This document shows positions 1 to 64,000 of a stretch of 64,000 nucleotides of DNA, in pieces. The notes beneath the pieces were generated by a model that was given only the letters and a program-made list of their open reading frames with translations, had not been told where the DNA came from and ran no database searches. Position numbers and translations under genes: made by a program. The DNA comes from Candidatus Solibacter usitatus. Lineage in GTDB: Bacteria; Acidobacteriota; Terriglobia; Bryobacterales; Bryobacteraceae. Position 1 is the stretch's first letter; each line of letters opens with the position of its first letter. Where the stretch lies: contig JACRBC010000136.1 of NCBI GenBank assembly GCA_016213245.1, positions 670 to 64,669 of the forward strand. The letters are read 5' to 3'.

Positions 1-3000
1 GGAACTCGAACCGTTGGCCTTCCGTCACGCGGAAGCTCTTCAGCAGGGCGGCGTTGAACATGGACATGCCCGGGCCGCGGAAGCGTAGCGTGCGCGGCGC
101 CGTGCCGGGCACATCAATGGCGGGCTTGAAGAAGGCCGCCGCGTTAAACCAGTTGTTCAGACGGTCCTGGACACGCCCGCTCGTGCTCGGATCGCCGATC
201 AGGTCCGGGCGCTGGGTGCCGTCCCAGATGTTGCCGCCGGACTGCGTGACTTGCAGAGGCATGCCGGTGGAGAGTGTCGCCAGGCCGCTGAGATTCCAGC
301 CGCCGACCAGCAGGTCCACGGCGCGGTGGACGTTGCCGGCAAACTTACGGCCCTTGCCGAACGGCATCTCGTAGTGGCCGGAGAACACCGCGCGGTGGGA
401 GATGTCGTGGGACGAGAGAGAGCGCTCGCCGCGCAGATTCCAGATGTTCTGAATGGAGGAGTTACCACCCAGCCACCCGTAGTTGCCGGAACCATAGGAG
501 GCGTTGTCGATCATCTTGGACCAGGTGTAGTGAGCCATCATGGTCAGGCCCGTCGAGTAGCGCTTTTCCCACTTCAACTGCAGGGCGTGGTAGTTGGAGT
601 CGGCGCGGGCCGGCTCCGACGTGCCGACGCTGGTGCCGTCAAACTGCGGCATCGGGCGCAGCAGGCGGTAGCGCTGGACCGTCGCATTCTTGAGGTTGGT
701 CGCCTTGGGATCGGTAATCTGGCCGAAGAAGGGGTTGGCGACCGCGGCGGTGAGGGCGGTGCGGCCCAGTGACCAGTAGTTCGGATGGAGCGGTGAAAGC
801 GTCGTGACCGGCAGGAACAGGTGCGTGCCCCGGCTGCCCGTGTAGTTCACTTCCAATACCGATTGCCAGCCGAGTTCGCGCTGAATCGAGAGGTTCCAGG
901 ATTGGTACTCGGGGTTGCGGCTGTTCGAACCCAGGATGGTGCCGGCGCCGAGACCGATGAACGTCTTGTCGCCGAGGGCGCTGCCCGGAGGGAGCAGCAT
1001 GCCGTCGGGGTAGGGGCTGGACAGCCTGGCGTACAGCGTCGCGTTGGAGTCCAGCGACGAGTTCGACGTGGAATTGACGTTGAACCCGGCGCCCGTGTGG
1101 CCGAACACGGTGGCGCGGCTCAGTTGGTAGAACAGGCCATATCCGGTGCGGATGGACGTCTTGTTATTCACGGCGTAGGCCAGGCCGATGCGCGGCTGCC
1201 AGTTGTTCATGTCCTTGTTGAACGGCGAGCGATTGTTGCTGTCGTTGAACTTGATGACGCCTTTGGTGTTGTAGCCGGCGGCTTGGACGGACGACTGGGC
1301 GTTGAGGTCCCAGTAGCTCTGGCGGTTCTGGGTTTCCCAGCGCGGGACGTCAAAGTCGTAGCGGAATCCGAGGTTTAAGGTGAGTTTGCGGCTGATCTTC
1401 CAGTCGTCCTGGAAGAAGAAGCCCCAGTAGGCGGACCGGGTGAAGACCTTGGGATCGATGTGGAACTGGTTGGAAGTCCACCATCCGGTCAACATGGTCG
1501 CCAGACCATTGCCCTCGTTGCCCGGGCAGGAGAAGCGGTCTTTGCAGGTGATGCCGCGGGCGAAAGAGTACTGCCCGGAGGGATAGCCCGGCTGTGCATA
1601 GTCAAGGAAGTTCTTGCGGTATTCGCCGCCGAACTTCATGCTGTGGCCGCCGATGAACTTGCTGGCTGAAGAGGAGACGTGATGCACGCCCTCCTGCCGG
1701 TCCATCACGACCCAGCCTTCCGTGCCGATGTCCTGGTAGCCTTCCGGCGCGATGGTGGGGAAGACCAGAAGGGTGGAGTTAGTCTTCATGTAACTCGGGA
1801 AGCCCAGCGACGTGAGGTCGAAGTTGGGCACCATCGGATTCCGGAAGTACGTGGAGTAGGTCAGGCCGTAGCGCGCGGACCACAGGAATGTGGAATTCTG
1901 GGCGCGCGTGAACTCAACCACCGTGGCGTGAGAAGTGCCTTGGTTGGGGCCGTCATTGAAGGTGTAGGCCGGATTGCCTTCTCCGAAGAGGTTGACGGGA
2001 TTACCGACGCCGCGGCTATAGCTGTAGCGGCCCGTGAGGCGGCTCTTGTCGCTGAAGTTGTGGTCGCCCTTGAGATTAGTCTGATGCCCGGCGCTGGTGT
2101 TGATGCCCTCTTGATACCAGTTGTTCGTCTCCGTGAAGGGCGCGCCCGTCTGATTCGGCTTGGGGAAATACGCCAGCGCCTTCAAAGCGACCGGGTCCAT
2201 CATCGCCTTCGGGATGACATTGCCGGCGAAGGGCCGGCGTTCGATGTTGCCCGAGGCGTTAGTGAACGTATCGAACGGATTGTGAATGGCCATCAACTGG
2301 CCGGAGGAATTAAACGTCTTGGAGAAGTCGCCGTCGCGTTGCAGCAGTGCCGGCCACGTTTGAGTTTGCGAGGTCGGGCTCTTCGCTTTTGTGTATTCGT
2401 AGGAGGCGAAGAAGAAGGTCTTGTCCTTCTTGACGGGACCGCCCACAACACCGCCGAGTTGATCGCGCCGGTAGAAAGGCCGCGCGCGGCCCGAGCGGTT
2501 GGAGAACCAGTTATTCGCGTTCAGGTCCGAGTGGCGCAGGAAGTAGTATCCGGTGCCGTGGAACTCGTTGGTGCCGGACTTGGTGACCATGTTCACCACC
2601 GCGCCGCCGGTCTGGCCGTACTCGGCGCTGAAGAAGCTGGTCTGCATCTTGAACTCCTGCACAGCGTCGACCGACGGGCTGAACTTGAGGTCGGTGATGC
2701 CGGAGTTCTGCTCGACGGTGACCACGGTGACGCCGTCCAGCAGCACGTCGGATGTGGAGTTGCGCGAGCCGTTGGCGACGAAGTTGGTGTTGTTGTCGGA
2801 GTTGGCGCGCCCGCCGGAGCCCACCACGCCGGGGGTCATGTAGGTGAGGCCCATGGCGTTCCGGCCGATGTTCGGCAGCGAGAGAATGTACTTATTCTCG
2901 ATGACTTGCCCGAGGTTGGAGATGGTAGTGTTGAGCAGCGCCGCGCTGCCGGTGACCTCCACCGCGGTGGAGACGTCGCCGACCTGAAGCTGGACGTCGA

Positions 3001-3313
3001 GCGTCACCTGCTGCTGAACGGCAAGGGTGAGGGCGGTCTGGACGTACTTACGGAAGCCCTTAGCCTCGACACTCACGTGATAGAGGCCAGGAGGCAGGGC
3101 CGAGAGGAAGAATCGCCCGGATTCGTCGGTGACGACGGGGTGGTGCACGTTCCGTTCCGATTCGGTGATGACTACCTTGGCCGATGGAACGGCGCCGCCA
3201 CTGGCATCGGTGACGGTGCCTCGAACTGCGGCGGTGAAGGATTGACCGAAGAGGGCACCCGTGATGAGAAGGGGTGCAAGACTCAACACGAGCCACTTCT
3301 GACTGTTACCCAT
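1..3313 (-). CDS. TonB-dependent receptor with N-terminal carboxypeptidase-regulatory-like domain (3' end runs off window)
   Basis: Not in the ORF track (no stop in window). Read by hand from ATG at 3313: MGNSQKWLVLSLAPLLITGALFGQSFTAAVRGTVTDASGGAVPSAKV..., later PSVDAVQEFKMQTSFFSAEYGQTGGAVVNMVTKSGTNEFHG, typical of acidobacterial TBDRs; GGAGG RBS at 3321-3325. Confidence 0.92.
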   Translation of the reverse strand, partial: MGNSQKWLVLSLAPLLITGALFGQSFTAAVRGTVTDASGGAVPSAKVVITESERNVHHPVVTDESGRFFLSALPPGLYHVSVEAKGFRKYVQTALTLAVQQQVTLDVQLQVGDVSTAVEVTGSAALLNTTISNLGQVIENKYILSLPNIGRNAMGLTYMTPGVVGSGGRANSDNNTNFVANGSRNSTSDVLLDGVTVVTVEQNSGITDLKFSPSVDAVQEFKMQTSFFSAEYGQTGGAVVNMVTKSGTNEFHGTGYYFLRHSDLNANNWFSNRSGRARPFYRRDQLGGVVGGPVKKDKTFFFASYEYTKAKSPTSQTQTWPALLQRDGDFSKTFNSSGQLMAIHNPFDTFTNASGNIERRPFAGNVIPKAMMDPVALKALAYFPKPNQTGAPFTETNNWYQEGINTSAGHQTNLKGDHNFSDKSRLTGRYSYSRGVGNPVNLFGEGNPAYTFNDGPNQGTSHATVVEFTRAQNSTFLWSARYGLTYSTYFRNPMVPNFDLTSLGFPSYMKTNSTLLVFPTIAPEGYQDIGTEGWVVMDRQEGVHHVSSSASKFIGGHSMKFGGEYRKNFLDYAQPGYPSGQYSFARGITCKDRFSCPGNEGNGLATMLTGWWTSNQFHIDPKVFTRSAYWGFFFQDDWKISRKLTLNLGFRYDFDVPRWETQNRQSYWDLNAQSSVQAAGYNTKGVIKFNDSNNRSPFNKDMNNWQPRIGLAYAVNNKTSIRTGYGLFYQLSRATVFGHTGAGFNVNSTSNSSLDSNATLYARLSSPYPDGMLLPPGSALGDKTFIGLGAGTILGSNSRNPEYQSWNLSIQRELGWQSVLEVNYTGSRGTHLFLPVTTLSPLHPNYWSLGRTALTAAVANPFFGQITDPKATNLKNATVQRYRLLRPMPQFDGTSVGTSEPARADSNYHALQLKWEKRYSTGLTMMAHYTWSKMIDNASYGSGNYGWLGGNSSIQNIWNLRGERSLSSHDISHRAVFSGHYEMPFGKGRKFAGNVHRAVDLLVGGWNLSGLATLSTGMPLQVTQSGGNIWDGTQRPDLIGDPSTSGRVQDRLNNWFNAAAFFKPAIDVPGTAPRTLRFRGPGMSMFNAALLKSFRVTEGQRFEF

Positions 3314-3423
3314 TACGAAGCCTCCCTGCGAAATTTCGCGGCACGGCCGCGCAAGACTAAACTTACGACCGTCACCGGTAGGTATATCACCAAGACCGGC
3401 CGATTGTCACGGACAAAAAGCAC

Positions 3424-4085
3424 TAGGGCGGTTTGGAGTCAATCATTAACATACTGGCAAGAGGCGACGTAGCGGGCGCATTCGTTTGGGAAGAGGGTGC
3501 TGAGCAGTGCGCCGATCTCGTTCCAGAGGGCGTCGACGGTGCGGGTGGCGGCTTTGCGGAGCAACGCCTTGAGTTTGGAGAAGAACTTTTCAATCGGGTT
3601 CAGGTCGAGCGACTACGGTGGTAGATAGAGCAGCGTCGCGTGGACGGCCAGGATCGCTTCCCTGACTCCGCCCACCTTATGACTGCTGAGATTGTCGAGG
3701 ATCACGATGTCGCACGGCCGCAACGCCGGAACCAGGAAGCCGCGTGTATAGGCCAGAAACATGGCGCCATCCATCGGCCCATCGGTGACCATTGGCGCGA
3801 TCAACCGGTCCTGGCGCAATCCGCCCACGAAGGTCGTCGTTTTCCAGTGGCCGTGCGGGACCGAGGCTACGCAGCGTCGGCCTCGGGGCGATCGACCACG
3901 GCACCTGGCCATGTTGGCCGTCGTCCAGGTTTCGTCAACAAATACGAGCCTTTGCGGGTCAAGGCCGGGTTGGCATTCGCGCCACAGCCAACGCGCCATC
4001 TGCACGTCTTTCCGCTCTTGCTCGCTGGCGTGCAGGGGTTTTTTCAAGGGTAAGATCCCACTTGTCCAAAATCGAAACCGCTCTA
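3424..4085 (-). mobile_element. IS630-family element, internally deleted and non-autonomous
   Basis: Ends TAGGGCGGTTTGGA (3424-3437) and TAGAGCGGTTTCGA (reverse complement of 4072-4085) match 12/14 as inverted repeats, each starting with the TA target typical of IS630; about 660 bp only. Confidence 0.88.
3439..4047 (-). pseudogene. IS630 DDE transposase pseudogene
   Basis: LVFVDET, VILDNLSSHK and LYLPP*SLDLNPIEK motifs; TAG at 3613-3615 replaces the Tyr of YSPDLNPIE and the frame continues to TGA at 3439; N-terminal HTH half absent. Confidence 0.9.
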
Positions 4086-4505
4086 ATTCGAGGGATCGGT
4101 GTCCTTCAACGCCGGGTCGCGCGGGTCCAGCGCCATCTCATCCTGGCAGCACTGGCAGGGGCCGGGCGTCCAGGCGCGGACGGCGCAGACGGCGCACCAG
4201 TAGGTGACGACGAGCCTGCGACCGGCGCGGTGGACGAAGAGGGCGCGGAGGTGGATGGGATCCACCACAAACCGGCGCGGCGCGGCGAAGCGGCCCTGCG
4301 CCTCGAAGTCGTCGTCCTTCAACCGGGCGTCCCGCAGGACGCCGGCCGTGGCGGCGTCTGCTTCCAGCACGACTACGGCTCCATCGCGAAGCGTGATGGC
4401 CGGCGGCAGGGAGGGGTCCTGGCGCAGCCTGCCGCGCACGACCTGCTGCGCGGCGCGAAGGCGCGGAAGCAGGGCGACGAAGGAGAGCAGCAGGCGGCGG
4501 GTCAT
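4083..4505 (-). CDS. Hypothetical exported protein with C-terminal CxxC...CxCC putative metal-binding motif
   Basis: 140 aa, RR-type leader MTRRLLLSF, YWCAVCAVRAWTPGPCQCCQ; starts 2 bp after the ATPase-like gene stop. Confidence 0.7.
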   Translation of the reverse strand: MTRRLLLSFVALLPRLRAAQQVVRGRLRQDPSLPPAITLRDGAVVVLEADAATAGVLRDARLKDDDFEAQGRFAAPRRFVVDPIHLRALFVHRAGRRLVVTYWCAVCAVRAWTPGPCQCCQDEMALDPRDPALKDTDPSN

Positions 4506-4507
4506 AC

Positions 4508-6211
4508 CTACTCAGACAGATGCGGCCGCGCGTGCAGGAGTCGCAAGCCGTTCAACGTGACGGCCAGGGTGGCGCCCATGTCGGCGGCGACGGCCATCCA
4601 CAGCGTGGCCGCACCGGCGAAGGCCGCCGCCAGGAAGAGGGCTTTGGCGGCGAGAGCGAAGACGATGTTCTGCCGGACGACGGCCAGCGCCCTGCGCGCG
4701 TGGTCGATCAGGAACAGCACGCGGCGCGGATCGTCGGTCATCAGGATGACGTCGGCGGACTCGCGGGCCATGTCGGCGCCGTGGCGGCCGAGGCTGATGC
4801 CCAGCGAGGCCAGCGCCAGGGATTCGGCGTCGGCGACACAATCGCCCAACATGCCGGCGCTGCCGTACTGCCGCAGCAGGGCGGCCATGGCGCCCGGCTC
4901 GGCGTCCCGCAGCCGGACCGGCTCGACGCCGCGGGCCCGCAGCGCTTCTTCGTAGCCTGGAAAGACGCCCTCGCCGTGCAGCGCCAGGACGGGCCGCCGC
5001 GCGGCCTCCTCCAGGAACGCTCCGCCCTTCACGAGCACGCCCTGCCCGGCCGCGCTGGCAAGCGCGGCGGTGATGCTCACCGGAGTGGAGATGACCAGAG
5101 CGCACGGGCACGAGATGAGCAGAATCACCATGCCCTGATAAAACCACTCGCCCCACGCTCCGCCCCGGAACAGGGGCGGCACGATCGCCACTGTGAAGGC
5201 GAGCAGCAGCACCGCGGGCGTGTAGCGACGGCTGAAACGCTCGATCAGGCGTTCGCTGGGCGAGCGGCGCGAGCGGGATTCCTCCACCATGCGCACCATG
5301 CGCGCCAGAGTGGTGTCCGAGGCCGGCCTCGTCGTGCGAATCTCCAGCGTGCCGCTCTCGTTGATGGCTCCGGCGAACACGGCGCCACCGGCCGACTTTT
5401 CCACGGCGACGGACTCGCCGGTGATCAGCGCCTGGTTGACCAACGAGGTCCCGCCTACTACTTCGCCATCGAACGGGATTCTCTCGCCCGGCCGCACGCG
5501 AATCAACGTGCCGGGCGAGACAGCGCCCACCGCGGCGCGGTGCTCATGCTCCCCGTGCACCACCCAGGCCTCGGCCGGCGCCACGGCCAGCAACCGGGTG
5601 ATGGCCCGCCGGGCCCGGGCCATGCTCCAGCTTTCCAGCCGCCCGGCGAGCGCGAAGAGGAACGCCAGCGTGGCGGCCTCGGTCCACTCGCCCAACGCCG
5701 AGGCCCCAGCCAGCGACAGCACCACCAACAGGTTCATGTCCGGCCGGAGCGCCCTCAATGTCCTCCAGGCCCGCGGCAAGGTGTGGCCGGCGCCGGCCAC
5801 CACGGCCACGGCAAAAAGAGCAAGCGATAGCGCAGGCATCCGCCTGTCGCCGTGCTGGTGCGCCAACAGCGCGGCCACTGACGCTGTGCCCTGCCATAGC
5901 TGCCAGCTCATGCCGGCAGCCAAGCCCAGCCCGGAAACCCACGTCAGCGCCTGCCGCCAGCGCTCTCGCCGCGTCGCCAGCCGTGCCGGGCCGGCCTGCC
6001 AGGGCTCGCAGCGCATCCCCACCGCCCGCACGACCTGCTCAATCGAGGCCGGCGTCACTTTGGCGGGCGCGTACTCGACGTCCATCCGAGCGTGCAACAC
6101 GTCGAACCGCAGGTCGCGCACACCCGCCACACGGCTGAGCCGCGCGCGCAGCAGGGAGACCTCCTCGGCGCAATCCATGCCGAGGACGCGATACTGAAGC
6201 GTTTTGTTAAT
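4508..6211 (-). CDS. Heavy-metal P1B-type ATPase-like protein lacking the DKTGT motif and N-domain
   Basis: HMA domain (GMDCAEE), DMNLLV, TGES actuator, SCPCALVISTP, ADMGATL; first ATG at 6178 but frame is open to ATT at 6211 behind a GAGGAG RBS. Confidence 0.85.
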   Translation of the reverse strand: MNKTLQYRVLGMDCAEEVSLLRARLSRVAGVRDLRFDVLHARMDVEYAPAKVTPASIEQVVRAVGMRCEPWQAGPARLATRRERWRQALTWVSGLGLAAGMSWQLWQGTASVAALLAHQHGDRRMPALSLALFAVAVVAGAGHTLPRAWRTLRALRPDMNLLVVLSLAGASALGEWTEAATLAFLFALAGRLESWSMARARRAITRLLAVAPAEAWVVHGEHEHRAAVGAVSPGTLIRVRPGERIPFDGEVVGGTSLVNQALITGESVAVEKSAGGAVFAGAINESGTLEIRTTRPASDTTLARMVRMVEESRSRRSPSERLIERFSRRYTPAVLLLAFTVAIVPPLFRGGAWGEWFYQGMVILLISCPCALVISTPVSITAALASAAGQGVLVKGGAFLEEAARRPVLALHGEGVFPGYEEALRARGVEPVRLRDAEPGAMAALLRQYGSAGMLGDCVADAESLALASLGISLGRHGADMARESADVILMTDDPRRVLFLIDHARRALAVVRQNIVFALAAKALFLAAAFAGAATLWMAVAADMGATLAVTLNGLRLLHARPHLSE

Positions 6212-6230
6212 GAGAACGTCTCCTCAATAA
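6207..6230. promoter_or_regulatory. AT-rich imperfect palindrome, candidate metalloregulator operator in divergent promoter
   Basis: TTAATGAG-AACGTCTC-CTCAATAA (arms 7/8 complementary), overlapping the RBS/start of the ATPase-like gene and abutting a minus-strand TACAAT -10 (6230-6235). Confidence 0.45.
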
Positions 6231-6278
6231 TTGTACGCTAGCCGTCGTGTGCCCGGATCGGGTACAAACAAGAGAAGC

Positions 6279-6626
6279 ATGGCGCACCACAGGATCCACG
6301 GCAACCATAGTCACGTTCACGGAGAGGACTGCGGCCACACCGCGATCCGGCACGACGACCACGTCGACTATCTCCACGAAGGGTGTCTGCACTCGCCGCA
6401 CGGCGACCATTTCGACGAATGCGTGCTGGAGGTTTCGGCGTCGAATCCGGCCGAGTGCACGCCGGAGCACCGGTGCCAGGGCCACGAGCCGTCGCACATC
6501 CATGCGCCCGGATGCGGCCACGAAGCGGTGCCCCACGGGGACCATGTCGACTACCTGGTGGACGGGCACCTGCACCATCCGCACGGCGGGCATTGCGACG
6601 ACCACGGCAAAGTGGACCTGGCGTGA
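6279..6626 (+). CDS. Small His/Cys-rich putative metal-binding protein
   Basis: 115 aa from ATG 6279; two copies of H-x-H-xxx-CGH-x-A-[IV]-x-H-x-DHVDYL-x-x-G-x-LH-x-PHG-x-H. Confidence 0.85.
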   Translation: MAHHRIHGNHSHVHGEDCGHTAIRHDDHVDYLHEGCLHSPHGDHFDECVLEVSASNPAECTPEHRCQGHEPSHIHAPGCGHEAVPHGDHVDYLVDGHLHHPHGGHCDDHGKVDLA

Positions 6627-9600
6627 CTCCGGGCGTCTTTATTGAACCTTTGTCCCTGCCCACCTTGATCCGGGACGCGGCGCCCGATGAAGCGGCATTG
6701 CTGGCTGTTTCGGCGCCGCCGCTGTCGTATGCCGGCCTGGGCGAGTTGATGGACCGGACCTCGGCGGCGCTGGCGCAGATGGGGATCGAGCACGACGATC
6801 GCGTCGCTCTGGTTGCTTCCAACGGCCCGGAGATGGCGGCGGCGTTCCTGGGCATTGCGGCGTCCTGCGGATGCGCGCCTCTGAATCCGGGCTACCGCGA
6901 AGAGGAGTTTCGATTCTATCTGGAGGACCTGAAGCCGTCGCTGCTGGTGATCGAACAGGGCATGGGAGAGGCGGCGGCGGCGGCGGCAGCCGCGCTGGGG
7001 ATCCGCGTCCGCCGGCTGTTGCCGGAGCCGCACAAGGGCGCGGGGTGGTTCGGGCTGGAGGGCGCCGGCGAAGGCGGCGAGCCGCGGTACGCTTCGCCGG
7101 AATCCACGGCGCTGTACCTGCACACGTCGGGGACCACGAACCGGCCCAAGCTGGTTCCGCTGACGCAGTACAACCTGCTCTGCTCGGCGGCGAATGTAGC
7201 GCGCACGCTGGCGCTGTCGCCGGCGGACCGCTGTTTGAACGTGATGCCGCTGTTCCACATCCACGGCCTGATCGCGGCCGTGCTGGCGTCGCTCTCGGCC
7301 GGGGCCTCAGTGGTGTGTTCGCCGGGTTTTCAGGTGACGCGATTCTTCGACTGGATGGATGAGTTCGAGCCTACGTGGTACACGGCGGTGCCCACCATGC
7401 ACCAAGTCATCCTGGAGCGCGCCGCGCTCGATCCAGAACGGGCGAAAAGGGCGCGCTTGCGGTTCGTGAGGTCATCTTCCGCCTCGCTGCCGCCGCAGGT
7501 GATGGAGAGGCTGGAGGAGGTGTTCCGGGCGCCCGTGGTGGAGGCTTACGGCATGACGGAAGCAGCGCATCAGATGGCCTGCAACCCATTGCCGCCGCTG
7601 GCGCGGAAGCCGGGCGCGGTGGGGCTTCCGGCCGGGCCTGAGGTGGCCGTGATGGACGCGGGCGGGCGGCTGCTGGCGCAGGGCGAGCGCGGTGAAATCG
7701 TGATCCGAGGCCCGAATGTAACGGCGGGGTATGAGGCCAATCCGGAGGCGAACCGCACAGCGTACTGTGAGGGCTGGTTCCGCACCGGAGACGAGGGTTA
7801 CTTCGATGCGGACGGGTATCTGTTCCTCACCGGCCGCCTGAAGGAGATGATCAACCGCGGCGGAGAGAAGATCGCGCCGCGCGAGATAGACGAAGCTCTG
7901 ATGGAACATCCGGCGGTGGCCCAGGCTCTGGCCTTCGGCGCGCCTGACCCGAAACTGGGGGAGGAGGTGGCCGCGGCGGTGGTGCTGAAGCCGGGCGCAT
8001 CCGCCAGGGAGAGCGAGCTTCAGGACTTTCTTGCGGCCAAACTGGCTGACTTCAAAATCCCCCGGCTGATCGTGTTTCTGGAGAAGATCCCGAAAGGCCC
8101 TACGGGCAAGATGCAGCGCGTCGGCCTGGCCTCGCGGCTGGGGATCGAGAACATCCATCATGCCCCGGCGGCGGCAGATGGCGAAGCGACGGCGCTGGCC
8201 GGCGCTCTGGCGGGCATCTGGACGGAGGTGCTGCGGCGCGACGACATCACAGCGCAGAGCCATTTCTTCGATTGCGGAGGGGATTCGATTCTGGCGGCGC
8301 AGGCGGTGGGGCGCGTGAACACCCTGACGGGGCGCGCGCTGAACGTAATGCACCTGTTCCGGGCGCCCACGCCGGGTGCGTTGGGGGCGTGGCTTGAGGC
8401 CAATCCCGGGGAGGCGCAGGCGCCGCCCGCTCCCGGGCCGTCCGCCGATCCGTCCAAGCTCAGCCCGGCGCAGGAGCGCATGCTGTTCCTGCACTCCTAC
8501 GAGGAGGAGCCGGCGCTGTACAACCGGCCCGCGTTGCTGCGGCTGCGCGGAGCGGTGGATGGGGAGGCGCTACGCGAGGCGCTGGACGATGTGGTGAAGA
8601 GGCACGAGGCGTTCCGCACCTGTTTCCAGGCGGAAGACAACGGCTGGTCGGCGAGTATCGCGGCGGCGGCTGCGTGTCCGTTGGAGACGCATGACTTGCG
8701 AGCGCGAGCCGATTCCCGACTGAAGACGGACGAGTTGACACGAGAGTTGCTGTCGCGCCCCTTCGATCTCTGCCAGCCGCCGCTGCTGCGCGTGGCGCTG
8801 CTGCAGGTGGAAGACGAGGAGTACCGGCTGGCGGTCTCGATGCACCACGTGATCTCGGACGGCTGGTCATCCCGTGTTTTTTTCCGCGACCTCTGCATTG
8901 CGTACGCAGCCCGGCGGGCCGGCGTGGCGCCCGTGTTTGAACCCTTGCGGGCGCGCTATGCCGACTACGTCGCCTGGCTCGAACAGAGGCTGTCCGGGGA
9001 ACGGCGCGGGCAGTTGGAGGCCTATTGGAAAGGGCGGTTGGAGGGTGCGCCGCCGCTGCTCGAAGTGCCTACGGACTTTCCGCGTCCGGCGCGCGCGACG
9101 TTCACGGCCGGCGTGGAGCGGCTGACGCTGCCCGCCCAACTGACCGCGCGGTTGCGGGAGATTGCGCGCGGCTCGGACGCGACGCTGTTCATGGTGCTGC
9201 TGGCCGGGTTCCAGGCTTTGCTGGCGCGGACCGCCGGCCTGACAGACGTGGTGATCGGCACGCCGTCGGCCGGCCGAACGCGGCCGGGATTTGAACCGCT
9301 GGCCGGGTTATTCGGCACGACTCTGCCGCTGCGCTGCGACCTCTCCGGCAATCCGTCGTTTCACGAGTTAGTAGTGCGCGCCCGCGAATGCTCACTGGAA
9401 GCGATCGCGCACCAGGACCTGCCCTTTGAAAAGCTGGTTGACGTCCTGCGCTTGCAGCGCAACCTGAGTCATCCTCCCCTGGTGCAAGTCACATTCCAGT
9501 TGCGCAATGTGCCCCTTGAACGTGCCGGGCTGTCCGGCTGCGCCACGGAGGAAATGGAGTGCCACTCCGGCCTCTCGCCGATGGATCTGAACCTTGAGGC

Positions 9601-11548
9601 GACAGAGACGCCTGACGGCTTGACCTGCCGGCTCGACTACCGGCGCGATCTCTTCCGGCCGGAGACGGCGCAAGCCTTGCTGGCCGGTTACAGGTCCCTG
9701 CTGACTTCGGCCGCGACGGACATTGATCGATGCCTCGGTGACCTTGCTCTCACCGGTGGTGACGACGCACACGAGAACTCCGAATTCAGGCGAGGCCCCG
9801 CGAGGGAGATCGGCCGGCCGATCGTCGACGACATTCTGGAAACCGCGCGGCGGAATCCCGGCAGAACTTTGTTCTGCTGCGCCGGACGGTCCTTGACCTA
9901 CGGCGCCTACCTGGACCTGGCCTTGCGCATAGCCGGCCGAATTCAGGACGCCGGCATCAGGCCCGGCTCACGCGTGGCGTTGCTGGCCGACCGTTGCGTC
10001 GAAGCGCCTACGTGGCTGCTCGGCATTTGGCTGGCGGGATGCTGCAGCGTGCCCATCGATCCCTCCGCTCCACCGAAGCGAGCCGCATTCATGCTGCGCG
10101 ATTCGGGCGCACAGGCCGTCTTGGTGCAGAGTTTACTCGCCGCGACGCTGGTGGAGGCCGCAGTGCCCGTCATCGCACTGGAGAGCCTGCCGCAGTGGCG
10201 TGCAGCGGTTTCGTGCGGAGAGATCCACCCAGGCGCCGGCGCATGCGTGGTGTACACATCGGGTTCCACCGGGCAACCGAAGGGCGTGGAGATCACGCAC
10301 AAGTCGTTGCGCAACGTCTTGGACTGGCTGGCGCGAGAGGTTGGACTGAGGCAGGACGACGTGTTCGTGAACGCGGCATCCTATGCATTTGACGCTTCCT
10401 TCGCGGACTACTACCTGGCTCCGGCGCTGGGCGCAGTGGTGCATATTCCGGACTCCGGCGAGATCCGGGATGGCCAGCGGCTGGCGGCACTGTTTGAGCG
10501 CGTGGACGCCACCTACACCAACGCCACGCCGACGACGTTTGTCACGATGCTGGAGAGCGGCTGGCGCGGCTGCCCGCGCTTGTCCGCGCTGAGCGGCGGG
10601 GAAGCGCTGACGCCGCAGGTGGCGGCGGCGCTGCTGCCGCGAGTGCGCACGCTGTGGAACGTGTATGGGCCGAGCGAGACCACCGACATCTCCGCCGCGT
10701 GCCGGGTGCTCTCCGCCGAACCGCCAATCTCAATCGGCCTGCCGGTGGATAACACGACGTTGCACGTCCTGGACAAGTGGGGCCGCCCTGCGATCGCCGG
10801 CTTTCCGGGAGAACTCCATATCAGCGGCGCGGGCGTGGCGGAAGGCTACATCAACCGGCCCGAACTGACCGCGGAACGGTTCGTATTCCTGGACACCCCA
10901 GCCGGCCCCATCCGCACCTACCGTACGGGTGATCTGGTGCGCAGCCTGCGGGCCGGCGGGCTTGAGTTTCTGGGCCGCATGGACCAGCAGATCAAGCTGC
11001 GCGGCCACCGCATCGAACTCGGCGAGATCGAAGCCGCCCTTCAGGTCTGTCCGGGCATCGCCGCCGCCGTCGTCGTCCTGCAAGAGCATCCCGCCGACCG
11101 CATCGCCGCGTTCTACTGTGGTACTGCTGCGCATGCGCCAACCCCGGACGAGCTTCGCGCCGCGCTCCGCGCCAGCCTTCCGGAGCACATGGTGCCGGCC
11201 CTGATCCGGAGGGTGGATGCGCTGCCGCTCACAACGAGCGGCAAGATCGACCGCAAGGCGCTGGCCGCGCTCGATGCCGGACAGGAAGGCCATTCAGGTG
11301 CGCGCGGCTTTACTCCATTGGAGTCCGACGTTGCAGCCTGTTTCACGGAAGTTCTCGCTCGCCGGGACATCGGCCCGGATGACGACTTCTTTGATCTCGG
11401 CGGCCATTCACTTGCGGCGGTCCGGCTGATGAACCGCCTCATGTCGCGCTTCGGCGCCGCGCCAACCATCCGGGAGTTCTTCTGCGCGGCTACCGTGCGC
11501 GATACCGCCGCTCGAATCCAAGCCAGAGAGAAGGAGACCGCTGGATGA
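6623..11548 (+). CDS. NRPS: acyl-CoA ligase-like (oxalate-CoA ligase-like) starter-T-C-A-T
   Basis: LHTSGTTNRPK, EAYGMTEAAHQ, FRTGD; T FFDCGGDS; C HHVISDGWS; A YTSGSTGQPKG, NVYGPSE, YRTGD, KLRGHRIELGEIE; T FFDLGGHS. GTG start at 6623 overlaps the upstream TGA (GTGA). Confidence 0.93.
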   Translation: MTPGVFIEPLSLPTLIRDAAPDEAALLAVSAPPLSYAGLGELMDRTSAALAQMGIEHDDRVALVASNGPEMAAAFLGIAASCGCAPLNPGYREEEFRFYLEDLKPSLLVIEQGMGEAAAAAAAALGIRVRRLLPEPHKGAGWFGLEGAGEGGEPRYASPESTALYLHTSGTTNRPKLVPLTQYNLLCSAANVARTLALSPADRCLNVMPLFHIHGLIAAVLASLSAGASVVCSPGFQVTRFFDWMDEFEPTWYTAVPTMHQVILERAALDPERAKRARLRFVRSSSASLPPQVMERLEEVFRAPVVEAYGMTEAAHQMACNPLPPLARKPGAVGLPAGPEVAVMDAGGRLLAQGERGEIVIRGPNVTAGYEANPEANRTAYCEGWFRTGDEGYFDADGYLFLTGRLKEMINRGGEKIAPREIDEALMEHPAVAQALAFGAPDPKLGEEVAAAVVLKPGASARESELQDFLAAKLADFKIPRLIVFLEKIPKGPTGKMQRVGLASRLGIENIHHAPAAADGEATALAGALAGIWTEVLRRDDITAQSHFFDCGGDSILAAQAVGRVNTLTGRALNVMHLFRAPTPGALGAWLEANPGEAQAPPAPGPSADPSKLSPAQERMLFLHSYEEEPALYNRPALLRLRGAVDGEALREALDDVVKRHEAFRTCFQAEDNGWSASIAAAAACPLETHDLRARADSRLKTDELTRELLSRPFDLCQPPLLRVALLQVEDEEYRLAVSMHHVISDGWSSRVFFRDLCIAYAARRAGVAPVFEPLRARYADYVAWLEQRLSGERRGQLEAYWKGRLEGAPPLLEVPTDFPRPARATFTAGVERLTLPAQLTARLREIARGSDATLFMVLLAGFQALLARTAGLTDVVIGTPSAGRTRPGFEPLAGLFGTTLPLRCDLSGNPSFHELVVRARECSLEAIAHQDLPFEKLVDVLRLQRNLSHPPLVQVTFQLRNVPLERAGLSGCATEEMECHSGLSPMDLNLEATETPDGLTCRLDYRRDLFRPETAQALLAGYRSLLTSAATDIDRCLGDLALTGGDDAHENSEFRRGPAREIGRPIVDDILETARRNPGRTLFCCAGRSLTYGAYLDLALRIAGRIQDAGIRPGSRVALLADRCVEAPTWLLGIWLAGCCSVPIDPSAPPKRAAFMLRDSGAQAVLVQSLLAATLVEAAVPVIALESLPQWRAAVSCGEIHPGAGACVVYTSGSTGQPKGVEITHKSLRNVLDWLAREVGLRQDDVFVNAASYAFDASFADYYLAPALGAVVHIPDSGEIRDGQRLAALFERVDATYTNATPTTFVTMLESGWRGCPRLSALSGGEALTPQVAAALLPRVRTLWNVYGPSETTDISAACRVLSAEPPISIGLPVDNTTLHVLDKWGRPAIAGFPGELHISGAGVAEGYINRPELTAERFVFLDTPAGPIRTYRTGDLVRSLRAGGLEFLGRMDQQIKLRGHRIELGEIEAALQVCPGIAAAVVVLQEHPADRIAAFYCGTAAHAPTPDELRAALRASLPEHMVPALIRRVDALPLTTSGKIDRKALAALDAGQEGHSGARGFTPLESDVAACFTEVLARRDIGPDDDFFDLGGHSLAAVRLMNRLMSRFGAAPTIREFFCAATVRDTAARIQAREKETAG

Positions 11549-14500
11549 GCGATTGCAACCGGGAGCGAAGCGGGGCGAACGCCGGAGTTGAGCTGAGTTT
11601 TGCCCAGCAGCGGATGTGGATTGCGGAGCAACTTCAGCCCGGCGGCGCCGCCTATCACATCCCCAGCGCCTGGCGTGCGGCCGGGGAGCTGCGCGTAGAG
11701 GCGCTGCGCCGAGCGTTTCAGACCGTATGCCGGAGGCACTCCGCGCTGCGCACGGTGATTCGGCCGGCCGAAGGCACACCCTGGGCCCAGGTGCTCGATG
11801 AGCCGCCGGCCGTTGTCGAAGCCGATTGGACTGCGCTGTCCCCAGCGGAGGTTCAGCAGGCCGTGGAGCGCCAATCGTGGCGGCCTTTTGATCTGGCCGG
11901 CGAGGCGCCCGCGCGCTGCCTGCTGGCCCGCCTGGCCGGCGGCGACCACCTGCTGCTGTTCCTGTTTCACCACATCGCGTTTGACGGGTGGTCTTGGTCC
12001 ATTTTCAATTGCGAGCTTTCAGAGGCATACGCTGCTGCATGCCGTGGAGAGGAACCGGAGCTGGAGCCGCTGGCATTGCAATACTCCGAATATGCGGCGG
12101 GCCAGCGCCAGTCGCTCACGCCGGAGGTAATCGCGCAAATGGCGCAGCCCTGGATCAAGCGCCTCGCAGGCGCGCCACGGTTGCGCTTATCCACGCGCCA
12201 GGGCACGGGCGCCGGCAAGGAAAGTACGGACGGGGAATTGCTGTTCACCATGAGCGCAGCGGCCGCCGAAGCGGTGACGGCGTTCGCGCGCACTCACCGC
12301 ACCACGCCGTTCGCCGTGCACCTGGCGGCCGTTCAGGCGCTCCTGGCGCGCTACTCAGGACAGGCCGACTTCTGCATCGGCGTGCCGTTCGCCAACCGTG
12401 AGCCGGAGGTGGAAGGTCTGATCGGCTTCTTTGTGAATACGCTGGCCTTCCGCGCCCGGTTGGAGGACGACCCTACCTTCCGCCAGGCTGTCGGGCGCAC
12501 CGCTTCCGACACTCTCGACGCGCTGAGTGAAGGCCGACTGCCCTTCGAACAACTAGTGGAGCGGATGCAGCCGGATCGCACCCTGGGCGAGAATCCGCTG
12601 TTCGGCGTGTTGTTCGCTTACCAGAATTTCCCGAGCACTCCCTTGTCGCTCTGTGGTGTAAGCCTGGAGCAGATAGAAGTCCTGTCGCCGGCGTCCGTCG
12701 TGGAGCTGAGCCTCTCGCTGACGCCGTCGCCTGGCGGGCTGCTGGGGACCATCCGGTATTCCGCGGCCCTGTTCGACCGGCCGTGGGTGGAGAGATTCGC
12801 CGGGCACTATTCACGGCTGGTTGAGACGTGGCTGAGCGCGCCGGATTTGCCGCTGTCGAAGGTGGAGTTCATCTCAGGGCAGGAGAAAGAGCGGCTTCTG
12901 GCGCTCGGCCGCGGGCACTGCGGCGACTATCCGAAACTCCCCATCCATCGCATCTTCGAGGAGCAGGCTGCCCGGCGGCCCGAGGCGATCGCATTGCGTT
13001 CGGGGCAGATCACCGAGACCTACGCGGATCTCAACGCGCGTGCCAATCAACTGGCCCGGCAGTTGGTCGATGCCGGCATAGCGCCCGGCAGCGTGGTCGG
13101 CGTGCTGATGGACCGGTGTATGGAGATGGTCGTCTGCTGGTTGGCCGTGCTGAAAGCGGGCTGCGCTTATCTACCGCTGGAGCCGGCCGATCCGGCGGCG
13201 CGGCTGGCCGGACAATTAGCCGATTGCGGGGTTGGCGCGCTGATCGCACACCAACCGGTGCCCGGCGCGGTCCGCGCAGCGGCTGCGTGTTGCATTTTTC
13301 CCACGGGCGGCCGCAGCGGGGAGGATACGCAGAACCTCAGCATCGAACCGTCCATCGGGCAGGCGGCGTGCATCATGTTCTCCTCGGGCTCGACGGGCAA
13401 GCCCAAAGGCGCCGCCATCCCGCATCGCGCCATTCTCCGGTTGCTGTTTGACAACGGCTTCGCCGAGTTTTCCAGCGGCGACACGTTCCTTTTCATGGCG
13501 CCGCCCGCTTTCGATGCCAGCACCCTGGAGGTATGGGGGCCGTTACTCCACGGCGGAACCTGCGCCGTACTTTCCCCCGGGAGGGTTTCGCTTCCGGCGG
13601 TGTCCGCCGCCGTGCGCAACAACGGGGTCACGGCCATGTGGATCACCTCGTCTCTCTTCAACGCGCTGATCGATGAGACGCCAGAGGCGCTACGCCCTGT
13701 GCGCCTGATCATGACCGGAGGCGAAGCGCTATCGGCAGGGCATGTGGCGAAGGCCCTGCGGCTGCTTCCCGACACGAGATTAATGAACGGCTACGGTCCT
13801 ACCGAGAACACGACGTTCACCACCTGTTGGCAGATTCCGAGAGACTTTCCGGAGACCGCCTCCGGCGTTCCCATCGGCACGCCCATCGCCAACACGCGCG
13901 TCTACGTCCTCGACGCCGCCCGGCAGCTCGTGCCGGAGGGCGTGGCGGGCGAACTCTACGCCTCCGGCGACGGTGTGGCGCTGGGTTACCTCGGACTTGC
14001 GGAGATGACTGCCGAGCGATTCCTTGCGGACCCGTTCCATCCAGGTACTCTCATGTACCGCACGGGCGACATCGTGCGCTGGAACGGATCGGGCACATTG
14101 GAATTCGTCGGCCGCGTCGACGATCAGGTGAAGATCCGCGGGCATCGCATCGAACCGGGCGAAGTGGAGGCGGCGCTTGCCGGACACCCGGCCGTTTCCC
14201 AGGCGGCCGTGATCGTGCGCACGGACCGGCGAGGCGAAAAAGCGTTGGTTGCCTACTACACGCTGCGGCCGGGCGGTAGCGCCGGCACGGGGGAGTTGCG
14301 GGAGTTTCTCCGCCTCCGTCTTCCCGAATTCATGCAGCCGGCCGGCTTGGTGGCACTGGGGAGTTTTCCGCTCTTGCCTTCCGGCAAGATCGACCGCGCG
14401 GCACTTCCCGAGCCTGAACAGGCAAGAGCGCCTGGCGATGCGCCGCGGCAGGGACGGGAAGCGGAGATCGCCGCGGTGTGGAAGCGGGTGCTCGGCATGC

Positions 14501-15474
14501 AAAACATCGTCCGCACCGACAATTTCTTCGACCTCGGCGGGCATTCGCTGGCGGCGTTGAGGGTGGTGTCGGCGATCGAACGTGAATTGAAGCTGCGGGT
14601 TACATTGGCGGATCTCTTTTCGGCGCCCGTGCTTGCGGACCTGGCCGCCCGCCTGGACTGCAACTCTACCGATCAGCGCACCCTGGTGCCGGTGCGGTCT
14701 GAAGGTTCGCTGACGCCAATCCTGACCCTTTCCGCAGGACCGCGCTTCCGGCAACTGGCTGCCCGGCTCGGTGACCAGCGGCCCGTGCACTGGCTTCCGG
14801 CAATCGATGCGACACTGCTGCCCCATCCCTGCCGCTGCGAGGACATCGCGGCCTGGTATGTGCGCCTGCTGATGGGGCAACGACCCTCCGGCCCGTGGAT
14901 CCTGAGCGGCTGGTGCCTTGCTGGCACGCTGGCATTTGAGATTGCGCGCCAGCTCGAGCCGCACGGTCGCGGCGCGGTCCTTCTCCTCGACGCTCCCGGA
15001 CCGAATCAACGAGCCGGAGTTTCGCAACTGCAGTCCCTGGGCAACCTACTTGCCCGCCTCGCTTATCACGGGCACGCGATGATGCGCGGCGAACGTGGAC
15101 CCTTGATCCCATACGTATTGGAGCGAATCAGGACCATTCGGGAGCGGCGCGAATTGTTGCAGTTCGCCCGGACATACGAGCAGTCTCTCCGCTCCGGCGG
15201 GGCGCAGCCTGAATCGGTGGATGAACAACTCCTGTCCAACTATGCGGCCCTTCGGTATACGCCGCCCTCGCCGCTGGGCTGGCCAGTCCTGCTGGTGCAC
15301 GCCAGGGACCGGCATGGGCTGCCGCAGTCCAAGCCGGACGCGGGCTGGGCGCCCCATGCCCCGAGGCTGATTGTGGAATGGGCTGACGGAGACCATGGCA
15401 CCATGTTTGAGGAGCCGTTCCTCACCAGCCTTGCCAAGGTGGTCCGCACTTGGCTGGACGGCCTTCCGGATTGA
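11545..15474 (+). CDS. NRPS termination module C-A-T-TE (A domain probably Val)
   Basis: C HHIAFDGWS; A FSSGSTGKPKG, NGYGPTENTTF, hand-read pocket DALWMGGTFK (Val-type); T FFDLGGHS; TE GWCLAG...LLDA...GDHGTM; ATGA overlap with the first NRPS. Confidence 0.93.
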   Translation: MSDCNRERSGANAGVELSFAQQRMWIAEQLQPGGAAYHIPSAWRAAGELRVEALRRAFQTVCRRHSALRTVIRPAEGTPWAQVLDEPPAVVEADWTALSPAEVQQAVERQSWRPFDLAGEAPARCLLARLAGGDHLLLFLFHHIAFDGWSWSIFNCELSEAYAAACRGEEPELEPLALQYSEYAAGQRQSLTPEVIAQMAQPWIKRLAGAPRLRLSTRQGTGAGKESTDGELLFTMSAAAAEAVTAFARTHRTTPFAVHLAAVQALLARYSGQADFCIGVPFANREPEVEGLIGFFVNTLAFRARLEDDPTFRQAVGRTASDTLDALSEGRLPFEQLVERMQPDRTLGENPLFGVLFAYQNFPSTPLSLCGVSLEQIEVLSPASVVELSLSLTPSPGGLLGTIRYSAALFDRPWVERFAGHYSRLVETWLSAPDLPLSKVEFISGQEKERLLALGRGHCGDYPKLPIHRIFEEQAARRPEAIALRSGQITETYADLNARANQLARQLVDAGIAPGSVVGVLMDRCMEMVVCWLAVLKAGCAYLPLEPADPAARLAGQLADCGVGALIAHQPVPGAVRAAAACCIFPTGGRSGEDTQNLSIEPSIGQAACIMFSSGSTGKPKGAAIPHRAILRLLFDNGFAEFSSGDTFLFMAPPAFDASTLEVWGPLLHGGTCAVLSPGRVSLPAVSAAVRNNGVTAMWITSSLFNALIDETPEALRPVRLIMTGGEALSAGHVAKALRLLPDTRLMNGYGPTENTTFTTCWQIPRDFPETASGVPIGTPIANTRVYVLDAARQLVPEGVAGELYASGDGVALGYLGLAEMTAERFLADPFHPGTLMYRTGDIVRWNGSGTLEFVGRVDDQVKIRGHRIEPGEVEAALAGHPAVSQAAVIVRTDRRGEKALVAYYTLRPGGSAGTGELREFLRLRLPEFMQPAGLVALGSFPLLPSGKIDRAALPEPEQARAPGDAPRQGREAEIAAVWKRVLGMQNIVRTDNFFDLGGHSLAALRVVSAIERELKLRVTLADLFSAPVLADLAARLDCNSTDQRTLVPVRSEGSLTPILTLSAGPRFRQLAARLGDQRPVHWLPAIDATLLPHPCRCEDIAAWYVRLLMGQRPSGPWILSGWCLAGTLAFEIARQLEPHGRGAVLLLDAPGPNQRAGVSQLQSLGNLLARLAYHGHAMMRGERGPLIPYVLERIRTIRERRELLQFARTYEQSLRSGGAQPESVDEQLLSNYAALRYTPPSPLGWPVLLVHARDRHGLPQSKPDAGWAPHAPRLIVEWADGDHGTMFEEPFLTSLAKVVRTWLDGLPD

Positions 15475-15482
15475 AACCGAGT

Positions 15483-16178
15483 ATGTCCAGCGACTGGCAG
15501 CCACGACTTCCGCCACGCATTCGCGTGGCTCTCATCGACGTGGATGAGCCGGGCGCGCGGGTGTTGGACGATCCCGCGCTGATCAGCCCCGAGGAGGCCG
15601 CGCGCGCGCGCCGCTTTCGTGGAGAGAGCTTGGAGCGCCGCTACCGGCGCGCACACGCCGCGCTGCGGCTGCTGCTGTCCAGGGAAACCGGATGCGCGCC
15701 GGCGCTGCTGCCGATCTCCACGCGCGACGGCGGCAAGCCGTTTCTGCCGGGCTCCACAGTGTCGTTCAACCTGTCGCACTCCGGCCCTCTCGCCGCCGTG
15801 GCGCTGGCCAGCGGCTTGGAGGTAGGCGTCGACGTCGAAGCGCCGCGCCGGCTGCACGGCGACGCGCTCAGCCTGGCGGCGCGCTTCTACCATCCGGAAG
15901 AGTGCCGCATGCTGACGGCGGTGCCGGGACGGGGAAGGGAAGCGGCGTTCCTCAGGCTGTGGACGGCCCGGGAATCGCTGGTGAAGGCGCTCGGCGCCGG
16001 GCTGGACCAAATGCCGGGCGACTTCAATGCCGCGCCGCTGCTGGAAGGAGCGCAGGCAGTGGAGTGGGGCGGGTGGACGGTGCGCGTGATGCCCGCGCCC
16101 GCAGGAGCGTTCGCGGCCGTGGCGGCGCCGGGCGCCGGGTGGGGCTATGAACTGGTTTCGCCGTTCTGGCTGGCCTGA
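15483..16178 (+). CDS. 4'-phosphopantetheinyl transferase (Sfp type)
   Basis: GKP, FNLSHS, VGVDVE, LWTARESLVKALGAGL motifs; alternative TTG start at 15471 overlapping the NRPS stop. Confidence 0.92.
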   Translation: MSSDWQPRLPPRIRVALIDVDEPGARVLDDPALISPEEAARARRFRGESLERRYRRAHAALRLLLSRETGCAPALLPISTRDGGKPFLPGSTVSFNLSHSGPLAAVALASGLEVGVDVEAPRRLHGDALSLAARFYHPEECRMLTAVPGRGREAAFLRLWTARESLVKALGAGLDQMPGDFNAAPLLEGAQAVEWGGWTVRVMPAPAGAFAAVAAPGAGWGYELVSPFWLA

Positions 16179-17017
16179 GCGCCGCGCCGCAGTCCGGCGG
16201 CGAACCGGCTGGCCTGTTCGAAGTCACTCTCCAGGCTGCCGCTATTCAGGCGCTCCCGGAGCTGCGCCCATTCAGCGGCGAACAGGTCGAGGGCGTCGAG
16301 GATCGCATCGCGGTTGGTGTCCAGAATGTCTCTCCAGATCTCCCAGGCGCTCAGCGCCAGCCTGGTGGAATCGACCAGGCCGGGACCGGCGGCGGCGGCG
16401 ATGGAAGAGGCGTCCGGATGCGATGCCAGGGTCGAAGCCAGCGCCGTGGAGAGCAATTGAGGCAGGTGCGAAGAACAGGCCACGATGGCGTCATGTTCCT
16501 GCGGAGACGCCACCCGTTGTTGCGCACCGATGGCCTGCAACCAGCCGCAGAACTCATTTGCGGCCGGGGTTTGCAGAGCGGCGGGTTCCAGCGGCGTGAG
16601 CAGGTAGGGCCGGCCTTTGAACAGGCCGGCCTCGGCCGCGCCCACCCCCCGCGACTCCTTGCCGGCCATCGGATGGCCGCCAAGGAACTGCACGCGGCGC
16701 AAAGCGGCGCCGGCCTCGCAGATCATCGACTTCGTGCTGCCGGCGTCGGTGACCAGCGCGCCGGGCTTGACAATGCCATCGAGACGCGGGATCAGGTCGA
16801 GGATCGAGCGGATGGGGCCGGCGAGGTAGACCAAGTCCGCCTGCGCGCACGCCTCCTCCAGCGTCGCGCCGGCGTCGATGACGTTCAGCTCCAGCGCCTG
16901 CCGGATGGTGCGTTCGGAACTGACGCCGAGGATCCGTCCCGCAAAGCCGGCCTGGCGTAGCGCAAGCGCGAACGAGCCGCCGATCAGCCCGACTCCGGCG
17001 ATGACTACTGTCTGCAT
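16145..17017 (-). CDS. tyrA: Prephenate/arogenate dehydrogenase
   Basis: GVGLIGGS Rossmann motif, TDAGSTK, GGHPMAGKE, HDAIVACSSHLPQ. Confidence 0.93.
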   Translation of the reverse strand: MQTVVIAGVGLIGGSFALALRQAGFAGRILGVSSERTIRQALELNVIDAGATLEEACAQADLVYLAGPIRSILDLIPRLDGIVKPGALVTDAGSTKSMICEAGAALRRVQFLGGHPMAGKESRGVGAAEAGLFKGRPYLLTPLEPAALQTPAANEFCGWLQAIGAQQRVASPQEHDAIVACSSHLPQLLSTALASTLASHPDASSIAAAAGPGLVDSTRLALSAWEIWRDILDTNRDAILDALDLFAAEWAQLRERLNSGSLESDFEQASRFAAGLRRGAQASQNGETSS

Positions 17018-17024
17018 GGTGCGC

Positions 17025-18053
17025 TCACACGCTCCTGCCCACGGCCGACGCGATCAGTTTGAGTTGTGCGACCAGCTCGGAGAACTGCTCCGGCCGGAGC
17101 GCCTGCGCGCCCTCGCTGGCGGCGTGGTCGGGGTCCGAGTGGACCTCCAGCAGCAGGCCGTCGGCGCCGGCGGCCACGGCGGCGCGCGCCATGGGGACGG
17201 CCATGTCGCGCCGCCCGGTGGCGCGCGACGGGTCGGCCACCACGGGCAGGTGCGAGAGCTTGTGGATGGCCGGGATGGCGGCGATGTCCATGGTGTGGCG
17301 GGTGAAGGTCTCAAACGTCCGGATGCCGCGCTCGCAGAGGATCACGTTGTAGTTGCCGCCGGCCAGAACGTGATCGGCGGAGACCAGCAGCTCCTCCACC
17401 GTGGCGGCGATGCCGCGTTTGAGCAGCACGGGCCGCGCGCACTTGCCCAGCGCGCGCAGCAGCAGGTGGTTCTGCATGTTGGCGGCGCTCACCTGGAGCA
17501 GGTCGGCCTGTGCTTCCAGCTCCGGAATGCGCGAAGCGTCCGAGACCTCGGTGACCACGAACAGCCCGAAGAGGTCGGCGACGCGGCGGACCATTCTGAC
17601 CCCCTCGGCGTCCAGGCCGCGCGGGCCGTTCAGGGAGGTTTCAGATGGATGTGCGCCGGCCCGCAGAAAACGCGCTCCGGCGCGGGCCGCCAGTTCGGCG
17701 GTGCGCGTGAGCTGCTGCTCGTTCTCGACGCTCGATGGGCCGGCCATCAGCACCACCTGCGGGCCACCGATCTCCACGCGTCCGGCACGCTCGCGCTCGA
17801 ACCGCACCACCGTCCCCTCCGGCTTGAAGCCCCGGCTGGACAGCTTATACGGCGACATCACCCGGCGGCACTGCTTGACGCCCTCCATCACGTTGAACTC
17901 GTTGGGGTCGACCAGTTCCGCCGGCCCCACGGCGCCGAGCACCGTGTGCACGACGCCCGTGGAACGGTGCACGGAGAAGCCCAGCGAATCCAGCTTGCCG
18001 ATGACCTGCTCCACCTGCTCTTCGGTGGCGCCCTGCTCCATGACGATGATCAT
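17025..18053 (-). CDS. Type I-beta DAHP synthase homolog with degenerate active site
   Basis: N-terminal regulatory domain plus barrel motifs [17 protein letters not shown]; but AGPSSVE, GAHPSETS, QVSAANMQN, DPSRATG, SEGAQ replace catalytic motifs. Confidence 0.88.
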   Translation of the reverse strand: MIIVMEQGATEEQVEQVIGKLDSLGFSVHRSTGVVHTVLGAVGPAELVDPNEFNVMEGVKQCRRVMSPYKLSSRGFKPEGTVVRFERERAGRVEIGGPQVVLMAGPSSVENEQQLTRTAELAARAGARFLRAGAHPSETSLNGPRGLDAEGVRMVRRVADLFGLFVVTEVSDASRIPELEAQADLLQVSAANMQNHLLLRALGKCARPVLLKRGIAATVEELLVSADHVLAGGNYNVILCERGIRTFETFTRHTMDIAAIPAIHKLSHLPVVADPSRATGRRDMAVPMARAAVAAGADGLLLEVHSDPDHAASEGAQALRPEQFSELVAQLKLIASAVGRSV

Positions 18054-18352
18054 TGCGCCTTCTCCTTTGCCATGCGCTCGCGTTGCAGCGTGCGCATCTC
18101 GTCGATGATGCGTTCAAAAAGGCGGCGCACGGCGCCCGCGGACAGCGGCCCGCCGTTGCCCGACAGCACGTTTTGGAACACCATGTCCTCGCGTTTCGGC
18201 TCGTAGATCGGCAGCGCCGCGACCTTCTTGATGTCGCCGATCTTCTCCACTACTTTGGCGCGCTGGTTCAAGAGCTCGAGGATGCGCAGGTCGACTTCGT
18301 CGACGGACTTGCGCAACAGGTCGAGCGCCGCCTGGGCTTCTTCGTTGGTCAT
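18050..18352 (-). CDS. Chorismate mutase (AroQ/type II)
   Basis: LRKSVDEVDLRILELLNQRAKVVEKIGDIK...PIYEPKRE; ATG at 18352 overlaps trpA stop. Confidence 0.92.
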   Translation of the reverse strand: MTNEEAQAALDLLRKSVDEVDLRILELLNQRAKVVEKIGDIKKVAALPIYEPKREDMVFQNVLSGNGGPLSAGAVRRLFERIIDEMRTLQRERMAKEKAQ

Positions 18353-19149
18353 GACTGTCCGCTCAACTCCCGGGTGAATGCCTCCAGGCGCGCCGCCAGG
18401 TCCGGCGAAGCGCCGTGGCGCTCGATCAGGCGCATGAACGCGCTGCCTACCACCACGCCGTCGGCGTAGCGGCCCACGGCTTCGACATGCTCGCGCCTGG
18501 AGATGCCGAAGCCCACCGCCAGCGGCAACGCGGTGTGCCGCCGCAGGCTCGCGATCAGTTCCTCGACTCCGCCGGAGACCGAGTCCTGCTCGCCGGTGAC
18601 GCCGCTTCGTGAGACGACGTAGACAAAGCCGGTGGAATGCCGGGCCACCAGGGCCAGGCGCCGCTCCGTGCTGGTGGGCGCGGCGAGGAAGACCGTGTCC
18701 AGCCCGTGCCGCCGCAGGGTTTCGGTGGTGTCGCCGGCTTCTTCCACACTGAGGTCGGTGAGCAGGCAGCCGTCGACGCCCGCCTGGCGCGCATCGGCGC
18801 ACAGCTTGTCGAAGCCGTAGCGCAGCAGCGGGTTCAGGTAACTGAACAGGACGATGGGGATGTCGCTGCGCTTGCGGATGCCGGCGGCGATCTCCAGCAC
18901 GCGCGCCACCCTGGCGCCGGCCTTCAGAGCGCGGTCCGAGGCGCGCTGGATCACGGGGCCGTCGGCGATGGGGTCGGAGAACGGCACGCCTAGTTCGAGC
19001 ACGTCCGCTCCGCCGCGCTCCATGGCCAGCGCCAGCTCTTCGGTCGCGCCGGGGGAAGGGTCGCCGGCGGTGATGTAGGCCACCAGCGCGGGCCGGCCGG
19101 CGGCCTTGCAGGCGGCGAAGCGTTCGGCGATGCGTTCGCTACTTGGCAT
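18349..19149 (-). CDS. trpA: Tryptophan synthase alpha subunit
   Basis: [34 protein letters not shown]. Confidence 0.97.
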
Positions 19150-20353
19150 CGGGGTTGTCCAGTGCGGGGAAGTTCTCCCGGTAGATGTCTGTGTCCTTGT
19201 CGCCGCGGCCGGAGAGGTTGATCAGGAAGATCTCGCCGTTCGCCGCCGGCGCGCGGCGCAAGGCTTCTGCCACGGCGTGGGACGATTCCAGCGCGGGAAT
19301 GATGCCTTCGGTGCGCGCCAGCGTCGCGGCCGCCTGGAGTGCGTCCGCGTCGGAGGCGGAGACATACTCGGCGCGGCCCTGGTCGTGCAGCCAGGCGTGC
19401 TCGGGGCCGATCAGCGCGTAATCGAGCCCCGCCGAAACCGAGTGCGTCAGCGACACTTGGCCGTCGTCGTCCTGCAACAGGTAGCTGTAGGCCCCTTGCA
19501 GCACGCCCGGCGAGCCGCCGGCGAAGCGCGCCGCGTGCTGGCCCAGTTCCAGGCTGCGGCCTCCCGCCTCCACGCCCACCAGCTTCACGCGCTCATCGGG
19601 GATGAAGGCCGTGAAGATGCCGATGGCGTTGGAGCCGCCGCCGACGCAGGCGAAGATGGTGTCCGGCAAACGGCCAGTGCGAGCCAGGATCTGGCCGCGC
19701 GCCTCGTCGCCGGTGCAGCGGTGAAAGTCGCGGACCATCATCGGATAAGGATGCGCGCCCAGCGCCGAGCCGAGCAGGTAATGCGTCGAGGAGATGTTCG
19801 ACACCCAGTCGCGCATGGCCTCGCTGACGGCGTCCTTCAACGTCCGGCTGCCGGAGGTGACGCTCTCCACGCGCGCGCCCAGCAGTCGCATGCGGAAGAC
19901 GTTCAGCCGCTGGCGGCGCATGTCCTCCTCGCCCATGTAGACGACGCACTCCAGGCCGAACAGCGCGCAAACGGTGGCCGTGGCCACGCCGTGCTGCCCC
20001 GCGCCGGTCTCGGCGATGATGCGCCGCTTGCCCATGCGGCGGGCCAGCAGGATCTGCCCCAGGCAGTTGTTGATCTTGTGCGCGCCGGTGTGCAGCAGGT
20101 CTTCGCGCTTGATGAAGATGCGCGCCCCGCCCAGGTTCGCGCTCAACCGCTTCGCTTCGTATAGCGGCGTGGGCCGGCCGGCGAAGTTCGCCAGCAGGTC
20201 TTTCAATTCGGCCTGAAACGCCGGATCCCGCTGGGCTTGCGTGTAGGCCGTTTCCAGTTCTTCCAGCGGCGCCATCAGGATCTCGGGGACATATCGCCCG
20301 CCGTATGGCCCGAAGTGGCCCCTCTCGTCCGGCAACTCTGTGCTTTTGCTCAT
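19139..20353 (-). CDS. trpB: Tryptophan synthase beta subunit
   Basis: [41 protein letters not shown]. Confidence 0.98.
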
Positions 20354-20949
20354 TCCTTATCCGTCTCGCGCACGGCGCGGATGAACTCCGCCACCCGCGC
20401 GTGGTCTTTCACTCCGGGGCGCTGCTCCAGGCGGGAGCAGGCGTCGACGCCCCACGACCGCACCAGCCGGATGGCGGTGGCGACGTTGTCAGGCCCAAGG
20501 CCTCCGGCCAGGATCACCCTGCCGGGCAGTCCGCACGCTAGCGACCAGTCGAAGGTCCTTCCGGTGCCGCCGCGCTGCTGGCCGGCGGGCGTATCGATCA
20601 GGACGGCCTCCGCGCCGCACTCTTCCATTCTCTCTCGAAGCCGCTCCAGCGTGGCCGGCCAGGCGCGCCACCAGCGGATGCCGGGCGGGTAATCCAATGA
20701 GCCGTGTACCTGCGCCACGTCCAGGCCCGCGATGCGGGCGGCTGCCTCGATATCGGCCGCGCCCTCGTCCACGAACACGCCGGCCTTCAACACAGGGGGC
20801 AGGCGGTCGATGATGGCGCGCGCCGCTTGCGGCGCGATGTATCGCGGGCTCCCGGGATAGAAGTTGAAACCCAGCGCATCGGCGCCGGCTTCAATTGCCT
20901 GCAGGGCGTCGTCCAGCGTCGTGATGCCGCAGATCTTGACGAGTGTCAT
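20350..20949 (-). CDS. trpF: Phosphoribosylanthranilate isomerase
   Basis: [29 protein letters not shown]. Confidence 0.96.
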
Positions 20950-21734
20950 CGGCCGGTGAGCGCCTTCAACGCCGCGGCGGGGTCGCCGGATTTCATCAGA
21001 TGCTCGCCTACCAGGAAGGCGTGAAAACCGGCCGAGGAGAGCCGTTCGACGTCGGCGCGTGAATGGATGCCGCTTTCTGCGACTTTCAGAATGGCTTCCG
21101 GCATCAGCGCCGCCAGGCGCTCGGAGGTCCCCAGCCGCACTTCGAAGCTGCGCAGGTCGCGGTTGTTCACGCCGACGATCGACGCGCCGGACTCGAGCGC
21201 CACCGCAAGCTCGCTCTCATCGTGAACTTCAACCAGCGCCGCCATGCCGTAGGACTCGGCCAGCACCCGGAAGCGCTCCATCTCGTCCCGCGAGAGGATG
21301 GCCGCGATCAGCAGAATGGCGTCGGCGCCCGAGCCGGCCGCCTCGATCACGTCGAGCTCGTCGACGGTGAAATCCTTGCGCAGGACGGGCAGATGCGCAA
21401 TGGCGCGCGCCACCTTCAGGTCGCTCAGCGACCCCTGGAAGAACTCCTTATCGGTCAATACCGACAGGGCGGCGGCGCCGCCGGCGAAGTACTGCTGCGC
21501 CTGCAAGCCCGGATTGAAGTCGGCCGCCAGCACGCCCTTGCTGGGCGACGCTTTCTTGATCTCGGCGATGATGGCCGGCTGGCGCTTCAACAGGCCGGCG
21601 CGGAAGTCCCGGCGCTGTTTGGCCTGGAAGGAGGCGTTCTGCTCCATGCTTCGGCGCGACTTCGCCTTCTCGGCGACCTCAATGCGCTTGCGGTCGACAA
21701 TACGGGCGAGGATGTCCGGGATTGCGGCTGCCAT
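20946..21734 (-). CDS. trpC: Indole-3-glycerol phosphate synthase
   Basis: IAEIKKASPSKG, LSVLTD, LRKDF, GVNNRDL, AESGI; start moved to ATG 21734 (MAAAIPDILARIV). Confidence 0.96.
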   Translation of the reverse strand: MAAAIPDILARIVDRKRIEVAEKAKSRRSMEQNASFQAKQRRDFRAGLLKRQPAIIAEIKKASPSKGVLAADFNPGLQAQQYFAGGAAALSVLTDKEFFQGSLSDLKVARAIAHLPVLRKDFTVDELDVIEAAGSGADAILLIAAILSRDEMERFRVLAESYGMAALVEVHDESELAVALESGASIVGVNNRDLRSFEVRLGTSERLAALMPEAILKVAESGIHSRADVERLSSAGFHAFLVGEHLMKSGDPAAALKALTGR

Positions 21735-21868
21735 CTGGGGAACCTCTACGATAACAGACTCGGCGAGGCGCGCCGTGTTCTCACAACTACCGCCATCTCG
21801 TCGCTGGCTCACCTTGCGACCCCCGCGACCGGAGGACCTCGTCATCGTGGCAAATCCAAGCTCTCCCT

Positions 21869-22606
21869 CTACTCGCGCGCAGCCTCGGCCGCGATGTGCC
21901 CGGCGAACGACGTGACAAACGTCTTCAAGCTCGTCATCTCGGAAAGCTCGTTGTATTCGCTGCTCGTCACCGCCGTCCGTGGTGAGGTGATCACAGCAGC
22001 CGTCGTGTAAAGCTGTTCCTGCACGAGCCTCTGGCAAAGGAGGTCATATCGCTTCAGGTAAGAAGCCCCCTGAAACTCTGGAAAGACAGGAAAGTGCGGC
22101 GACCGATCCCGAACGGGCGCCCGCGAGCGGGGCGCATCCTCAACCAGCATCAGCCAAGCGACGAACGGCCGAGGGTGCTTCCCAAACGCACCCTCCCGAT
22201 ATGCCGTCCACACATCGTGCGACGTACCAACGGCCTCTTCGGTTCGATTATTGAAGTTGTTCCCGAACGATGGCCCAACCTGGCTCTTGAGCTCGATGGC
22301 AGCAATCAAGCGGCCCTCGTTGAGCACAAGTAGATCCCACAGCTTCGTCGGACGGAAGTATCCGGGCAGCGTCAAGAGCGCTCTACGCCTATGAATCGCA
22401 GCATGCGTCAGGCCATTGGCCTGGACCAGATCAATCACGAGGGCGATGAACCCGTCCATGTTCTTTCCGGCCGTGACGCCGGCCCGCTCACCCTGATCGA
22501 CCGTTCCCGCTTCGGCCTGTTTTTTCCGCGCCTTCTCCCGGTTCCCCCAGAACGCCTTGACGGCTTCACGGGCCTTCCTGTCGTAGTCCGTCAGATCAAT
22601 CGCCAT
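21869..22606 (-). CDS. Type II restriction endonuclease, PaeR7I/XhoI family (CTCGAG expected)
   Basis: [50 protein letters not shown] recognised as PaeR7I/XhoI-like. Confidence 0.9.
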
Positions 22607-22608
22607 GG

Positions 22609-24333
22609 CTACTCACCGTTCCCACCCAAAGTGGCTTTCTCGTCCTTGGTCAGTCCGTACAAGGAGAAAACGGAACGATTGCACGCTGCCACGTCACCAC
22701 GCTCCGCGGCGTCGATCAAGTCGCGCTGCAAGGTTGACGGAACGTCAGCCCAATAAGGCACCCGAATCCGCCGCAAGTACTGCGCCTGGAAGCGCAGGTA
22801 GCCGCCCCGCATCTTCGTCGAGTAGATCGACACAAACAGGCGGGCAATCCCCGACAGGAGGACCGCCTGAAGGGCTTTCAGATCCCAAGTGCCGGAAGTC
22901 AAGTAATAGAGGTTGTGATGCGGATACAGGTGGCCGCCTTCATACACGACGTGAGCCTCACCCTTAATGTCCGGAATCAGCAGCTTCGGAGTTTGCGCGA
23001 GAGCCGGATAAATCCGGTCAATCGTTCTGTACCAATGTGCCGGTGTTTTTTGGGCAACGTGCCGCCCGGCGATCTGCTCCCTCCGCGCATCGAGATATCG
23101 CCGCAACCGCGGATACCTCTCGAGGTCCACGAGACCGCCTTCGTCCGCGAACGGGTTGATGACACCAAAGCCGCGCCACTTGACGACGCCATCCAGGATA
23201 TCTCCCGTCATCGCCAGCGGCAGCTTGCGATCCGGCTCGACGTCCAGCTCGTCGAAGGGGCCAATGAAAGCCTGGTCCGCACCGGTCGCAACGCCGATAC
23301 CGACCTTGCAGCCAGCTTCCTCGATCGTGGGGAAACAATTCTCAAGTCTGCGAACTAGCCCGAACTGGTCAGCGGCCCCGAGGATCCAAGGCTCCGCGCC
23401 CGCCACCACTCCAGCCAGGTCCCGAACCGCCTCACCGGTGCCGTGCACCCCCAGAAGTTCTCGCGCGAGTGCGGAGAGCGCCTGTTTTTCAATCGCTGGT
23501 TGATGCGCGATCCGAGTGGTGGCAGCCCTTTCCCTGCTGATGACAGTGATCGCGGGGTAAGCGATCACGTCCGTGCGGAAAGCCGGTGTATTTACCATGT
23601 CCACAAAAACTTTCAGGTGGAAATCGTCTGATACCAACTGGCGGAGCGGCCCGCCATAGCGGTTCTTCATCCACCGGTCCGCGCAGATGAAGCCGAGCTG
23701 ACCGCCGGGAACAAGGCTCCTGAGCGATCTTTCGATGAACGGGATGTACAGATCAGCGCGGTCATAAATCGTGCTGTAGCGTGCCCGGTATTCCGCCAGG
23801 AGCACGTCGGGAATCAACTCCTGCCGAACGTATGGAGGGTTGCCGATGACGACGTCGAAACCCGCATCAAGCGGAACAAGCAGGAAGTCGCCGTGGATGA
23901 GCCATCGATCGGCAAGCGCCCTCGCCGATGCCTTTTCCATGCCCTTCCCTTCCAGAAACTCCACAACCTTCGAGCGCGTTTTCTCGAACGTGGCGCCGTG
24001 CAACTCTACGGCGCGAATGCTGTCGCCCAACGCAAGGACGTCGTCGCCAGAGCTCTCAGCAGAACGGCCCCAGGCTTCGATCAGCCGCTCAATCGCGGGT
24101 AACAGGAAATCTCCATCCCCAAAAGAGGGCTCGAGCAGATGGAGCCGATGAAGCGGGCGATCCGCCGTGTAGCCAACCAGGTCGAGAATGAAATCGACCA
24201 CCTCACGGCGCGTGAAGATCGCGCCCCGCTCCTCAATGCCGGCATTCGCCAGTTCAGAGACGGCTGCCACGATCGGGCACAGGCCCGGGAACGATGGTTG
24301 CACAAGAACCAGACTGGGAATCGGAGATCTCAA
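22609..24333 (-). CDS. N6-adenine DNA methyltransferase, gamma class (M.PaeR7I/M.XhoI-like)
   Basis: [10 protein letters not shown] (motif I), IGNPPY (motif IV), [21 protein letters not shown]; start codon uncertain. Confidence 0.92.
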
Positions 24334-24470
24334 GAGGGCTGTTGTTCCTTTACTAGTAGCGGCGACTTCGCCACCACAGACAATTCAACCGCATGGAGCA
24401 ACACCGATCAAGCATTCCTTGCTGCACCACGTTACACCATATCGGTGAGTCTCTCAACCGCGCGAGGGCC

Positions 24471-25319
24471 TCACAGCCGCAGGTTCTTCAGGTATTCGAG
24501 GGTCTCCTTGATCTGCGGCACGGCGTTGGGGTGCTCTTCTTCGATGAAGTAATGCCGCACGCCGTGCGCGCGCGCGGCCTTCAACACGCGCCGCCAGTCC
24601 ACCTCGCCCTTGCCGGCGGGAACGCTCGCTTCCTCCTCGACGGTGCCAGGGTCGAATGTCCGCGGCTCGCCGGGCCGGATGTCCTTGACGTGCATCAGCG
24701 GGAAGCGGCCCGGGTGCAGTTCCAGAGCCCGCGCCGGATCCTGGTTGCCGAAGACGAACCAGAAGACGTCCATCTCGAAGTTGGCGGCCTTCGGGTCCAT
24801 GCGCTGAGCCAGAGTGTCGAACAACGTCCCGTCCGGTCCGGCGACGAACTCGGGCCCGTGCGGGTGGTAGCAGAAGCGCAGGCCGGCGCGCGCCAGGGGC
24901 TCGCCCCAGCGGTTGAACTGATCCGCCGCGCGCACGGCCGCGTCGAAGGTCAGGCGCCTGGCGCCGGGGATCGCCGAGCACATCACGTAGCCGGCGCCGA
25001 GCGCCGACGCGTCGTCGCTCACGTTCTGAATCGACTTGGATAACGCGTTCCACTCCGCCCCCAGCGAGACGGCCTTCAGCCCGTGGCCCGCGAGCAGGCG
25101 CTGGAACTCGGCAGCCGTTTTACCGTAGAAGCCGCCCACCTCCAATTCCTCGAAGCCCAGCTTCCGGACCAGCGCCAGGGTGCCGGGCAGGTCCTTTGCG
25201 GCTTGGCGGCGCAGGCTGTACATCTGCAGGCCGAGCGCGCCGGTGAAGCGCTGTTGCGCCAACGCGGGCAGCGCCGCCGCTCTCCATAGAAGCTCTCGCC
25301 GCGTCGTCATGACCGCCAT
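24471..25319 (-). CDS. Sugar phosphate isomerase/epimerase (xylose isomerase-like TIM barrel)
   Basis: GLQMYSLR, CYHPH, FEMDVFW, MHVKD, GKGEVDW, FIEEE; twin-Arg-like leader. Confidence 0.88.
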   Translation of the reverse strand: MAVMTTRRELLWRAAALPALAQQRFTGALGLQMYSLRRQAAKDLPGTLALVRKLGFEELEVGGFYGKTAAEFQRLLAGHGLKAVSLGAEWNALSKSIQNVSDDASALGAGYVMCSAIPGARRLTFDAAVRAADQFNRWGEPLARAGLRFCYHPHGPEFVAGPDGTLFDTLAQRMDPKAANFEMDVFWFVFGNQDPARALELHPGRFPLMHVKDIRPGEPRTFDPGTVEEEASVPAGKGEVDWRRVLKAARAHGVRHYFIEEEHPNAVPQIKETLEYLKNLRL

Positions 25320-25332
25320 TGTGCCATGCTGC

Positions 25333-27267
25333 TCACCTCGCCCAGCGCAGCCCCGCGCGCCACAGCCTGGGCGCGCCGGTGAGCGGCGTGGGGCTGTAGC
25401 CGACGGCGTAGACCCGATTGAAGGCGTTCTCCAGCGCCACGCTCAGCGACAATCCGTGCCGCAGCGCCTGGCGCGCCGTCAAGTGAAAGACGGCGAAGCC
25501 CGGCAGCACGTAGAGGTTGAGATCATCTTCCAGTTGCAGCGCCGAGGCGCGCAGGCCGCCGGCGATGAGCGTCGAGCGGCGCGACCAGGCGAGTTGCGCC
25601 GAGCCCTGGTTTTTCGGGATCTGAGGGACGCGCGCGCCGGTGACGTAGCGTGAGTCCACCAATAGGTACGACGCCTCCGCCCGCCACGCGCCCCAGCGAC
25701 GCGAGGCGCTGGCCTCCACGCCGCGCGCCCTCGCCGCGGCGGCGTTGTCGCGCTGGCGCGTGATGAGCGCGGGCGTCACGGTCCGCGTGACGTTCGTGAT
25801 CAGGTCGTCCAGGCGGCTGTCGAAGGCCGTCAGCGACAGGCGCAGCGGACCGGCCACGTAGTCGCCGCCCGCCTCCACTCCGCGTAGCGCTTCGGGCCGG
25901 AGCGCCGGGTTGGCCAGCGTCACCGTGTTGCCCACGCGAAACTCGCGGTAGAGCTCGTTCAGCGTGGGCGCGCGAAACGCCCGGTAAGCCGAGGCCCGCA
26001 GCCGCCAGCGCTCAAAGCCCAGCGCCGCGCCGCCGCTGGGGCTCCAGAAGGCCCTGCCGTTGCCGGCGTCGCCGCCGCGGACGCCGCCGAAGAGGCGCAG
26101 GCGGCCGAACGCGGCGTCCCCTTGTCCGAAGAAACCGTACTGCGTCTCGACGCCTCCGCCCACGCGCGAACCCGCCGGGTAGAGCGTCTCCAGCGAATAG
26201 CCCTCCGCGCGGTGAAAATCGCCGCCGGCGAGGAAGTTCCAATGCGACGACGCCCGCCGCCACACGCCTGCCGCGCCGGTGGACTCCGCCGGGACCGTCT
26301 GGCGCAACGTGAGCCGTTCGGTCTGCCTTCCGGCGCCGATCGACGAAAATGTGGCACGGTACTCCTCGCGGTTGTGGAATCCGAGCAGCGTGTACGCCGA
26401 TGCGCCCTGCTGCCGCGTATAGTTCGCGGCCAGGGTGCCCAGGCCGGTGGAGTTGCGCGTCAGCGTGGTGCCGTTGTCGCGCTGTTCGGCGAGGAGATCG
26501 GCGCGCAGGAAGAGCCGGTCGGACGAGCTCGTCCAATCGGCCCGCGCCGTACCCGCGGCGAAGCGCACGTTGGCCTGGGTGTCCACCGGACCGCGCGAAG
26601 CAGCGGGGACAATGTAGTAGCCATCAGTGGTGAAGCCGCGCCCGGAGCCCGAGACGGCCCAGCGGCTGCCGAGTCCGAGCGACCCCGCGCCCTCAAGCTG
26701 GTGCGTGCGCTCATTGCCCAGAGAGTAGCCCAGCCAGCCGTGCCCGGCGCGCGTCTCGGAGGAGAACAGTCCCAGCGATCCGCCCATCGCCTTGTCGCCG
26801 AAGACGCTGGTGGAGGCCCCGCGCGACACCTCCACGCGCGAGGTCTCCTCCGGGTTCACGCGCGTCCAATAGATCCATCCCCCAAACGGGCTGTTCAACG
26901 GCACGCCATCCCACAGCACCAGCGTGCGGCTGGCGCCGGTGGAGCCGAGCCCGCGCAGGCTCACGCCCTGGGTGGTGGGGTTGGCGGCGAGCGACGACGC
27001 GCGGCGGAATAGCGAGAAGCCCGGCACCAGCCGCAGGCGGTCGTCCAGGTTGACTCCGGCGGCTTGCCGCAGTTCAGGCGTGCCCAGTACGGTGATGGAT
27101 GCCGGAGCGTCGGTCGAGACGCGCTCTGTGACGGTGATCGACGTGCGCAGCGGCTCGGCCTCAGGCGTCTGCTGCGAAAACGCCGCTGCCCGGCTCAAGC
27201 AGACGAGCGCCGTTCCAGCCGCAATCCTGCAGGCGGTCCGGCGACGCGCTGAACACAATGGCCACAC
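25333..27267 (-). CDS. TonB-dependent receptor
   Basis: Plug motifs SLRGLGSTGASRTLVLWDGVPLN, VEVSRG; FRAPTLNELY, NPALRPE, ENAFN; start uncertain (overlaps DUF58 gene). Confidence 0.88.
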   Translation of the reverse strand: MWPLCSARRRTACRIAAGTALVCLSRAAAFSQQTPEAEPLRTSITVTERVSTDAPASITVLGTPELRQAAGVNLDDRLRLVPGFSLFRRASSLAANPTTQGVSLRGLGSTGASRTLVLWDGVPLNSPFGGWIYWTRVNPEETSRVEVSRGASTSVFGDKAMGGSLGLFSSETRAGHGWLGYSLGNERTHQLEGAGSLGLGSRWAVSGSGRGFTTDGYYIVPAASRGPVDTQANVRFAAGTARADWTSSSDRLFLRADLLAEQRDNGTTLTRNSTGLGTLAANYTRQQGASAYTLLGFHNREEYRATFSSIGAGRQTERLTLRQTVPAESTGAAGVWRRASSHWNFLAGGDFHRAEGYSLETLYPAGSRVGGGVETQYGFFGQGDAAFGRLRLFGGVRGGDAGNGRAFWSPSGGAALGFERWRLRASAYRAFRAPTLNELYREFRVGNTVTLANPALRPEALRGVEAGGDYVAGPLRLSLTAFDSRLDDLITNVTRTVTPALITRQRDNAAAARARGVEASASRRWGAWRAEASYLLVDSRYVTGARVPQIPKNQGSAQLAWSRRSTLIAGGLRASALQLEDDLNLYVLPGFAVFHLTARQALRHGLSLSVALENAFNRVYAVGYSPTPLTGAPRLWRAGLRWAR

Positions 27268-28270
27268 TCTCTTCTTCCAGGTTCCTGACGGGGGCGGCGC
27301 TGTGGCGGCATTCCGCCAGCGCCAGATATTTCAGGATAACGTAGACGTCTCCTTCCACCGGCGCGAAGAGTTCGAAGTCCTGCGTACGGAAGCGGACGCG
27401 CGCGCCGCGCTCTGAGAAGCGCCAGGCCAGGAAGGCGCAGCACTCCACCGCACGTTCGAACCACTCTTCGTGCTCGCGCGGCGCTTCCAGGTCGAGAAAG
27501 AGCGTGATCAGGTGCTCTTCCTCGCGCGCGAACTCCCGCACCTGCAGCTCGCCCGTGTGCGCGGTGGCGCGCCAGTCGACGTGCCGGGCGCTCTCCAGCG
27601 CTTCGTATGGCCGGATGCGGTAGAAGTCGTGGCCGCGCCCGCGGAAGCGCGAGTCGGCTTCACCGGCCAGTTCGGCCAGGAGCCGTTCGAAGCCCGGCTG
27701 CGGCTCCAGCGCCGGATAGACCAGCACGTCGTGCTTCATGGTGACGCGCGCGCGCCGCTCGGCGAAGCCGAACGGAAAGCGTGAGGAGAACATGAAGCTG
27801 TCTTCCGAATGCAGCCCGCGCCGGTCGAAGCGGACGTCCACGGTGGTCTCGCACGCGCCGCCGCCCGGCAGCACGGGGAAGTACAGGTCTGTTGTGAACA
27901 CGCTTCCTTCGAGCCCCACCAGGCGGATGGAGAACGATGGCATCCAGCTCTTGTCATTCTTGAGGATGATGCGCGCGGCGACCTCGCGCCGCGCGCAGAT
28001 GTGGTCGGGCAACTGCACGTCCAGATCCAGCCCGGCGATGCCGATGCGGCTGACGAAGCTGCTCACCAGCATGGTGGCGATCATCGAGGCCAGCAGCAGG
28101 AACAGCAGGTTGTTGGCCGAGGCGAAGGCGGCGAAGCCGGTGAGCGAGAGCGCCACGACGAAGACCAGGCCCGCCAGCGTGACGCGCTCCCGGACGCGCC
28201 ACTCCAGCCACTTCCGCGCGCGTTCCGTCCTCGCCTGCCACCAGCGCTGCATACAATGCCATCTCACCAT
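27161..28270 (-). CDS. DUF58 domain-containing membrane protein
   Basis: ANNLLFL, SRFPFGF, LVYP, DFYRIRPY...RHVDWRATAHTGELQVREF. Confidence 0.88.
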   Translation of the reverse strand: MVRWHCMQRWWQARTERARKWLEWRVRERVTLAGLVFVVALSLTGFAAFASANNLLFLLLASMIATMLVSSFVSRIGIAGLDLDVQLPDHICARREVAARIILKNDKSWMPSFSIRLVGLEGSVFTTDLYFPVLPGGGACETTVDVRFDRRGLHSEDSFMFSSRFPFGFAERRARVTMKHDVLVYPALEPQPGFERLLAELAGEADSRFRGRGHDFYRIRPYEALESARHVDWRATAHTGELQVREFAREEEHLITLFLDLEAPREHEEWFERAVECCAFLAWRFSERGARVRFRTQDFELFAPVEGDVYVILKYLALAECRHSAAPVRNLEEESVAIVFSASPDRLQDCGWNGARLLEPGSGVFAADA

Positions 28271-28288
28271 GTCACAATCAGATATTTC

Positions 28289-29632
28289 ATGTCGACCCCA
28301 TCACAACCGCCCGTCCGGCTGAACCGCTCGCTCGGCCTGTTCCAGCTCCTGATCATGGGCGTCATCATGGTGCAGCCCACCGCGCCCATGCCGCCCTTCG
28401 GCGCCATCAGCGCCGGCGCCAACGGCCACGTGGTCACCACCGTGCTCATCGCCATGTTTGCCATGCTGCTCACCGCTCTGAGTTACGGCCGCATGGCTCG
28501 CGCCTACCCCAGCGCCGGCTCCGCCTACACCTACGTCGCCCGCGAGATCCACCCGGCTCTCGGCTATCTCACCGGCTGGAGCATGTTGCTCGACTACGTG
28601 GTCAACCCGCTCATCTGCACCATCTGGTGCTCCAAGGCGCTGATGGGTCTCTTCCCCGGCACGCCCTACTGGTTCTGGGCCGTGGCATTCGGCGTTCTCT
28701 TTACCCTGCTCAACCTGCGCGGCATCCAGGCCACGGCGCGCACCAACGAGTTCCTCACCGTGGCCATGGGCGTCGTCATCCTGTGGATGCTCGGCGCCAC
28801 GGCGCGCTACCTGATGGCCGGGCCGTTGTCGACGGCCACGTTCACTCTGCCTTTCTACGACCCGGCGCGATTCACTTTTGGCTCCATCTCCAACGGCGCT
28901 TCCATCGCCGTGCTCACCTACATCGGCTTCGACGGCATCTCGACGCTGTCTGAGGAGGTGCACGACCCGCGCCGCAACATCCTGCGCGCCATGATGGGCA
29001 CCTGCCTGATCATCGGCGTGCTGTCGGCCGTGGAGGTCTACGCCGCCCAGATGGCCTGGCCGGCCTCCCAGCCCTATCCGGACTCCGACACCGCCTACAT
29101 CCACATCGCCGGCCGCGTGGGCGGGCCGATTCTCTTCCAGGTGATGTCCTGGACCCTCGTTGTCGCTACCATCGGCTCTGCCTCCGGCGCCATGTTGGCC
29201 GGCGCCCGGCTGCTCTACGGCATGGGGCGCGACAACGCCATCCCCAAGGCCTTCTTCGGCTACCTGCATCCGGTGCGCCGCATCCCCAGCCGCAACGTGC
29301 TGCTCATCGGCTGCCTGTGCCTGCTCGGCGCCTTCGCCATGAGCTACCAGACCGGCGCTGAGCTGCTCAACTTCGGCGCGCTGATCGGCTTTACCGGCGT
29401 CAACGCCTCCAGCCTGCTGCACTACTATGTCCGCGGCCGCGACCGCCACTGGTCCCACCTCGTGCTGCCCGCCCTTGGCGTCGTCGTCTGCCTCTACCTG
29501 TGGCTCAGCCTGAGCATGCTGGCCAAGACCGCCGGCATGGCCTGGCTCGTCTTCGGCGTGGGCTACGGCGCATGGAAGACCGGCGGCTTCAGGAAGGACA
29601 TCATCCGGTTCGAGGTCCCCGAAGAAGAATGA
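28289..29632 (+). CDS. APC family amino acid/polyamine permease
   Basis: Multiple TM segments, SAGSAYTY, YIGFDGISTLSEE, ARLLYGMGRD; start ATG 28289. Confidence 0.92.
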   Translation: MSTPSQPPVRLNRSLGLFQLLIMGVIMVQPTAPMPPFGAISAGANGHVVTTVLIAMFAMLLTALSYGRMARAYPSAGSAYTYVAREIHPALGYLTGWSMLLDYVVNPLICTIWCSKALMGLFPGTPYWFWAVAFGVLFTLLNLRGIQATARTNEFLTVAMGVVILWMLGATARYLMAGPLSTATFTLPFYDPARFTFGSISNGASIAVLTYIGFDGISTLSEEVHDPRRNILRAMMGTCLIIGVLSAVEVYAAQMAWPASQPYPDSDTAYIHIAGRVGGPILFQVMSWTLVVATIGSASGAMLAGARLLYGMGRDNAIPKAFFGYLHPVRRIPSRNVLLIGCLCLLGAFAMSYQTGAELLNFGALIGFTGVNASSLLHYYVRGRDRHWSHLVLPALGVVVCLYLWLSLSMLAKTAGMAWLVFGVGYGAWKTGGFRKDIIRFEVPEEE

Positions 29633-30840
29633 GACGCCGCGAGTTTTGCGCGTCCGTTGCCTCCGGCGCCTTTGGCGCGTGGCTGGCGCCGGATGAACTG
29701 ATCCGTTCGTTGGAACTGGCCACGATGTGGAGCAACCTGGATGGCCAAGGCCAGACCTGGTTCCACCCCAGAATCTGCCGCGTGCCGTCAGCCGGCGGGC
29801 AGTACCTGTTCATGACCGTGCAGGTGATCGGCGGCTCGGACTACTACGGCCCCGTCCACTGGTCCGTCTCACAGGACAACGGAAAAACCTGGTCCACTCC
29901 CGAACCCGTGCCCGGCATGGGCCGGAGGCAACTTGACAACGGGATGGAGGAGGGCCTGTGCGACACCGTGCCGGAGTATCACGCCCGCACCGGCAGTGTC
30001 TTGCTTTTGGCCCACAACGTCTACTACCGCGACGGGCGGCTGGCGCAGCCTGGGGAGGAGCGCTGGCCGGTGTATGTCACGCGCACCTCTGGCGGCCGCT
30101 TCGGCCCGCCGCGCAAGCTCGAATGGAGTCACCCCGAAGCTTCGGCGATGTACACCTCCGGCTGCTCGCAGCGCGTGACGCTGCCGGGCGGCGACATCCT
30201 GGTGCCGCTGTCGCTTGGGCCGCGCGGGCGCGCCGACCGCGGCGTTTGCACGCTACGCTGCTCGTTCGACGGCCAGACCCTGCGCGCCGCCGGGCACGGC
30301 AATACGCTCCGCCTCAGCGCCGGACGCGGCTTGCTGGAGCCCACGCTGGCTCTCCACGGCGGTCTCTTCTACATGAGCGTCCGGGCCGAGAACGGCCAGG
30401 GATTCGTGGCTCAATCGAAGGACGGGCTTCAGTGGGACGGCATGCAACCCTGGCGTTGGGATGACGGCGAGCCGCTGGCTTTGTCCTCCACCCAGCAGCG
30501 CTGGCTCACGCACAGCGAGGCACTGTTTCTGGTCTACACACGCCGGGACTCGTCCAACCTGAACGTCATGCGCTGGCGCGCGCCGCTCTACCTGGCCCGA
30601 GTCGACCCCAAGAGGATGTGCCTGATCCGCGCCTCCGAGCGGATCGCCATCCCGCTGTATGGCGACGGGCTCACACGCGGCAACGAGGTGGAGCACCTGG
30701 GCAACTTCCACACCACGGCGGTGAGCGCCGAAGAGTCGCTCATCTCCTGCGGCACGGTGATTCCGGCCAACTACCGCGGCGCCGTGCGCATGGCGCGCGT
30801 CCGCTGGGCCAGGCCCAACCGCGACGCCTCTCTAACGTGA
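29629..30840 (+). CDS. Sialidase-like (BNR/Asp-box) beta-propeller protein
   Basis: SQDNGKTWS and SKDGLQW Asp-boxes, RGLLEP; RR leader; ATGA overlap with permease. Confidence 0.75.
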   Translation: MRRREFCASVASGAFGAWLAPDELIRSLELATMWSNLDGQGQTWFHPRICRVPSAGGQYLFMTVQVIGGSDYYGPVHWSVSQDNGKTWSTPEPVPGMGRRQLDNGMEEGLCDTVPEYHARTGSVLLLAHNVYYRDGRLAQPGEERWPVYVTRTSGGRFGPPRKLEWSHPEASAMYTSGCSQRVTLPGGDILVPLSLGPRGRADRGVCTLRCSFDGQTLRAAGHGNTLRLSAGRGLLEPTLALHGGLFYMSVRAENGQGFVAQSKDGLQWDGMQPWRWDDGEPLALSSTQQRWLTHSEALFLVYTRRDSSNLNVMRWRAPLYLARVDPKRMCLIRASERIAIPLYGDGLTRGNEVEHLGNFHTTAVSAEESLISCGTVIPANYRGAVRMARVRWARPNRDASLT

Positions 30841-31965
30841 TGACACGATCGCGGCGGTCCGCAACACGATCTGGTAGAGCGGGCTGACCATCTCCATCCA
30901 CACGCGTGGCGCCACCATCGCAACCGGGATTGCGAACAGCCAGCGGCCGCTGCGCAGCGCCTGCGCGCCCAGCAACAGGAACAGCGGCGTGAAGCTGCGG
31001 GCGAAGGCGTTGGCTTCCACCCAGACGCCGCCCGTGGAGGTGAACGCCGGGACCAGCGCGAACAGGGCCAGCGCCGGCCATTCGGACTCCCGCTTCCGGA
31101 CGCACCAGGCCACCAGCGCCCAGGCGGCCGGGAAGGCCACCAGGGCCAGCAGGTCGAGGCCCGCAAGGACCTCGTTCACCGGGCGGCTGAAAGGGTACGC
31201 CGCCGGGTGAGTGAGGCGCTGCCACCAGCCTTCAAACGGCAGCGGCCCGAGGAACTCCACGCGGCTCGGTCCGTAGCGCCAGCGCGTCCACGCGCACCAA
31301 GCGGCGGCCGGGGCCATGCACCAGAGCCACCTCCAGCCGCGGTCCAGTTGCGCCAGGCACAGCAGTCCGCCGGTTTCCCGGACCGCCGGAGCCAGGCACG
31401 CGATCGCCAGCAGCGGTTTGCCGCGGCCCTCCAGGCGGTAGAGCGCCCAGCCGCAGCACAGAGCGGCCACGCCCACGTCCACGGTCATGCGCTCCAGCGC
31501 CGACAAGGTCGCGGGAAGAACCAGAAAAGCCGCACCCCACCAGGCGCTTCTGCCGGCGTTCAGCGCAAGGCGCGAGGTCCAGCAGCAGCCCAGTGCGATG
31601 GCCAGCAGAACGACGGCGATGTAGGCGTAGTCGATCCACCTGTCGCGGCCGAGCGCCAGGCACCACGCCAGCGCCGGCATCAGAATGCGCCTGTAGCGGT
31701 AGCCCGGGTCGTCGATGTGCGAATCGAACCCGCGGGCGCCCCAGGGGTCGTGGGCCATGTAGTGGTAGAACTGCCCGTCGTAGCCGGGGCTGCCATGCGT
31801 GACGGCCAGCGTCTCGCTGCGGAGCAACTCCTCCGGTGCCGCCTTCACGGCGTCGCCAGTCACAAACAGCGCCGTCCAGTTGCCCGCGTGGTTCAGCGTG
31901 ACGTTCGCCGACAGGTAGGCCAGCGCCACTCCCACGCAGGCGGCGGCGATGGCGGCCGGCTTCAC
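30832..31965 (-). CDS. Polytopic membrane protein, possibly GT-C-like glycan transferase
   Basis: GYDGQFYHYMAHDP, YRYRRILMP, VRETG, many TM segments; GTG start overlaps epimerase stop. Confidence 0.65.
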   Translation of the reverse strand: MKPAAIAAACVGVALAYLSANVTLNHAGNWTALFVTGDAVKAAPEELLRSETLAVTHGSPGYDGQFYHYMAHDPWGARGFDSHIDDPGYRYRRILMPALAWCLALGRDRWIDYAYIAVVLLAIALGCCWTSRLALNAGRSAWWGAAFLVLPATLSALERMTVDVGVAALCCGWALYRLEGRGKPLLAIACLAPAVRETGGLLCLAQLDRGWRWLWCMAPAAAWCAWTRWRYGPSRVEFLGPLPFEGWWQRLTHPAAYPFSRPVNEVLAGLDLLALVAFPAAWALVAWCVRKRESEWPALALFALVPAFTSTGGVWVEANAFARSFTPLFLLLGAQALRSGRWLFAIPVAMVAPRVWMEMVSPLYQIVLRTAAIVSSR

Positions 31966-33059
31966 GGCTTGCGGGCGCGCAGGCCCAATCCCGGGCTGCC
32001 CGGCAGCGCCAGCCGGCCCTGAACCACCTCGACCCCCTCGTAGGGGTCGTTCGAGATCAGCAGATTGCCGTCCAGATCGGCGTAGTCCACCATTGGTGAC
32101 AGGTGAGCAGCGCCGGTGATCGCCGCCGACGACGACACCATGCAGCCCAGCATCACCTTCAGGCCCAGGCTGCGCGCAAGCTGGATCATGCGCCACCCCT
32201 CCAGCAGCCCGCCGCATTTATCGATCTTCACGTTCACGCCGTCAAAGTGCGGCGCCAGGCGGGGAATGTCGGCCGGATGAAGGCAGGCTTCATCGGCGAT
32301 GATCGGGATGTGGACCCGCCTGCGGATCCAGTTCATGTCCTCCAGGTTGGCCGCCGGCAGCGGCTGTTCGATCATCTCCACGCCCATCTTCTCCAGCCAG
32401 TTGATCTTGGCCACCGCCGCCTCTTTGCTCTTGAAGCCCTCGTTGGCATCCGCCCGGATCGGCCTGCTGGTGGCCTCGCGCACGGCGCCCACCACTTCCT
32501 CGTCCGTTCCCAGGCCCACCTTCACCTTGAGCACCGGGTAGGCGGCGGCCTCCTTCACCTTCTGTTTGACCACCTCCGCCTTGTCGATGCCGATGGAGAA
32601 CGTCGTCACCGGCGCATCTGCCTTATCCAGCCCGAAGTAGCGCCACAGCGGGACCCCGAGCCTCTGCCCCACCCAGTCCAGCAGCGCGATGTCCACCGCC
32701 GCCTTGCCGGCCCAGTTTCCCTCAACCCGAGAGAACACCCCGGCCATCACCTTCTGGAAGGCCCACGGGTCGGCCGCCTCCAGCCAGGGACGGATGGACT
32801 CCACCGCCGCCGTGCAGGTCTCGGCGCTCTCCTTGTAACGGATGATCGGCGCCCCCTCGCCCACCCCGGTCACCCCGTCGCGCGTGTACTCCACGTAGAA
32901 CGTGTCCCGATAGTCGGAGGACGACATCACCGTCGTCCAGGTGTGCTTCAGCATCAGCCGCCGCGTGCGCAGCGTGATCTTCGCCGGGCCTTTGCCGGCC
33001 GGAGCGGCGGCCAGCAGCGCCGGTACTCCCAGCACGCCCGCAAATGTCCTTCTGTTCAT
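31962..33059 (-). CDS. Dipeptide (L-Ala-D/L-Glu) epimerase, enolase superfamily (YkfB/YcjG-like)
   Basis: KVKVG, DANEG, IEQP, ADE, NVKIDKCGG, GCM, DLDG. Confidence 0.9.
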   Translation of the reverse strand: MNRRTFAGVLGVPALLAAAPAGKGPAKITLRTRRLMLKHTWTTVMSSSDYRDTFYVEYTRDGVTGVGEGAPIIRYKESAETCTAAVESIRPWLEAADPWAFQKVMAGVFSRVEGNWAGKAAVDIALLDWVGQRLGVPLWRYFGLDKADAPVTTFSIGIDKAEVVKQKVKEAAAYPVLKVKVGLGTDEEVVGAVREATSRPIRADANEGFKSKEAAVAKINWLEKMGVEMIEQPLPAANLEDMNWIRRRVHIPIIADEACLHPADIPRLAPHFDGVNVKIDKCGGLLEGWRMIQLARSLGLKVMLGCMVSSSAAITGAAHLSPMVDYADLDGNLLISNDPYEGVEVVQGRLALPGSPGLGLRARKP

Positions 33060-33916
33060 TGTTTCCACCTCCGGCAGCCCACCAACAGTTTGGTCCACTT
33101 CTCATCGCCCAGCCGGCTGATCTGAATCACCGGGCTGTCGCTGGTGGTGGAGTGGATGAACTCCCCATTCCCTATGTAGAAGCCGGTGTGTGTGATCTTC
33201 TTCAACGAGGCGCCAAAATACAGCAAATCGCCGGCCTGGAGGCCACTTTTTTCGACTTTTTGCTGCCTCTCCCAATCCGCCTGCGGCTGAGCGTCCCGGG
33301 GCATCTGCACCCCGCCTCGGCGCACCAGCATCTGGGTGAAGCCCGAGCAATCGTAGCCGAACGAGGAGGCGCCGCCCCAGGTATAGGGCAGCCCCAGGAA
33401 GCGCTTCGACAACTCGATCAGCTCCGGTATCTCCTTCACTTTGGGGTCGAAGGACAGGTCGCCCCTTTGCACCCAGGCCCTGCGGCCGTCCGGGAGCCGG
33501 GCGGCGAGCCAGCGCCCGTCTTCGGCGGCGCGCTCTTCCACGATCTCCAGGCGGGCGTCGAACGGCACGGTGAGGAGCGGGCGGTGGCGGGTGACAGAAG
33601 CTTCACGATACAGGTGGGCCCGCAGGCTCTCCACTGTGGCCACGCGGCCGGAGGCGGCGTAAGTCTCGCCCTCCGGCAACTTGCGCAGCCCGGCCGATTC
33701 GGCCCAGCCGGTGTAGCTATCACCGGGGGTTTTGATCCGCAACCAGCCGTCCTGTTCTCCCAGGACCCCCACGGTCAGCCCGTAGATCGCCTGCGACACC
33801 ACGTCGGCCTCGACGGTCGGCTTGGAGTGCATGTTCAAAACGGGCGTCACCACTACGGCACTTTCCTCACTCATCGCCGCTCCCGCTGCCAGGATCATCA
33901 AAAGGATCAACCGCAT
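33056..33916 (-). CDS. SH3b + NlpC/P60 peptidase (YkfC-like gamma-D-Glu-diamino acid peptidase)
   Basis: Signal peptide, LGLPYTWGG, DCSGF, PRDA, GDLLYF, HTGFYIGNGEFIH. Confidence 0.9.
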   Translation of the reverse strand: MRLILLMILAAGAAMSEESAVVVTPVLNMHSKPTVEADVVSQAIYGLTVGVLGEQDGWLRIKTPGDSYTGWAESAGLRKLPEGETYAASGRVATVESLRAHLYREASVTRHRPLLTVPFDARLEIVEERAAEDGRWLAARLPDGRRAWVQRGDLSFDPKVKEIPELIELSKRFLGLPYTWGGASSFGYDCSGFTQMLVRRGGVQMPRDAQPQADWERQQKVEKSGLQAGDLLYFGASLKKITHTGFYIGNGEFIHSTTSDSPVIQISRLGDEKWTKLLVGCRRWKQ

Positions 33917-34046
33917 ACCTCAGCAAGTATACTCCACCGGATCTATACACCAAAAGCAGGTGGTGCTGTCAAAGTGTACAAAACCAACATCTTAATTGAT
34001 ATGCCAGATTGCGTGCCATCTCCCAAAGGTGTATCATGAAAGTTCC

Positions 34047-35105
34047 ATGATCATCTCCATGCGCAAGCACGCCAGCCGTGCCGACATCGACAGCGTCATC
34101 CAGCGTGTGCAGGACTTCGGCTACAAGATCCACACCATCGAAGGGGAGGAGAGGGTGGTGATCGGCGCCATCGGCGTGGGCGACACCAGCGCCTGCCTGG
34201 AGGCGCTGGAGGCCATGGAGTGCGTCGAGAAGGCGGTCCGGATCTCGGCGCCGTACAAGTTCGTCTCGCGCGAGTTCAAGGAGTCGCGGACCACCATTAC
34301 GGTGGCCGGCAGGATCCACATTGGCAACTCGGAGTTCGTGGTGATGGCCGGACCGTGTTCGGTGGAGAGCGAGAAGCAGATCCTGGAATCGGCTGAGCTC
34401 GCAGCCAAGGGGGGCGCGCAGGTTCTGCGCGGGGGCGCCTTCAAGCCGCGCACCTCGCCCTACGATTTCCAGGGGATGGAAGAAGAGGGGCTGAAACTGC
34501 TGGCCAAGGCGCGGGAGCAGACCGGCCTGGCGATCGTGACCGAGGTGATGTCGGACGCCGACGTGCCCCTGGTGGCCGCTTACGCGGACATCATGCAGGT
34601 GGGCGCGCGCAACATGCAGAACTTTGCGCTGCTGAAGGCGCTGGGCAAGTGCGGCAAGCCGGTGCTGCTGAAGCGCGGGCTGAGCTCGACCATCAAAGAA
34701 CTACTGATGTCGGCCGAGTACATTGTGGCCCACGGCAACAACGACGTGATGCTGTGCGAGCGCGGCATCCGGACCTTCGAAACGGCCACGCGCAATACGT
34801 GCGACATCGTGGCCTGCGCGGTGCTGCGCGAGATGACGCATCTGCCGGTGATTCTCGACCCCTCGCACGCCACCGGCAAACGGTCGCTGGTGCCGCCGCT
34901 GTGCCGCGCCGGGGTGGCGATCGGCGCCGACGGTCTCATCGTGGAGATCCACCCCAACCCGCAGAAGGCGATCTCGGACGGCGCCCAGTCCCTGGATCCG
35001 GCGCAGTGGTTTCGCATGATGAAGGACCTTCAACCCTACCTGGAGCTCTGGAAGCGTGAGCGCACGGCCGCCCGGGCCGAGACACAGCCCGCTCTCGCGG
35101 TGTAA
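34047..35105 (+). CDS. aroF: DAHP synthase, type I-beta, intact active site
   Basis: [41 protein letters not shown]; TTGCGT-N17-TATCAT promoter-like sequence just upstream. Confidence 0.95.
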
Positions 35106-35115
35106 CCTGCCCTTC

Positions 35116-36027
35116 GTGAGACCCGTGCAACGCATCGGCGCCGCCGTGGCGGCCATCGTTCTGCCGGCCTGCGTGGCCGGCGGTGTGTGGTGGTTCGCCT
35201 TCCGCATGACCCCGGCGCGCATGGCGGCGATGCTGCCGAGGTCCGACGCGCCGGTTCTCTACCTCGACTTTGCCGCGCTGCGGGCCGCCGGCGTGCTCGA
35301 CGCCCTGGCAGGCACGGCCGGCGTGGAAGAGCCCGAGTACAGAAAGTTTGTCGAAACCACCGCCTTTGACTACCGCAAGGACCTGGACGCCGCCCTGCTG
35401 GCCTTTCGCCCGGGCGATACGCTGCTGGTGGTGAAGGGCTCCTTCGACCCCGGCCGTCTGGCGGCCTATGCGTGGTCAAACGGGGGCCGCTGCGCGGGGG
35501 AGCTGTGTTCGGTGCAGGGTTCGGCCCCCGAGCGCCAGGTCTCCTGGATCCCCATGCGGCGCGGTGCGCTGCTGGCGATGGCCGTTTCGCCGGACCCGAT
35601 GGCTGCCGCGCTGCTCAATACGGGTTCCGCTCCGCCGGCCTTCACGCCGCCCTCCTCGGCGGTGTGGCTGTACCTGCCCGGCCCGCAGCTCCGCGGCGGT
35701 GCGGCGCTGCCTCCCGGGCTCAGCGCGATGCTGTCGTCGCTGGAGGGCGCGGAGCGAGCCCTGCTGAGCGCCGGCGTAGCGCAGGACGGCTTCGAGATCC
35801 TGCTGGAGGCGCCCTGTGCCGACAACGGCAAGGCGGCTGAAATCGCCGCCCGGCTGACGCGCACCACTGAGATGTTCGTCAAGCTGCTGGCCCGCGATGG
35901 AAAGAAACCGGATCCCGCCGACCTGTCCGGACTCCTGGCCGGCGGGGTGTTTGAGGCGCGCGGCGCGGTTGCGCGCGGGCGCTGGCCGCTCTCCCGGGCG
36001 TTCCTGCCGGCTATCGCGCCTCGTTGA
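35116..36027 (+). CDS. Hypothetical membrane-anchored protein
   Basis: N-terminal TM helix, host-like codon usage, fills the gap after aroF; start uncertain. Confidence 0.65.
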   Translation: MRPVQRIGAAVAAIVLPACVAGGVWWFAFRMTPARMAAMLPRSDAPVLYLDFAALRAAGVLDALAGTAGVEEPEYRKFVETTAFDYRKDLDAALLAFRPGDTLLVVKGSFDPGRLAAYAWSNGGRCAGELCSVQGSAPERQVSWIPMRRGALLAMAVSPDPMAAALLNTGSAPPAFTPPSSAVWLYLPGPQLRGGAALPPGLSAMLSSLEGAERALLSAGVAQDGFEILLEAPCADNGKAAEIAARLTRTTEMFVKLLARDGKKPDPADLSGLLAGGVFEARGAVARGRWPLSRAFLPAIAPR

Positions 36028-37225
36028 GGAGCCGGTGGGCGACGTAGGCGCCGGTCTTGGGTGTTCCCTGGATCGAGGCGGTCTGCAGCAGGAGTTCAAA
36101 GTGCCGGACACGCCCAGATTGCTGCTCCAGTCCGAGTTTGCGGACCAGGGCGGTGAAAGCGGCGTGGTCGTCCAGGAAGGCCCAGGCAGCCTCGGCGCCG
36201 GCCATCGAGGTTCCTTCAATAATCAACACACTGCCGCTGCGGTTCAGATTGGGCAGAAAGGAGACCACTCCGTAGTGGGAATCCGAGGCGGGGCCGGCCT
36301 GATAGACGCTCTGCTCGTCGGCCTGGGGCGCCACGTTGAGGTAGGCAGGGGCGGAGGAGTGCCAGTTGGGCCGTGCGCGGAAGTTCCGCTTCTCGTCGAA
36401 CAGCCCGCTCCAGGGGTTGGAATTTCGGCTGCCGAGCAGGATGTGATTGCCGGCCTGGAACTGGCGCGCGGTGGCGTCGCGGGCGTGGCCAACCAGGATG
36501 TTGCCTCGCGGGCAGCCCTCCGATTGCAGAATCTTGGACACCACCATCACATTGGCGAGACCGACCAGGGGCCGTTGCGAGATGATGCCGAGTTCGCGCG
36601 TGCCGAGCCCGGTGAGGTGGCGCCGGGCCGCATAGCCGGCCAGGGAGAATTCGCGGCCGGAGATGTCCTGAATCAGAGAGAGGGTGGCGTCGGCCAGCAC
36701 GATGTGGGTGCGCAACGCCGGGTCGAGCAGAGAGGGCCAGACCGTCATGCCGGACAGCGGTGCGGTCTGCGTCGTGTTCGAGTCCGGCCGGCGGCTACTC
36801 CATAGCCAGACCGAAGTGAGGGTGGAAACCAGCGCGAGGGCGGCCAGAACTGCCGTCCATCCACGGCGGGGGGCCTCCTCCACGGCCTGCACGGGGGCCT
36901 CGCGCGGCGTGAACACCGGCAGATAGCTGCCTTTGGGAATGACGATGCGGACGGGTTCCCCCGCGCCTTCGCCGGAAAAGAAGCCGTCCAACTCCTTGCG
37001 CAAACGGCGGGCCTCGACGCGAACGATGTTATCGTCGCCCGTACTGTAGTCTCCACGCCGGCCATAGACACGGCGGCCGATCTCCTGCTCGTGCAGCGGC
37101 GCGGAAGAGCCGTTCAACTTGTGTTCACAGATGAAAAGCAGGAAATCGCGCAGCCGCGGGGACTTCTGGAACCGGGGGCTGTCCGCCACGCGGGCGACCA
37201 ACTCGCGACTTTTGTTGTCTGACAT
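36011..37225 (-). CDS. Membrane-anchored one-component regulator-like protein (N-terminal wHTH-like domain, single TM, extracytoplasmic domain)
   Basis: SPRLRDFLLFI...EQEIGRRVYGR...DNIVRVEARRLRKEL...IPKGSYLPVF, a domain widespread in Acidobacteriota, followed by one TM helix. Confidence 0.75.
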   Translation of the reverse strand: MSDNKSRELVARVADSPRFQKSPRLRDFLLFICEHKLNGSSAPLHEQEIGRRVYGRRGDYSTGDDNIVRVEARRLRKELDGFFSGEGAGEPVRIVIPKGSYLPVFTPREAPVQAVEEAPRRGWTAVLAALALVSTLTSVWLWSSRRPDSNTTQTAPLSGMTVWPSLLDPALRTHIVLADATLSLIQDISGREFSLAGYAARRHLTGLGTRELGIISQRPLVGLANVMVVSKILQSEGCPRGNILVGHARDATARQFQAGNHILLGSRNSNPWSGLFDEKRNFRARPNWHSSAPAYLNVAPQADEQSVYQAGPASDSHYGVVSFLPNLNRSGSVLIIEGTSMAGAEAAWAFLDDHAAFTALVRKLGLEQQSGRVRHFELLLQTASIQGTPKTGAYVAHRLLNEAR

Positions 37226-37232
37226 CAGGCGA

Positions 37233-37590
37233 AGATTCAACCTGGCGCGATTACCGTAAGTTGCACGGTGAGATCACATTGTACGCTATCGGCGGGCATA
37301 GTACTGATGACCCGTGACGGTCTTTCGACGGCGCCAGTTCCAACATCCGGACCCAGGCGCCTGCCTGCCGGTTCGGCCGCGGATGAATTGCCGGCCGAAG
37401 AAGCACGGTGCCCGGGATTCGCCAAGCGCACGGCGGATACGGCAAGTCTCTGGACTCTGAGGCGTTCACGGGCGTCGACGACGTGGCATGGGCTTCGCAG
37501 CAGGAGGCGGACTGGTGCAGATTCAAGTCCGACATCACCGTAAGCTCACCGTGATATCCCCTTCAATTTCCAGGCCGGGAAGATCATACT
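37233..37590. promoter_or_regulatory. Divergent promoter region with two copies of a composite motif
   Basis: AGATTCAA..ACCGTAAG..CAC(G/C)GTGA(G/T)ATC at 37233-37275 and 37519-37558; TTCAAT-N17-CATACT at 37562-37590. Confidence 0.45.
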
Positions 37591-37607
37591 AATGTATCCA
37601 CCCGAGG

Positions 37608-39035
37608 ATGTTTGAAAGGAGCTGTGTTCTCATGCGTAAACCGTTTATTTTCATCTGTATAAGCGTCCTGTGTGTGGCCGCACTCTCGCTGCTGGCCGGC
37701 GTCTCACTCGCTCAAGACGCCGAGGGGGAGTGGCAACTCACCTTCTCTCCCATCAGCAAGTTGCTGGATAACAACGACAGTTTCTCCCGCGACGACAGGT
37801 TCCTGGTATACGACACCAGAGAGACGTTTGGAGGCGGGATAGGCAACGGGACGATGATCATGAAGGTCTCGATTTCGACAGGGCTGGAAAACTTTGTGTA
37901 CGCGCCGTGGCCGGTGTTGATCGGCAGCCAGGCGGCGCCCGGACTCGGGGCGGCGTCCTATAGTCCAGTAGATGATGTGGTCGTTTTCATCCACGGTCCG
38001 CTGGTGAGTGAAACGGCGAAACTGGGGTTCTATGGGGGCACCAACCGGCGCGGCGGGGTGGCGCGAGCCGACGGAAGCGGCGATGTGGGATACCTGGATT
38101 GCCGCGACGTGCAATCGGAGCCGACACCGCCCGGCGCGCACCGCGGCGGCTCGCACCGACACGAGTTCAGCGCCGACGGCAGCCGGATCGGTTTTACATA
38201 TGACGACGCGCTGCTGACGCAATATGGCCGCAACATCGGCTACATGGTTTCCCACGAGAAAGCGCCCTGTGGCGTCTCATTCTATGCGGCGCTGCTGGCG
38301 CCGGTGGTTCCGGCGGCGGAATCCAAGCCCGGCGACCTCGAAAGAGCCGCCGACGATTCGTGGGTGGGGGCCAAGGGTTTGATGCGGGCGTTCATCGGGA
38401 ACGTGAAAGAGGCTGATGGCAAGGTGATGGGTTCTCTTTTCGTGGTGGACATTCCCGAGAACGTGGACATCACCACGGCCGGCTCGGGGACCAAGACGGT
38501 ATACCCGTCACCGCCCGTGGGGACCAGGGTGCGGCGGCTGACGACGACGCCGGCGGGAGGCATCGTACGCGGGTCGCTCGACGGGACCAGGATCGGGTAC
38601 TTCGCCAACGCCGCCGACGGCTCGCGCCAGGCCTTCATCATCAACGCCCAGGGTTCGGACCAGCACCAGGATCCGGCCATGCGGCCGGTGCAGGTGACGA
38701 CGTTTGAGAAGGGGGCCACTGGCGGGCTGCGCTGGCATCCGTCCGGCAATTCGATCGCGGTCATCAGCGACGGCGGCGTGGCGGCGGTGTGCGTGAAACC
38801 CGGGCCGCTGTTCGGCAAGACGGCGTGGTTGACGCCCAGGGGCGCACAGATTCCCGCGGCCGACGCGCTGGTGTGGTCGCACAACGGCAAGTTGCTGGCC
38901 TACAACCGCCGCGTGCCCACTTACAACGCCGCGGGCGCGCTGGTGAAGGACTCCGGCGGGAACGACTTCCGGCAGATCTTCCTGGTGCGGTTCCCGGACA
39001 AGGACGGCAACGGCATCGCCGACAGCGTGGAGTAG
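37608..39035 (+). CDS. DUF3748/YidR-like secreted beta-propeller protein
   Basis: Signal peptide, FSRDDRFLVYDTR, FIHGP, RGGSHRHEFSADGSRIGFTYDD, LRWHPSG; alternative start 37632. Confidence 0.78.
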   Translation: MFERSCVLMRKPFIFICISVLCVAALSLLAGVSLAQDAEGEWQLTFSPISKLLDNNDSFSRDDRFLVYDTRETFGGGIGNGTMIMKVSISTGLENFVYAPWPVLIGSQAAPGLGAASYSPVDDVVVFIHGPLVSETAKLGFYGGTNRRGGVARADGSGDVGYLDCRDVQSEPTPPGAHRGGSHRHEFSADGSRIGFTYDDALLTQYGRNIGYMVSHEKAPCGVSFYAALLAPVVPAAESKPGDLERAADDSWVGAKGLMRAFIGNVKEADGKVMGSLFVVDIPENVDITTAGSGTKTVYPSPPVGTRVRRLTTTPAGGIVRGSLDGTRIGYFANAADGSRQAFIINAQGSDQHQDPAMRPVQVTTFEKGATGGLRWHPSGNSIAVISDGGVAAVCVKPGPLFGKTAWLTPRGAQIPAADALVWSHNGKLLAYNRRVPTYNAAGALVKDSGGNDFRQIFLVRFPDKDGNGIADSVE

Positions 39036-39404
39036 CCCTCGACGATGAATGCGCAGTCGCGACTGTTGATCGGCGGCGCGGCCGCGCCGGTCCCCGGCTG
39101 GCCAGTCGTCGCGGCCGGGGTCCCGCCGATCTTGAGGGGGTGCCGGATCAGCGGCTCCGGCCATGCATTCTTCTCCGCCGGCAGCGGTGACGCGGTGGCT
39201 TGGGACGAGGACCAGCGGGCCATGCCGCATGCGGGACTTGGCTCCAGCGCTTCCTTCGATCCGGCACTGGCCGCACTGGAAGGTCCTGACGAACTGGTGC
39301 GGAAACAGGGCCTCGTCCCGCGGCCGGTCCCGTCTTTGACGCCAAGACGCCATCGGACTGGGCCGGACAGGTCACACGCCAGTGACAACAACCGGGCCAG
39401 ACCT

Positions 39405-39433
39405 TTGACTCTATTAGAGTCAGGGCCTATACT
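39405..39433 (+). promoter_or_regulatory. Sigma70-like promoter overlapped by a perfect palindrome
   Basis: TTGACT-N17-TATACT; TGACTCTA-T-TAGAGTCA at 39406-39422. Confidence 0.65.
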
Positions 39434-39496
39434 ACCCTCGACTGGCTGCGGATCGGTAGACAACGAACACCGGACTGGACATGTAAGAAAAAAAAT

Positions 39497-39576
39497 TGAA
39501 CAGCCAGGCCATAATCTAAACCGACAAGTGATAATCTGAACAGTCAGGTGAGAAGATGAGCATGCAGTTGAAAAGG
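39497..39576 (+). repeat. Four degenerate tandem 20-bp direct repeats upstream of TonB receptor
   Basis: TGAACAGCCAGGCCATAATC / TAAACCGACAAGTGATAATC / TGAACAGTCAGGTGAGAAGA / TGAGCATGCAGTTGAAAAGG. Confidence 0.6.
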
Positions 39577-39586
39577 AGATGTTGTC

Positions 39587-42500
39587 ATGCGAATTAGTCG
39601 CTGGGTCATCTGTATCCTGGTGGTGCTTGCGGCGCTGATCCCCTGCGCCCAAGCCCAGGAGGTTCGGGCCACGATTGTGGGCGCTGTGACGGATTCGTCG
39701 GATGCGGCGGTTCCAGGCGCCACGGTGAAGGTGACCAACCTGGAGAGGAACACGACGGTCACGGTGGAATCGAACGCATCGGGCAGTTTCATTACACCCT
39801 TCCTCACGCCGGGCACCTACCGGCTGGAGATAGAGGCGAAGGGCTTCCAGAAGTACGTACGCGACAACATGACGCTCCAGGCGCAAGAGAGAGCGCGCCT
39901 GGACGTGAAGCTGACGCTGGGCGAACTGACGCAGAGCGTGATGGTGACCGGGTCGGCGACGCAACTGGAGACCGAGACGGCGAGCCGCTCGCAGGTTGTG
40001 GCCAGCGAGATTATCGCCAACCTGCCGACACAGGGGCGCAATCCGTTCCAGATCGCATGGGCGGCGTCGGGCGTGGTGAAGAGCGGAGCGTGGCGCTATC
40101 TGCGGTCGTTCGACATCGCTGGCACGACCGGCATTTCGATCAACGGCGGCCGCGAGGGCCAGAACGAGGTCCTGCTGGACGGCATCAGCAACGTGCGTGC
40201 GGAGTGGACGGTGATCAGCATCCCGACGACTGAATCCGTGCAGGAGTTCAAGGTGCAGGCGAGCACGTTCGATGCGCAGTATGGGCGCACGTCGGGCGGC
40301 GTGATCACGATCGTGACCAAAGGCGGCGGCAACGCGTTCCATGGCACGGCGTTCGAGTACTTCCAGAACGACAAGCTGAACGCCAACCAGAGCGAGCTGA
40401 ACCAGCCGGCGACGGTGGCGGGGGTGTTTTACCCGAAGGGCCGCAAGCCGCCGAACCACATCAATCAATTCGGCGCGATGGGGTCTGGCCCGATCATCAT
40501 CCCGAAACTGTTTAACGGCAGGAACCGGGTGTTCTGGATGCTGTCGTGGGAGAGCATGCGGCAGCGTTCGGCCGACCCGGACGTGAAGACGTTCCCGATT
40601 CCGGAGATCCGGGGCGGGGACTTCAGCCAGTTGTTCAACGCGGCCGGTCAGCAGGTGCTGATCTACGATCCGACCACGACGATCGCCGATGGCACGCGGA
40701 CCCCGTTTGCGGGCAACAGGATTCCGTCCAGCAGGCTGGACCCGGTGGCGTTGAAGCTGCTGACTTTCTATCCGCAGCCGTCGGCACAGGGCACCGGCCC
40801 GGCGCGGATCAACAACTATCCGTATCCGTCGATGTGGCGGGCGAGCTTCGACCAGTTCGTGGGCCGCACGGACGTGGTGGTGAATTCGAAGAACAACGTG
40901 TTCTTCCGCTACAACGAGAACCCGTTCTCGGAGTACCGGGCGATCGTTTTCGGGCTGGGCAATCAGGCGGAGCCGTCGGGCAACACGCCGTTGCTGCGCA
41001 ACGGCCGCAACGTGATGATGAACTGGACCTCGACGCTGACGCCGACCATGACGTTCGACTTGAGAGCGGGACTGAACCGCTGGGAAGATGCGGGCGGCAG
41101 CACCATCGGCGCGGGCTACGACCCCAAGCAACTGGGATTCGACCCGGCGCTGGTGGCGCAGTACAAGGCCTATCAGTTCCCGTACATCGGTCTGGAGGGC
41201 TACCAGAACATCGGTTCGAATGCGGTGAGCCCGGGCATCCGCGACACCTATAGCGCACAGCCGAACCTGAACAAGGTGATGGGGCGGCACTTCCTGAAAA
41301 TGGGCGCGGAGGTCAGGCAGTATAACCGCGCCAACTACGGCGGCGGCTACCCGTCGGGCATCTTCTCGTTCAACAAGAACTGGACGCAGGCGGTGTCCAA
41401 TCGCGCGGACGCCGTTTCCGGCAACTCGCTGGCGACCTTCCTGCTCGGGTATCCCAGCGGGGCGTCCGTGCAGAAGAACATCGATCCTTACTACCGGCAC
41501 TATTACTATGCCGGTTTCTTCCACGACGACTGGAAGATCACGCCGAAGTTGAGCATCAACATGGGCCTGCGGTGGGACGCCGAATCGGGCAACGTGGAAC
41601 GCTTTAACCGCATGGTGAATGGGCTCGACTTCAACGCGGCCAGCCCGATTGCGAACCGGGTGACGGGACTGAAGTTGACGGGCGCGGTGGTGTTCGCGGG
41701 CCTGAGCGGCGCGCCGCAGGCGCTCATCGACACCCCAAGGAACAACTGGCAGCCGCGCGTAGGCGCCGCCTACCGGTTGGGCGACGCGTGGGTAGTGCGT
41801 GGCGGCTACGGCCTGTATTACATGGGCGAGGACCAGTTGGGCTCCAGCAACGGGTTCAGCCGGCAGACCGACGCCGTGGTGTCCAGCGATGGCCTGACGC
41901 CCTATCCCGGCATGAAGACGGCGAATCCGTTCGTGGCGTTGCCGGGCGGCAAACTGCTCGACCCGGTGGGCTCCTCGCTGGGCGCGAGCAGCTTCCTGGG
42001 TGAAGGCGTCACGGCCTTCATGCGGGACCGGGCGCTGCCGCATGTCCACACCTATTCCTTCGACATCCAGAGGCAGTTGAAGGGTTCCGTGCTGCTGGAG
42101 GTGGGCTACGCGGGCAACACCGCGCGGCGGCTTCCGATCAACGGCCTGCAACTGAACTATGTTCCAACCAGCGAACTGGGCAAACGCACCTCCACGGGTG
42201 TGATCGACAACGCCTACTACACGGCGCTGGTGCCGAACCCGATGGCGGGGCTCATTCCCAACAATGCGGCCCTGAATGGCGCGACCATCCAGCGGCAGAT
42301 CCTGTGGCGATCCTACCCGCAATATGGCAGCGTCTCCATGAACTCCGTCCCGACGGGCAGCGCGCAGTTTCATGGCGTGAACTTCAAGGTGACCAAGCGC
42401 ATGTCGAACGGGCTGAGCTTCCTGTCCAGCTACGGCATCGGCAAGAACCTGAGGCAGACCCGGATCCTGAACCAGCAGGACTTCACGCTGGCCGGTTGGG

Positions 42501-43081
42501 GCAACACCGTTCGGGTGAAGGAGCCCGACCAAAATATCGACACGCCGCAGAAGTTCGTCATCGCGGGCATCTACGAGCTGCCTTTCGGCAAAGGCAAGAA
42601 GTGGGCGACCGGCGCCTCCGGCTTCATGAACCAGTTGATCGGCGGCTGGCAGATCAACTACGACGTGACTTACCAGAAGGGCTGGGTGGTGGATTACCCG
42701 AACGCGCCGCAGAACGCGCCGGGCAGCGCGAAGCTGGACAACCCGACGCGGACGCAGGTGTTCAACACGTCGCTGTGGAAGACCGCTTCCGGGACGCCTG
42801 TGGCGACCCAGGAGGCGTTCACGCTGCGCACCTTCCCCTACCTCTTCAGCGACGTGCGCCGCCCGGCCTACAAGAACTGGGACGCGTCGCTGTCGAAGAT
42901 CTTCCCCATCCACGAAGAGATCCGGCTGCAGTTCCGCTTCGAGATGGTGAACATGATGAACCATCCGTGGTTTGCCAATGTGGCTTCCACCGACGTGACC
43001 AACGCCGCGTTCGGACGGTTGAGCCCGACGCAGAGCAACCTGCCGCGGTTCATCAAGCTGGCGATGCACCTGACGTTCTAG
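39587..43081 (+). CDS. TonB-dependent receptor with carboxypeptidase-regulatory-like domain
   Basis: Signal peptide, GAVTDSSDAAVPGATV, ESVQEFKV...AQYGRTSGG, FFHDDWKI, NNWQPRVG, C-terminal Phe; AAGGAG RBS. Confidence 0.95.
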   Translation: MRISRWVICILVVLAALIPCAQAQEVRATIVGAVTDSSDAAVPGATVKVTNLERNTTVTVESNASGSFITPFLTPGTYRLEIEAKGFQKYVRDNMTLQAQERARLDVKLTLGELTQSVMVTGSATQLETETASRSQVVASEIIANLPTQGRNPFQIAWAASGVVKSGAWRYLRSFDIAGTTGISINGGREGQNEVLLDGISNVRAEWTVISIPTTESVQEFKVQASTFDAQYGRTSGGVITIVTKGGGNAFHGTAFEYFQNDKLNANQSELNQPATVAGVFYPKGRKPPNHINQFGAMGSGPIIIPKLFNGRNRVFWMLSWESMRQRSADPDVKTFPIPEIRGGDFSQLFNAAGQQVLIYDPTTTIADGTRTPFAGNRIPSSRLDPVALKLLTFYPQPSAQGTGPARINNYPYPSMWRASFDQFVGRTDVVVNSKNNVFFRYNENPFSEYRAIVFGLGNQAEPSGNTPLLRNGRNVMMNWTSTLTPTMTFDLRAGLNRWEDAGGSTIGAGYDPKQLGFDPALVAQYKAYQFPYIGLEGYQNIGSNAVSPGIRDTYSAQPNLNKVMGRHFLKMGAEVRQYNRANYGGGYPSGIFSFNKNWTQAVSNRADAVSGNSLATFLLGYPSGASVQKNIDPYYRHYYYAGFFHDDWKITPKLSINMGLRWDAESGNVERFNRMVNGLDFNAASPIANRVTGLKLTGAVVFAGLSGAPQALIDTPRNNWQPRVGAAYRLGDAWVVRGGYGLYYMGEDQLGSSNGFSRQTDAVVSSDGLTPYPGMKTANPFVALPGGKLLDPVGSSLGASSFLGEGVTAFMRDRALPHVHTYSFDIQRQLKGSVLLEVGYAGNTARRLPINGLQLNYVPTSELGKRTSTGVIDNAYYTALVPNPMAGLIPNNAALNGATIQRQILWRSYPQYGSVSMNSVPTGSAQFHGVNFKVTKRMSNGLSFLSSYGIGKNLRQTRILNQQDFTLAGWGNTVRVKEPDQNIDTPQKFVIAGIYELPFGKGKKWATGASGFMNQLIGGWQINYDVTYQKGWVVDYPNAPQNAPGSAKLDNPTRTQVFNTSLWKTASGTPVATQEAFTLRTFPYLFSDVRRPAYKNWDASLSKIFPIHEEIRLQFRFEMVNMMNHPWFANVASTDVTNAAFGRLSPTQSNLPRFIKLAMHLTF

Positions 43082-43094
43082 TTCACTCAGGACT

Positions 43095-43139
43095 GGCTGA
43101 TGAAGGGGAGGCCGCACCGCGGCCTCCCCTTCATCAGCC
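43095..43139 (+). terminator. Perfect 21-bp stem-loop after the TonB receptor (terminator or mRNA stabiliser)
   Basis: GGCTGATGAAGGGGAGGCCGC-ACC-GCGGCCTCCCCTTCATCAGCC; only a weak, displaced T-run follows. Confidence 0.65.
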
Positions 43140-43176
43140 CTACTCCAGTTTTCAGCTCTATGGTAGTGTGCCCGGT

Positions 43177-44574
43177 ATGGGACTTTCACGCAGAGCATTT
43201 GCCGCCGCGCTCACCGCCGCGCCGTATGTGCGGGCCGCGGGCGCCCTGCGGGCCGGCGCGGCGACGGCCAACATCTCGCCGGCGCTGGGCGCGTCGCTGG
43301 CCGGCTTCATGACGGACCGCGCGGCCGCCGAGGTGCACGATGAGCTGCTGGTGCGATGTGCGGCGCTGGAGTCCGGTTCGACGCGTCTGCTGCTGGCGAC
43401 CATCGACTCCTGCATGGTCCCGAGGACGGTTCTGGACCGCGCGCGAGCGCGCATCGCCAGGGAAAACTCCGTGGAGCCGGCGTGCATCCTGATGAGTTCG
43501 ACGCACTCGCACAGCGCGCCGCCGGCGATGCACCTGTTCCAGAGCCTGCCCGACGACAAGTACGCCGGCCTGCTCGAGCAGCGGCTGGGCGATGCCGCGC
43601 GGATGGCCTTCCGGCGGCTGAGGCCGGCGCGCGTAGGCGCGGCGGCAGGCAGGGAGCCGGCGCTCGTCTTCAACCGCCGCTACTTCATGCGCGAGGGCTC
43701 GATTCCCGCCGACCCGTTCGGACGGACGACGGACAAGGTGCAAATGAACCCGCCGGCGCAGAGCGCCAACATCCTGCGCCCGGCCGGGCCGGTCGACCCG
43801 GAGCATGCGCTGATCGCCGCGGTGGGCGAGGACGGGCGGCCCATCTGGGTCTACGGCAACTACGCCCTCCACTACGCGGGCTTCAATCCGCCGGACCACG
43901 CCAGCGCGGACTACTTCGGCGCCTGGGCGCGCCGCCTGGAGCGCGAGGCCGGCGGCGAGTGCGCCGCCCTGTTGAGCAACGGCTGCTCGGCCAACGTCAA
44001 CGGCATCGACTTCACCCGCGCCATGCCCGCCGGGCGCGACTACACCGTGATCGAGCGGACGGCCGCCGCTCTGGCCGCCGAATCGCTACGTGTGCTGAAG
44101 GCGATTCGGTTCAGCGATGCGGCGGCGCTCGGCGGCGCGATGGAGGAAGTGGAACTCTCCACGCGGCGGCCATCGGCGGACGAACTGGCCGAGGCGGTGA
44201 AACTGGTGGGCGCCTCGCCCGCCAACAACCACCGGGAACGGCGGTTGATCTATGCGCGCGAGACCGTGTTCGTGGCGAAATTCCCCGCCGCCGTGAGAGC
44301 GCCCGTGCAGGGCTTGCGCATCGGCGACGCCGGCATCGGCGCGTTTCCGGGCGAGACGTTCGTCGAGCTGGGGCTCCACGTAAAGAAGGCCAGCGGCTTC
44401 CGGACCACGCTCGCCGTCTCCATCGCCAACGACGCCTGCGGCTACATACCCACCGCGGAAGCGTTTGAGGCCGGCGGCTACGAGACCTGGCGGGCCAAGA
44501 CGAGCTACCTGGAGACCCGGGCGGCGGAGAAGCTCACCTCGGGAGTGGTCCGGGCCCTGGCGCGCGTGGGATGA
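43177..44574 (+). CDS. Neutral/alkaline ceramidase-like amidohydrolase
   Basis: AGAATANISP, VHDELLVR, STHSHSAP, GPVDP, NYALH, SADY, PGETF, GYIPT; RR leader from ATG 43177. Confidence 0.8.
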   Translation: MGLSRRAFAAALTAAPYVRAAGALRAGAATANISPALGASLAGFMTDRAAAEVHDELLVRCAALESGSTRLLLATIDSCMVPRTVLDRARARIARENSVEPACILMSSTHSHSAPPAMHLFQSLPDDKYAGLLEQRLGDAARMAFRRLRPARVGAAAGREPALVFNRRYFMREGSIPADPFGRTTDKVQMNPPAQSANILRPAGPVDPEHALIAAVGEDGRPIWVYGNYALHYAGFNPPDHASADYFGAWARRLEREAGGECAALLSNGCSANVNGIDFTRAMPAGRDYTVIERTAAALAAESLRVLKAIRFSDAAALGGAMEEVELSTRRPSADELAEAVKLVGASPANNHRERRLIYARETVFVAKFPAAVRAPVQGLRIGDAGIGAFPGETFVELGLHVKKASGFRTTLAVSIANDACGYIPTAEAFEAGGYETWRAKTSYLETRAAEKLTSGVVRALARVG

Positions 44575-44616
44575 AGCCGGGTGGCTTGTTAGAATAGGGC
44601 CGATCCTCGTCTTTCC

Positions 44617-45834
44617 ATGAAGTTCCTCGCGCTGGCCTGCCTATTGTCGTCCCCGTTGGCCGCTCAGCAGGCGTTGACCTTGGACGAGGCGGTATCCACC
44701 GCGCTGGCCGGTCATCCGCTGCTGGCCGAGGGGCGGCAGAGGGTGGCGTCGGCGCGGGGACAGTCCACGCAGGCAGGTCTGACCCTGAATCCAAGGCTGG
44801 TCTTGCAGTCGGAAAACCTCCGGCCGCCCGGATCCACGCCGTACGTCCTTGGGCGCGACACCGACATCTTCGCCTACCTGCAGCAGACGATGGAGACCGC
44901 GGGCAAGCGCGGCAAGCGGGTGGAACTGGCGTCGCACGGATTGAGGCGCGCCGAGTTCGAAGTCGAAATCCTCCGCCGCCAGGTGGCGCTGCGCGTGCGA
45001 CATGCCTACTGGGCGGCGGCGGGCATGGCACGCATCCACGAACTGCTGGTGGAAAACCAGCGCAACTTCCAGCAGATCGTGGAGTATCACGAAATCCGCG
45101 TGCGCGAGGGCGCCATGGCGGAGAGCGACCTGCTGCGGGTGCGGCTGGAGGCCGATCGCATCGCGCTGGCGGCCAACAACGCCAAACTCGAGGCGGACAG
45201 GGCGAGGATCCAGTTGTACCGCGAGATGGGACAAATGGCCTTTCCCGAGGCGAGGCTGGCGGACCCGCTGGAGTTGAAGGAGGACCGGCTGCTGGCCGCC
45301 GATGCCGAAGAGGCGCTGCGCAAGCGGCCGGAGTTGCAGTACGCCCGCGCGCAGTTGGAGCAGACGCGCGCCAACCTCGTGCTGCAACAGGCCAACGCCC
45401 GTCCGAACTACGAGGTCGTCTTCGGATACAAGCGGACGGCGGGTCTGGACACGGTGCTGGGCGGTGTCCAAGCCGACCTGCCCTTCCGCAATCGCAACCA
45501 GGGCGCGATTGAATCGGCGCACGCCGAGATCAAAGCGGCCGAAGCGTCCGTTGCCGCGGCGGAGGCGATCATCCGCGCGGAGGTGTCGGCCGCCCGTGTG
45601 GAGTATGAGATGCGGCGCCGCCAGGTGACGGAGTTCCTCGGGCGCTTCCGGGCGCAGGCGGCCGAATCGTCGCGCATCGCGCAGGCGGCCTACCGGCTGG
45701 GCGGGGCGGACCTGCTGCGGCTGCTGGACGCCGAGCGGCTGCGAATCGAGATTGAACTGATCAACTTCCGGGCGATGATGGAGTACCGCCAGAGCATCGT
45801 CGCGCTGGAGAACGCCGTGGGGACGACGCCATGA
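44617..45834 (+). CDS. czcC: TolC-family outer membrane efflux protein (CzcC-like)
   Basis: Signal peptide, ETAGKRGKR, RNRNQG, AYRLGGADLLRLLDAER; first gene of RND operon. Confidence 0.85.
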   Translation: MKFLALACLLSSPLAAQQALTLDEAVSTALAGHPLLAEGRQRVASARGQSTQAGLTLNPRLVLQSENLRPPGSTPYVLGRDTDIFAYLQQTMETAGKRGKRVELASHGLRRAEFEVEILRRQVALRVRHAYWAAAGMARIHELLVENQRNFQQIVEYHEIRVREGAMAESDLLRVRLEADRIALAANNAKLEADRARIQLYREMGQMAFPEARLADPLELKEDRLLAADAEEALRKRPELQYARAQLEQTRANLVLQQANARPNYEVVFGYKRTAGLDTVLGGVQADLPFRNRNQGAIESAHAEIKAAEASVAAAEAIIRAEVSAARVEYEMRRRQVTEFLGRFRAQAAESSRIAQAAYRLGGADLLRLLDAERLRIEIELINFRAMMEYRQSIVALENAVGTTP

Positions 45835-47057
45835 AATGGATCGCCGGTTCGGCCGTGATGCTGACGCTCCTTCTTGCCGGGTGTGCCAAGGCCCCGGCGC
45901 CGGGGCCCGGCCCAGAGACGAAAAAGCGCACGGGCGGTGAGGAGACGAAACTCGTCGAACTCGACGCGGCCTCCATGAAAGAGGTGACGTTGAAGGTCTC
46001 CGCGGCGATCCAGCGCAGCATCCCCATCACCATCCGTGCCAGCGGACGGCTGGCGACGAATGAAAACACCACCTGGCGTGTCGGCGCCATCACCGACGGC
46101 CGCATCGTGCGCGTGGAGGTCAAGGTTGGGGACCGCGTGGAAAAGGGCCAGGTTCTCGCCCGCATGCACAGCCACGATATCCACGAATCGCGCGCGCTCT
46201 ACAGAAAGTCGATGGGAGACTTCAACCGGCTGCAGGGCAGCCTCGGCTTCGCGCAGAAGCAGCGGGACCGCGTGCGGCGCCTCTTCGAGATGAAAGCGGC
46301 CAGCCAGGAGCAGGTGGAGCAGGCGGAGAACGAACTGCGCACGGCGCAGACGGCGCTGGACAACGCCGCCATCGAGGTCAACCGCACCAGGCTGCACCTG
46401 GTGGAGTTCCTGCAGATTCCCGTCGAGGGCTCGCAGGAGAAAGAGCACGAGGCGAGCGCGGAAGAGCACATCGAAGACCTGATCCCGATCCGCGCGCCGG
46501 CGTCGGGCATCGTGCTGGTTCGCGGCATCACGCCGGGCGCGGTGGTGACGGCGTCGAGCGATCTCTTTACCATCTGCGACCTCTCCACCATCTGGGCCAT
46601 CGCAGCGGTACAGGAGGAACACCTGTCCCGGCTGCACGCCGGAATGGCCGCTCACATCCAGGTACAGGCTTACCCGGAGCGCTCCTTCGCCGGGCGCGTG
46701 GTGAAGATCGACGAGAAGCTGGACGCCCAGACGCGCACGGTGTCGGTGCGCGTGGAATCGGACAACCGCGCGGGGCTGTTGAAACCGGAGATGTACGCCA
46801 CCGTCGAACTTGAGGCCGGCGGCAGCGAGCCGGCGCTGTTCGTGCCGCAGGTCGCCGTCCAGGACGTCAACGGGCAGGCGACTGTCTTCGTGGAGCGCCA
46901 GCCGGGCAGGTATCAGCCGCACCCGGTGGAGCTGGGCCGCACGCTGGAGGGCCTGGTCCAGGTGCTGCGCGGCCTGCCGCCGGGCGCGCGCGTGGTGGGC
47001 GAGGGCAGCTTCATCCTCAAGTCGCAGTTGCTGAAGTCGTCGCTGGCCGAGGAGTAG
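45831..47057 (+). CDS. czcB: RND efflux periplasmic adaptor (CzcB-like lipoprotein)
   Basis: LAGC lipobox, VGDRVEKGQVL, IRAPASG, TRTVSVR, LKPEMY. Confidence 0.88.
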   Translation: MKWIAGSAVMLTLLLAGCAKAPAPGPGPETKKRTGGEETKLVELDAASMKEVTLKVSAAIQRSIPITIRASGRLATNENTTWRVGAITDGRIVRVEVKVGDRVEKGQVLARMHSHDIHESRALYRKSMGDFNRLQGSLGFAQKQRDRVRRLFEMKAASQEQVEQAENELRTAQTALDNAAIEVNRTRLHLVEFLQIPVEGSQEKEHEASAEEHIEDLIPIRAPASGIVLVRGITPGAVVTASSDLFTICDLSTIWAIAAVQEEHLSRLHAGMAAHIQVQAYPERSFAGRVVKIDEKLDAQTRTVSVRVESDNRAGLLKPEMYATVELEAGGSEPALFVPQVAVQDVNGQATVFVERQPGRYQPHPVELGRTLEGLVQVLRGLPPGARVVGEGSFILKSQLLKSSLAEE

Positions 47058-47066
47058 ACGCACTCC

Positions 47067-50000
47067 ATGCTGCAACGCATCATCGATTTCCACCTGAAGC
47101 AGCGGCTGATCGTGCTGCTGGGCGTGATCCTCCTCATCGTGGCCGGCGTGGCCACGATGATGCAGATCCCCGTCGATGCATTCCCCGACTTGACCAACAA
47201 CCAGGTGGTGGTGGTGACCGAGTGCCCGTCGATGGCGCCCGGCGAGGTGGAGCAGTTGGTGACGTTCCCCATCGAGTCGGCGCTCATGGGAATCCCGCGC
47301 ACCGAGGGGATCCGGTCCATCTCGAAATTCGGGTTGTCGATGGTGACGCTCATCTTCGACGACGGCGTCAATACGTGGTTCGCGCGGCAACTGGTGAACG
47401 AAAGGCTGCAGGAGGTCAGGGCCCGGCTGCCCGAGGGGCTCGACCCGTCGCTGGGCCCCATGGCGACGGCGTTCGGCGAAGTCTACCAGTACACGGTGGA
47501 GGGCCAAGGCTACACGCCGATGGACCTGAAGACCATCCACGACTGGCAGATCCGCTTTGCGCTGCGCACCGTGCCGGGCGTCAACGAGGTGAACGGTTGG
47601 GGCGGGGAAACCAAGCAGTACACGGTGGAGGTGGACCCGGTCAGGCTGCAGCGCTACGGCGTGAGCCTGCGCGACGTCTTCGATCGCGTGAAGGAGAACA
47701 ACTCCAATTTCGGCGGCGGCTTCATCGAGCACGCCATGGAGCAGTACACCGTCCGCGGCCTGGGCCGCACGCAGAGTGCGGCGGATCTCGGCAGGATCGT
47801 GGTGCTGGCGCGCGCCGGCACGCCGGTTCTTCTGCGGGATCTGGCGGAAATCAAGCTGAAACCCATGCAGCGGCAGGGCGCGACGCTGAGGGACGGCAAG
47901 GGCGAAACGGTCAGCGGCATGGCCATCATGCTGAAGGGCGAGAACGGCAAGCGCGTCATCGAACGCGTCAAGGCGAAGTTCGCCTCGCTGCGCCTGCCGG
48001 AGGGCGTGAAGGTCGTGCCCTTCTACGACCAGAGCACGGTGATCGACGGCACCATTGGCACCGTCACCAGGGCGCTGGTGGAAGGCGGGCTGCTCGTTCT
48101 GGTGGTCCTCATCGTCTTCCTGAAGGACATCCGGGCGGCGTTGATCGTGGCGGCGGTGATCCCGCTGTCCATGCTCTTCGGCTTCATGGGCATGGCACTG
48201 TTCGGCGTCTCGGCCAACCTGATGAGCCTGGGCGCCATCGACTTCGGCATGATCGTCGACGGCTCGGTGGTGATGATGGAAAACTCCGTGCGGCGGCTGC
48301 AGAGGCGCCCCGGCGATACGCGGGAGTTTCACCCCACCGAGCGCGTGCGGGTCGCCGCCCATGAAGTCGCCCGTCCCATCGTCTTCGCCGTGGCCATCAT
48401 CATCGCCGTCTACATGCCGGTGTTCTTCCTGGAGGGGCTGGAAGGGCGCATGTTCCGGCCCATGGCCATCAGCGTCTGTTCGGCGCTGCTCGGCTCGTTG
48501 ATCCTGGCCCTGACCGTGGTGCCGGCGGCCACGGCGGTGCACCTGCGCAAGGGGGTCAAGGAGCACAAAGAGGCGTGGTTCAACTGGCTGCGGGACCGCT
48601 ACCTGCGGCTGCTGCATTGGGCGCTGCGCCGGCGCGTCCTGGTGGTCTCGGCCAGCGCGGTGGTGCTGGTGCTGAGCATCGGCTCGGTGGCCTTCATGGG
48701 CAGCGAATTCATGGCCCGGCTCGATGAAGGCTCCATCCTGGTGGAGACGCGCAAGCTGCCGGGGATCTCGCTCAGCGATTCGGTTGCCATGAGCAACCGC
48801 ATCGAAAGAATCATCGTCGGCTTTTCCGAAGTGACCGGCGTGGTGACCCGCATCGGGCGGCCCGACGTGGCCACCGAGGCGATGGGCATCAACCAGGGCG
48901 ACGTCTACGTGCTGCTCAAGCCGCGCGAGCAGTGGACGCGCTTCCACACCAAGGTGGAGCTCATCGATGCTCTGGACAAGGCGCTGAACGTGGTGCCGGG
49001 CGTGAACTTCAACTTCACCCAGCCCATGGCCATGCGGCTGGACGAGACCATCTCCGGCATCAAGGCCGACGTGGCGGTGAAGATCTACGGCGAGGATCCG
49101 CAGGCGCTCGCGCAACTTGCAGAGCGGGCGCTGAGGTCGATCGGCGCCGTGCCGGGTGCGGCCGACCAGCAGATGGAGATCATCTCCGGCGTCGCCGAAC
49201 TACGCATCGAAATCGACCGCGACGCCCTGGCCCGCTACGGGCTGAACGTGAGCGACGTGCGTGACCTGATGGACGCCGCCATCGGCGGGAGGCAGGTGTC
49301 GGAGATGATCGAGGGCCAGCGCCGATTCGCCATCGTCGTGCGCCTGCCGGACCGCTACAGGAGCGACGACGAGGCGGTGCGCAACCTGATTCTGTTTGCT
49401 CCCGGAGGCGAGCGCGTCCCCTTGGGCAGCGTGGCGCGCGTGACCATGGCACGAGGGCCGGAGGTGATTTCGCGCGAAAACGGCCAGCGGCGCATCGTGG
49501 TGCAGTGCAACGTGCGCGGGCGCGACCTCGGAGGCTTTGTCAGCGAGGCCCAGCGGCGCATGGACGCGGATCTGAAACTGCCTGCCGGCTACTCGGTCGA
49601 CTGGGGTGGGCAGTTTGAAAACCAGCAGCGCGCCACGCGCCGCCTCATGCTGGTGGTGCCGGCCAGCATCGGCATTATCTTCGGACTGCTCTTTTTTACC
49701 TTCGGCAGTTCCAGGCAAGCGCTGCTGATTCTGACCAATGTTCCCTTCGCCATGGTGGGCGGCATCGGCGCGCTCTGGCTCCGCGGATTGAATCTCAGCA
49801 TCTCGGCCGGTATCGGCTTCATCGCCCTGTTCGGCGTGGCCGTGCTGAACGGCATCGTGCTGGTGGCCAGCATCAACCGGCTGCGCGAGCAGGGCATGCC
49901 CATGGAAGGGGCCTTGCTCTCTGGAGCCGCGCGCCGCCTGCGGCCGGTGCTCATGACCGCGCTGGTGGCCAGCCTTGGCTTCCTGCCGATGGCCGTCGCG

Positions 50001-50192
50001 ACCTCCACGGGCTCGGAGGTGCAGCGGCCGCTGGCCACCGTGGTCATCGGCGGGCTGATCACCTCCACGCTGCTGACTCTCTTCCTGCTGCCGCTGCTCT
50101 ATCCATGGTTCGCGTCGAAGACCGAAGACGACTTCGGACCTTACGAGGGAGACCCCCTGGTGCACCAGATCGAGGAAGAGAACGGCGATTAA
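47067..50192 (+). CDS. czcA: Heavy-metal efflux RND permease (CzcA/CusA family)
   Basis: DAFPD, NLMSLGAIDFGMIVDG, RLRPVLMTA, GSEVQRPLA. Confidence 0.95.
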   Translation: MLQRIIDFHLKQRLIVLLGVILLIVAGVATMMQIPVDAFPDLTNNQVVVVTECPSMAPGEVEQLVTFPIESALMGIPRTEGIRSISKFGLSMVTLIFDDGVNTWFARQLVNERLQEVRARLPEGLDPSLGPMATAFGEVYQYTVEGQGYTPMDLKTIHDWQIRFALRTVPGVNEVNGWGGETKQYTVEVDPVRLQRYGVSLRDVFDRVKENNSNFGGGFIEHAMEQYTVRGLGRTQSAADLGRIVVLARAGTPVLLRDLAEIKLKPMQRQGATLRDGKGETVSGMAIMLKGENGKRVIERVKAKFASLRLPEGVKVVPFYDQSTVIDGTIGTVTRALVEGGLLVLVVLIVFLKDIRAALIVAAVIPLSMLFGFMGMALFGVSANLMSLGAIDFGMIVDGSVVMMENSVRRLQRRPGDTREFHPTERVRVAAHEVARPIVFAVAIIIAVYMPVFFLEGLEGRMFRPMAISVCSALLGSLILALTVVPAATAVHLRKGVKEHKEAWFNWLRDRYLRLLHWALRRRVLVVSASAVVLVLSIGSVAFMGSEFMARLDEGSILVETRKLPGISLSDSVAMSNRIERIIVGFSEVTGVVTRIGRPDVATEAMGINQGDVYVLLKPREQWTRFHTKVELIDALDKALNVVPGVNFNFTQPMAMRLDETISGIKADVAVKIYGEDPQALAQLAERALRSIGAVPGAADQQMEIISGVAELRIEIDRDALARYGLNVSDVRDLMDAAIGGRQVSEMIEGQRRFAIVVRLPDRYRSDDEAVRNLILFAPGGERVPLGSVARVTMARGPEVISRENGQRRIVVQCNVRGRDLGGFVSEAQRRMDADLKLPAGYSVDWGGQFENQQRATRRLMLVVPASIGIIFGLLFFTFGSSRQALLILTNVPFAMVGGIGALWLRGLNLSISAGIGFIALFGVAVLNGIVLVASINRLREQGMPMEGALLSGAARRLRPVLMTALVASLGFLPMAVATSTGSEVQRPLATVVIGGLITSTLLTLFLLPLLYPWFASKTEDDFGPYEGDPLVHQIEEENGD

Positions 50193-50284
50193 TCTCCGCC
50201 ACCCCTTGACGCCGGAGGCAGGATTCAAGAGAGTAATCGGTGACCGGCGATGCGTTGGGCGCGGTCAGAAAGGGTTGAATCCAC

Positions 50285-50644
50285 ATGAAGAGACTTCTGG
50301 CCTTGATGGCCATCACCGCTCTGGCCGCCTTCGCGGCCGACATCACGGGCAACTGGAAGGCGACCGCGGAGGGGCCGAACGGCGCCATGCAGAGGACCTT
50401 CGCCTTCAAGCAGGACGGCGCGAAGCTGACCGGCGAGACCGTCAGCTCCATGTTCGGCAAGTCCGTGATCAACGACGGCAAGGTGGAGGGCGACATCGTC
50501 ACGTTCACCATCGTCGTGAAGTTCCAGGACAACGAGATGAAGGTCAACTACAAGGGCAAGGTGAACGGGGACGAGATCAAGTTCACCGTGGAAGGCGCCA
50601 TGGGCGGGCAGACCATCGAGTGGCTGGCCAAACGCGAGAAGTGA
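50285..50644 (+). CDS. Small secreted hypothetical protein (beta-rich)
   Basis: Signal peptide ending AFA, ADITGNWK...KQDGAKLTG; strongly optimised codon usage. Confidence 0.8.
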   Translation: MKRLLALMAITALAAFAADITGNWKATAEGPNGAMQRTFAFKQDGAKLTGETVSSMFGKSVINDGKVEGDIVTFTIVVKFQDNEMKVNYKGKVNGDEIKFTVEGAMGGQTIEWLAKREK

Positions 50645-50702
50645 CGCCGGATGCCCGCGAGTTCGGTTCATTCCGGAAACCGCAGAATGCTATGTTGACT
50701 CG

Positions 50703-50975
50703 ATGCGGACCACCGTCACACTGGACCCGGACGTCAAAGCGCTCCTCGACTGCGCCGTCCGCGAGCGCGGGATCTCTTTCAAGGCCGCGCTGAACGAGGC
50801 CGTCAGAAGGGGATTGGCCTATCGGCGCTCCCCTTCCACGTGCCGCTTCGTGCAGAAGACCTACGCGATGGGTGCCCAACAGTACTTCAGGTGGGACAAG
50901 GCTCTCTCTACGGCCGAAGCGATGGATGACGAAGAGCTGAGCAAAAAGCGCTCCCTGCGCTGCGCCCGCGCCTGA
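50703..50975 (+). CDS. VapB-like ribbon-helix-helix antitoxin
   Basis: MRTTVTLDPDV...GISFKAALNEAVRRGL; TGCTATGTT extended -10 ends 6 nt before ATG (leaderless-like). Confidence 0.8.
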   Translation: MRTTVTLDPDVKALLDCAVRERGISFKAALNEAVRRGLAYRRSPSTCRFVQKTYAMGAQQYFRWDKALSTAEAMDDEELSKKRSLRCARA

Positions 50976-51016
50976 GCACGGAGCCCCGCCTGCAATGGCG
51001 CAATCCGCTGGCCTGA
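50960..51016 (+). pseudogene. C-terminal remnant of a VapC (PIN) toxin
   Basis: Frame reads ...RLSTEPRLQWRNPLA*, resembling the FPGLRWxNPL tail of VapC toxins paired with this antitoxin class; the rest of the gene is missing. Confidence 0.55.
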
Positions 51017-51021
51017 GGTCC

Positions 51022-51080
51022 AGCCGTCAGAACTCAATCGCCCCCAGGATCTCGCTCGGCTTCAGCCCGAACGCCCGCGA
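51022..51080. repeat. 59-bp direct repeat, left copy (duplicate of response regulator 3' end)
   Basis: AGCCGTCAGAACTCAATCGCCCCCAGGATCTCGCTCGGCTTCAGCCCGAAcGCCCGCGA; 58/59 identical to 54192-54250. Confidence 0.95.
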
Positions 51081-51129
51081 TACAGGCCGCCGGCTTCCTG
51101 AGGACCGCCGCCCGCTCCGCAGTTTCCTA

Positions 51130-51188
51130 TTGCGCGCGCCCGAATTGTGGCATAGACTGTCTATGTAAGCGACCATAGACAGTCTATG
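51130..51188 (+). promoter_or_regulatory. padR promoter with two 15-bp palindromic operators
   Basis: TTGCGC-N17-TAGACT; CATAGAC-T-GTCTATG (51151-51165) and CATAGAC-A-GTCTATG (51174-51188, includes the ATG). Confidence 0.8.
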
Positions 51189-51533
51189 CCAAACAATGAA
51201 GGTTCCACTCGCGACCCGATCCCGCCGGGCACTCTGGACATGCTGATTCTTCAGACACTGGCCCGGCATGGCGAGATGCACGGATTCGAAATCGCAGACT
51301 CGATCCAACTGTCGTCGGCCGAGGTCTTGCAGGTGGAGGAGGGGTCGCTGTATCCCGCCTTGCAGCGCATGTTGTTGAAGGGTTGGCTGAAGGCGGAGTG
51401 GGGGAAGACGTCCGGGAACCGCCGGGCGCGCTATTACCGCTTGAGTGCGGCGGGCCGCCGGCGGCTGGATCAGGAGATCGAACAATACCGGCGCGTCTCG
51501 CAAGCCATTACGCGCATTCTGCAACCTGTCTGA
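51186..51533 (+). CDS. PadR-family transcriptional regulator (acidobacterial type)
   Basis: GTLDMLIL, MHGFEI, VEEGSLYPALQR, NRRARYYRLSAAGRRRL. Confidence 0.95.
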   Translation: MPNNEGSTRDPIPPGTLDMLILQTLARHGEMHGFEIADSIQLSSAEVLQVEEGSLYPALQRMLLKGWLKAEWGKTSGNRRARYYRLSAAGRRRLDQEIEQYRRVSQAITRILQPV

Positions 51534-51543
51534 GGAGGGCTTC

Positions 51544-54192
51544 ATGACCTTGGGCGAACTCTGGCGCCGGCTGAGTCATTTCGTGCGCCGCGACCAACTG
51601 GAAGACGAATTGGATGAGGAGATTCGTCTCCACCTCGAACTCCGGGCGAGGCGACTGCGGGAAGAAGGCGTTGAAGCGCGGGAGGCCCTCTACGCCGCCC
51701 GGCGGCGTTTCGGCAACGTGGCCGGGCTGCGGGAGCAGAGCCATGACATCTGGGCGTTCCGGTGGCTGGAGAAGCTGAGCGCCGACGTGCGGCTGGCTGC
51801 CAGGAATTCGAGAAAGAGTCCGTCGTTCACACTGCTGGCGGTTGGCTCGCTCTCTCTGGGGCTGGCGGCGACGACGGCCATCTTCTCATTCGTGAACGCC
51901 ATCGTGCTGAAGACGCTACCGGTCCGGGATGCTTCACGGCTGGTCTTGTTACGGCAGAGAAACGAGACCTTCCACATGGAAAACTGCTGCTTCTCCCATG
52001 TGTTTCTTCGGGAATTCCGCAAGGCGGAGACCGGGTTCGAAAATGTGCTGGCCGCCGCTGCGAAGGACGTCGGTCTGGTGGACGGGGACCGGCGTCAGGC
52101 CGTGACCGTGGAATTGGTGAGCGGCAACTACTTTCAGGTGCTGGGCGTCAGGCCGCAGTTGGGGCGCCTGCTGGACGAGTCTGACGATCGCGTGGAAAAC
52201 GGCTCGCGTGCGTGCGTGATCAGCGACCGTCTCTGGCGAGGCCTGTTCGCAGCATCACCCGGCGTGGTGGGGCGGCGCATCGTGCTGGAGAAGGAGCCGT
52301 TTCAGATTGTGGGAGTATCGCCGGCCGGATTTGAGGGCGCTACTTTGCACGGTCGGAGGGACGTGCAGGTATCGACGGCGTGGGCGGAGACCTTCTATGG
52401 CACTCCCCGCGACAACTTCAGTTGGTTGCAGTTGATCGGGCGCCTGCGGCCGGGAGTGTCGATGACTGAGGCGGCCGCAAGGATCGACCAGGTGGGCATG
52501 GCCATTGAGCGGGGCCAGGGCTTCACGGTCAGCGATGCTGATCATTTCCTGCTGCGGGACGGCAGCCAGGGATTCGGCTCACGCAAGGAGAAGCTGGGTC
52601 AGCCGGTGTTGTTGCTGTTGTCGATCGTCGGCCTGGTGTTGTTCATGGCTTGCGCCAACCTGGCCGCGCTTTGGCTGGTGCGATCACTGGAACGAGCGCG
52701 CGAGGCGGCGACCCGCGTGGCGCTGGGGGCGACGCGCTGGGATATCATCCGGCAGTTCCTCACGCAGAGTCTCCTGTTGTCCGCGGCGAGCGGGGTTCTC
52801 GCCTGGTGGATCGCCCAGTTCTTCGTGGCCGGACTGTTGCGCCTGATGGATACGCAACGAGAGGCGCTGGCGCAGCACGTGCGGCCGGATCCGATGGTGT
52901 TTGGCTTTTTCTGCGTGGCGACGATCGGCTCCGGATTGCTGTTCGGCTTGCTGCCCGCGTTACGGGCGTGGCGCACCGATCCGATGCCGCTGGTGCAGTC
53001 CGGCACGTTGCTGGCAGCCGGCAAGCGGGCCGGGGCGTACCGCGTTTTGATTGCTGTGCAGATTGCGGTGTCGGTCGCGCTGGTGTTCACGGCGGGGTTG
53101 CTGGCACAGACGCTGAAGAATCTGCGGGCGATTGACTTGGGTTTTCGGCCGCAGAACGTAGTCCAGACTGAAGTCGATTTCGGGCGGCTGGGCTATTCCG
53201 AGACGGCGGCGGAACAGGCGATGCGCAATGTGCTGCTGCGGGCGCGGACCTTGCCCGGAGCGCAATCGGCCAGCCTCTCGACGGTCAACTTGTTAACGGG
53301 TTCGATGGCCTCGTTTGTGTTGAGTATCCCCGGCTACGTCGACCCGAAGGGAATGCGGCCGACGTCCTATTTCACGAGAGTGAGCGCCGGCTACTTTCGA
53401 ACAATGGGCATCCCACTGCTGGCCGGCAGCGACTTCACGGCGCAGACTCGGGCAGGCGGCGAGGGTGAGGTGATCGTGAACGAGCAGTTCGCGCGGCGGT
53501 ACCTGGCAGGCGATGCGCTGGACAAGACGTTTGCTTATGGCGGCGGCCGGAAAGTGAGAGTGGTGGGACTCGTGGGGACGACGAAGTACCGGTGGCTGCG
53601 TGAGGAGCCGGAGCCCATCATCTATCTGCCGGCTGCCGCGGGCAGTTTCCCCGATAGCGCCTTCGTGCAGGTACGCAGCTCCGAGCCGCCGGAGACGGTG
53701 CTGGCGCAGATGAGGGTCCTGCTTCAGGGCGCCGATGCGCGCTTGCCGCTGGACCGTTTGACCACCCTGGAAGCGCAGATTGACGAAGCGCTGGCGGCGG
53801 AACGGTTGTTGGCCTTGCTTTCCACTGCGCTGGGCTCTCTGGCCGTGGCATTGGCGGCGATCGGGCTTTATGGTGTGCTTTCGTATTCCACGGCGCGGCG
53901 GACGCGGGAGATTGGAATCCGCGTGGCGATCGGCGCCCGGCGCGCGTCCATCATCCGCATGGTGCTGGGCGAGTGCACCTGGATGGTCATGACCGGCATA
54001 GCCGCAGGACTTCCTCTGGCGCTATTCAGCGGGAAACTGGTTCAATCGCAGATTTACGGGCTTCCGCCGGCCGATCTGCGGACGACGGCGCTGGCCGGGC
54101 TCTTCCTGCTGCTCGTATCGGCCGGCGCGGCGGTGCTGCCGGCATGGCGAGCTACGCGCGTTGATCCGGCTTCCTGCCTCCGCTACGAGTAA
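51544..54192 (+). CDS. ADOP family duplicated ABC permease (MacB_PCD/FtsX repeats)
   Basis: ELDEEIRLHLE, ARRRFGN, VSGNYFQVLGV, ACANLA, DLGFRP, GLYGVLSY...RRTREIGIRVAIGA, DPASCLRYE; no ATPase partner nearby. Confidence 0.93.
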   Translation: MTLGELWRRLSHFVRRDQLEDELDEEIRLHLELRARRLREEGVEAREALYAARRRFGNVAGLREQSHDIWAFRWLEKLSADVRLAARNSRKSPSFTLLAVGSLSLGLAATTAIFSFVNAIVLKTLPVRDASRLVLLRQRNETFHMENCCFSHVFLREFRKAETGFENVLAAAAKDVGLVDGDRRQAVTVELVSGNYFQVLGVRPQLGRLLDESDDRVENGSRACVISDRLWRGLFAASPGVVGRRIVLEKEPFQIVGVSPAGFEGATLHGRRDVQVSTAWAETFYGTPRDNFSWLQLIGRLRPGVSMTEAAARIDQVGMAIERGQGFTVSDADHFLLRDGSQGFGSRKEKLGQPVLLLLSIVGLVLFMACANLAALWLVRSLERAREAATRVALGATRWDIIRQFLTQSLLLSAASGVLAWWIAQFFVAGLLRLMDTQREALAQHVRPDPMVFGFFCVATIGSGLLFGLLPALRAWRTDPMPLVQSGTLLAAGKRAGAYRVLIAVQIAVSVALVFTAGLLAQTLKNLRAIDLGFRPQNVVQTEVDFGRLGYSETAAEQAMRNVLLRARTLPGAQSASLSTVNLLTGSMASFVLSIPGYVDPKGMRPTSYFTRVSAGYFRTMGIPLLAGSDFTAQTRAGGEGEVIVNEQFARRYLAGDALDKTFAYGGGRKVRVVGLVGTTKYRWLREEPEPIIYLPAAAGSFPDSAFVQVRSSEPPETVLAQMRVLLQGADARLPLDRLTTLEAQIDEALAAERLLALLSTALGSLAVALAAIGLYGVLSYSTARRTREIGIRVAIGARRASIIRMVLGECTWMVMTGIAAGLPLALFSGKLVQSQIYGLPPADLRTTALAGLFLLLVSAGAAVLPAWRATRVDPASCLRYE

Positions 54193-54250
54193 GCCGTCAG
54201 AACTCAATCGCCCCCAGGATCTCGCTCGGCTTCAGCCCGAAGGCCCGCGA
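54192..54250. repeat. 59-bp direct repeat, right copy (functional 3' end of response regulator)
   Basis: Matches 51022-51080 except G at 54242 versus C at 51072 (synonymous Ala codon on the minus strand). Confidence 0.95.
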
Positions 54251-54829
54251 AATCGCCAGCAGGCTCTCGATCGAGGGCAGGTTGGCCCCCCGTTCAATCG
54301 AGCTGATCTGGCTGATGCTCAGCTTGGAGATCGCCGCCAGCTCCTTCAGCGACCAGTCGCGTTCCGCCCGCAACACGCGGATGCGCTGGCCGAGCCTGTC
54401 GCGCAGGCGGTCCTGCAGCGTGCGCCCCAGCCCGTACTGCTCGGCCGCGTTGGCCAGCGACTGCCGCAGTTGCGCCAGCGAAAACGGCTTGGCCAGATAG
54501 TCAAACACCTTGAGCTGGAACGTCGCCCGCATGTCTTCCAGCGACGGATAGCCGGTGACGATGATCACGCACATTCCGGGGTAGCGCGCCAGCAGTTGCT
54601 CCAGCACCTTGTCGCCGCGCGACTCGCCCATCTTCATGTCCAGCAGGACGATCTCGGGCCGCTGCTCCTCGGCGGCCTCGAACAGCAGCGCCGGCCTGGC
54701 GACTGTGCGCACGGTGTAGAGGCCTTCATCGTTGAGGAAGTCCTCGATGTAGGTGAGGAAATCGAGATCGTCATCCAGCACCGCGATGTCGATCAGGCCG
54801 GTATTGCCGGCGAGTGGCTCTGCGCTCAT
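54197..54829 (-). CDS. Response regulator with XRE-family HTH output domain
   Basis: VLDDD, LLDMKM, VTGY, DYLAKPF receiver; RIRVLRAERDWSLKELA...SQISSIERGANLPS. Confidence 0.92.
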   Translation of the reverse strand: MSAEPLAGNTGLIDIAVLDDDLDFLTYIEDFLNDEGLYTVRTVARPALLFEAAEEQRPEIVLLDMKMGESRGDKVLEQLLARYPGMCVIIVTGYPSLEDMRATFQLKVFDYLAKPFSLAQLRQSLANAAEQYGLGRTLQDRLRDRLGQRIRVLRAERDWSLKELAAISKLSISQISSIERGANLPSIESLLAISRAFGLKPSEILGAIEF

Positions 54830-56304
54830 GATGCTTGCTCCTGCGGCGATGCGGGCAGGACCACCTCCAGCCGGGCGCCGCCACCCGGGCAGTTGGCCGC
54901 CGAAATGGCGCCTCCGTGCTGGCTGACGATCCCTTCGGCCACCGTCAGTCCCAGGCCCGTCCCGCGCGCGTCCAGCCGCGTGGTGACGAAGGCCTCGAAA
55001 ATCTCCGGCAGGACTTCGGGCGGGATGCCCGGGCCGTTGTCCTCGACGACGACCGCCACGCCTGGACGGCCATCGATGACGCGAGCCTTGGAACTGGCGC
55101 GGATGCGCCCTTCTCCGGCCGGCGCCGCCAGCAGCGCGTTGCGCAGCAGGTTGACGAACACCTGCAGCAGCCGGTCGGCGTTGCCGGTGACGCTCTGCCC
55201 CTCCCCGACGTCGTTCACGAAGCAGACCTCGGAGGCCTTCTCGTCGATGGCGACAAGCTGCCAGGCCTCATCGATCATGATCCGCAGATCCACCGGGCCC
55301 GTCTCCTGCCGCCGCAGACGCGCGAAGTCCAGCAGGCCTTCGCTGATCTTTCGCAGCCGCTCTGTGACCCTGATCATGCGCGCCAGCCGCGCCTGCGCCG
55401 GCTCTCCCGGCGTGGTCTCTATCAGTTTCTCGATGGAGCCGTGCAGCACCGCCAGCGGCGTGTTCATCTCGTGCGCCACGCTGGCGCTCAGCAGGCCCAG
55501 GCTCACCAGCCGGTCCTGCGCCTCCAGGTTGTGCTTGGCGGTCTCCAGGTCGTCCTCGCGCTTCCGCAGCTTGCGCACCGTCTCGTTGTGCGAGCGCATG
55601 ATGCGCCCGATCTCGTCGCCCGGGATGTAGCCCTCGTCGATGATCTCGGCCTCGCGGTTTCCCTCGCGCGTCGCCGTGTCGGCGTCCAGCAGCAGCCGCA
55701 TCGGCTGGTAGACGTAACGCGGCATGATGATCAGCTCCAGGGCCAGCACCGCCAGAATGTACACGCAGCCCAGCACGCCCAGCACCGCCAGCCGGACGGA
55801 CTTCAGCAGCCCGCGGTAGAACTCCAGCGGCAGCGTCAGCCGGTAGAACCTGTCGCTGCCGGGAACCTGCTTGAAGATGTGCTCGCTCAACGGCGCGCTT
55901 TGCCACGTGCGCCCGGCAAACCGCGTCATCCAGCTCCGCGCTCCGTCCGGCAGCCCGAACTCCTCCGCGCTTCCGGTGCGCAGGTCATAGGCGGCCAGTT
56001 CCTGCTGGCCCGCCTCGGGCGAAAGCGAGGAGAAGATGTTCAGGATCAGCGTGAGCTCTCGCGACTGCGCCTCTTTCAGCCTTTCCTCGGCCAGGTTGAG
56101 CACCGTGAAGTACACCCCGCAGGTCAGCACAAGGAAGAACAGGTTGTGCAGAACCATGAGCTTGGGGCGCACCAGCAGGTCGCCAAAGCGCCGGCTCATG
56201 CCGGTCAGGGGCTGGGGCTCAAGAATCTTCGAAGAAACGCCGGCGACGCTGCGAATCACCTGAGTCGCGGCGGCCCTGCGTTGCATCGAATTATTGCCTG
56301 ACAA
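54826..56304 (-). CDS. Membrane sensor histidine kinase
   Basis: Two TM helices, HAMP-like DEIGRI, H-box AHEMNTPL, NLLRNA, DNGPGI, GTGLGL; TTG start behind AGGAG, uncertain. Confidence 0.92.
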   Translation of the reverse strand: MSGNNSMQRRAAATQVIRSVAGVSSKILEPQPLTGMSRRFGDLLVRPKLMVLHNLFFLVLTCGVYFTVLNLAEERLKEAQSRELTLILNIFSSLSPEAGQQELAAYDLRTGSAEEFGLPDGARSWMTRFAGRTWQSAPLSEHIFKQVPGSDRFYRLTLPLEFYRGLLKSVRLAVLGVLGCVYILAVLALELIIMPRYVYQPMRLLLDADTATREGNREAEIIDEGYIPGDEIGRIMRSHNETVRKLRKREDDLETAKHNLEAQDRLVSLGLLSASVAHEMNTPLAVLHGSIEKLIETTPGEPAQARLARMIRVTERLRKISEGLLDFARLRRQETGPVDLRIMIDEAWQLVAIDEKASEVCFVNDVGEGQSVTGNADRLLQVFVNLLRNALLAAPAGEGRIRASSKARVIDGRPGVAVVVEDNGPGIPPEVLPEIFEAFVTTRLDARGTGLGLTVAEGIVSQHGGAISAANCPGGGARLEVVLPASPQEQAS

Positions 56305-56454
56305 GAATTCGTGCTCCTATTGCGGAAGTTTTGCTGCTGTGCTAGAAAAAACACTATGGCTCCAATCCGTTTGGAGCAAGCTGTACCCGCCTGGCCAATT
56401 CAGAGGGGCTCGGGCCTGACCACCGACCGACATCTTGGCTAAAGACATCTTGGC

Positions 56455-57102
56455 ATGAGTGCTATCTTCTCGAAGCAGTTCGACACCAAACTGCGTCTCG
56501 CCGCCGGTGCGGCGATTCTGCTGCTGGGCGCCGCCGGCGCGGTCCTCGGCTACCTCCTTCATCCTAAACAGCTCGACACAGGCTACACCCCGATGCAGCC
56601 CGTGCCCTATAGCCACAAGCTCCACGCCGGCAACCTGGGGCTGGACTGCCTCTACTGCCACAACACAGTGGACCGCGCCAGCTACGCTGCCGTCCCCGCC
56701 ACCGAAACTTGCATGAACTGTCATGTGCGGGTGAAGGAGAAGAGCCCCAAGCTCCAACTGGTCCGCGACTCCTACGCGACGGGCCGGCCCGTCCCGTGGG
56801 TCAAAGTGCATCGCCTTCCAGACTACGTCTATTTTAATCACCAGGCGCACATCACCTCCGGCGTGAGTTGCGTGAATTGCCACGGTCGCGTGGACCAGAT
56901 GGTGGAGGTGCGCCAGGTGCAGCCGCTGTCGATGGCCTGGTGCCTGGACTGCCACAAGAATCCCGCCCCCCACATCCGCCCGGCCGAGTATGTGACCAAG
57001 CTCGACTGGAAGCCGGAGGGCGACGCAGCCCAACTCGGCGCCTCGCTGATACGGGCCAAGGGCATCAAACCGCCCATCAACTGTTCCGGGTGCCATCGCT
57101 AG
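56455..57102 (+). CDS. actA: Alternative complex III pentaheme cytochrome c subunit
   Basis: Five CxxCH motifs (CLYCH, CMNCH, CVNCH, CLDCH, CSGCH), QPVPYSHKLH, N-terminal TM. Confidence 0.93.
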   Translation: MSAIFSKQFDTKLRLAAGAAILLLGAAGAVLGYLLHPKQLDTGYTPMQPVPYSHKLHAGNLGLDCLYCHNTVDRASYAAVPATETCMNCHVRVKEKSPKLQLVRDSYATGRPVPWVKVHRLPDYVYFNHQAHITSGVSCVNCHGRVDQMVEVRQVQPLSMAWCLDCHKNPAPHIRPAEYVTKLDWKPEGDAAQLGASLIRAKGIKPPINCSGCHR

Positions 57103-57120
57103 GCCCATTGGTGGAAGACG

Positions 57121-60099
57121 ATGAACGATCTCATACAAATCAACCCGTCGAGCCTTACGGGCAAGAAGTATTGGCGCAGTTTGGATGAACTGGCCGACAC
57201 GCCCCAGTTCCGCGCCTGGGCGCAGCGCGAGTTTCAGGAGGGCGCGTCGGAGATGCTCGCCGGCGGCTCGCGCCGGAACCTGCTGAAGCTGATGGCCGCG
57301 GGCTTCGGCCTGGCGGGCCTCACCGCCTGCCGGCGTCCCGTCGAAAACGTGCTGCCGTTCGCCAAGGGCGTGGAAAGCTATGTGCCCGGACGGCCGCTGC
57401 ACTACGCCACGGTCATCTCCCTCGGCGGCGCCGCCACCGGCCTCGTCGTCGAATCGAACGAAGGCCGCCCCACCAAAGTGGAGGGCAACCCGCGCCATCC
57501 CTACTCGCTCGGCGCCACCAGCGCCCATGCTCAGGCTTCCATCCTCAACCTCTACGACCCGGACCGGGCGCGCAGGGTCTCCCGGCAGAACGCCAGGTCC
57601 TCCTGGGATGAGTTCACCGCCTGGTGGAAGGCCCAATCGTCACAACTCGGCGCCGGCGCCGGCCTGCGCATCCTGAGCGAGCGCTCTTCATCGCCTGCTG
57701 TTGCGGCGCAGAAGGCCGCCATCCTGGAGAAGTACCCGAAAGCCCAGTGGGTCGAGTACGGCTCGGTGAACTCCGACCAGCCGCGGCTCGGCGCGCAGAT
57801 GGCCTTCGGGCAGCCGCTGGAAGCGCACTATCAGTACGACAAGGCCGCCGTCGTCTTCACCCTTGACTTCGACTTCCTGGGACTGGATTCGCCCACCGTC
57901 CTGCCTACGAAACAGTTCTCCGCCAGGCGACGCAGCGAGGACTCCAACACGGAGATCAACCGCCTGTACGCGGCCGAATCGAATTTCACCATCACCGGCG
58001 CCATGGCGGACCACCGGCTGCGCCTGCGCTCCTCCGATGTGGGCGCCTTCGTGCTGGCCCTGGCCAGGGAGCTGAACGTGACCGGCGCCGAGCTGAAGGT
58101 GCTGGACGGCGGCGTCCCCGGCCCGAGCCGGCGCTTCCTGTCCGCGCTGGCCAAGGACCTGCTGGCCAACAAGGGCCGTAGCCTGGTGGCGGCGGGCCCG
58201 CGCCAGCCCGCGGCCGTGCACGCCGCGGTGGCGCTGATCAACCAGACGCTCGGCAACGCCGGCCAGACCGTGGTCTACACCAAGCCGGTCGTTGAGACCA
58301 CGGACTCGGTGGCGGGCGTCACGCAGCTTGCCGCCGATATCGAAAGCGGCGCGGTGAAGACGCTCTTCCTGCTGGGCGGCAATCCCGTCTACACGCTGCC
58401 GGCCGATCTGGGACTGGCCCGCGCGCTGAAGAAGGTAGCCTCCACCGTGGCGCTAGCCGCCGATGAGAACGAGACCTGGGCCGCGGCGGAATGGCGGCTC
58501 CCCGAGGCGCACGAGTTTGAAAGCTGGGGCGATGAGCGCGCCCTGGACGGCACGGCGAGCATCCGCCAGCCGCTGATCGAACCGCTCCACGGCGGCCGCT
58601 CCGTGCTGGAACTCGCCGCGATCATCGCCGGCTCTGAAGTGATCAAGGGTCACGACTTGGTGAAGAACGCCTGGACGGCGCAGTTCGGCGCCGGCGCCGC
58701 CAATAAGAAGTGGAACCTGGCCCTGCACGACGGCGTGATTGACGGCACCAAGCTCGCGCCCGTGGACGCCAAGGCGGATGCGGCCAAGGTGCTGGCCGCC
58801 GCCCAAGCCGCGCTGCCCGCGGCCGCGCCGGGCATCGAGGTGGTCTTCTACCCCTCCAGCGGTCCCTACGACGGCCGCTTCGCCAACAACGCCTGGATGC
58901 AGGAAGCCCCCGACCCCATGACCAAGCTGGTTTGGGACAACGCCGCGCTGATGAGCCCGGCCACGGCGAAGCAGTTGGGCGTTGCCGACGGCGACATGGT
59001 CGCCATCTCCGCCAATGGCCGTGATGCCCGTCTGCCCGCCGTGACGCTGCCCGGCCACGCCGACAACTCCATCTCGCTCGCGCTCGGCTACGGCCGGAGC
59101 TCCTGCGGCAGAGTCGGCCGCGGCGTCGGCCACCGCGTCGAAGGCCTGCGCACCACCTCCGGATTCCACATCGCCGCCGCCAGGGTCGCCAAGACCAGTG
59201 AGACCTACAAGCTGGTGACCACCCAGGAGCACCACACCCTGGTCGAGCCCATCACCAACGCCGAACGGCCCGGCATCGTCATCCAGGTCACCACCGAGGA
59301 GTACCGCAAGGCGCCGGGCTTCATCCACGCCGAGCAGCACCTGCCCGAGATGGTGGACATGTTCCCCGCCTGGGACTACTCGAAGGGCTACCAGTGGGGC
59401 ATGGCCATCGACTTGAACTCCTGCGTGGGCTGCAACGCCTGCCTGGTGGCCTGCGTCGCCGAGAACAACATCCCCGTGGTCGGCAAGGACCAGGTGAGCC
59501 GCGGCCGCGAGATGCACTGGATCCGCATGGACCGCTACTTCACCGGCGACGTGAACGAGCCCCAGGCGGTGGTGCAGCCCATGGCCTGCCAGCAGTGCGA
59601 GAAGGCCCCCTGCGAGTCTGTCTGCCCGGTGGCGGCCACTGCCCACAGCCCCGAAGGCCTGAACGAGATGGCCTACAACCGCTGCGTGGGCACGCGGTAC
59701 TGTGCCAACAACTGCCCCTACAAGGTGCGCCGCTTCAACTTCTTCAACTGGAACAAAGACGTTCCGGAAGAGCGCAAGATGGTCTTCAACCCCGACGTCA
59801 CCGTGCGCATGCGCGGCGTCATGGAGAAGTGCAACTACTGCGTGCAGCGCATCGAGGAGGGCAAGAGCCTGGCCAAGGCCGACAACCGCCGGCAGGTCAG
59901 GGACGGCGAAGTCCTCACCGCCTGCCAGCAGGCCTGCCCCGCCGGCGCCATCGTCTTCGGCAACATCAACGACCCCGAGAGCCGCGTTGCCAAGCTGAAA
60001 CAGCAGCCGCGCAACTACACCGTGATCGAAGAGGTCAACACCAAGCCTCGCACCACGTACCTGGCGAAGCTGCGCAATTCCAATCCGGAGCTTCCTTAA
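57121..60099 (+). CDS. actB: Alternative complex III subunit B (molybdopterin oxidoreductase-like + Fe-S domain)
   Basis: YWRSLDEL, Tat-lipoprotein SRRNLLKLM...LTAC, EGRPTKVEGNP, CVGCNAC, CQQCEKAPC, CVGTRYCANNCPY, RGVMEKC. Confidence 0.95.
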   Translation: MNDLIQINPSSLTGKKYWRSLDELADTPQFRAWAQREFQEGASEMLAGGSRRNLLKLMAAGFGLAGLTACRRPVENVLPFAKGVESYVPGRPLHYATVISLGGAATGLVVESNEGRPTKVEGNPRHPYSLGATSAHAQASILNLYDPDRARRVSRQNARSSWDEFTAWWKAQSSQLGAGAGLRILSERSSSPAVAAQKAAILEKYPKAQWVEYGSVNSDQPRLGAQMAFGQPLEAHYQYDKAAVVFTLDFDFLGLDSPTVLPTKQFSARRRSEDSNTEINRLYAAESNFTITGAMADHRLRLRSSDVGAFVLALARELNVTGAELKVLDGGVPGPSRRFLSALAKDLLANKGRSLVAAGPRQPAAVHAAVALINQTLGNAGQTVVYTKPVVETTDSVAGVTQLAADIESGAVKTLFLLGGNPVYTLPADLGLARALKKVASTVALAADENETWAAAEWRLPEAHEFESWGDERALDGTASIRQPLIEPLHGGRSVLELAAIIAGSEVIKGHDLVKNAWTAQFGAGAANKKWNLALHDGVIDGTKLAPVDAKADAAKVLAAAQAALPAAAPGIEVVFYPSSGPYDGRFANNAWMQEAPDPMTKLVWDNAALMSPATAKQLGVADGDMVAISANGRDARLPAVTLPGHADNSISLALGYGRSSCGRVGRGVGHRVEGLRTTSGFHIAAARVAKTSETYKLVTTQEHHTLVEPITNAERPGIVIQVTTEEYRKAPGFIHAEQHLPEMVDMFPAWDYSKGYQWGMAIDLNSCVGCNACLVACVAENNIPVVGKDQVSRGREMHWIRMDRYFTGDVNEPQAVVQPMACQQCEKAPCESVCPVAATAHSPEGLNEMAYNRCVGTRYCANNCPYKVRRFNFFNWNKDVPEERKMVFNPDVTVRMRGVMEKCNYCVQRIEEGKSLAKADNRRQVRDGEVLTACQQACPAGAIVFGNINDPESRVAKLKQQPRNYTVIEEVNTKPRTTYLAKLRNSNPELP

Positions 60100-60102
60100 A
60101 CC

Positions 60103-61494
60103 ATGGCCGATCTCGCACTCGACCCGAGAATGGACCTGAACCCGCCCCTGGTGAAGGGCGGCGTCACCTACTCAGACCTCACCGGCAAGATCAGCGCCAT
60201 CACCGAAGGCAAGCCGCCCCGGCAGTGGTACTACGCCATGGGCGTGGCCTTGCCTCTGGCCGCACTGCTCGTCGTATGCCTGACCTACCTGGTCTCCACC
60301 GGCATCGGCGTGTGGGGCAACAACAACCCCGTGGGCTGGGGCTGGGACATCACCAACTTCGTCTGGTGGATCGGCATCGGCCACGCCGGAACGCTCATCT
60401 CCGCCATCCTCTTCCTCTTCCGCCAGAAGTGGCGGACCTCCATCAACCGCGCCGCCGAAGCCATGACGCTCTTTGCCGTGGCCTGCGCCGGCATCTACCC
60501 GCTGTTCCACACCGGGCGACCCTGGCGCGCCGCCTACTGGCTCTTCCCCATGCCGAACGAGGCGCTGCACATGTGGCAGAACTTCCGCAGCCCGCTGATG
60601 TGGGACGTCTTCGCCGTCTCGACGTACGCCACCGTCTCGGCGCTGTTCTGGTACGTCGGCCTGGTGCCGGACCTCGCCACCTTGCGCGACCGCGCCGTCA
60701 ATCCCGTCCGCCGCACCGTCTTCGGCCTGCTGAGCCTCGGCTGGCGCGGCTCGGCCACGCAGTGGAAGCACTATGAGCTGGCCTACCTGATTCTGGCCGG
60801 GCTCTCCACGCCGCTGGTGCTCTCGGTCCACTCCATCGTGTCGTTCGACTTCGCCACCTCGGTGCTCCCCGGTTGGCACACCACCATCTTCCCGCCCTAC
60901 TTCGTCGCCGGCGCGGTCTTCTCCGGATTCGCCATGGTGGTGACGCTGATGGTGCTGGCCCGCTGGGTCTACAACCTCCAGGACCTCATCACCATCAAGC
61001 ACCTGGAGAACATGTGCAAGGTGATGCTGGCCACCGGCATGATCGTCGGTTTTGCTTACGGCACCGAGGCCTTCATCGCCTGGTACAGCGCCAACCAGTA
61101 TGAGCGCTTCGTTTTTGCCAACCGCGCCTTCGGACCCTACGCCTGGGCCTACTGGATCATGGTCGCCTGCAACGTGATCTCGCCGCAGTTCTTCTGGTTC
61201 AAGAAGGTCCGCACGTCGATCCCGGCCATGTTCATCCTGGCCATCTTCATCAACATCGGCATGTGGTTCGAGCGCTTCGTCATCATCGCCACCTCGCTGC
61301 ACCGCGACTTCCTGCCCGCCTCCTGGGGCTACTTCCGGCCCACCTGGGTGGACATCGGCACCTTCATGGGCACCATCGGGCTCTTCCTCACGCTGTTCCT
61401 GCTCTTCCTCCGCTTCCTGCCCGCCATCGCCATCAGCGAGGTGAAGGGCGTGCTGCACCACCAGATCAATACCGAGAAGGGAGCTGCGCACTAA
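60103..61494 (+). CDS. actC: Alternative complex III quinol-oxidising subunit (NrfD family)
   Basis: [50 protein letters not shown]. Confidence 0.96.
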
Positions 61495-62075
61495 TGGCCG
61501 CCAATCTCCTGGCCCGCCTGAACCTGCCCGGTTTCGAGGCCAATACCGCCGACCACTACGGCGTCGTCGCCGACTTCGACACGCCGGAAGAATTGCTCCG
61601 CGCCGTCCGCACGGCCCGCATCGCCGGGTACACGAAGCTGGAGGCCTACACGCCGTTCCCCATCCACGGCATCGACGAGGCTCTCGGCGAGCCGCGTTCG
61701 CCGCTGGGCCGGATCGTCATCGTCTGCGGCCTCACCGGCCTGGTCTCGGCCGTGCTCCTGCAGTGGTGGACCGGCGCGGTGGACTATCCGCTCTCCATCG
61801 CCGGCAAGCCCCTGTTCGCCATCGAGCCTTCGGTGCCCATCATGTTCGAGCTCAGCGTGCTGCTGGCTGCCTTCGGCGCCGTGCTCGGCATGTTCCACCT
61901 GAACCGGCTGCCCACCTACTACCACGCGTTCTTCAACTACTCGCGCGCCGCCGGCGCCTCCAACGACCGTTTCCTGCTGGCCATCGAGGCCGGCGACCCG
62001 AAGTTCGACGCCGCCGAAGTGAAGACGCTCCTGGAATCCTGCGGCAGCCGCCACGCAGAACTGGTGGAGGCCTGA
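61494..62075 (+). CDS. actD: Alternative complex III subunit D (DUF3341)
   Basis: EAYTPFPIHG, DYPLSIAGKP, PIMFELSVL; ATG overlaps actC stop. Confidence 0.92.
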   Translation: MAANLLARLNLPGFEANTADHYGVVADFDTPEELLRAVRTARIAGYTKLEAYTPFPIHGIDEALGEPRSPLGRIVIVCGLTGLVSAVLLQWWTGAVDYPLSIAGKPLFAIEPSVPIMFELSVLLAAFGAVLGMFHLNRLPTYYHAFFNYSRAAGASNDRFLLAIEAGDPKFDAAEVKTLLESCGSRHAELVEA

Positions 62076-62080
62076 GTCCC

Positions 62081-62692
62081 ATGCAGACCCGGCGCACCGC
62101 CCAACTCCTCCTCATCGCCGCCGCCGGCCTCATCCTCGGCGCCTGCTCCAACTTCCCGTCGCGCCAGACGCCCATCTGGGTGTGGGACGACATGAAGAAG
62201 CAGGACAAGTACAAGGCCCAGATGTCCTCGGCATTCTTCGCCGACGGACGCGCCAGCCGCCGCCCCGTCGAGGGCGCCCTGGCGCAGGAACATTACCGCG
62301 CCGACGAAGCCTACTTCACCGGCGTGGCCGACGGCGGCCTCTACGTCGCGCGCAACCCCGAGCCGCTGACCCGGGAAGTGCTGCTGCGCGGCCAGAACAA
62401 GTTCAACGTCTACTGCTCGCCGTGCCACGACCGCACCGGCTCCGGCCGCGGCATCGTGCCGGCCAAGGCCACCTGGATCCCCGGCAACATGCACGACGAG
62501 CGCGTCGTCAACTTTGTCGACGGCGAGATCTTCCACGTCATCACCATGGGCCGGCGCTCCATGCCGGGCTATCGCTTCCAGATCCAGGAGAAGGACCGCT
62601 GGGCGATTGTCGCCTACGTGCGCGCACTGCAGCGCGCCGGCCGCGGCTCCATGGCCGACGTCCCGGCCGGGCTTCAGGCCAAAGTGAGGTAA
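62081..62692 (+). CDS. actE: Alternative complex III monoheme cytochrome c lipoprotein
   Basis: LGAC lipobox, single CSPCH, MPGY, DRWAIVAYVRALQ. Confidence 0.92.
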   Translation: MQTRRTAQLLLIAAAGLILGACSNFPSRQTPIWVWDDMKKQDKYKAQMSSAFFADGRASRRPVEGALAQEHYRADEAYFTGVADGGLYVARNPEPLTREVLLRGQNKFNVYCSPCHDRTGSGRGIVPAKATWIPGNMHDERVVNFVDGEIFHVITMGRRSMPGYRFQIQEKDRWAIVAYVRALQRAGRGSMADVPAGLQAKVR

Positions 62693-62697
62693 CGCGA

Positions 62698-63900
62698 ATG
62701 GCGCACCACGATCATCCACACGCCGCTGACAACTACCTGCTCTCCGACTCAGCCTGGACGAAGGTCCGCAATTCGCTGGTCTTCATCGCCCTGGTGAGTT
62801 GGATCGCCGTCGCCGCGGGCTTTGCGCTTGACCGGCAGCAGGCCCACTTCTCCTACCTGGTGGCCTTCCTGTACTTCGTCTCGGTGACGCTCGGCGCGAT
62901 GTTCTACGTGATGGTGCAGCACCTCACCGGCTCGGCCTGGAGCGTCACGGTCCGCCGCCTGATGGAGAACATCATGCGCGCCATCCCGCTGGGGCTGCTG
63001 CTGATTGTTCCCGTCTTCCTCGGCACCCACTACATGTATGAGTGGGGCCATGCAGGCGCCGCCCACGATCCCATCCTTTCCAAAAAGCTGAACTTCCTCA
63101 ACGACCAGTGGTTCGTCATCCGCGGCCTGATCGTGCTGTCGCTGTGGAGCCTCTTCTCCTGGCGCCTGTATTCCATCTCGCGCCGGCAGGACGGCTCCGG
63201 CTCGCTGAGCTACACCAAGGCGGCCGAGAAGTGGTCCGCACCCGGCGTGCTGGTCCTGTTCCTCAGCGGATCGCTGGCGTCGTTCGACTGGATCATGTCG
63301 CTCGACCCGCACTGGTGGTCCACCATGTTCGGCGTCTACTTCATCGCCGGCGGCGCGCTGGCGTTCATGGCGATTCTCATCGCCATCTGCTTGGGGCTGC
63401 GCAGCGCGGGTTACCTCACCAACTCGATCCGGGAAGAGCACTACCACGACCTCGGCAAGTGGCTCTTCGCTTTGACCGTCTTCTGGGCCTACATCTCCTT
63501 CTCGCAGTACATGCTCATCTGGTACGGCAACCTGCCGGAAGAAAACGTCTGGTTCCAGCGGCGCCTGGTGGGCTCGTGGGCCCACTTCCGGCCGCTGCTC
63601 ATCGTCTGCCACTTCATCATCCCGTTCTTTGCGCTCATGCCGCGGGCCAGCAAGCGCAATCTGAAGCTGCTGGGCTTCTTCGCCGGCTGGATGATCGTCA
63701 TGCACTACTGCGACCTCTTCTGGCAGGTCATGCCGGTGCTGCACGCCAAGGGCTTCGTCCTGAGCTGGATGGACCCGGCCGCGTGGCTGGCCGTCGGCTC
63801 CACCTATGCCCTGGTCTTCTGGGCCGGCTTCCGCCGCAAACCGCTGGTGCCCGTGGGCGACCCGCGGCTCAAGCAGTGCCTGGCATTCCACAATGCATAG
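62698..63900 (+). CDS. actF: Alternative complex III membrane subunit F
   Basis: DWIMSLDPHWWSTMFG, HDLGK, WAYISFSQYMLIWYGNLPEE. Confidence 0.94.
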   Translation: MAHHDHPHAADNYLLSDSAWTKVRNSLVFIALVSWIAVAAGFALDRQQAHFSYLVAFLYFVSVTLGAMFYVMVQHLTGSAWSVTVRRLMENIMRAIPLGLLLIVPVFLGTHYMYEWGHAGAAHDPILSKKLNFLNDQWFVIRGLIVLSLWSLFSWRLYSISRRQDGSGSLSYTKAAEKWSAPGVLVLFLSGSLASFDWIMSLDPHWWSTMFGVYFIAGGALAFMAILIAICLGLRSAGYLTNSIREEHYHDLGKWLFALTVFWAYISFSQYMLIWYGNLPEENVWFQRRLVGSWAHFRPLLIVCHFIIPFFALMPRASKRNLKLLGFFAGWMIVMHYCDLFWQVMPVLHAKGFVLSWMDPAAWLAVGSTYALVFWAGFRRKPLVPVGDPRLKQCLAFHNA

Positions 63901-63918
63901 GGAATAAGGAATACGAAG

Positions 63919-64000
63919 ATGTCTGAGCACAAACAGAATCCCGATCCCAAGATGCCCGACACGGCAGTGATGACCGAGGGCGTCGACTACGACCGCCGTG
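63919..64000 (+). CDS. Start of next act-operon gene (ActG-like position), truncated by window end
   Basis: AAGGA RBS, ATG 63919, open frame MSEHKQNPDPKMPDTAVMTEGVDYDRR. Confidence 0.5.
   Translation, partial: MSEHKQNPDPKMPDTAVMTEGVDYDRR

What the first reader, a model, noticed from the sequence alone, without database searches (positions are those of the whole stretch)
4508..6211. P1B-ATPase homolog that cannot be phosphorylated: DKTGT replaced and N-domain cleanly removed
Seen: after VLVKGGAFLEEAARR, the position of AFDKTGTL reads ALHGEGVF and runs almost directly into EALRARGVE; the ATP-binding N-domain and TGD motif are absent and GDGVND is GDCVAD. The HMA domain, TGES, CPC and C-terminal helices remain in one open frame, and no DKTGT appears in another frame there. 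Known: the DKTGT Asp is essential in P-type ATPases. Inference: several substitutions plus an in-frame deletion with no stops suggest a maintained pseudo-ATPase acting as passive metal channel, sensor or scaffold, not a fresh pseudogene.
Basis: partly seen in the sequence, partly recalled or inferred. Interest (0 to 1): 0.75.

Follow-up and report, generated by a model that had tools for sequence, protein, structure and literature searches.

The report
Dead zinc pump, likely turned importer
This gene encodes a zinc-pump relative that has lost the parts that burn ATP but keeps its metal-binding membrane site under strong selection, and because its family almost never shares a genome with the usual zinc importer, it likely lets zinc or a similar metal into the cell without ATP, a role we found in no paper on this pump class.

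Summary
Observation confirmed. The 556-aa P1B-2 (ZntA/CadA-type) protein has HGEGV where the phosphorylated DKTG belongs, lacks about 154 residues (N domain plus part of P), and reads GDCVAD. It is no misassembly or fresh pseudogene. A second genome has the same deletion at 89% identity (dN/dS 0.11). All 16 of 16 genomes of the genus (Paludibaculum-like) carry a syntenic orthologue without DKT. The CPC/Lys/Asp metal site is kept in 54 of 54 degenerate homologues. Engine loss recurs (one origin rejected, p 0.002), and in my tree only inside one subclade marked by DKTG[V/I]. New clue: in 251 family genomes that subclade and the family's ZupT-like ZIP importer are nearly exclusive (both 3, pump only 48, ZIP only 172, neither 28; Pagel LR 37, but independent pairs not significant). 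Canonical DKTGT pumps coexist with ZIP in 9 of 18. Best reading (0.5): an ATP-independent Zn2+/divalent-metal uptake carrier. Direction and transport are untested. Some intact sisters sit beside an ArsR/SmtB repressor, which argues for an export ancestry. The scan noted engine-less P1B pumps before on other DNA (e1-3614720, e1-2277708, e1-5169310). My look-ups showed no note of the graded series or of the ZIP exclusion.

The parts
4508..6211 (-). P1B-2 pseudo-ATPase gene, 567 aa from the likely ATT start (556 aa from the ATG at 6178)
   Evidence: ATT/ATC at codon -11 behind a purine-rich Shine-Dalgarno-like stretch in most homologues
5999..6211 (-). N-terminal HMA domain with a single-Cys MDCAEE motif
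   Evidence: Pfam PF00403 E 0.001, under the cut-off; Cys kept in 50 of 54 degenerate proteins, the other 4 are partial
5852..5860 (-). His motif (HQH) in the MA-MB loop, predicted to face the periplasm
   Evidence: H107 kept in 45 of 54 degenerate and 93 of 97 intact proteins; side of the membrane inferred from P1B topology
5540..5557 (-). His cluster HGEHEH in the A domain
   Evidence: H208 52 of 54 and H213 53 of 54 in degenerate proteins; not in SsZntA
5411..5422 (-). A-domain TGES motif, kept although there is no aspartyl phosphate to remove
   Evidence: TGE in 53 of 54 degenerate proteins, with synonymous codon changes
5102..5110 (-). CPC metal ligands in M4
   Evidence: 54 of 54 degenerate proteins
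4964..4978 (-). Dead phosphorylation site HGEGV, followed by the N-domain deletion junction
   Evidence: same junction in G006 (L002)
4829..4846 (-). GDCVAD, the degenerate GDGxND motif in the P-domain remnant
   Evidence: the remnant is still constrained (dN 0.04 at dS 0.57 over 96 codons)
4580..4645 (-). M5 Lys512 and M6 Asp533, the P1B-2 Zn/Cd/Pb signature
   Evidence: each in 54 of 54 degenerate proteins; they align with the SsZntA M5 Lys and M6 Asp
6207..6235 (-). Conserved -10-like TACAAT followed by the palindrome TTATTGAG-N8-CTCATTAA over the Shine-Dalgarno and start codon; possible operator, regulator unknown
   Evidence: single site in G000
6279..6626 (+). Divergent His/Cys-rich 115-aa protein (metal-buffer-like); in intact sisters an ArsR gene lies between it and the pump
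4083..4505 (-). 140-aa Cys-rich protein, likely exported, 2 bp downstream; a positional neighbour rather than a dedicated partner
   Evidence: beside the gene in the genus, but present in 184 of 251 family genomes, most without the pump subclade

Best explanation
This is a selected, non-phosphorylatable descendant of a ZntA/CadA-type pump that likely works as an ATP-independent carrier letting Zn2+ (or a similar divalent metal) into the cell, in place of the ZupT-like ZIP importer that these bacteria lack. Shown: the ATP site and phosphoacceptor are gone; the membrane metal site (Cys357, Cys359, Lys512, Asp533, Glu167, Tyr319), the HMA domain, the A domain and a trimmed P-domain core are kept under purifying selection; the subclade and the ZIP are nearly exclusive across genomes. 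Inferred: without the phosphorylation cycle the membrane domain would rock between inward- and outward-open states, or rest in a leaky state. Metal would then move downhill, pulled by the inside-negative potential and the low free cytosolic Zn2+. The A domain and P remnant would be kept as the scaffold or gate linking M2-M3 and M4-M5. The HMA and His clusters would bind metal and might throttle the flux. The weak ATT start and the loss of the ArsR/SmtB gene would fit low, steady expression. Because intact DKTG[V/I] members also exclude ZIP, the shift to uptake would predate the loss of the engine, which would explain why the engine was lost again and again in this subclade only.
For: Genus: pump 16 of 16, family ZIP 0 of 16, ZnuA 0 of 16, CDF exporters 16 of 16 with 2-5 matches each. 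Family sample of 251 genomes: core subclade with ZIP 3, without 48; no core pump with ZIP 172, neither 28. ZnuA occurs in only 1 of the 51. Pagel test on a 120-tip RpoB tree: LR 37.2, 0 of 32 simulations as high. Within-genus swaps: G152 pump / G229 ZIP and G237 pump / G165 ZIP. Control: canonical DKTGT P1B-2 pumps coexist with ZIP in 9 of 18 genomes (motifs; Fisher 3/51 against 9/19, p 0.0002). All 24 engine-less rows fall inside the DKTG[V/I] clade (SH-aLRT 95); one origin of the degenerate forms is rejected (p-AU 0.002). Site conservation; omega. Three genus genomes carry further P1B-2 pumps, four of them canonical DKTGT and two of these beside czc-type efflux genes, so export seems to be met by other genes. 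A P-type metal importer has been reported (HmtA, review PMC8456098, passages).
Against: No transport was measured. On starred branches only 5 independent pairs exist: ZIP goes the predicted way in 2.5 on average and never the opposite way, p 0.25. Tips were chosen by trait, which may inflate the Pagel result. Canonical pumps also sit with ZIP less often (9 of 18) than pump-free genomes do (163 of 181), so habitat or kinship explains part of the pattern. At least 10 intact core loci have an ArsR/SmtB gene and a His-rich gene, a layout typical of Zn-excess responses, and in L061/L104 the SmtB-like box abuts the pump's -10. 28 genomes have neither ZIP nor core pump; none of 10 tested had a whole minimal form, and Nramp genes are present, so neither gene is essential. 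The palindrome occurs at none of 40 ZIP or znuA loci scanned and defines no regulon. The A domain is as conserved as in pumps (24 against 23 columns at 95% or more), which a simple pore would not need.
Confidence: 0.5

Rival explanations
1. Non-transporting metal sensor, buffer or loading platform: it binds Zn/Cd at the membrane site, the HMA and the His clusters, and signals or hands metal to another protein. ZIP loss has a separate cause.
For: The A domain, TGE, HMA and His clusters are kept; a His/Cys-rich protein lies divergent to it. Pump-independent roles of some eukaryotic P-type ATPases are recalled, not from a call.
Against: No signalling partner or regulator is conserved at the locus. 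The downstream Cys-rich gene is near-core and mostly unlinked. A sister lineage has lost the A domain too and kept only HMA plus membrane helices. It does not explain the ZIP exclusion.
Confidence: 0.22
2. Still an exporter, now driven by the proton motive force (metal/H+ exchange through the Lys512-Asp533 pair). Pump gain and ZIP loss are both answers to metal-rich habitats.
For: It descends from Zn/Cd exporters. Intact sisters are linked to ArsR/SmtB and a His-rich protein. Canonical pumps also show some shortfall of ZIP (9 of 18 against 163 of 181).
Against: ArsR is absent from every degenerate locus examined, and no close orthologue was found in 5 genomes. CDF exporters are plentiful. Extra canonical pumps are acquired separately. 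Passive export of a cation against the membrane potential is unfavourable (established knowledge).
Confidence: 0.16
3. Half of a split or partnered pump: a separate N/P-domain protein, or an intact P-type ATPase, supplies phosphorylation in trans, and the kept TGE acts on it.
For: TGE is kept in 53 of 54 degenerate proteins. A P1B-2 pump was solved as a dimer (PMC13677743, abstract).
Against: No stand-alone N/P protein in G000. In 5 near-complete genomes 26 of 27 N/P hits are P-type ATPases already listed; one 619-aa frame in G004 was not followed. In those 5 genomes it is the only P1B-2; the other P1B pumps carry the Cu+-type YN/MxxSS motifs.
Confidence: 0.06
4. A slowly decaying relic, or a misassembly.
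For: G000 is a fragmented MAG with an IS630 nearby. One orthologue (G015, L006) is frameshifted. No RNA evidence is available either way.
Against: Same junction in a second genome at dS 0.6. 15 of 16 genus orthologues are open frames. Omega is equal to that of intact pumps. Key residues change only synonymously.
Confidence: 0.04

Closest known systems
ZntA/CadA P1B-2 ATPases (SsZntA, PDB 4UMV/4UMW; MmCadA, PMC13677743)
   Same: Best PDB match by sequence (E 2e-75) and by fold (Foldseek rank 1): HMA, MA-MB-M1-M6, CPC, M5 Lys, M6 Asp, A domain with TGE
   Different: No phosphorylatable DKTG, no N domain, no TGD or GDGxND, P domain trimmed. His clusters in the MA-MB loop and the A domain. Met187-equivalent is Val. 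Likely ATT start.
HmtA (PA2435) of Pseudomonas aeruginosa, described as a P-type Zn/Cu importer (review PMC8456098, passages; the primary paper was not held)
   Same: A P1B scaffold proposed to move metal inward
   Different: HmtA is described as an ATP-hydrolysing P-type ATPase; this protein cannot be phosphorylated. Sequence kinship to HmtA was not tested.
ZupT/ZIP secondary Zn importers (BbZIP, PDB 5TSA)
   Same: Proposed job: ATP-free uptake. The family ZIP (alignment A3) matches PF02535 and BbZIP and is nearly exclusive with this subclade.
   Different: Unrelated fold. The equivalence is inferred from gene distribution only.
A/P/N-less P1B-2 proteins of about 390-450 aa (probably the kind noted in e1-3614720)
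   Same: Same DKTG[V/I] subclade, same kept membrane site and HMA
   Different: Separate losses that also removed the A domain; the present protein keeps A and a P remnant.

Membership tests
P-type ATPase (active pump) | Phosphorylatable Asp in DKTG(T) | tested here: not met
   H401-GEGV; DKT absent in 16 of 16 genus orthologues
P-type ATPase (active pump) | Nucleotide-binding N domain with the P1B HP and GxG motifs | tested here: not met
   deleted; 24 residues between the Asp site and the TGD position against more than 140 in intact pumps
P-type ATPase (active pump) | P-domain TGD, conserved Lys and GDGxND | tested here: not met
   RDA, missing, GDCVAD; no PF00702 hit
P-type ATPase (active pump) | A domain with TGE | tested here: met
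   PF00122 E 6e-48; TGES 253-256
P-type ATPase (active pump) | ATP hydrolysis through a phosphoenzyme | not testable with these tools
   predicted impossible from the sequence; needs an assay
P1B-2 (Zn/Cd/Pb) by descent | CPC in M4, Lys in M5, Asp in M6 | tested here: met
   C357, C359, K512, D533; TIGR01512 332.8 bits against cut-off 313.5
P1B-2 (Zn/Cd/Pb) by descent | Eight-helix P1B membrane domain and N-terminal metal-binding domain | tested here: met
   AlphaFold model, mean pLDDT 74, pTM 0.59; Foldseek top hits 4UMW and 4UMV. The HMA has one Cys instead of CxxC.
P1B-2 (Zn/Cd/Pb) by descent | Exports Zn/Cd/Pb | not testable with these tools
   direction and substrate untested
ZIP/ZupT (works-like claim only) | ZIP fold or PF02535 | tested here: not met
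   no PF02535 hit; P1B fold
ZIP/ZupT (works-like claim only) | ATP-independent inward Zn flux | not testable with these tools
   inferred from mutual exclusion
Split P-type ATPase | Separate gene for the N/P domains | tested here: not met
   one G004 frame not followed; G000 is 78.6% complete

The most novel reading that the evidence does not exclude
One acidobacterial branch of heavy-metal export pumps (DKTG[V/I]) was turned round into the cell's housekeeping zinc importer, displacing ZupT. Because uptake runs downhill, the ATP engine then fell away several times by separate routes, leaving a living series from intact pump through shrunken and deleted N domains to a bare HMA-plus-membrane carrier: a P-type ATPase converted into a passive uniporter or channel.
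Probability: 0.4. Interest if true: 0.9.

Novelty: new variant of a known kind. Interest (0 to 1): 0.8.

Why it matters
P-type ATPases are defined by phosphorylation of one Asp, and their gates are thought to open only in step with it. A natural, selected series that drops the engine stepwise but keeps the ion site would show how a primary pump becomes a passive carrier, and what the A domain does without a phosphate to remove. It also offers a direct test of the debated idea that P1B proteins can import metal. The test is cheap: proteins named Paludibaculum fermentans (P0009, P0015), a cultured species, lack the Asp, and E. coli zinc mutants exist. Databases call these proteins 'Cd2+/Zn2+-exporting ATPase', so annotation and metal-resistance counts are wrong at least about the ATPase.

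Tried and rejected
Misassembly: rejected through G006. Laying contigs of runs X1 and X2 showed no joint or insertion restoring the N domain, but no listed piece spans the junction and X1 may be the source sample, so it is not counted as support. No RNA holder was listed. Dedicated partnership with the downstream Cys-rich protein: rejected, so no complex prediction was sent; an alignment of that family failed on a stop codon and was not repeated. Palindrome as a global Zur/Fur regulon: no second site above shuffled controls in G000; second sites in other genomes lie at unrelated genes; none at ZIP or znuA loci. Palindrome as an RNA hairpin: z-scores -0.96 to +0.25. Minimal A/P/N-less form filling the genomes with neither gene: 0 of 10 (one divergent DKTGV pump in G023, one fragment with a stop in G130). 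ZIP sitting at the pump's locus in swap pairs: no shared neighbours found for G152 and G229. The first RpoB tree had 21 rows translated from the wrong strand; its tree and its significant pair test (p 0.016) are discarded in favour, while its 2x2 counts stand. The careful tree did not finish; the quick tree is quoted. Searches failed to parse omega; one search gives it. Pairs with L058 (broken frame) are ignored. Papers: 10 searches listed no paper on a natural non-phosphorylatable P1B protein or on Paludibaculum metal transport; subscription journals are mostly not covered, and no supplements were read.

Full report
1. Observation. The minus-strand frame 4508-6211 is open. It scores as a cadmium-family P1B ATPase (TIGR01512 332.8 bits against cut-off 313.5), with PF00122 and a weak HMA but no PF00702. 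Numbering runs from the ATG at 6178. The phosphoacceptor position is His401 (HGEGV), GDGxND is GDCVAD, and SEHP, TGD and the P-domain Lys are missing. About 154 residues are gone relative to the intact homologue P0016. The AlphaFold model (mean pLDDT 74, 16 sequences) keeps the P1B membrane domain, the A domain and a small alpha/beta P remnant. Its top Foldseek hits are SsZntA 4UMW and 4UMV; the highest TM-score (0.67) is to the AfCopA structure 7R0G, which I do not treat as evidence of state. It is the only PF00122 match in G000, which is 78.6% complete.

2. Not an artefact, not decaying. G006 carries the same junction at 89% identity: dN 0.069, dS 0.60, and dN 0.04 even over the 96-codon P remnant (NG86). 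All 15 other genomes of the genus have the orthologue, at the same chromosomal place next to the trp/aro operon in the loci examined; intact sisters L037 and L046 share both flanks, and L053 and L094 share the downstream flank. Of 16, none has DKT: 2 HGEG with N deleted, 4 DAxx with N deleted (one frameshifted), 5 GRAG, 4 DRQG and 1 AREG with a shrunken N domain lacking HP and GxG. Proteins named Paludibaculum fermentans are of the GRAG type. ML omega is 0.034 (7 Asp-less genes), 0.051 (5 N-deleted genes) and 0.035 (9 intact genes); for the membrane core 0.019, 0.023 and 0.024 (dS is partly saturated).

3. What is kept. I aligned 156 proteins: the 120 hits, 25 new hits and 11 picked, so top hits and not a random sample. 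97 were intact DKTG, 5 DKTA or other, and 54 degenerate. In the 54, both CPC Cys, the M5 Lys, the M6 Asp, the M2 Glu and the M3 Tyr are invariant and TGE is kept in 53, while every catalytic P/N motif is eroded. Columns at 95% conservation or more: A domain 24 (degenerate) against 23 (intact), P core 2 against 23. The CPC cysteines and the M6 Asp are the likely Zn ligands and the Lys is functionally critical (PMC13677743, sections 4 and 9 read).

4. Repeated loss in one subclade. Trees left out the P/N columns, duplicates and the frameshifted L006/L033. They place the degenerate forms in several groups among intact pumps, and one origin is rejected (p-AU 0.002; the group includes long branches). 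A search with the membrane part of a 494-aa form found many 380-450-aa proteins lacking A, P and N. In a 57-row quick tree, all 24 engine-less rows lie inside a 45-row clade (SH-aLRT 95) whose intact members read DKTG[V/I] (one reads DKTA), and all 12 DKTGT rows lie outside. The scan's note e1-3614720 describes an A/P/N-less family of this size in Acidobacteriota; I cannot show it is the same one. e1-2277708 and e1-5169310 report further engine-less P1B pumps, which I did not test.

5. The clue to function. In 5 near-complete genus genomes this is the only P1B-2. The other P1B pumps have Cu+-type motifs, and the rest are KdpB or, by length and for 5 loci unparsed, Mg/Ca-type. No separate N/P partner was found. 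The genus has no ZnuA (0 of 16), no family ZIP (0 of 16; one weak PF02535 hit in G005) and CDF exporters in 16 of 16. In an even sample of 251 family genomes, 70 matched the pump profile at E 1e-120 or better. I set 'core' at 1e-155 from the gap in scores. The motifs, checked afterwards, agreed: 18 of the 19 weaker matches read DKTGT (the 19th is a fragment) and the core members inspected read DKTG[V/I] or are degenerate (not all 51 were read). The family's ZupT-like ZIP (alignment A3; PF02535 and BbZIP matches) was found in 175 genomes. Both 3, core pump only 48, ZIP only 172, neither 28; the Pfam-based count gave 5, 46, 171, 29. One of the 251 (G135, ZIP only) is unpublished and enters only these tallies. 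On a 120-tip RpoB tree the pump changes 14 times and ZIP 13 times. Pagel's test favours dependence (LR 37.2, 4 df; 0 of 32 simulations as high), but tips were chosen by trait and deep branches are weak. The stricter test on starred branches has only 5 pairs, none opposite, p 0.25. Canonical DKTGT pumps coexist with ZIP in 9 of 18 genomes: far more than the core (3 of 51) but less than pump-free genomes (163 of 181). ZupT is the main Zn importer in C. metallidurans, which has no ZnuABC, and import of divalent cations can be driven by the charge gradient (PMC12632275, passages).

6. Regulation. Intact sisters often have an ArsR/SmtB gene with an SmtB-type box and the His-rich gene divergent from the pump. 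The box usually lies at the arsR start, 60-185 bases from the pump start, but abuts the pump's -10 in L061/L104. This points to an export ancestry and is the main evidence against import in the intact members. Degenerate loci lack arsR, and 4 of 5 genus genomes had no match while the fifth had only a 40% hit elsewhere. A second palindrome covers the pump's start and has no regulon. The start is likely ATT.

7. Mechanism. Most likely (0.5) is an ATP-independent uptake carrier for Zn2+ or a similar ion that stands in for ZupT. Shown: loss of the engine, retention and selection of the ion site, repeated loss within one subclade, near-exclusion with ZIP. Inferred: transport, its direction, the metal, the driving force and the role of the A domain. 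Rivals: sensor, buffer or loading platform (0.22); pmf-driven exporter with habitat-driven ZIP loss (0.16); partnered pump (0.06); relic or artefact (0.04). Other importers exist (Nramp), and some near-complete genomes have neither gene, so the function need not be essential.

8. Known and new. By descent it is P1B-2; by the defining motifs it is not a P-type ATPase (see the membership table). A P-type importer, HmtA, is reported but is described as ATP-driven (PMC8456098, passages; the primary paper was not held). A 2023 review of open questions in P-type ATPases showed no such pseudo-pump in the passages returned (PMC10654040, 12 of 16 places). Ten searches listed none; other papers were seen only as listings, and closed journals and supplements may hold a mention. 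Verdict: a new variant of a known kind, with a 0.4 chance of being a pump converted into a passive importer. Interest 0.8.

Noticed in passing
window 6209-6211 (-); L001-L105, L137-L165: Non-AUG start: ATT or ATC sits at codon -11 before the MDC motif, often behind a Shine-Dalgarno-like stretch, in 26 of the 31 genes aligned, in intact and dead members and in many Vicinamibacterales homologues. Gene callers cut off the first HMA strand.
   Followed up: partly
window 6207-6230; L019, L020, L046, L138, L139, L141, L360, L365: Palindrome TATTGA-N10-TCAATA at the pump promoter, kept across several genera, distinct from the SmtB-type box and single per genome. It resembles actinobacterial Zur boxes (recalled) but is one base longer. 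Regulator unknown; G000 has one Fur-family gene.
   Followed up: partly
L046 5476-5890; also L141, L378, L397, L016, L020, L051, L052, L061, L104, L471, L464: An ArsR/SmtB gene, most often with a TTGAACA-N2-TGTTCAA-like box, lies between the His-rich gene and intact pumps. It is missing from all degenerate loci seen, including the independent EKNG lineage (L358).
   Followed up: yes
window 6279-6626 (+): 115-aa His/Cys-rich repeat protein; its family is auto-named 'putative threonine dehydratase', almost surely wrongly. A candidate SmtA-like metal buffer.
   Followed up: partly
window 4083-4505 (-): Unnamed single-copy protein in 184 of 251 family genomes, with an RR-type N-terminus, a DUF5818/HMBD-like predicted fold (under the naming bar) and a C-terminal Cys cluster.
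   Followed up: partly
L196-L213: The family's small ZIP carries a CPxCxHxHxHxxC loop; several copies appear to begin at TTG or GTG a few bases behind a -10-like hexamer, suggesting weak, nearly leaderless expression.
   Followed up: no
window 3613-4047 (-): An IS630 transposase piece follows the 140-aa gene. In relatives an aldose-epimerase-like gene and OmpH/BamA-like genes lie there, so G000 is rearranged at this point.
   Followed up: no
window 6623-16178: A two-gene NRPS cluster with a phosphopantetheinyl-transferase-like gene lies between the His-rich gene and the trp/aro operon; its first gene is also at this site in G006 and G008.
   Followed up: no
L006/L033 (G015): The only frameshifted genus orthologue; that genome also has a second, ArsR-linked full-length copy (L464) and czc-island pumps. 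Sequencing error or real loss not resolved.
   Followed up: no
P0069, P0084, P0113, L053, L025: A DKTAA lineage with a full N domain but a changed GDG motif (GDSVHD) nests among the dead forms: a possible early stage of decay.
   Followed up: partly
G004:C25:701515-701712: A 619-aa frame with a weak P-domain match that PF00122 did not list.
   Followed up: no

Follow-up and report, generated by a model that had tools for sequence, protein, structure and literature searches.

A predicted oxalate-loading starter domain at the head of a nonribosomal peptide synthetase from Candidatus Solibacter usitatus

Which acid begins the product of a nonribosomal peptide synthetase (NRPS) whose first domain resembles an oxalate-CoA ligase? 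Here, we address this question for a two-gene NRPS encoded in a 64,000-nucleotide stretch of Candidatus Solibacter usitatus DNA (the window). We propose, with a probability of roughly 0.7, that the first adenylation domain, A1, adenylates oxalate and loads it onto the adjoining carrier domain T1, and that condensation then gives a predicted N-oxalyl-Xaa-Val product.

Pfam searches and motif checks resolve the two genes into the order A-T-C-A-T / C-A-T-TE, followed by a gene for a 4'-phosphopantetheinyl transferase (PPTase) (Table 1). This is the organization of a modular NRPS: an A-T loading module opens the line, the T-domain serines and the HHxxxDG motifs are intact, and a PPTase is present. 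The nrps1 reading frame extends over 6383-11548, and its likely start is the GTG at 6623, in overlap with the stop codon of the His-rich gene before it; the gene-caller start, 9 codons downstream, gives a shorter version (P0001, 1632 aa). The starts of nrps2 and the PPTase gene each overlap the stop of the preceding gene. In the 1641-aa protein, Pfam detects AMP-binding at residues 21-370, AMP-binding_C at 421-496, Condensation at 612-1044, and two PP-binding stretches. A preliminary description of this DNA had quoted seven motifs, all of which are real and lie in one frame at 7118-7873, and the A-T-C fusion that it reported is borne out: the GGDS motif of T1 (8276-8287) and the HHVISDG motif of C1 (8843) lie directly behind A1. 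Because orthologs of the same architecture are found in two further genomes of the genus (G006 and G008), the A1-T1-C1 fusion is no assembly artefact. A 2256-base contig of sequencing run X1 also covers 7244-9499 (A1-T1-C1) with 0 differences, and this run may be the window's own source. The nearest named homolog, from an Acidobacteria bacterium, is 87% identical over A1.

Table 1. Features of the NRPS locus and its surroundings (window coordinates)
Feature	Position	Strand	Remarks
nrps1	6623..11548	+	1641 aa, A1-T1-C1-A2-T2
A1, oxalate-CoA-ligase-family adenylation domain	6665..8137	+	phmmer, pocket residues, AlphaFold/Foldseek
T1 carrier domain	8180..8413	+	GGDS motif, Ser at 8285-8287
C1 condensation domain	8456..9754	+	HHVISDG intact; nearest to elongation-type C domains
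A2 amino-acid adenylation domain	9845..11272	+	Gly-code clade, rewritten pocket DAANLGVDI
T2 carrier domain	11330..11518	+	GGHS
nrps2	11545..15474	+	1309 aa, C2-A3-T3-TE
C2 of nrps2	11587-12900	+	
A3 of nrps2	12955-14388	+	code DALWMGGTF
T3 of nrps2	14464-14655	+	
TE of nrps2	14722-15459	+	GWCLAG: Cys replaces catalytic Ser
PPTase	15450..16178	+	ACPS family; HetI-like below cut-off
His/Cys-rich small protein, flanking	6279..6626	+	115 aa; in 16/16 genus genomes, so not cluster-specific
Heavy-metal P1B-type ATPase	4508-6178	-	no DKTGT phosphorylation motif
Promoter-like site	6204-6231	+	upstream of the His-rich gene
Weak terminator-like hairpin	6617-6637	+	overlaps the His-rich stop and the first NRPS codons
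Ordinary aromatic amino acid operon	16145-22037	-	trpC, trpF, trpB, trpA, chorismate mutase, DAHP synthase, prephenate dehydrogenase
XhoI-type restriction endonuclease and Eco57I-type methylase	21869-24333	-	lower-GC stretch beside the trp operon

Judged by sequence, fold and pocket, A1 is assigned to the oxalate-CoA ligase (AAE3/Pcs60) family and not to the FAAL or aryl-acid ligases. First, the four top PDB matches in phmmer searches are all oxalyl-CoA synthetases, namely AAE3 (430.8 bits; E 6.7e-128, far beyond chance), LsOCS (417.9 bits), and Pcs60 (381.1 and 276.6 bits). The best non-oxalate match is a putative long-chain ligase at 209.4 bits, followed by MatB at 206.6 bits, and no FAAL-labelled chain is among the matches listed (best 60 of 127). 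The preliminary description had likewise set A1 apart from fatty acyl and aryl-acid ligases, and A1 does not cluster with either in these PDB ranks (142-156 bits for the aryl-acid starters CahJ, PchD, and EntE vs 381-431 bits), which serve in place of a tree with AAE3, Pcs60, FAAL, or Fum10 rows. Second, with an AlphaFold model of A1 (mean pLDDT 89.7), Foldseek ranks 1-7 are all oxalyl-CoA synthetases, in the same order as in phmmer. The best NCBIfam model for A1, FadD7 (NF004511), scores 407 bits, under its curated cut-off of 650, and A1 is not counted as a member. Third, according to the available portion of the source, the pocket of AAE3 consists of Val215, His216, Cys288, Ser289, Ala313, Met314, His319, and Lys500, of which Ser289, His319, and Lys500 contact oxalate and Ser289 and His319 are specific to oxalyl-CoA synthetases (PMC8905533). 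The counterparts in A1 are Ile213, His214, Ser285, Ser286, Gly310, Met311, His316, and Lys496; five of the eight are identical, and all three oxalate-contacting residues (Ser286, His316, and Lys496) are kept. The A1 pocket residues also include His212. None of the six other adenylation-type matches in the host genome has an A1-type pocket.

The pocket also bears on the alternative that A1 loads a different small acid, such as glyoxylate, oxamate, or malonate, or, like Fum10, a larger polycarboxylic acid, in which case the product would carry another N-acyl cap. Three of the eight pocket residues differ from AAE3 (V>I, C>S, and A>G), each new side chain being smaller than, or similar to, the one in AAE3. 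Fum10, presumably of the same subfamily as A1, is described in the parts of the literature available to us as a CoA-ligase-type enzyme supplying a tricarboxylic acid to a T-C protein. LsOCS itself also takes glyoxylate, with an efficiency of 1.8e3 vs 1.1e5 per M per s for oxalate, and its preference for oxalate is 61-fold relative to glyoxylate and about 10,000-fold relative to malonate in the accessible text of the report (PMC8905533). However, the A1 pocket is identical at 10/10 positions scored to that of stand-alone ligases linked to PanE and OxlT, and the three changes from AAE3 recur in the PanE-linked bacterial enzymes. Moreover, the pocket Ser/His is gone from some diverged carrier-fused relatives (L024, L025, P0002, and P0007), which look different; it appears that a switch to another substrate shows in the sequence, and A1 bears no such mark. 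We, therefore, consider it unlikely that A1 loads an acid other than oxalate.

The genomic surroundings of the stand-alone relatives point in the same direction as the pocket. Neighbourhoods were compared in the best 80 of 574 genome loci, drawn from 11 of the collection's 64 parts and including related genomes that are not independent counts; 9 of these loci encode a carrier fusion, to which L092 adds a frameshifted one. By tblastn, 60 of the 80 loci contain a PanE-family gene, often directly downstream of the ligase, as against 0 of the 10 carrier-fused loci. An OxlT antiporter gene is present in 4/80, and in Methylobacterium bullatum panE, the ligase gene, and oxlT share one locus. PanE had been named as a synthetase in the preliminary description; this is wrong, as the consulted sections of two papers identify PanE of M. 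extorquens as an oxalyl-CoA reductase (PMC9485241, PMC8411744). The neighbouring genes, assigned to PanE by family membership, would then encode oxalyl-CoA reductases, which supports the idea that the stand-alone copies act on oxalate. Counting against it, panE is absent from the loci of the stand-alone copies in related Acidobacteriota genomes (L018-L023 and L028). Nine stand-alone loci (L058, L061, L063, L078, L080, L087, L090, L102, and L103) have a gamma-glutamyltransferase-family gene that, we assume, could encode an oxamate amidohydrolase.

A FastTree phylogeny comprised 86 rows: 35 drawn from the 120 long proteins (P0002 and P0007 were left out), 9 from fused loci, 25 from the 56 PanE-linked copies, a further 11 stand-alone copies, 4 additional loci, and 2 outgroups. 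In this tree, a single branch with support 0.902 parts 36 stand-alone copies from all carrier-fused ones, L092 being counted as fused. The root lies on long branches, and the order of events is not readable from this tree. With this branch between the fused copies and the stand-alone ones, plain inheritance from the PanE-linked clade does not account for the substrate of A1.

If A1 activates oxalate, the acceptor has to be considered, since oxalate could be freed as oxalyl-CoA, or carrier-bound oxalyl could be reworked (to a formyl or reduced group) by an enzyme encoded elsewhere, such that the product would not be N-oxalyl. The ligase sequences are neutral in this respect: CoA users and carrier users are not told apart by any residue change, no reliable marker emerged from 56 PanE-linked vs 127 fused copies, and the acceptor is not readable from sequence. 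Thirteen positions are conserved in the 56 PanE-linked copies and not in the 127 fused ones, and differences between the two groups include positions 237, 239, 442, and 444; these were rejected as markers of a CoA-to-carrier switch since AAE3, a CoA user, has the window's residue at 239 and 442. By contrast, the domains behind A1 argue for transfer to the carrier and onward condensation. The GGDS motif of T1 is intact, the best PDB matches of T1 are NRPS carriers, and the order A1-T-C occurs in 109 of the 120 best long homologs (phmmer parse). C1 matches elongation C domains at 264-205 bits (TycC 2JGP, 205 bits), far above CDA-C1 at 57 bits; we take TycC to represent the elongation type and CDA-C1 the starter type. 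Neither a ThDP enzyme nor a reductase is encoded within the cluster, and oxc is below cut-off in the genome. A product diverted to oxalyl-CoA or reworked on the carrier is, thus, very unlikely.

The later modules would set the remainder of the product. The code of A2 is common to P0003, P0004, P0006, and G008, and its nearest non-ortholog relatives carry DILQLG-type codes, which we take to specify Gly. Asp330 of A2 raises, we presume, Dap or Dab as a candidate substrate; against it, no SbnB or Dat gene scores above cut-off in three genomes, and the nearest A2 relatives carry Gly-type codes. The A3 code presumably specifies Val. The Cys at the nucleophile position of the TE is shared with AB3403, and the Asp and the His motif are present.

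The observations comprise the family and fold of A1, its pocket residues, the order of the domains, the intact motifs of T, C, and TE, and the neighbouring PPTase gene; from these we infer the following route. The PPTase would prime T1-T3. Using ATP and oxalate, A1 would form oxalyl-AMP and pass the oxalyl group to the pantetheine thiol of T1 in place of CoA. C1 would couple oxalyl to the amine of the amino acid selected by A2, giving oxalyl-Xaa-S-T2, in which Xaa is probably small and not Gly; C2 would add Val to give oxalyl-Xaa-Val-S-T3, and the Cys-type TE would release the product, most simply as a linear acid. The oxalate starter put forward in the preliminary description, thus, finds support in sequence, fold, pocket, and neighbourhood, with loading itself a prediction. 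N-oxalyl amino acids are mimics of 2-oxoglutarate, and N-oxalylglycine is an inhibitor. The latter appears as a co-crystal ligand in the portion of the report available to us (PMC12141560). A role of the product as a metal-chelating or 2-oxoglutarate-mimicking metabolite is a tentative suggestion, and we regard it as doubtful.

Oxalate supply is the main gap in the N-oxalyl reading and would favour loading of another acid. No oxalate source was found in the host genome (78.6% complete), in which we detected no ICL/PEPM-family gene, PanE2-type gene, or frc, and no oxc or OxlT gene above cut-off; within the cluster there is no lyase or transporter gene. G006 and G008 also have no detected PanE2-type gene, and each has one off-cluster ICL/PEPM gene; that of G006 scores under the prpB cut-off and has LeuC/LeuD/LeuB-type (isopropylmalate-type) genes next to it. 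From the ORFs around ten carrier-fused and two stand-alone loci, a subset of 40 was selected, and none of them gave a hit to the ICL/PEPM or ThDP families.

Local history bears on a further alternative, in which the cluster, though intact, is silent or in decay and yields no product. An A2 ortholog is present in 3/16 genomes of the genus. In these three (the host genome G000, G006, and G008), the NRPS genes lie between the His-rich gene and the prephenate dehydrogenase gene, with G008 split over two contigs. G007 has the PPTase gene alone at this site, whereas five other genus genomes have neither NRPS nor PPTase there, and the four read out contain a different 220-aa gene instead. The restriction of the NRPS to three of 16 genomes, the PPTase gene retained without NRPS genes in G007, and the weak hairpin over the first codons would suit a silent cluster. 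However, the 8.8 kb of the cluster contain zero stops or frameshifts, and G006 and G008 keep all catalytic motifs and both A-domain codes although their domains are 47-87% identical to those of the window. We regard a cluster without a product as the least probable of the alternatives.

Two flanking genes were considered separately. The His/Cys-rich protein has repeated HxDHVDYL motifs and no Pfam or NCBIfam match, and is likely metal-binding. The P1B-type ATPase has LHGEG, LDRQG, LGRAG, or LAREG where DKTGT is expected in 6/6 genus copies aligned, and the copies of the window and G006 are about 115 aa shorter than the others (556 vs 664-671 aa); the ATPases are possibly a pseudo-ATPase lineage. 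If the His-rich gene and the ATPase gene were cluster parts, they would suggest a metallophore; they were rejected as evidence for one, because the His-rich gene occurs in 16/16 genomes and the NRPS in 3/16.

How widespread are A1-type domains? Among long homologs (proteins of 902-2872 aa; best 120 listed, the window's own included), the A1-type pocket is kept in 117/120; the search total of 2900 takes in ordinary multi-A NRPSs and should not be read as the size of the family. The second A domains of these 120 proteins have many different codes, and the starter is, therefore, combined with many amino acids. Named hosts among the long homologs listed are Bryobacteraceae, Electrothrix, Armatimonas, cyanobacteria, Binatus, and Poribacteria. 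For near-length proteins, 7999/8000 candidates match at E <= 1e-80, and among the best 120 the pocket is present in all; the protein extends further at the C terminus in 33, and JGI gives the name oxalate--CoA ligase to 6. A-T and A-T-TE architectures also occur among the relatives. The A1 domain type is, thus, common and not rare in environmental genomes. We put at about even odds the broader proposal that A1 is one of many unrecognized oxalyl-carrier-protein ligases, a lineage apart from the catabolic ligases that feeds hundreds of NRPS lines as well as A-T and A-T-TE proteins in many phyla, with products forming a family of N-oxalyl peptides that would mimic 2-oxoglutarate or chelate metals, and with N-oxalyl amino sugars perhaps made as well.

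Individual relatives differ in architecture and setting. L015, L016, L017, L032, and L100 encode single-module A-T-TE proteins with an intact oxalate pocket and no C domain, and in L015 and L100 a methyltransferase gene adjoins. The A-T-TE proteins of L024 (7897-10440) and L025 (7962-10514) have a replaced pocket (HLQRIGGL), lie beside a tannase/feruloyl esterase gene, and probably activate another acid. P0016 and P0062 have the order A(Val-type)-T-A1-T-C-A-T. Here the oxalate-type domain lies inside the protein and no C domain was detected ahead of it, which hints at an oxalamide link. Oxalate-ligase-type proteins in L027 (6701-11293, A-T) and L026 (6980-10863) are encoded beside hexapeptide acyltransferase, glycosyltransferase, and DegT aminotransferase genes, a neighbourhood in which an N-oxalyl amino sugar is a possible product.

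Acid-loading starters are known; what would be new is oxalate loading by an AAE3-type domain in cis. We found no description of this, or of any oxalate-loading NRPS, in the literature searched (titles and abstract openings, with most subscription journals outside), which does not prove absence. If our proposal holds, oxalate joins the NRPS starter units as a new member. Common annotation pipelines give such proteins no label beyond amino acid adenylation or acyl-CoA synthetase, and the predicted caps would be missed. The plant toxin beta-ODAP is an N-oxalyl amino acid, and a bacterial family of such compounds would interest chemists and ecologists alike. For NRPS engineering, an A-T didomain that loads oxalate would offer a simple building block.

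AtAAE3 (PDB 5IE0/5IE2/5IE3), LsOCS (6QJZ), and Pcs60 (8AFF) share with A1 the fold, at 38-45% identity in Foldseek alignments, and the three oxalate-contacting residues; however, they are free enzymes acting on CoA, whereas A1 is fused to T and C domains in an NRPS. Closer still are bacterial stand-alone relatives of the type of the Methylobacterium oxalyl-CoA synthetase, which we take to be named Oxs and which works with PanE2; these are 57-63% identical to A1 and have the same ten-residue pocket code. Such ligases are catabolic and lie beside panE, as in the Oxs-PanE2 assimilation module, whereas the carrier-fused loci, including the window's cluster, are without panE and separate on the tree. 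FAAL-ACP and aryl-acid loading modules load a non-amino acid first to give an N-acyl cap. So does SidE in fumarylalanine synthesis, as far as the available text describes it (PMC4283610), and the same is proposed for A1. Nevertheless, SidE, FAAL-ACP, and aryl-acid modules differ from A1 in ligase family and substrate. In fumonisin biosynthesis, the accessible parts of three reports describe Fum10 as a CoA-ligase-type enzyme that acts as the A domain for the T-C protein Fum14 with a polycarboxylic acid (PMC7711896, PMC3705289, PMC12821873). Fum10/Fum14 are likened to the A1 line by function, not sequence, and differ in being fungal and separate proteins that use tricarballylate and form an ester bond. 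The grass-pea route to beta-ODAP, in which LsOCS and beta-ODAP synthase act in turn, resembles the chemistry proposed for A1 in that oxalate is activated and then joined in an amide with an amino acid, according to the portion of the report consulted (PMC8905533). It differs in that oxalyl-CoA is used together with a BAHD acyltransferase, and neither a carrier nor a C domain nor an assembly line takes part, whereas A1 is predicted to hand the same activated acid to an NRPS.
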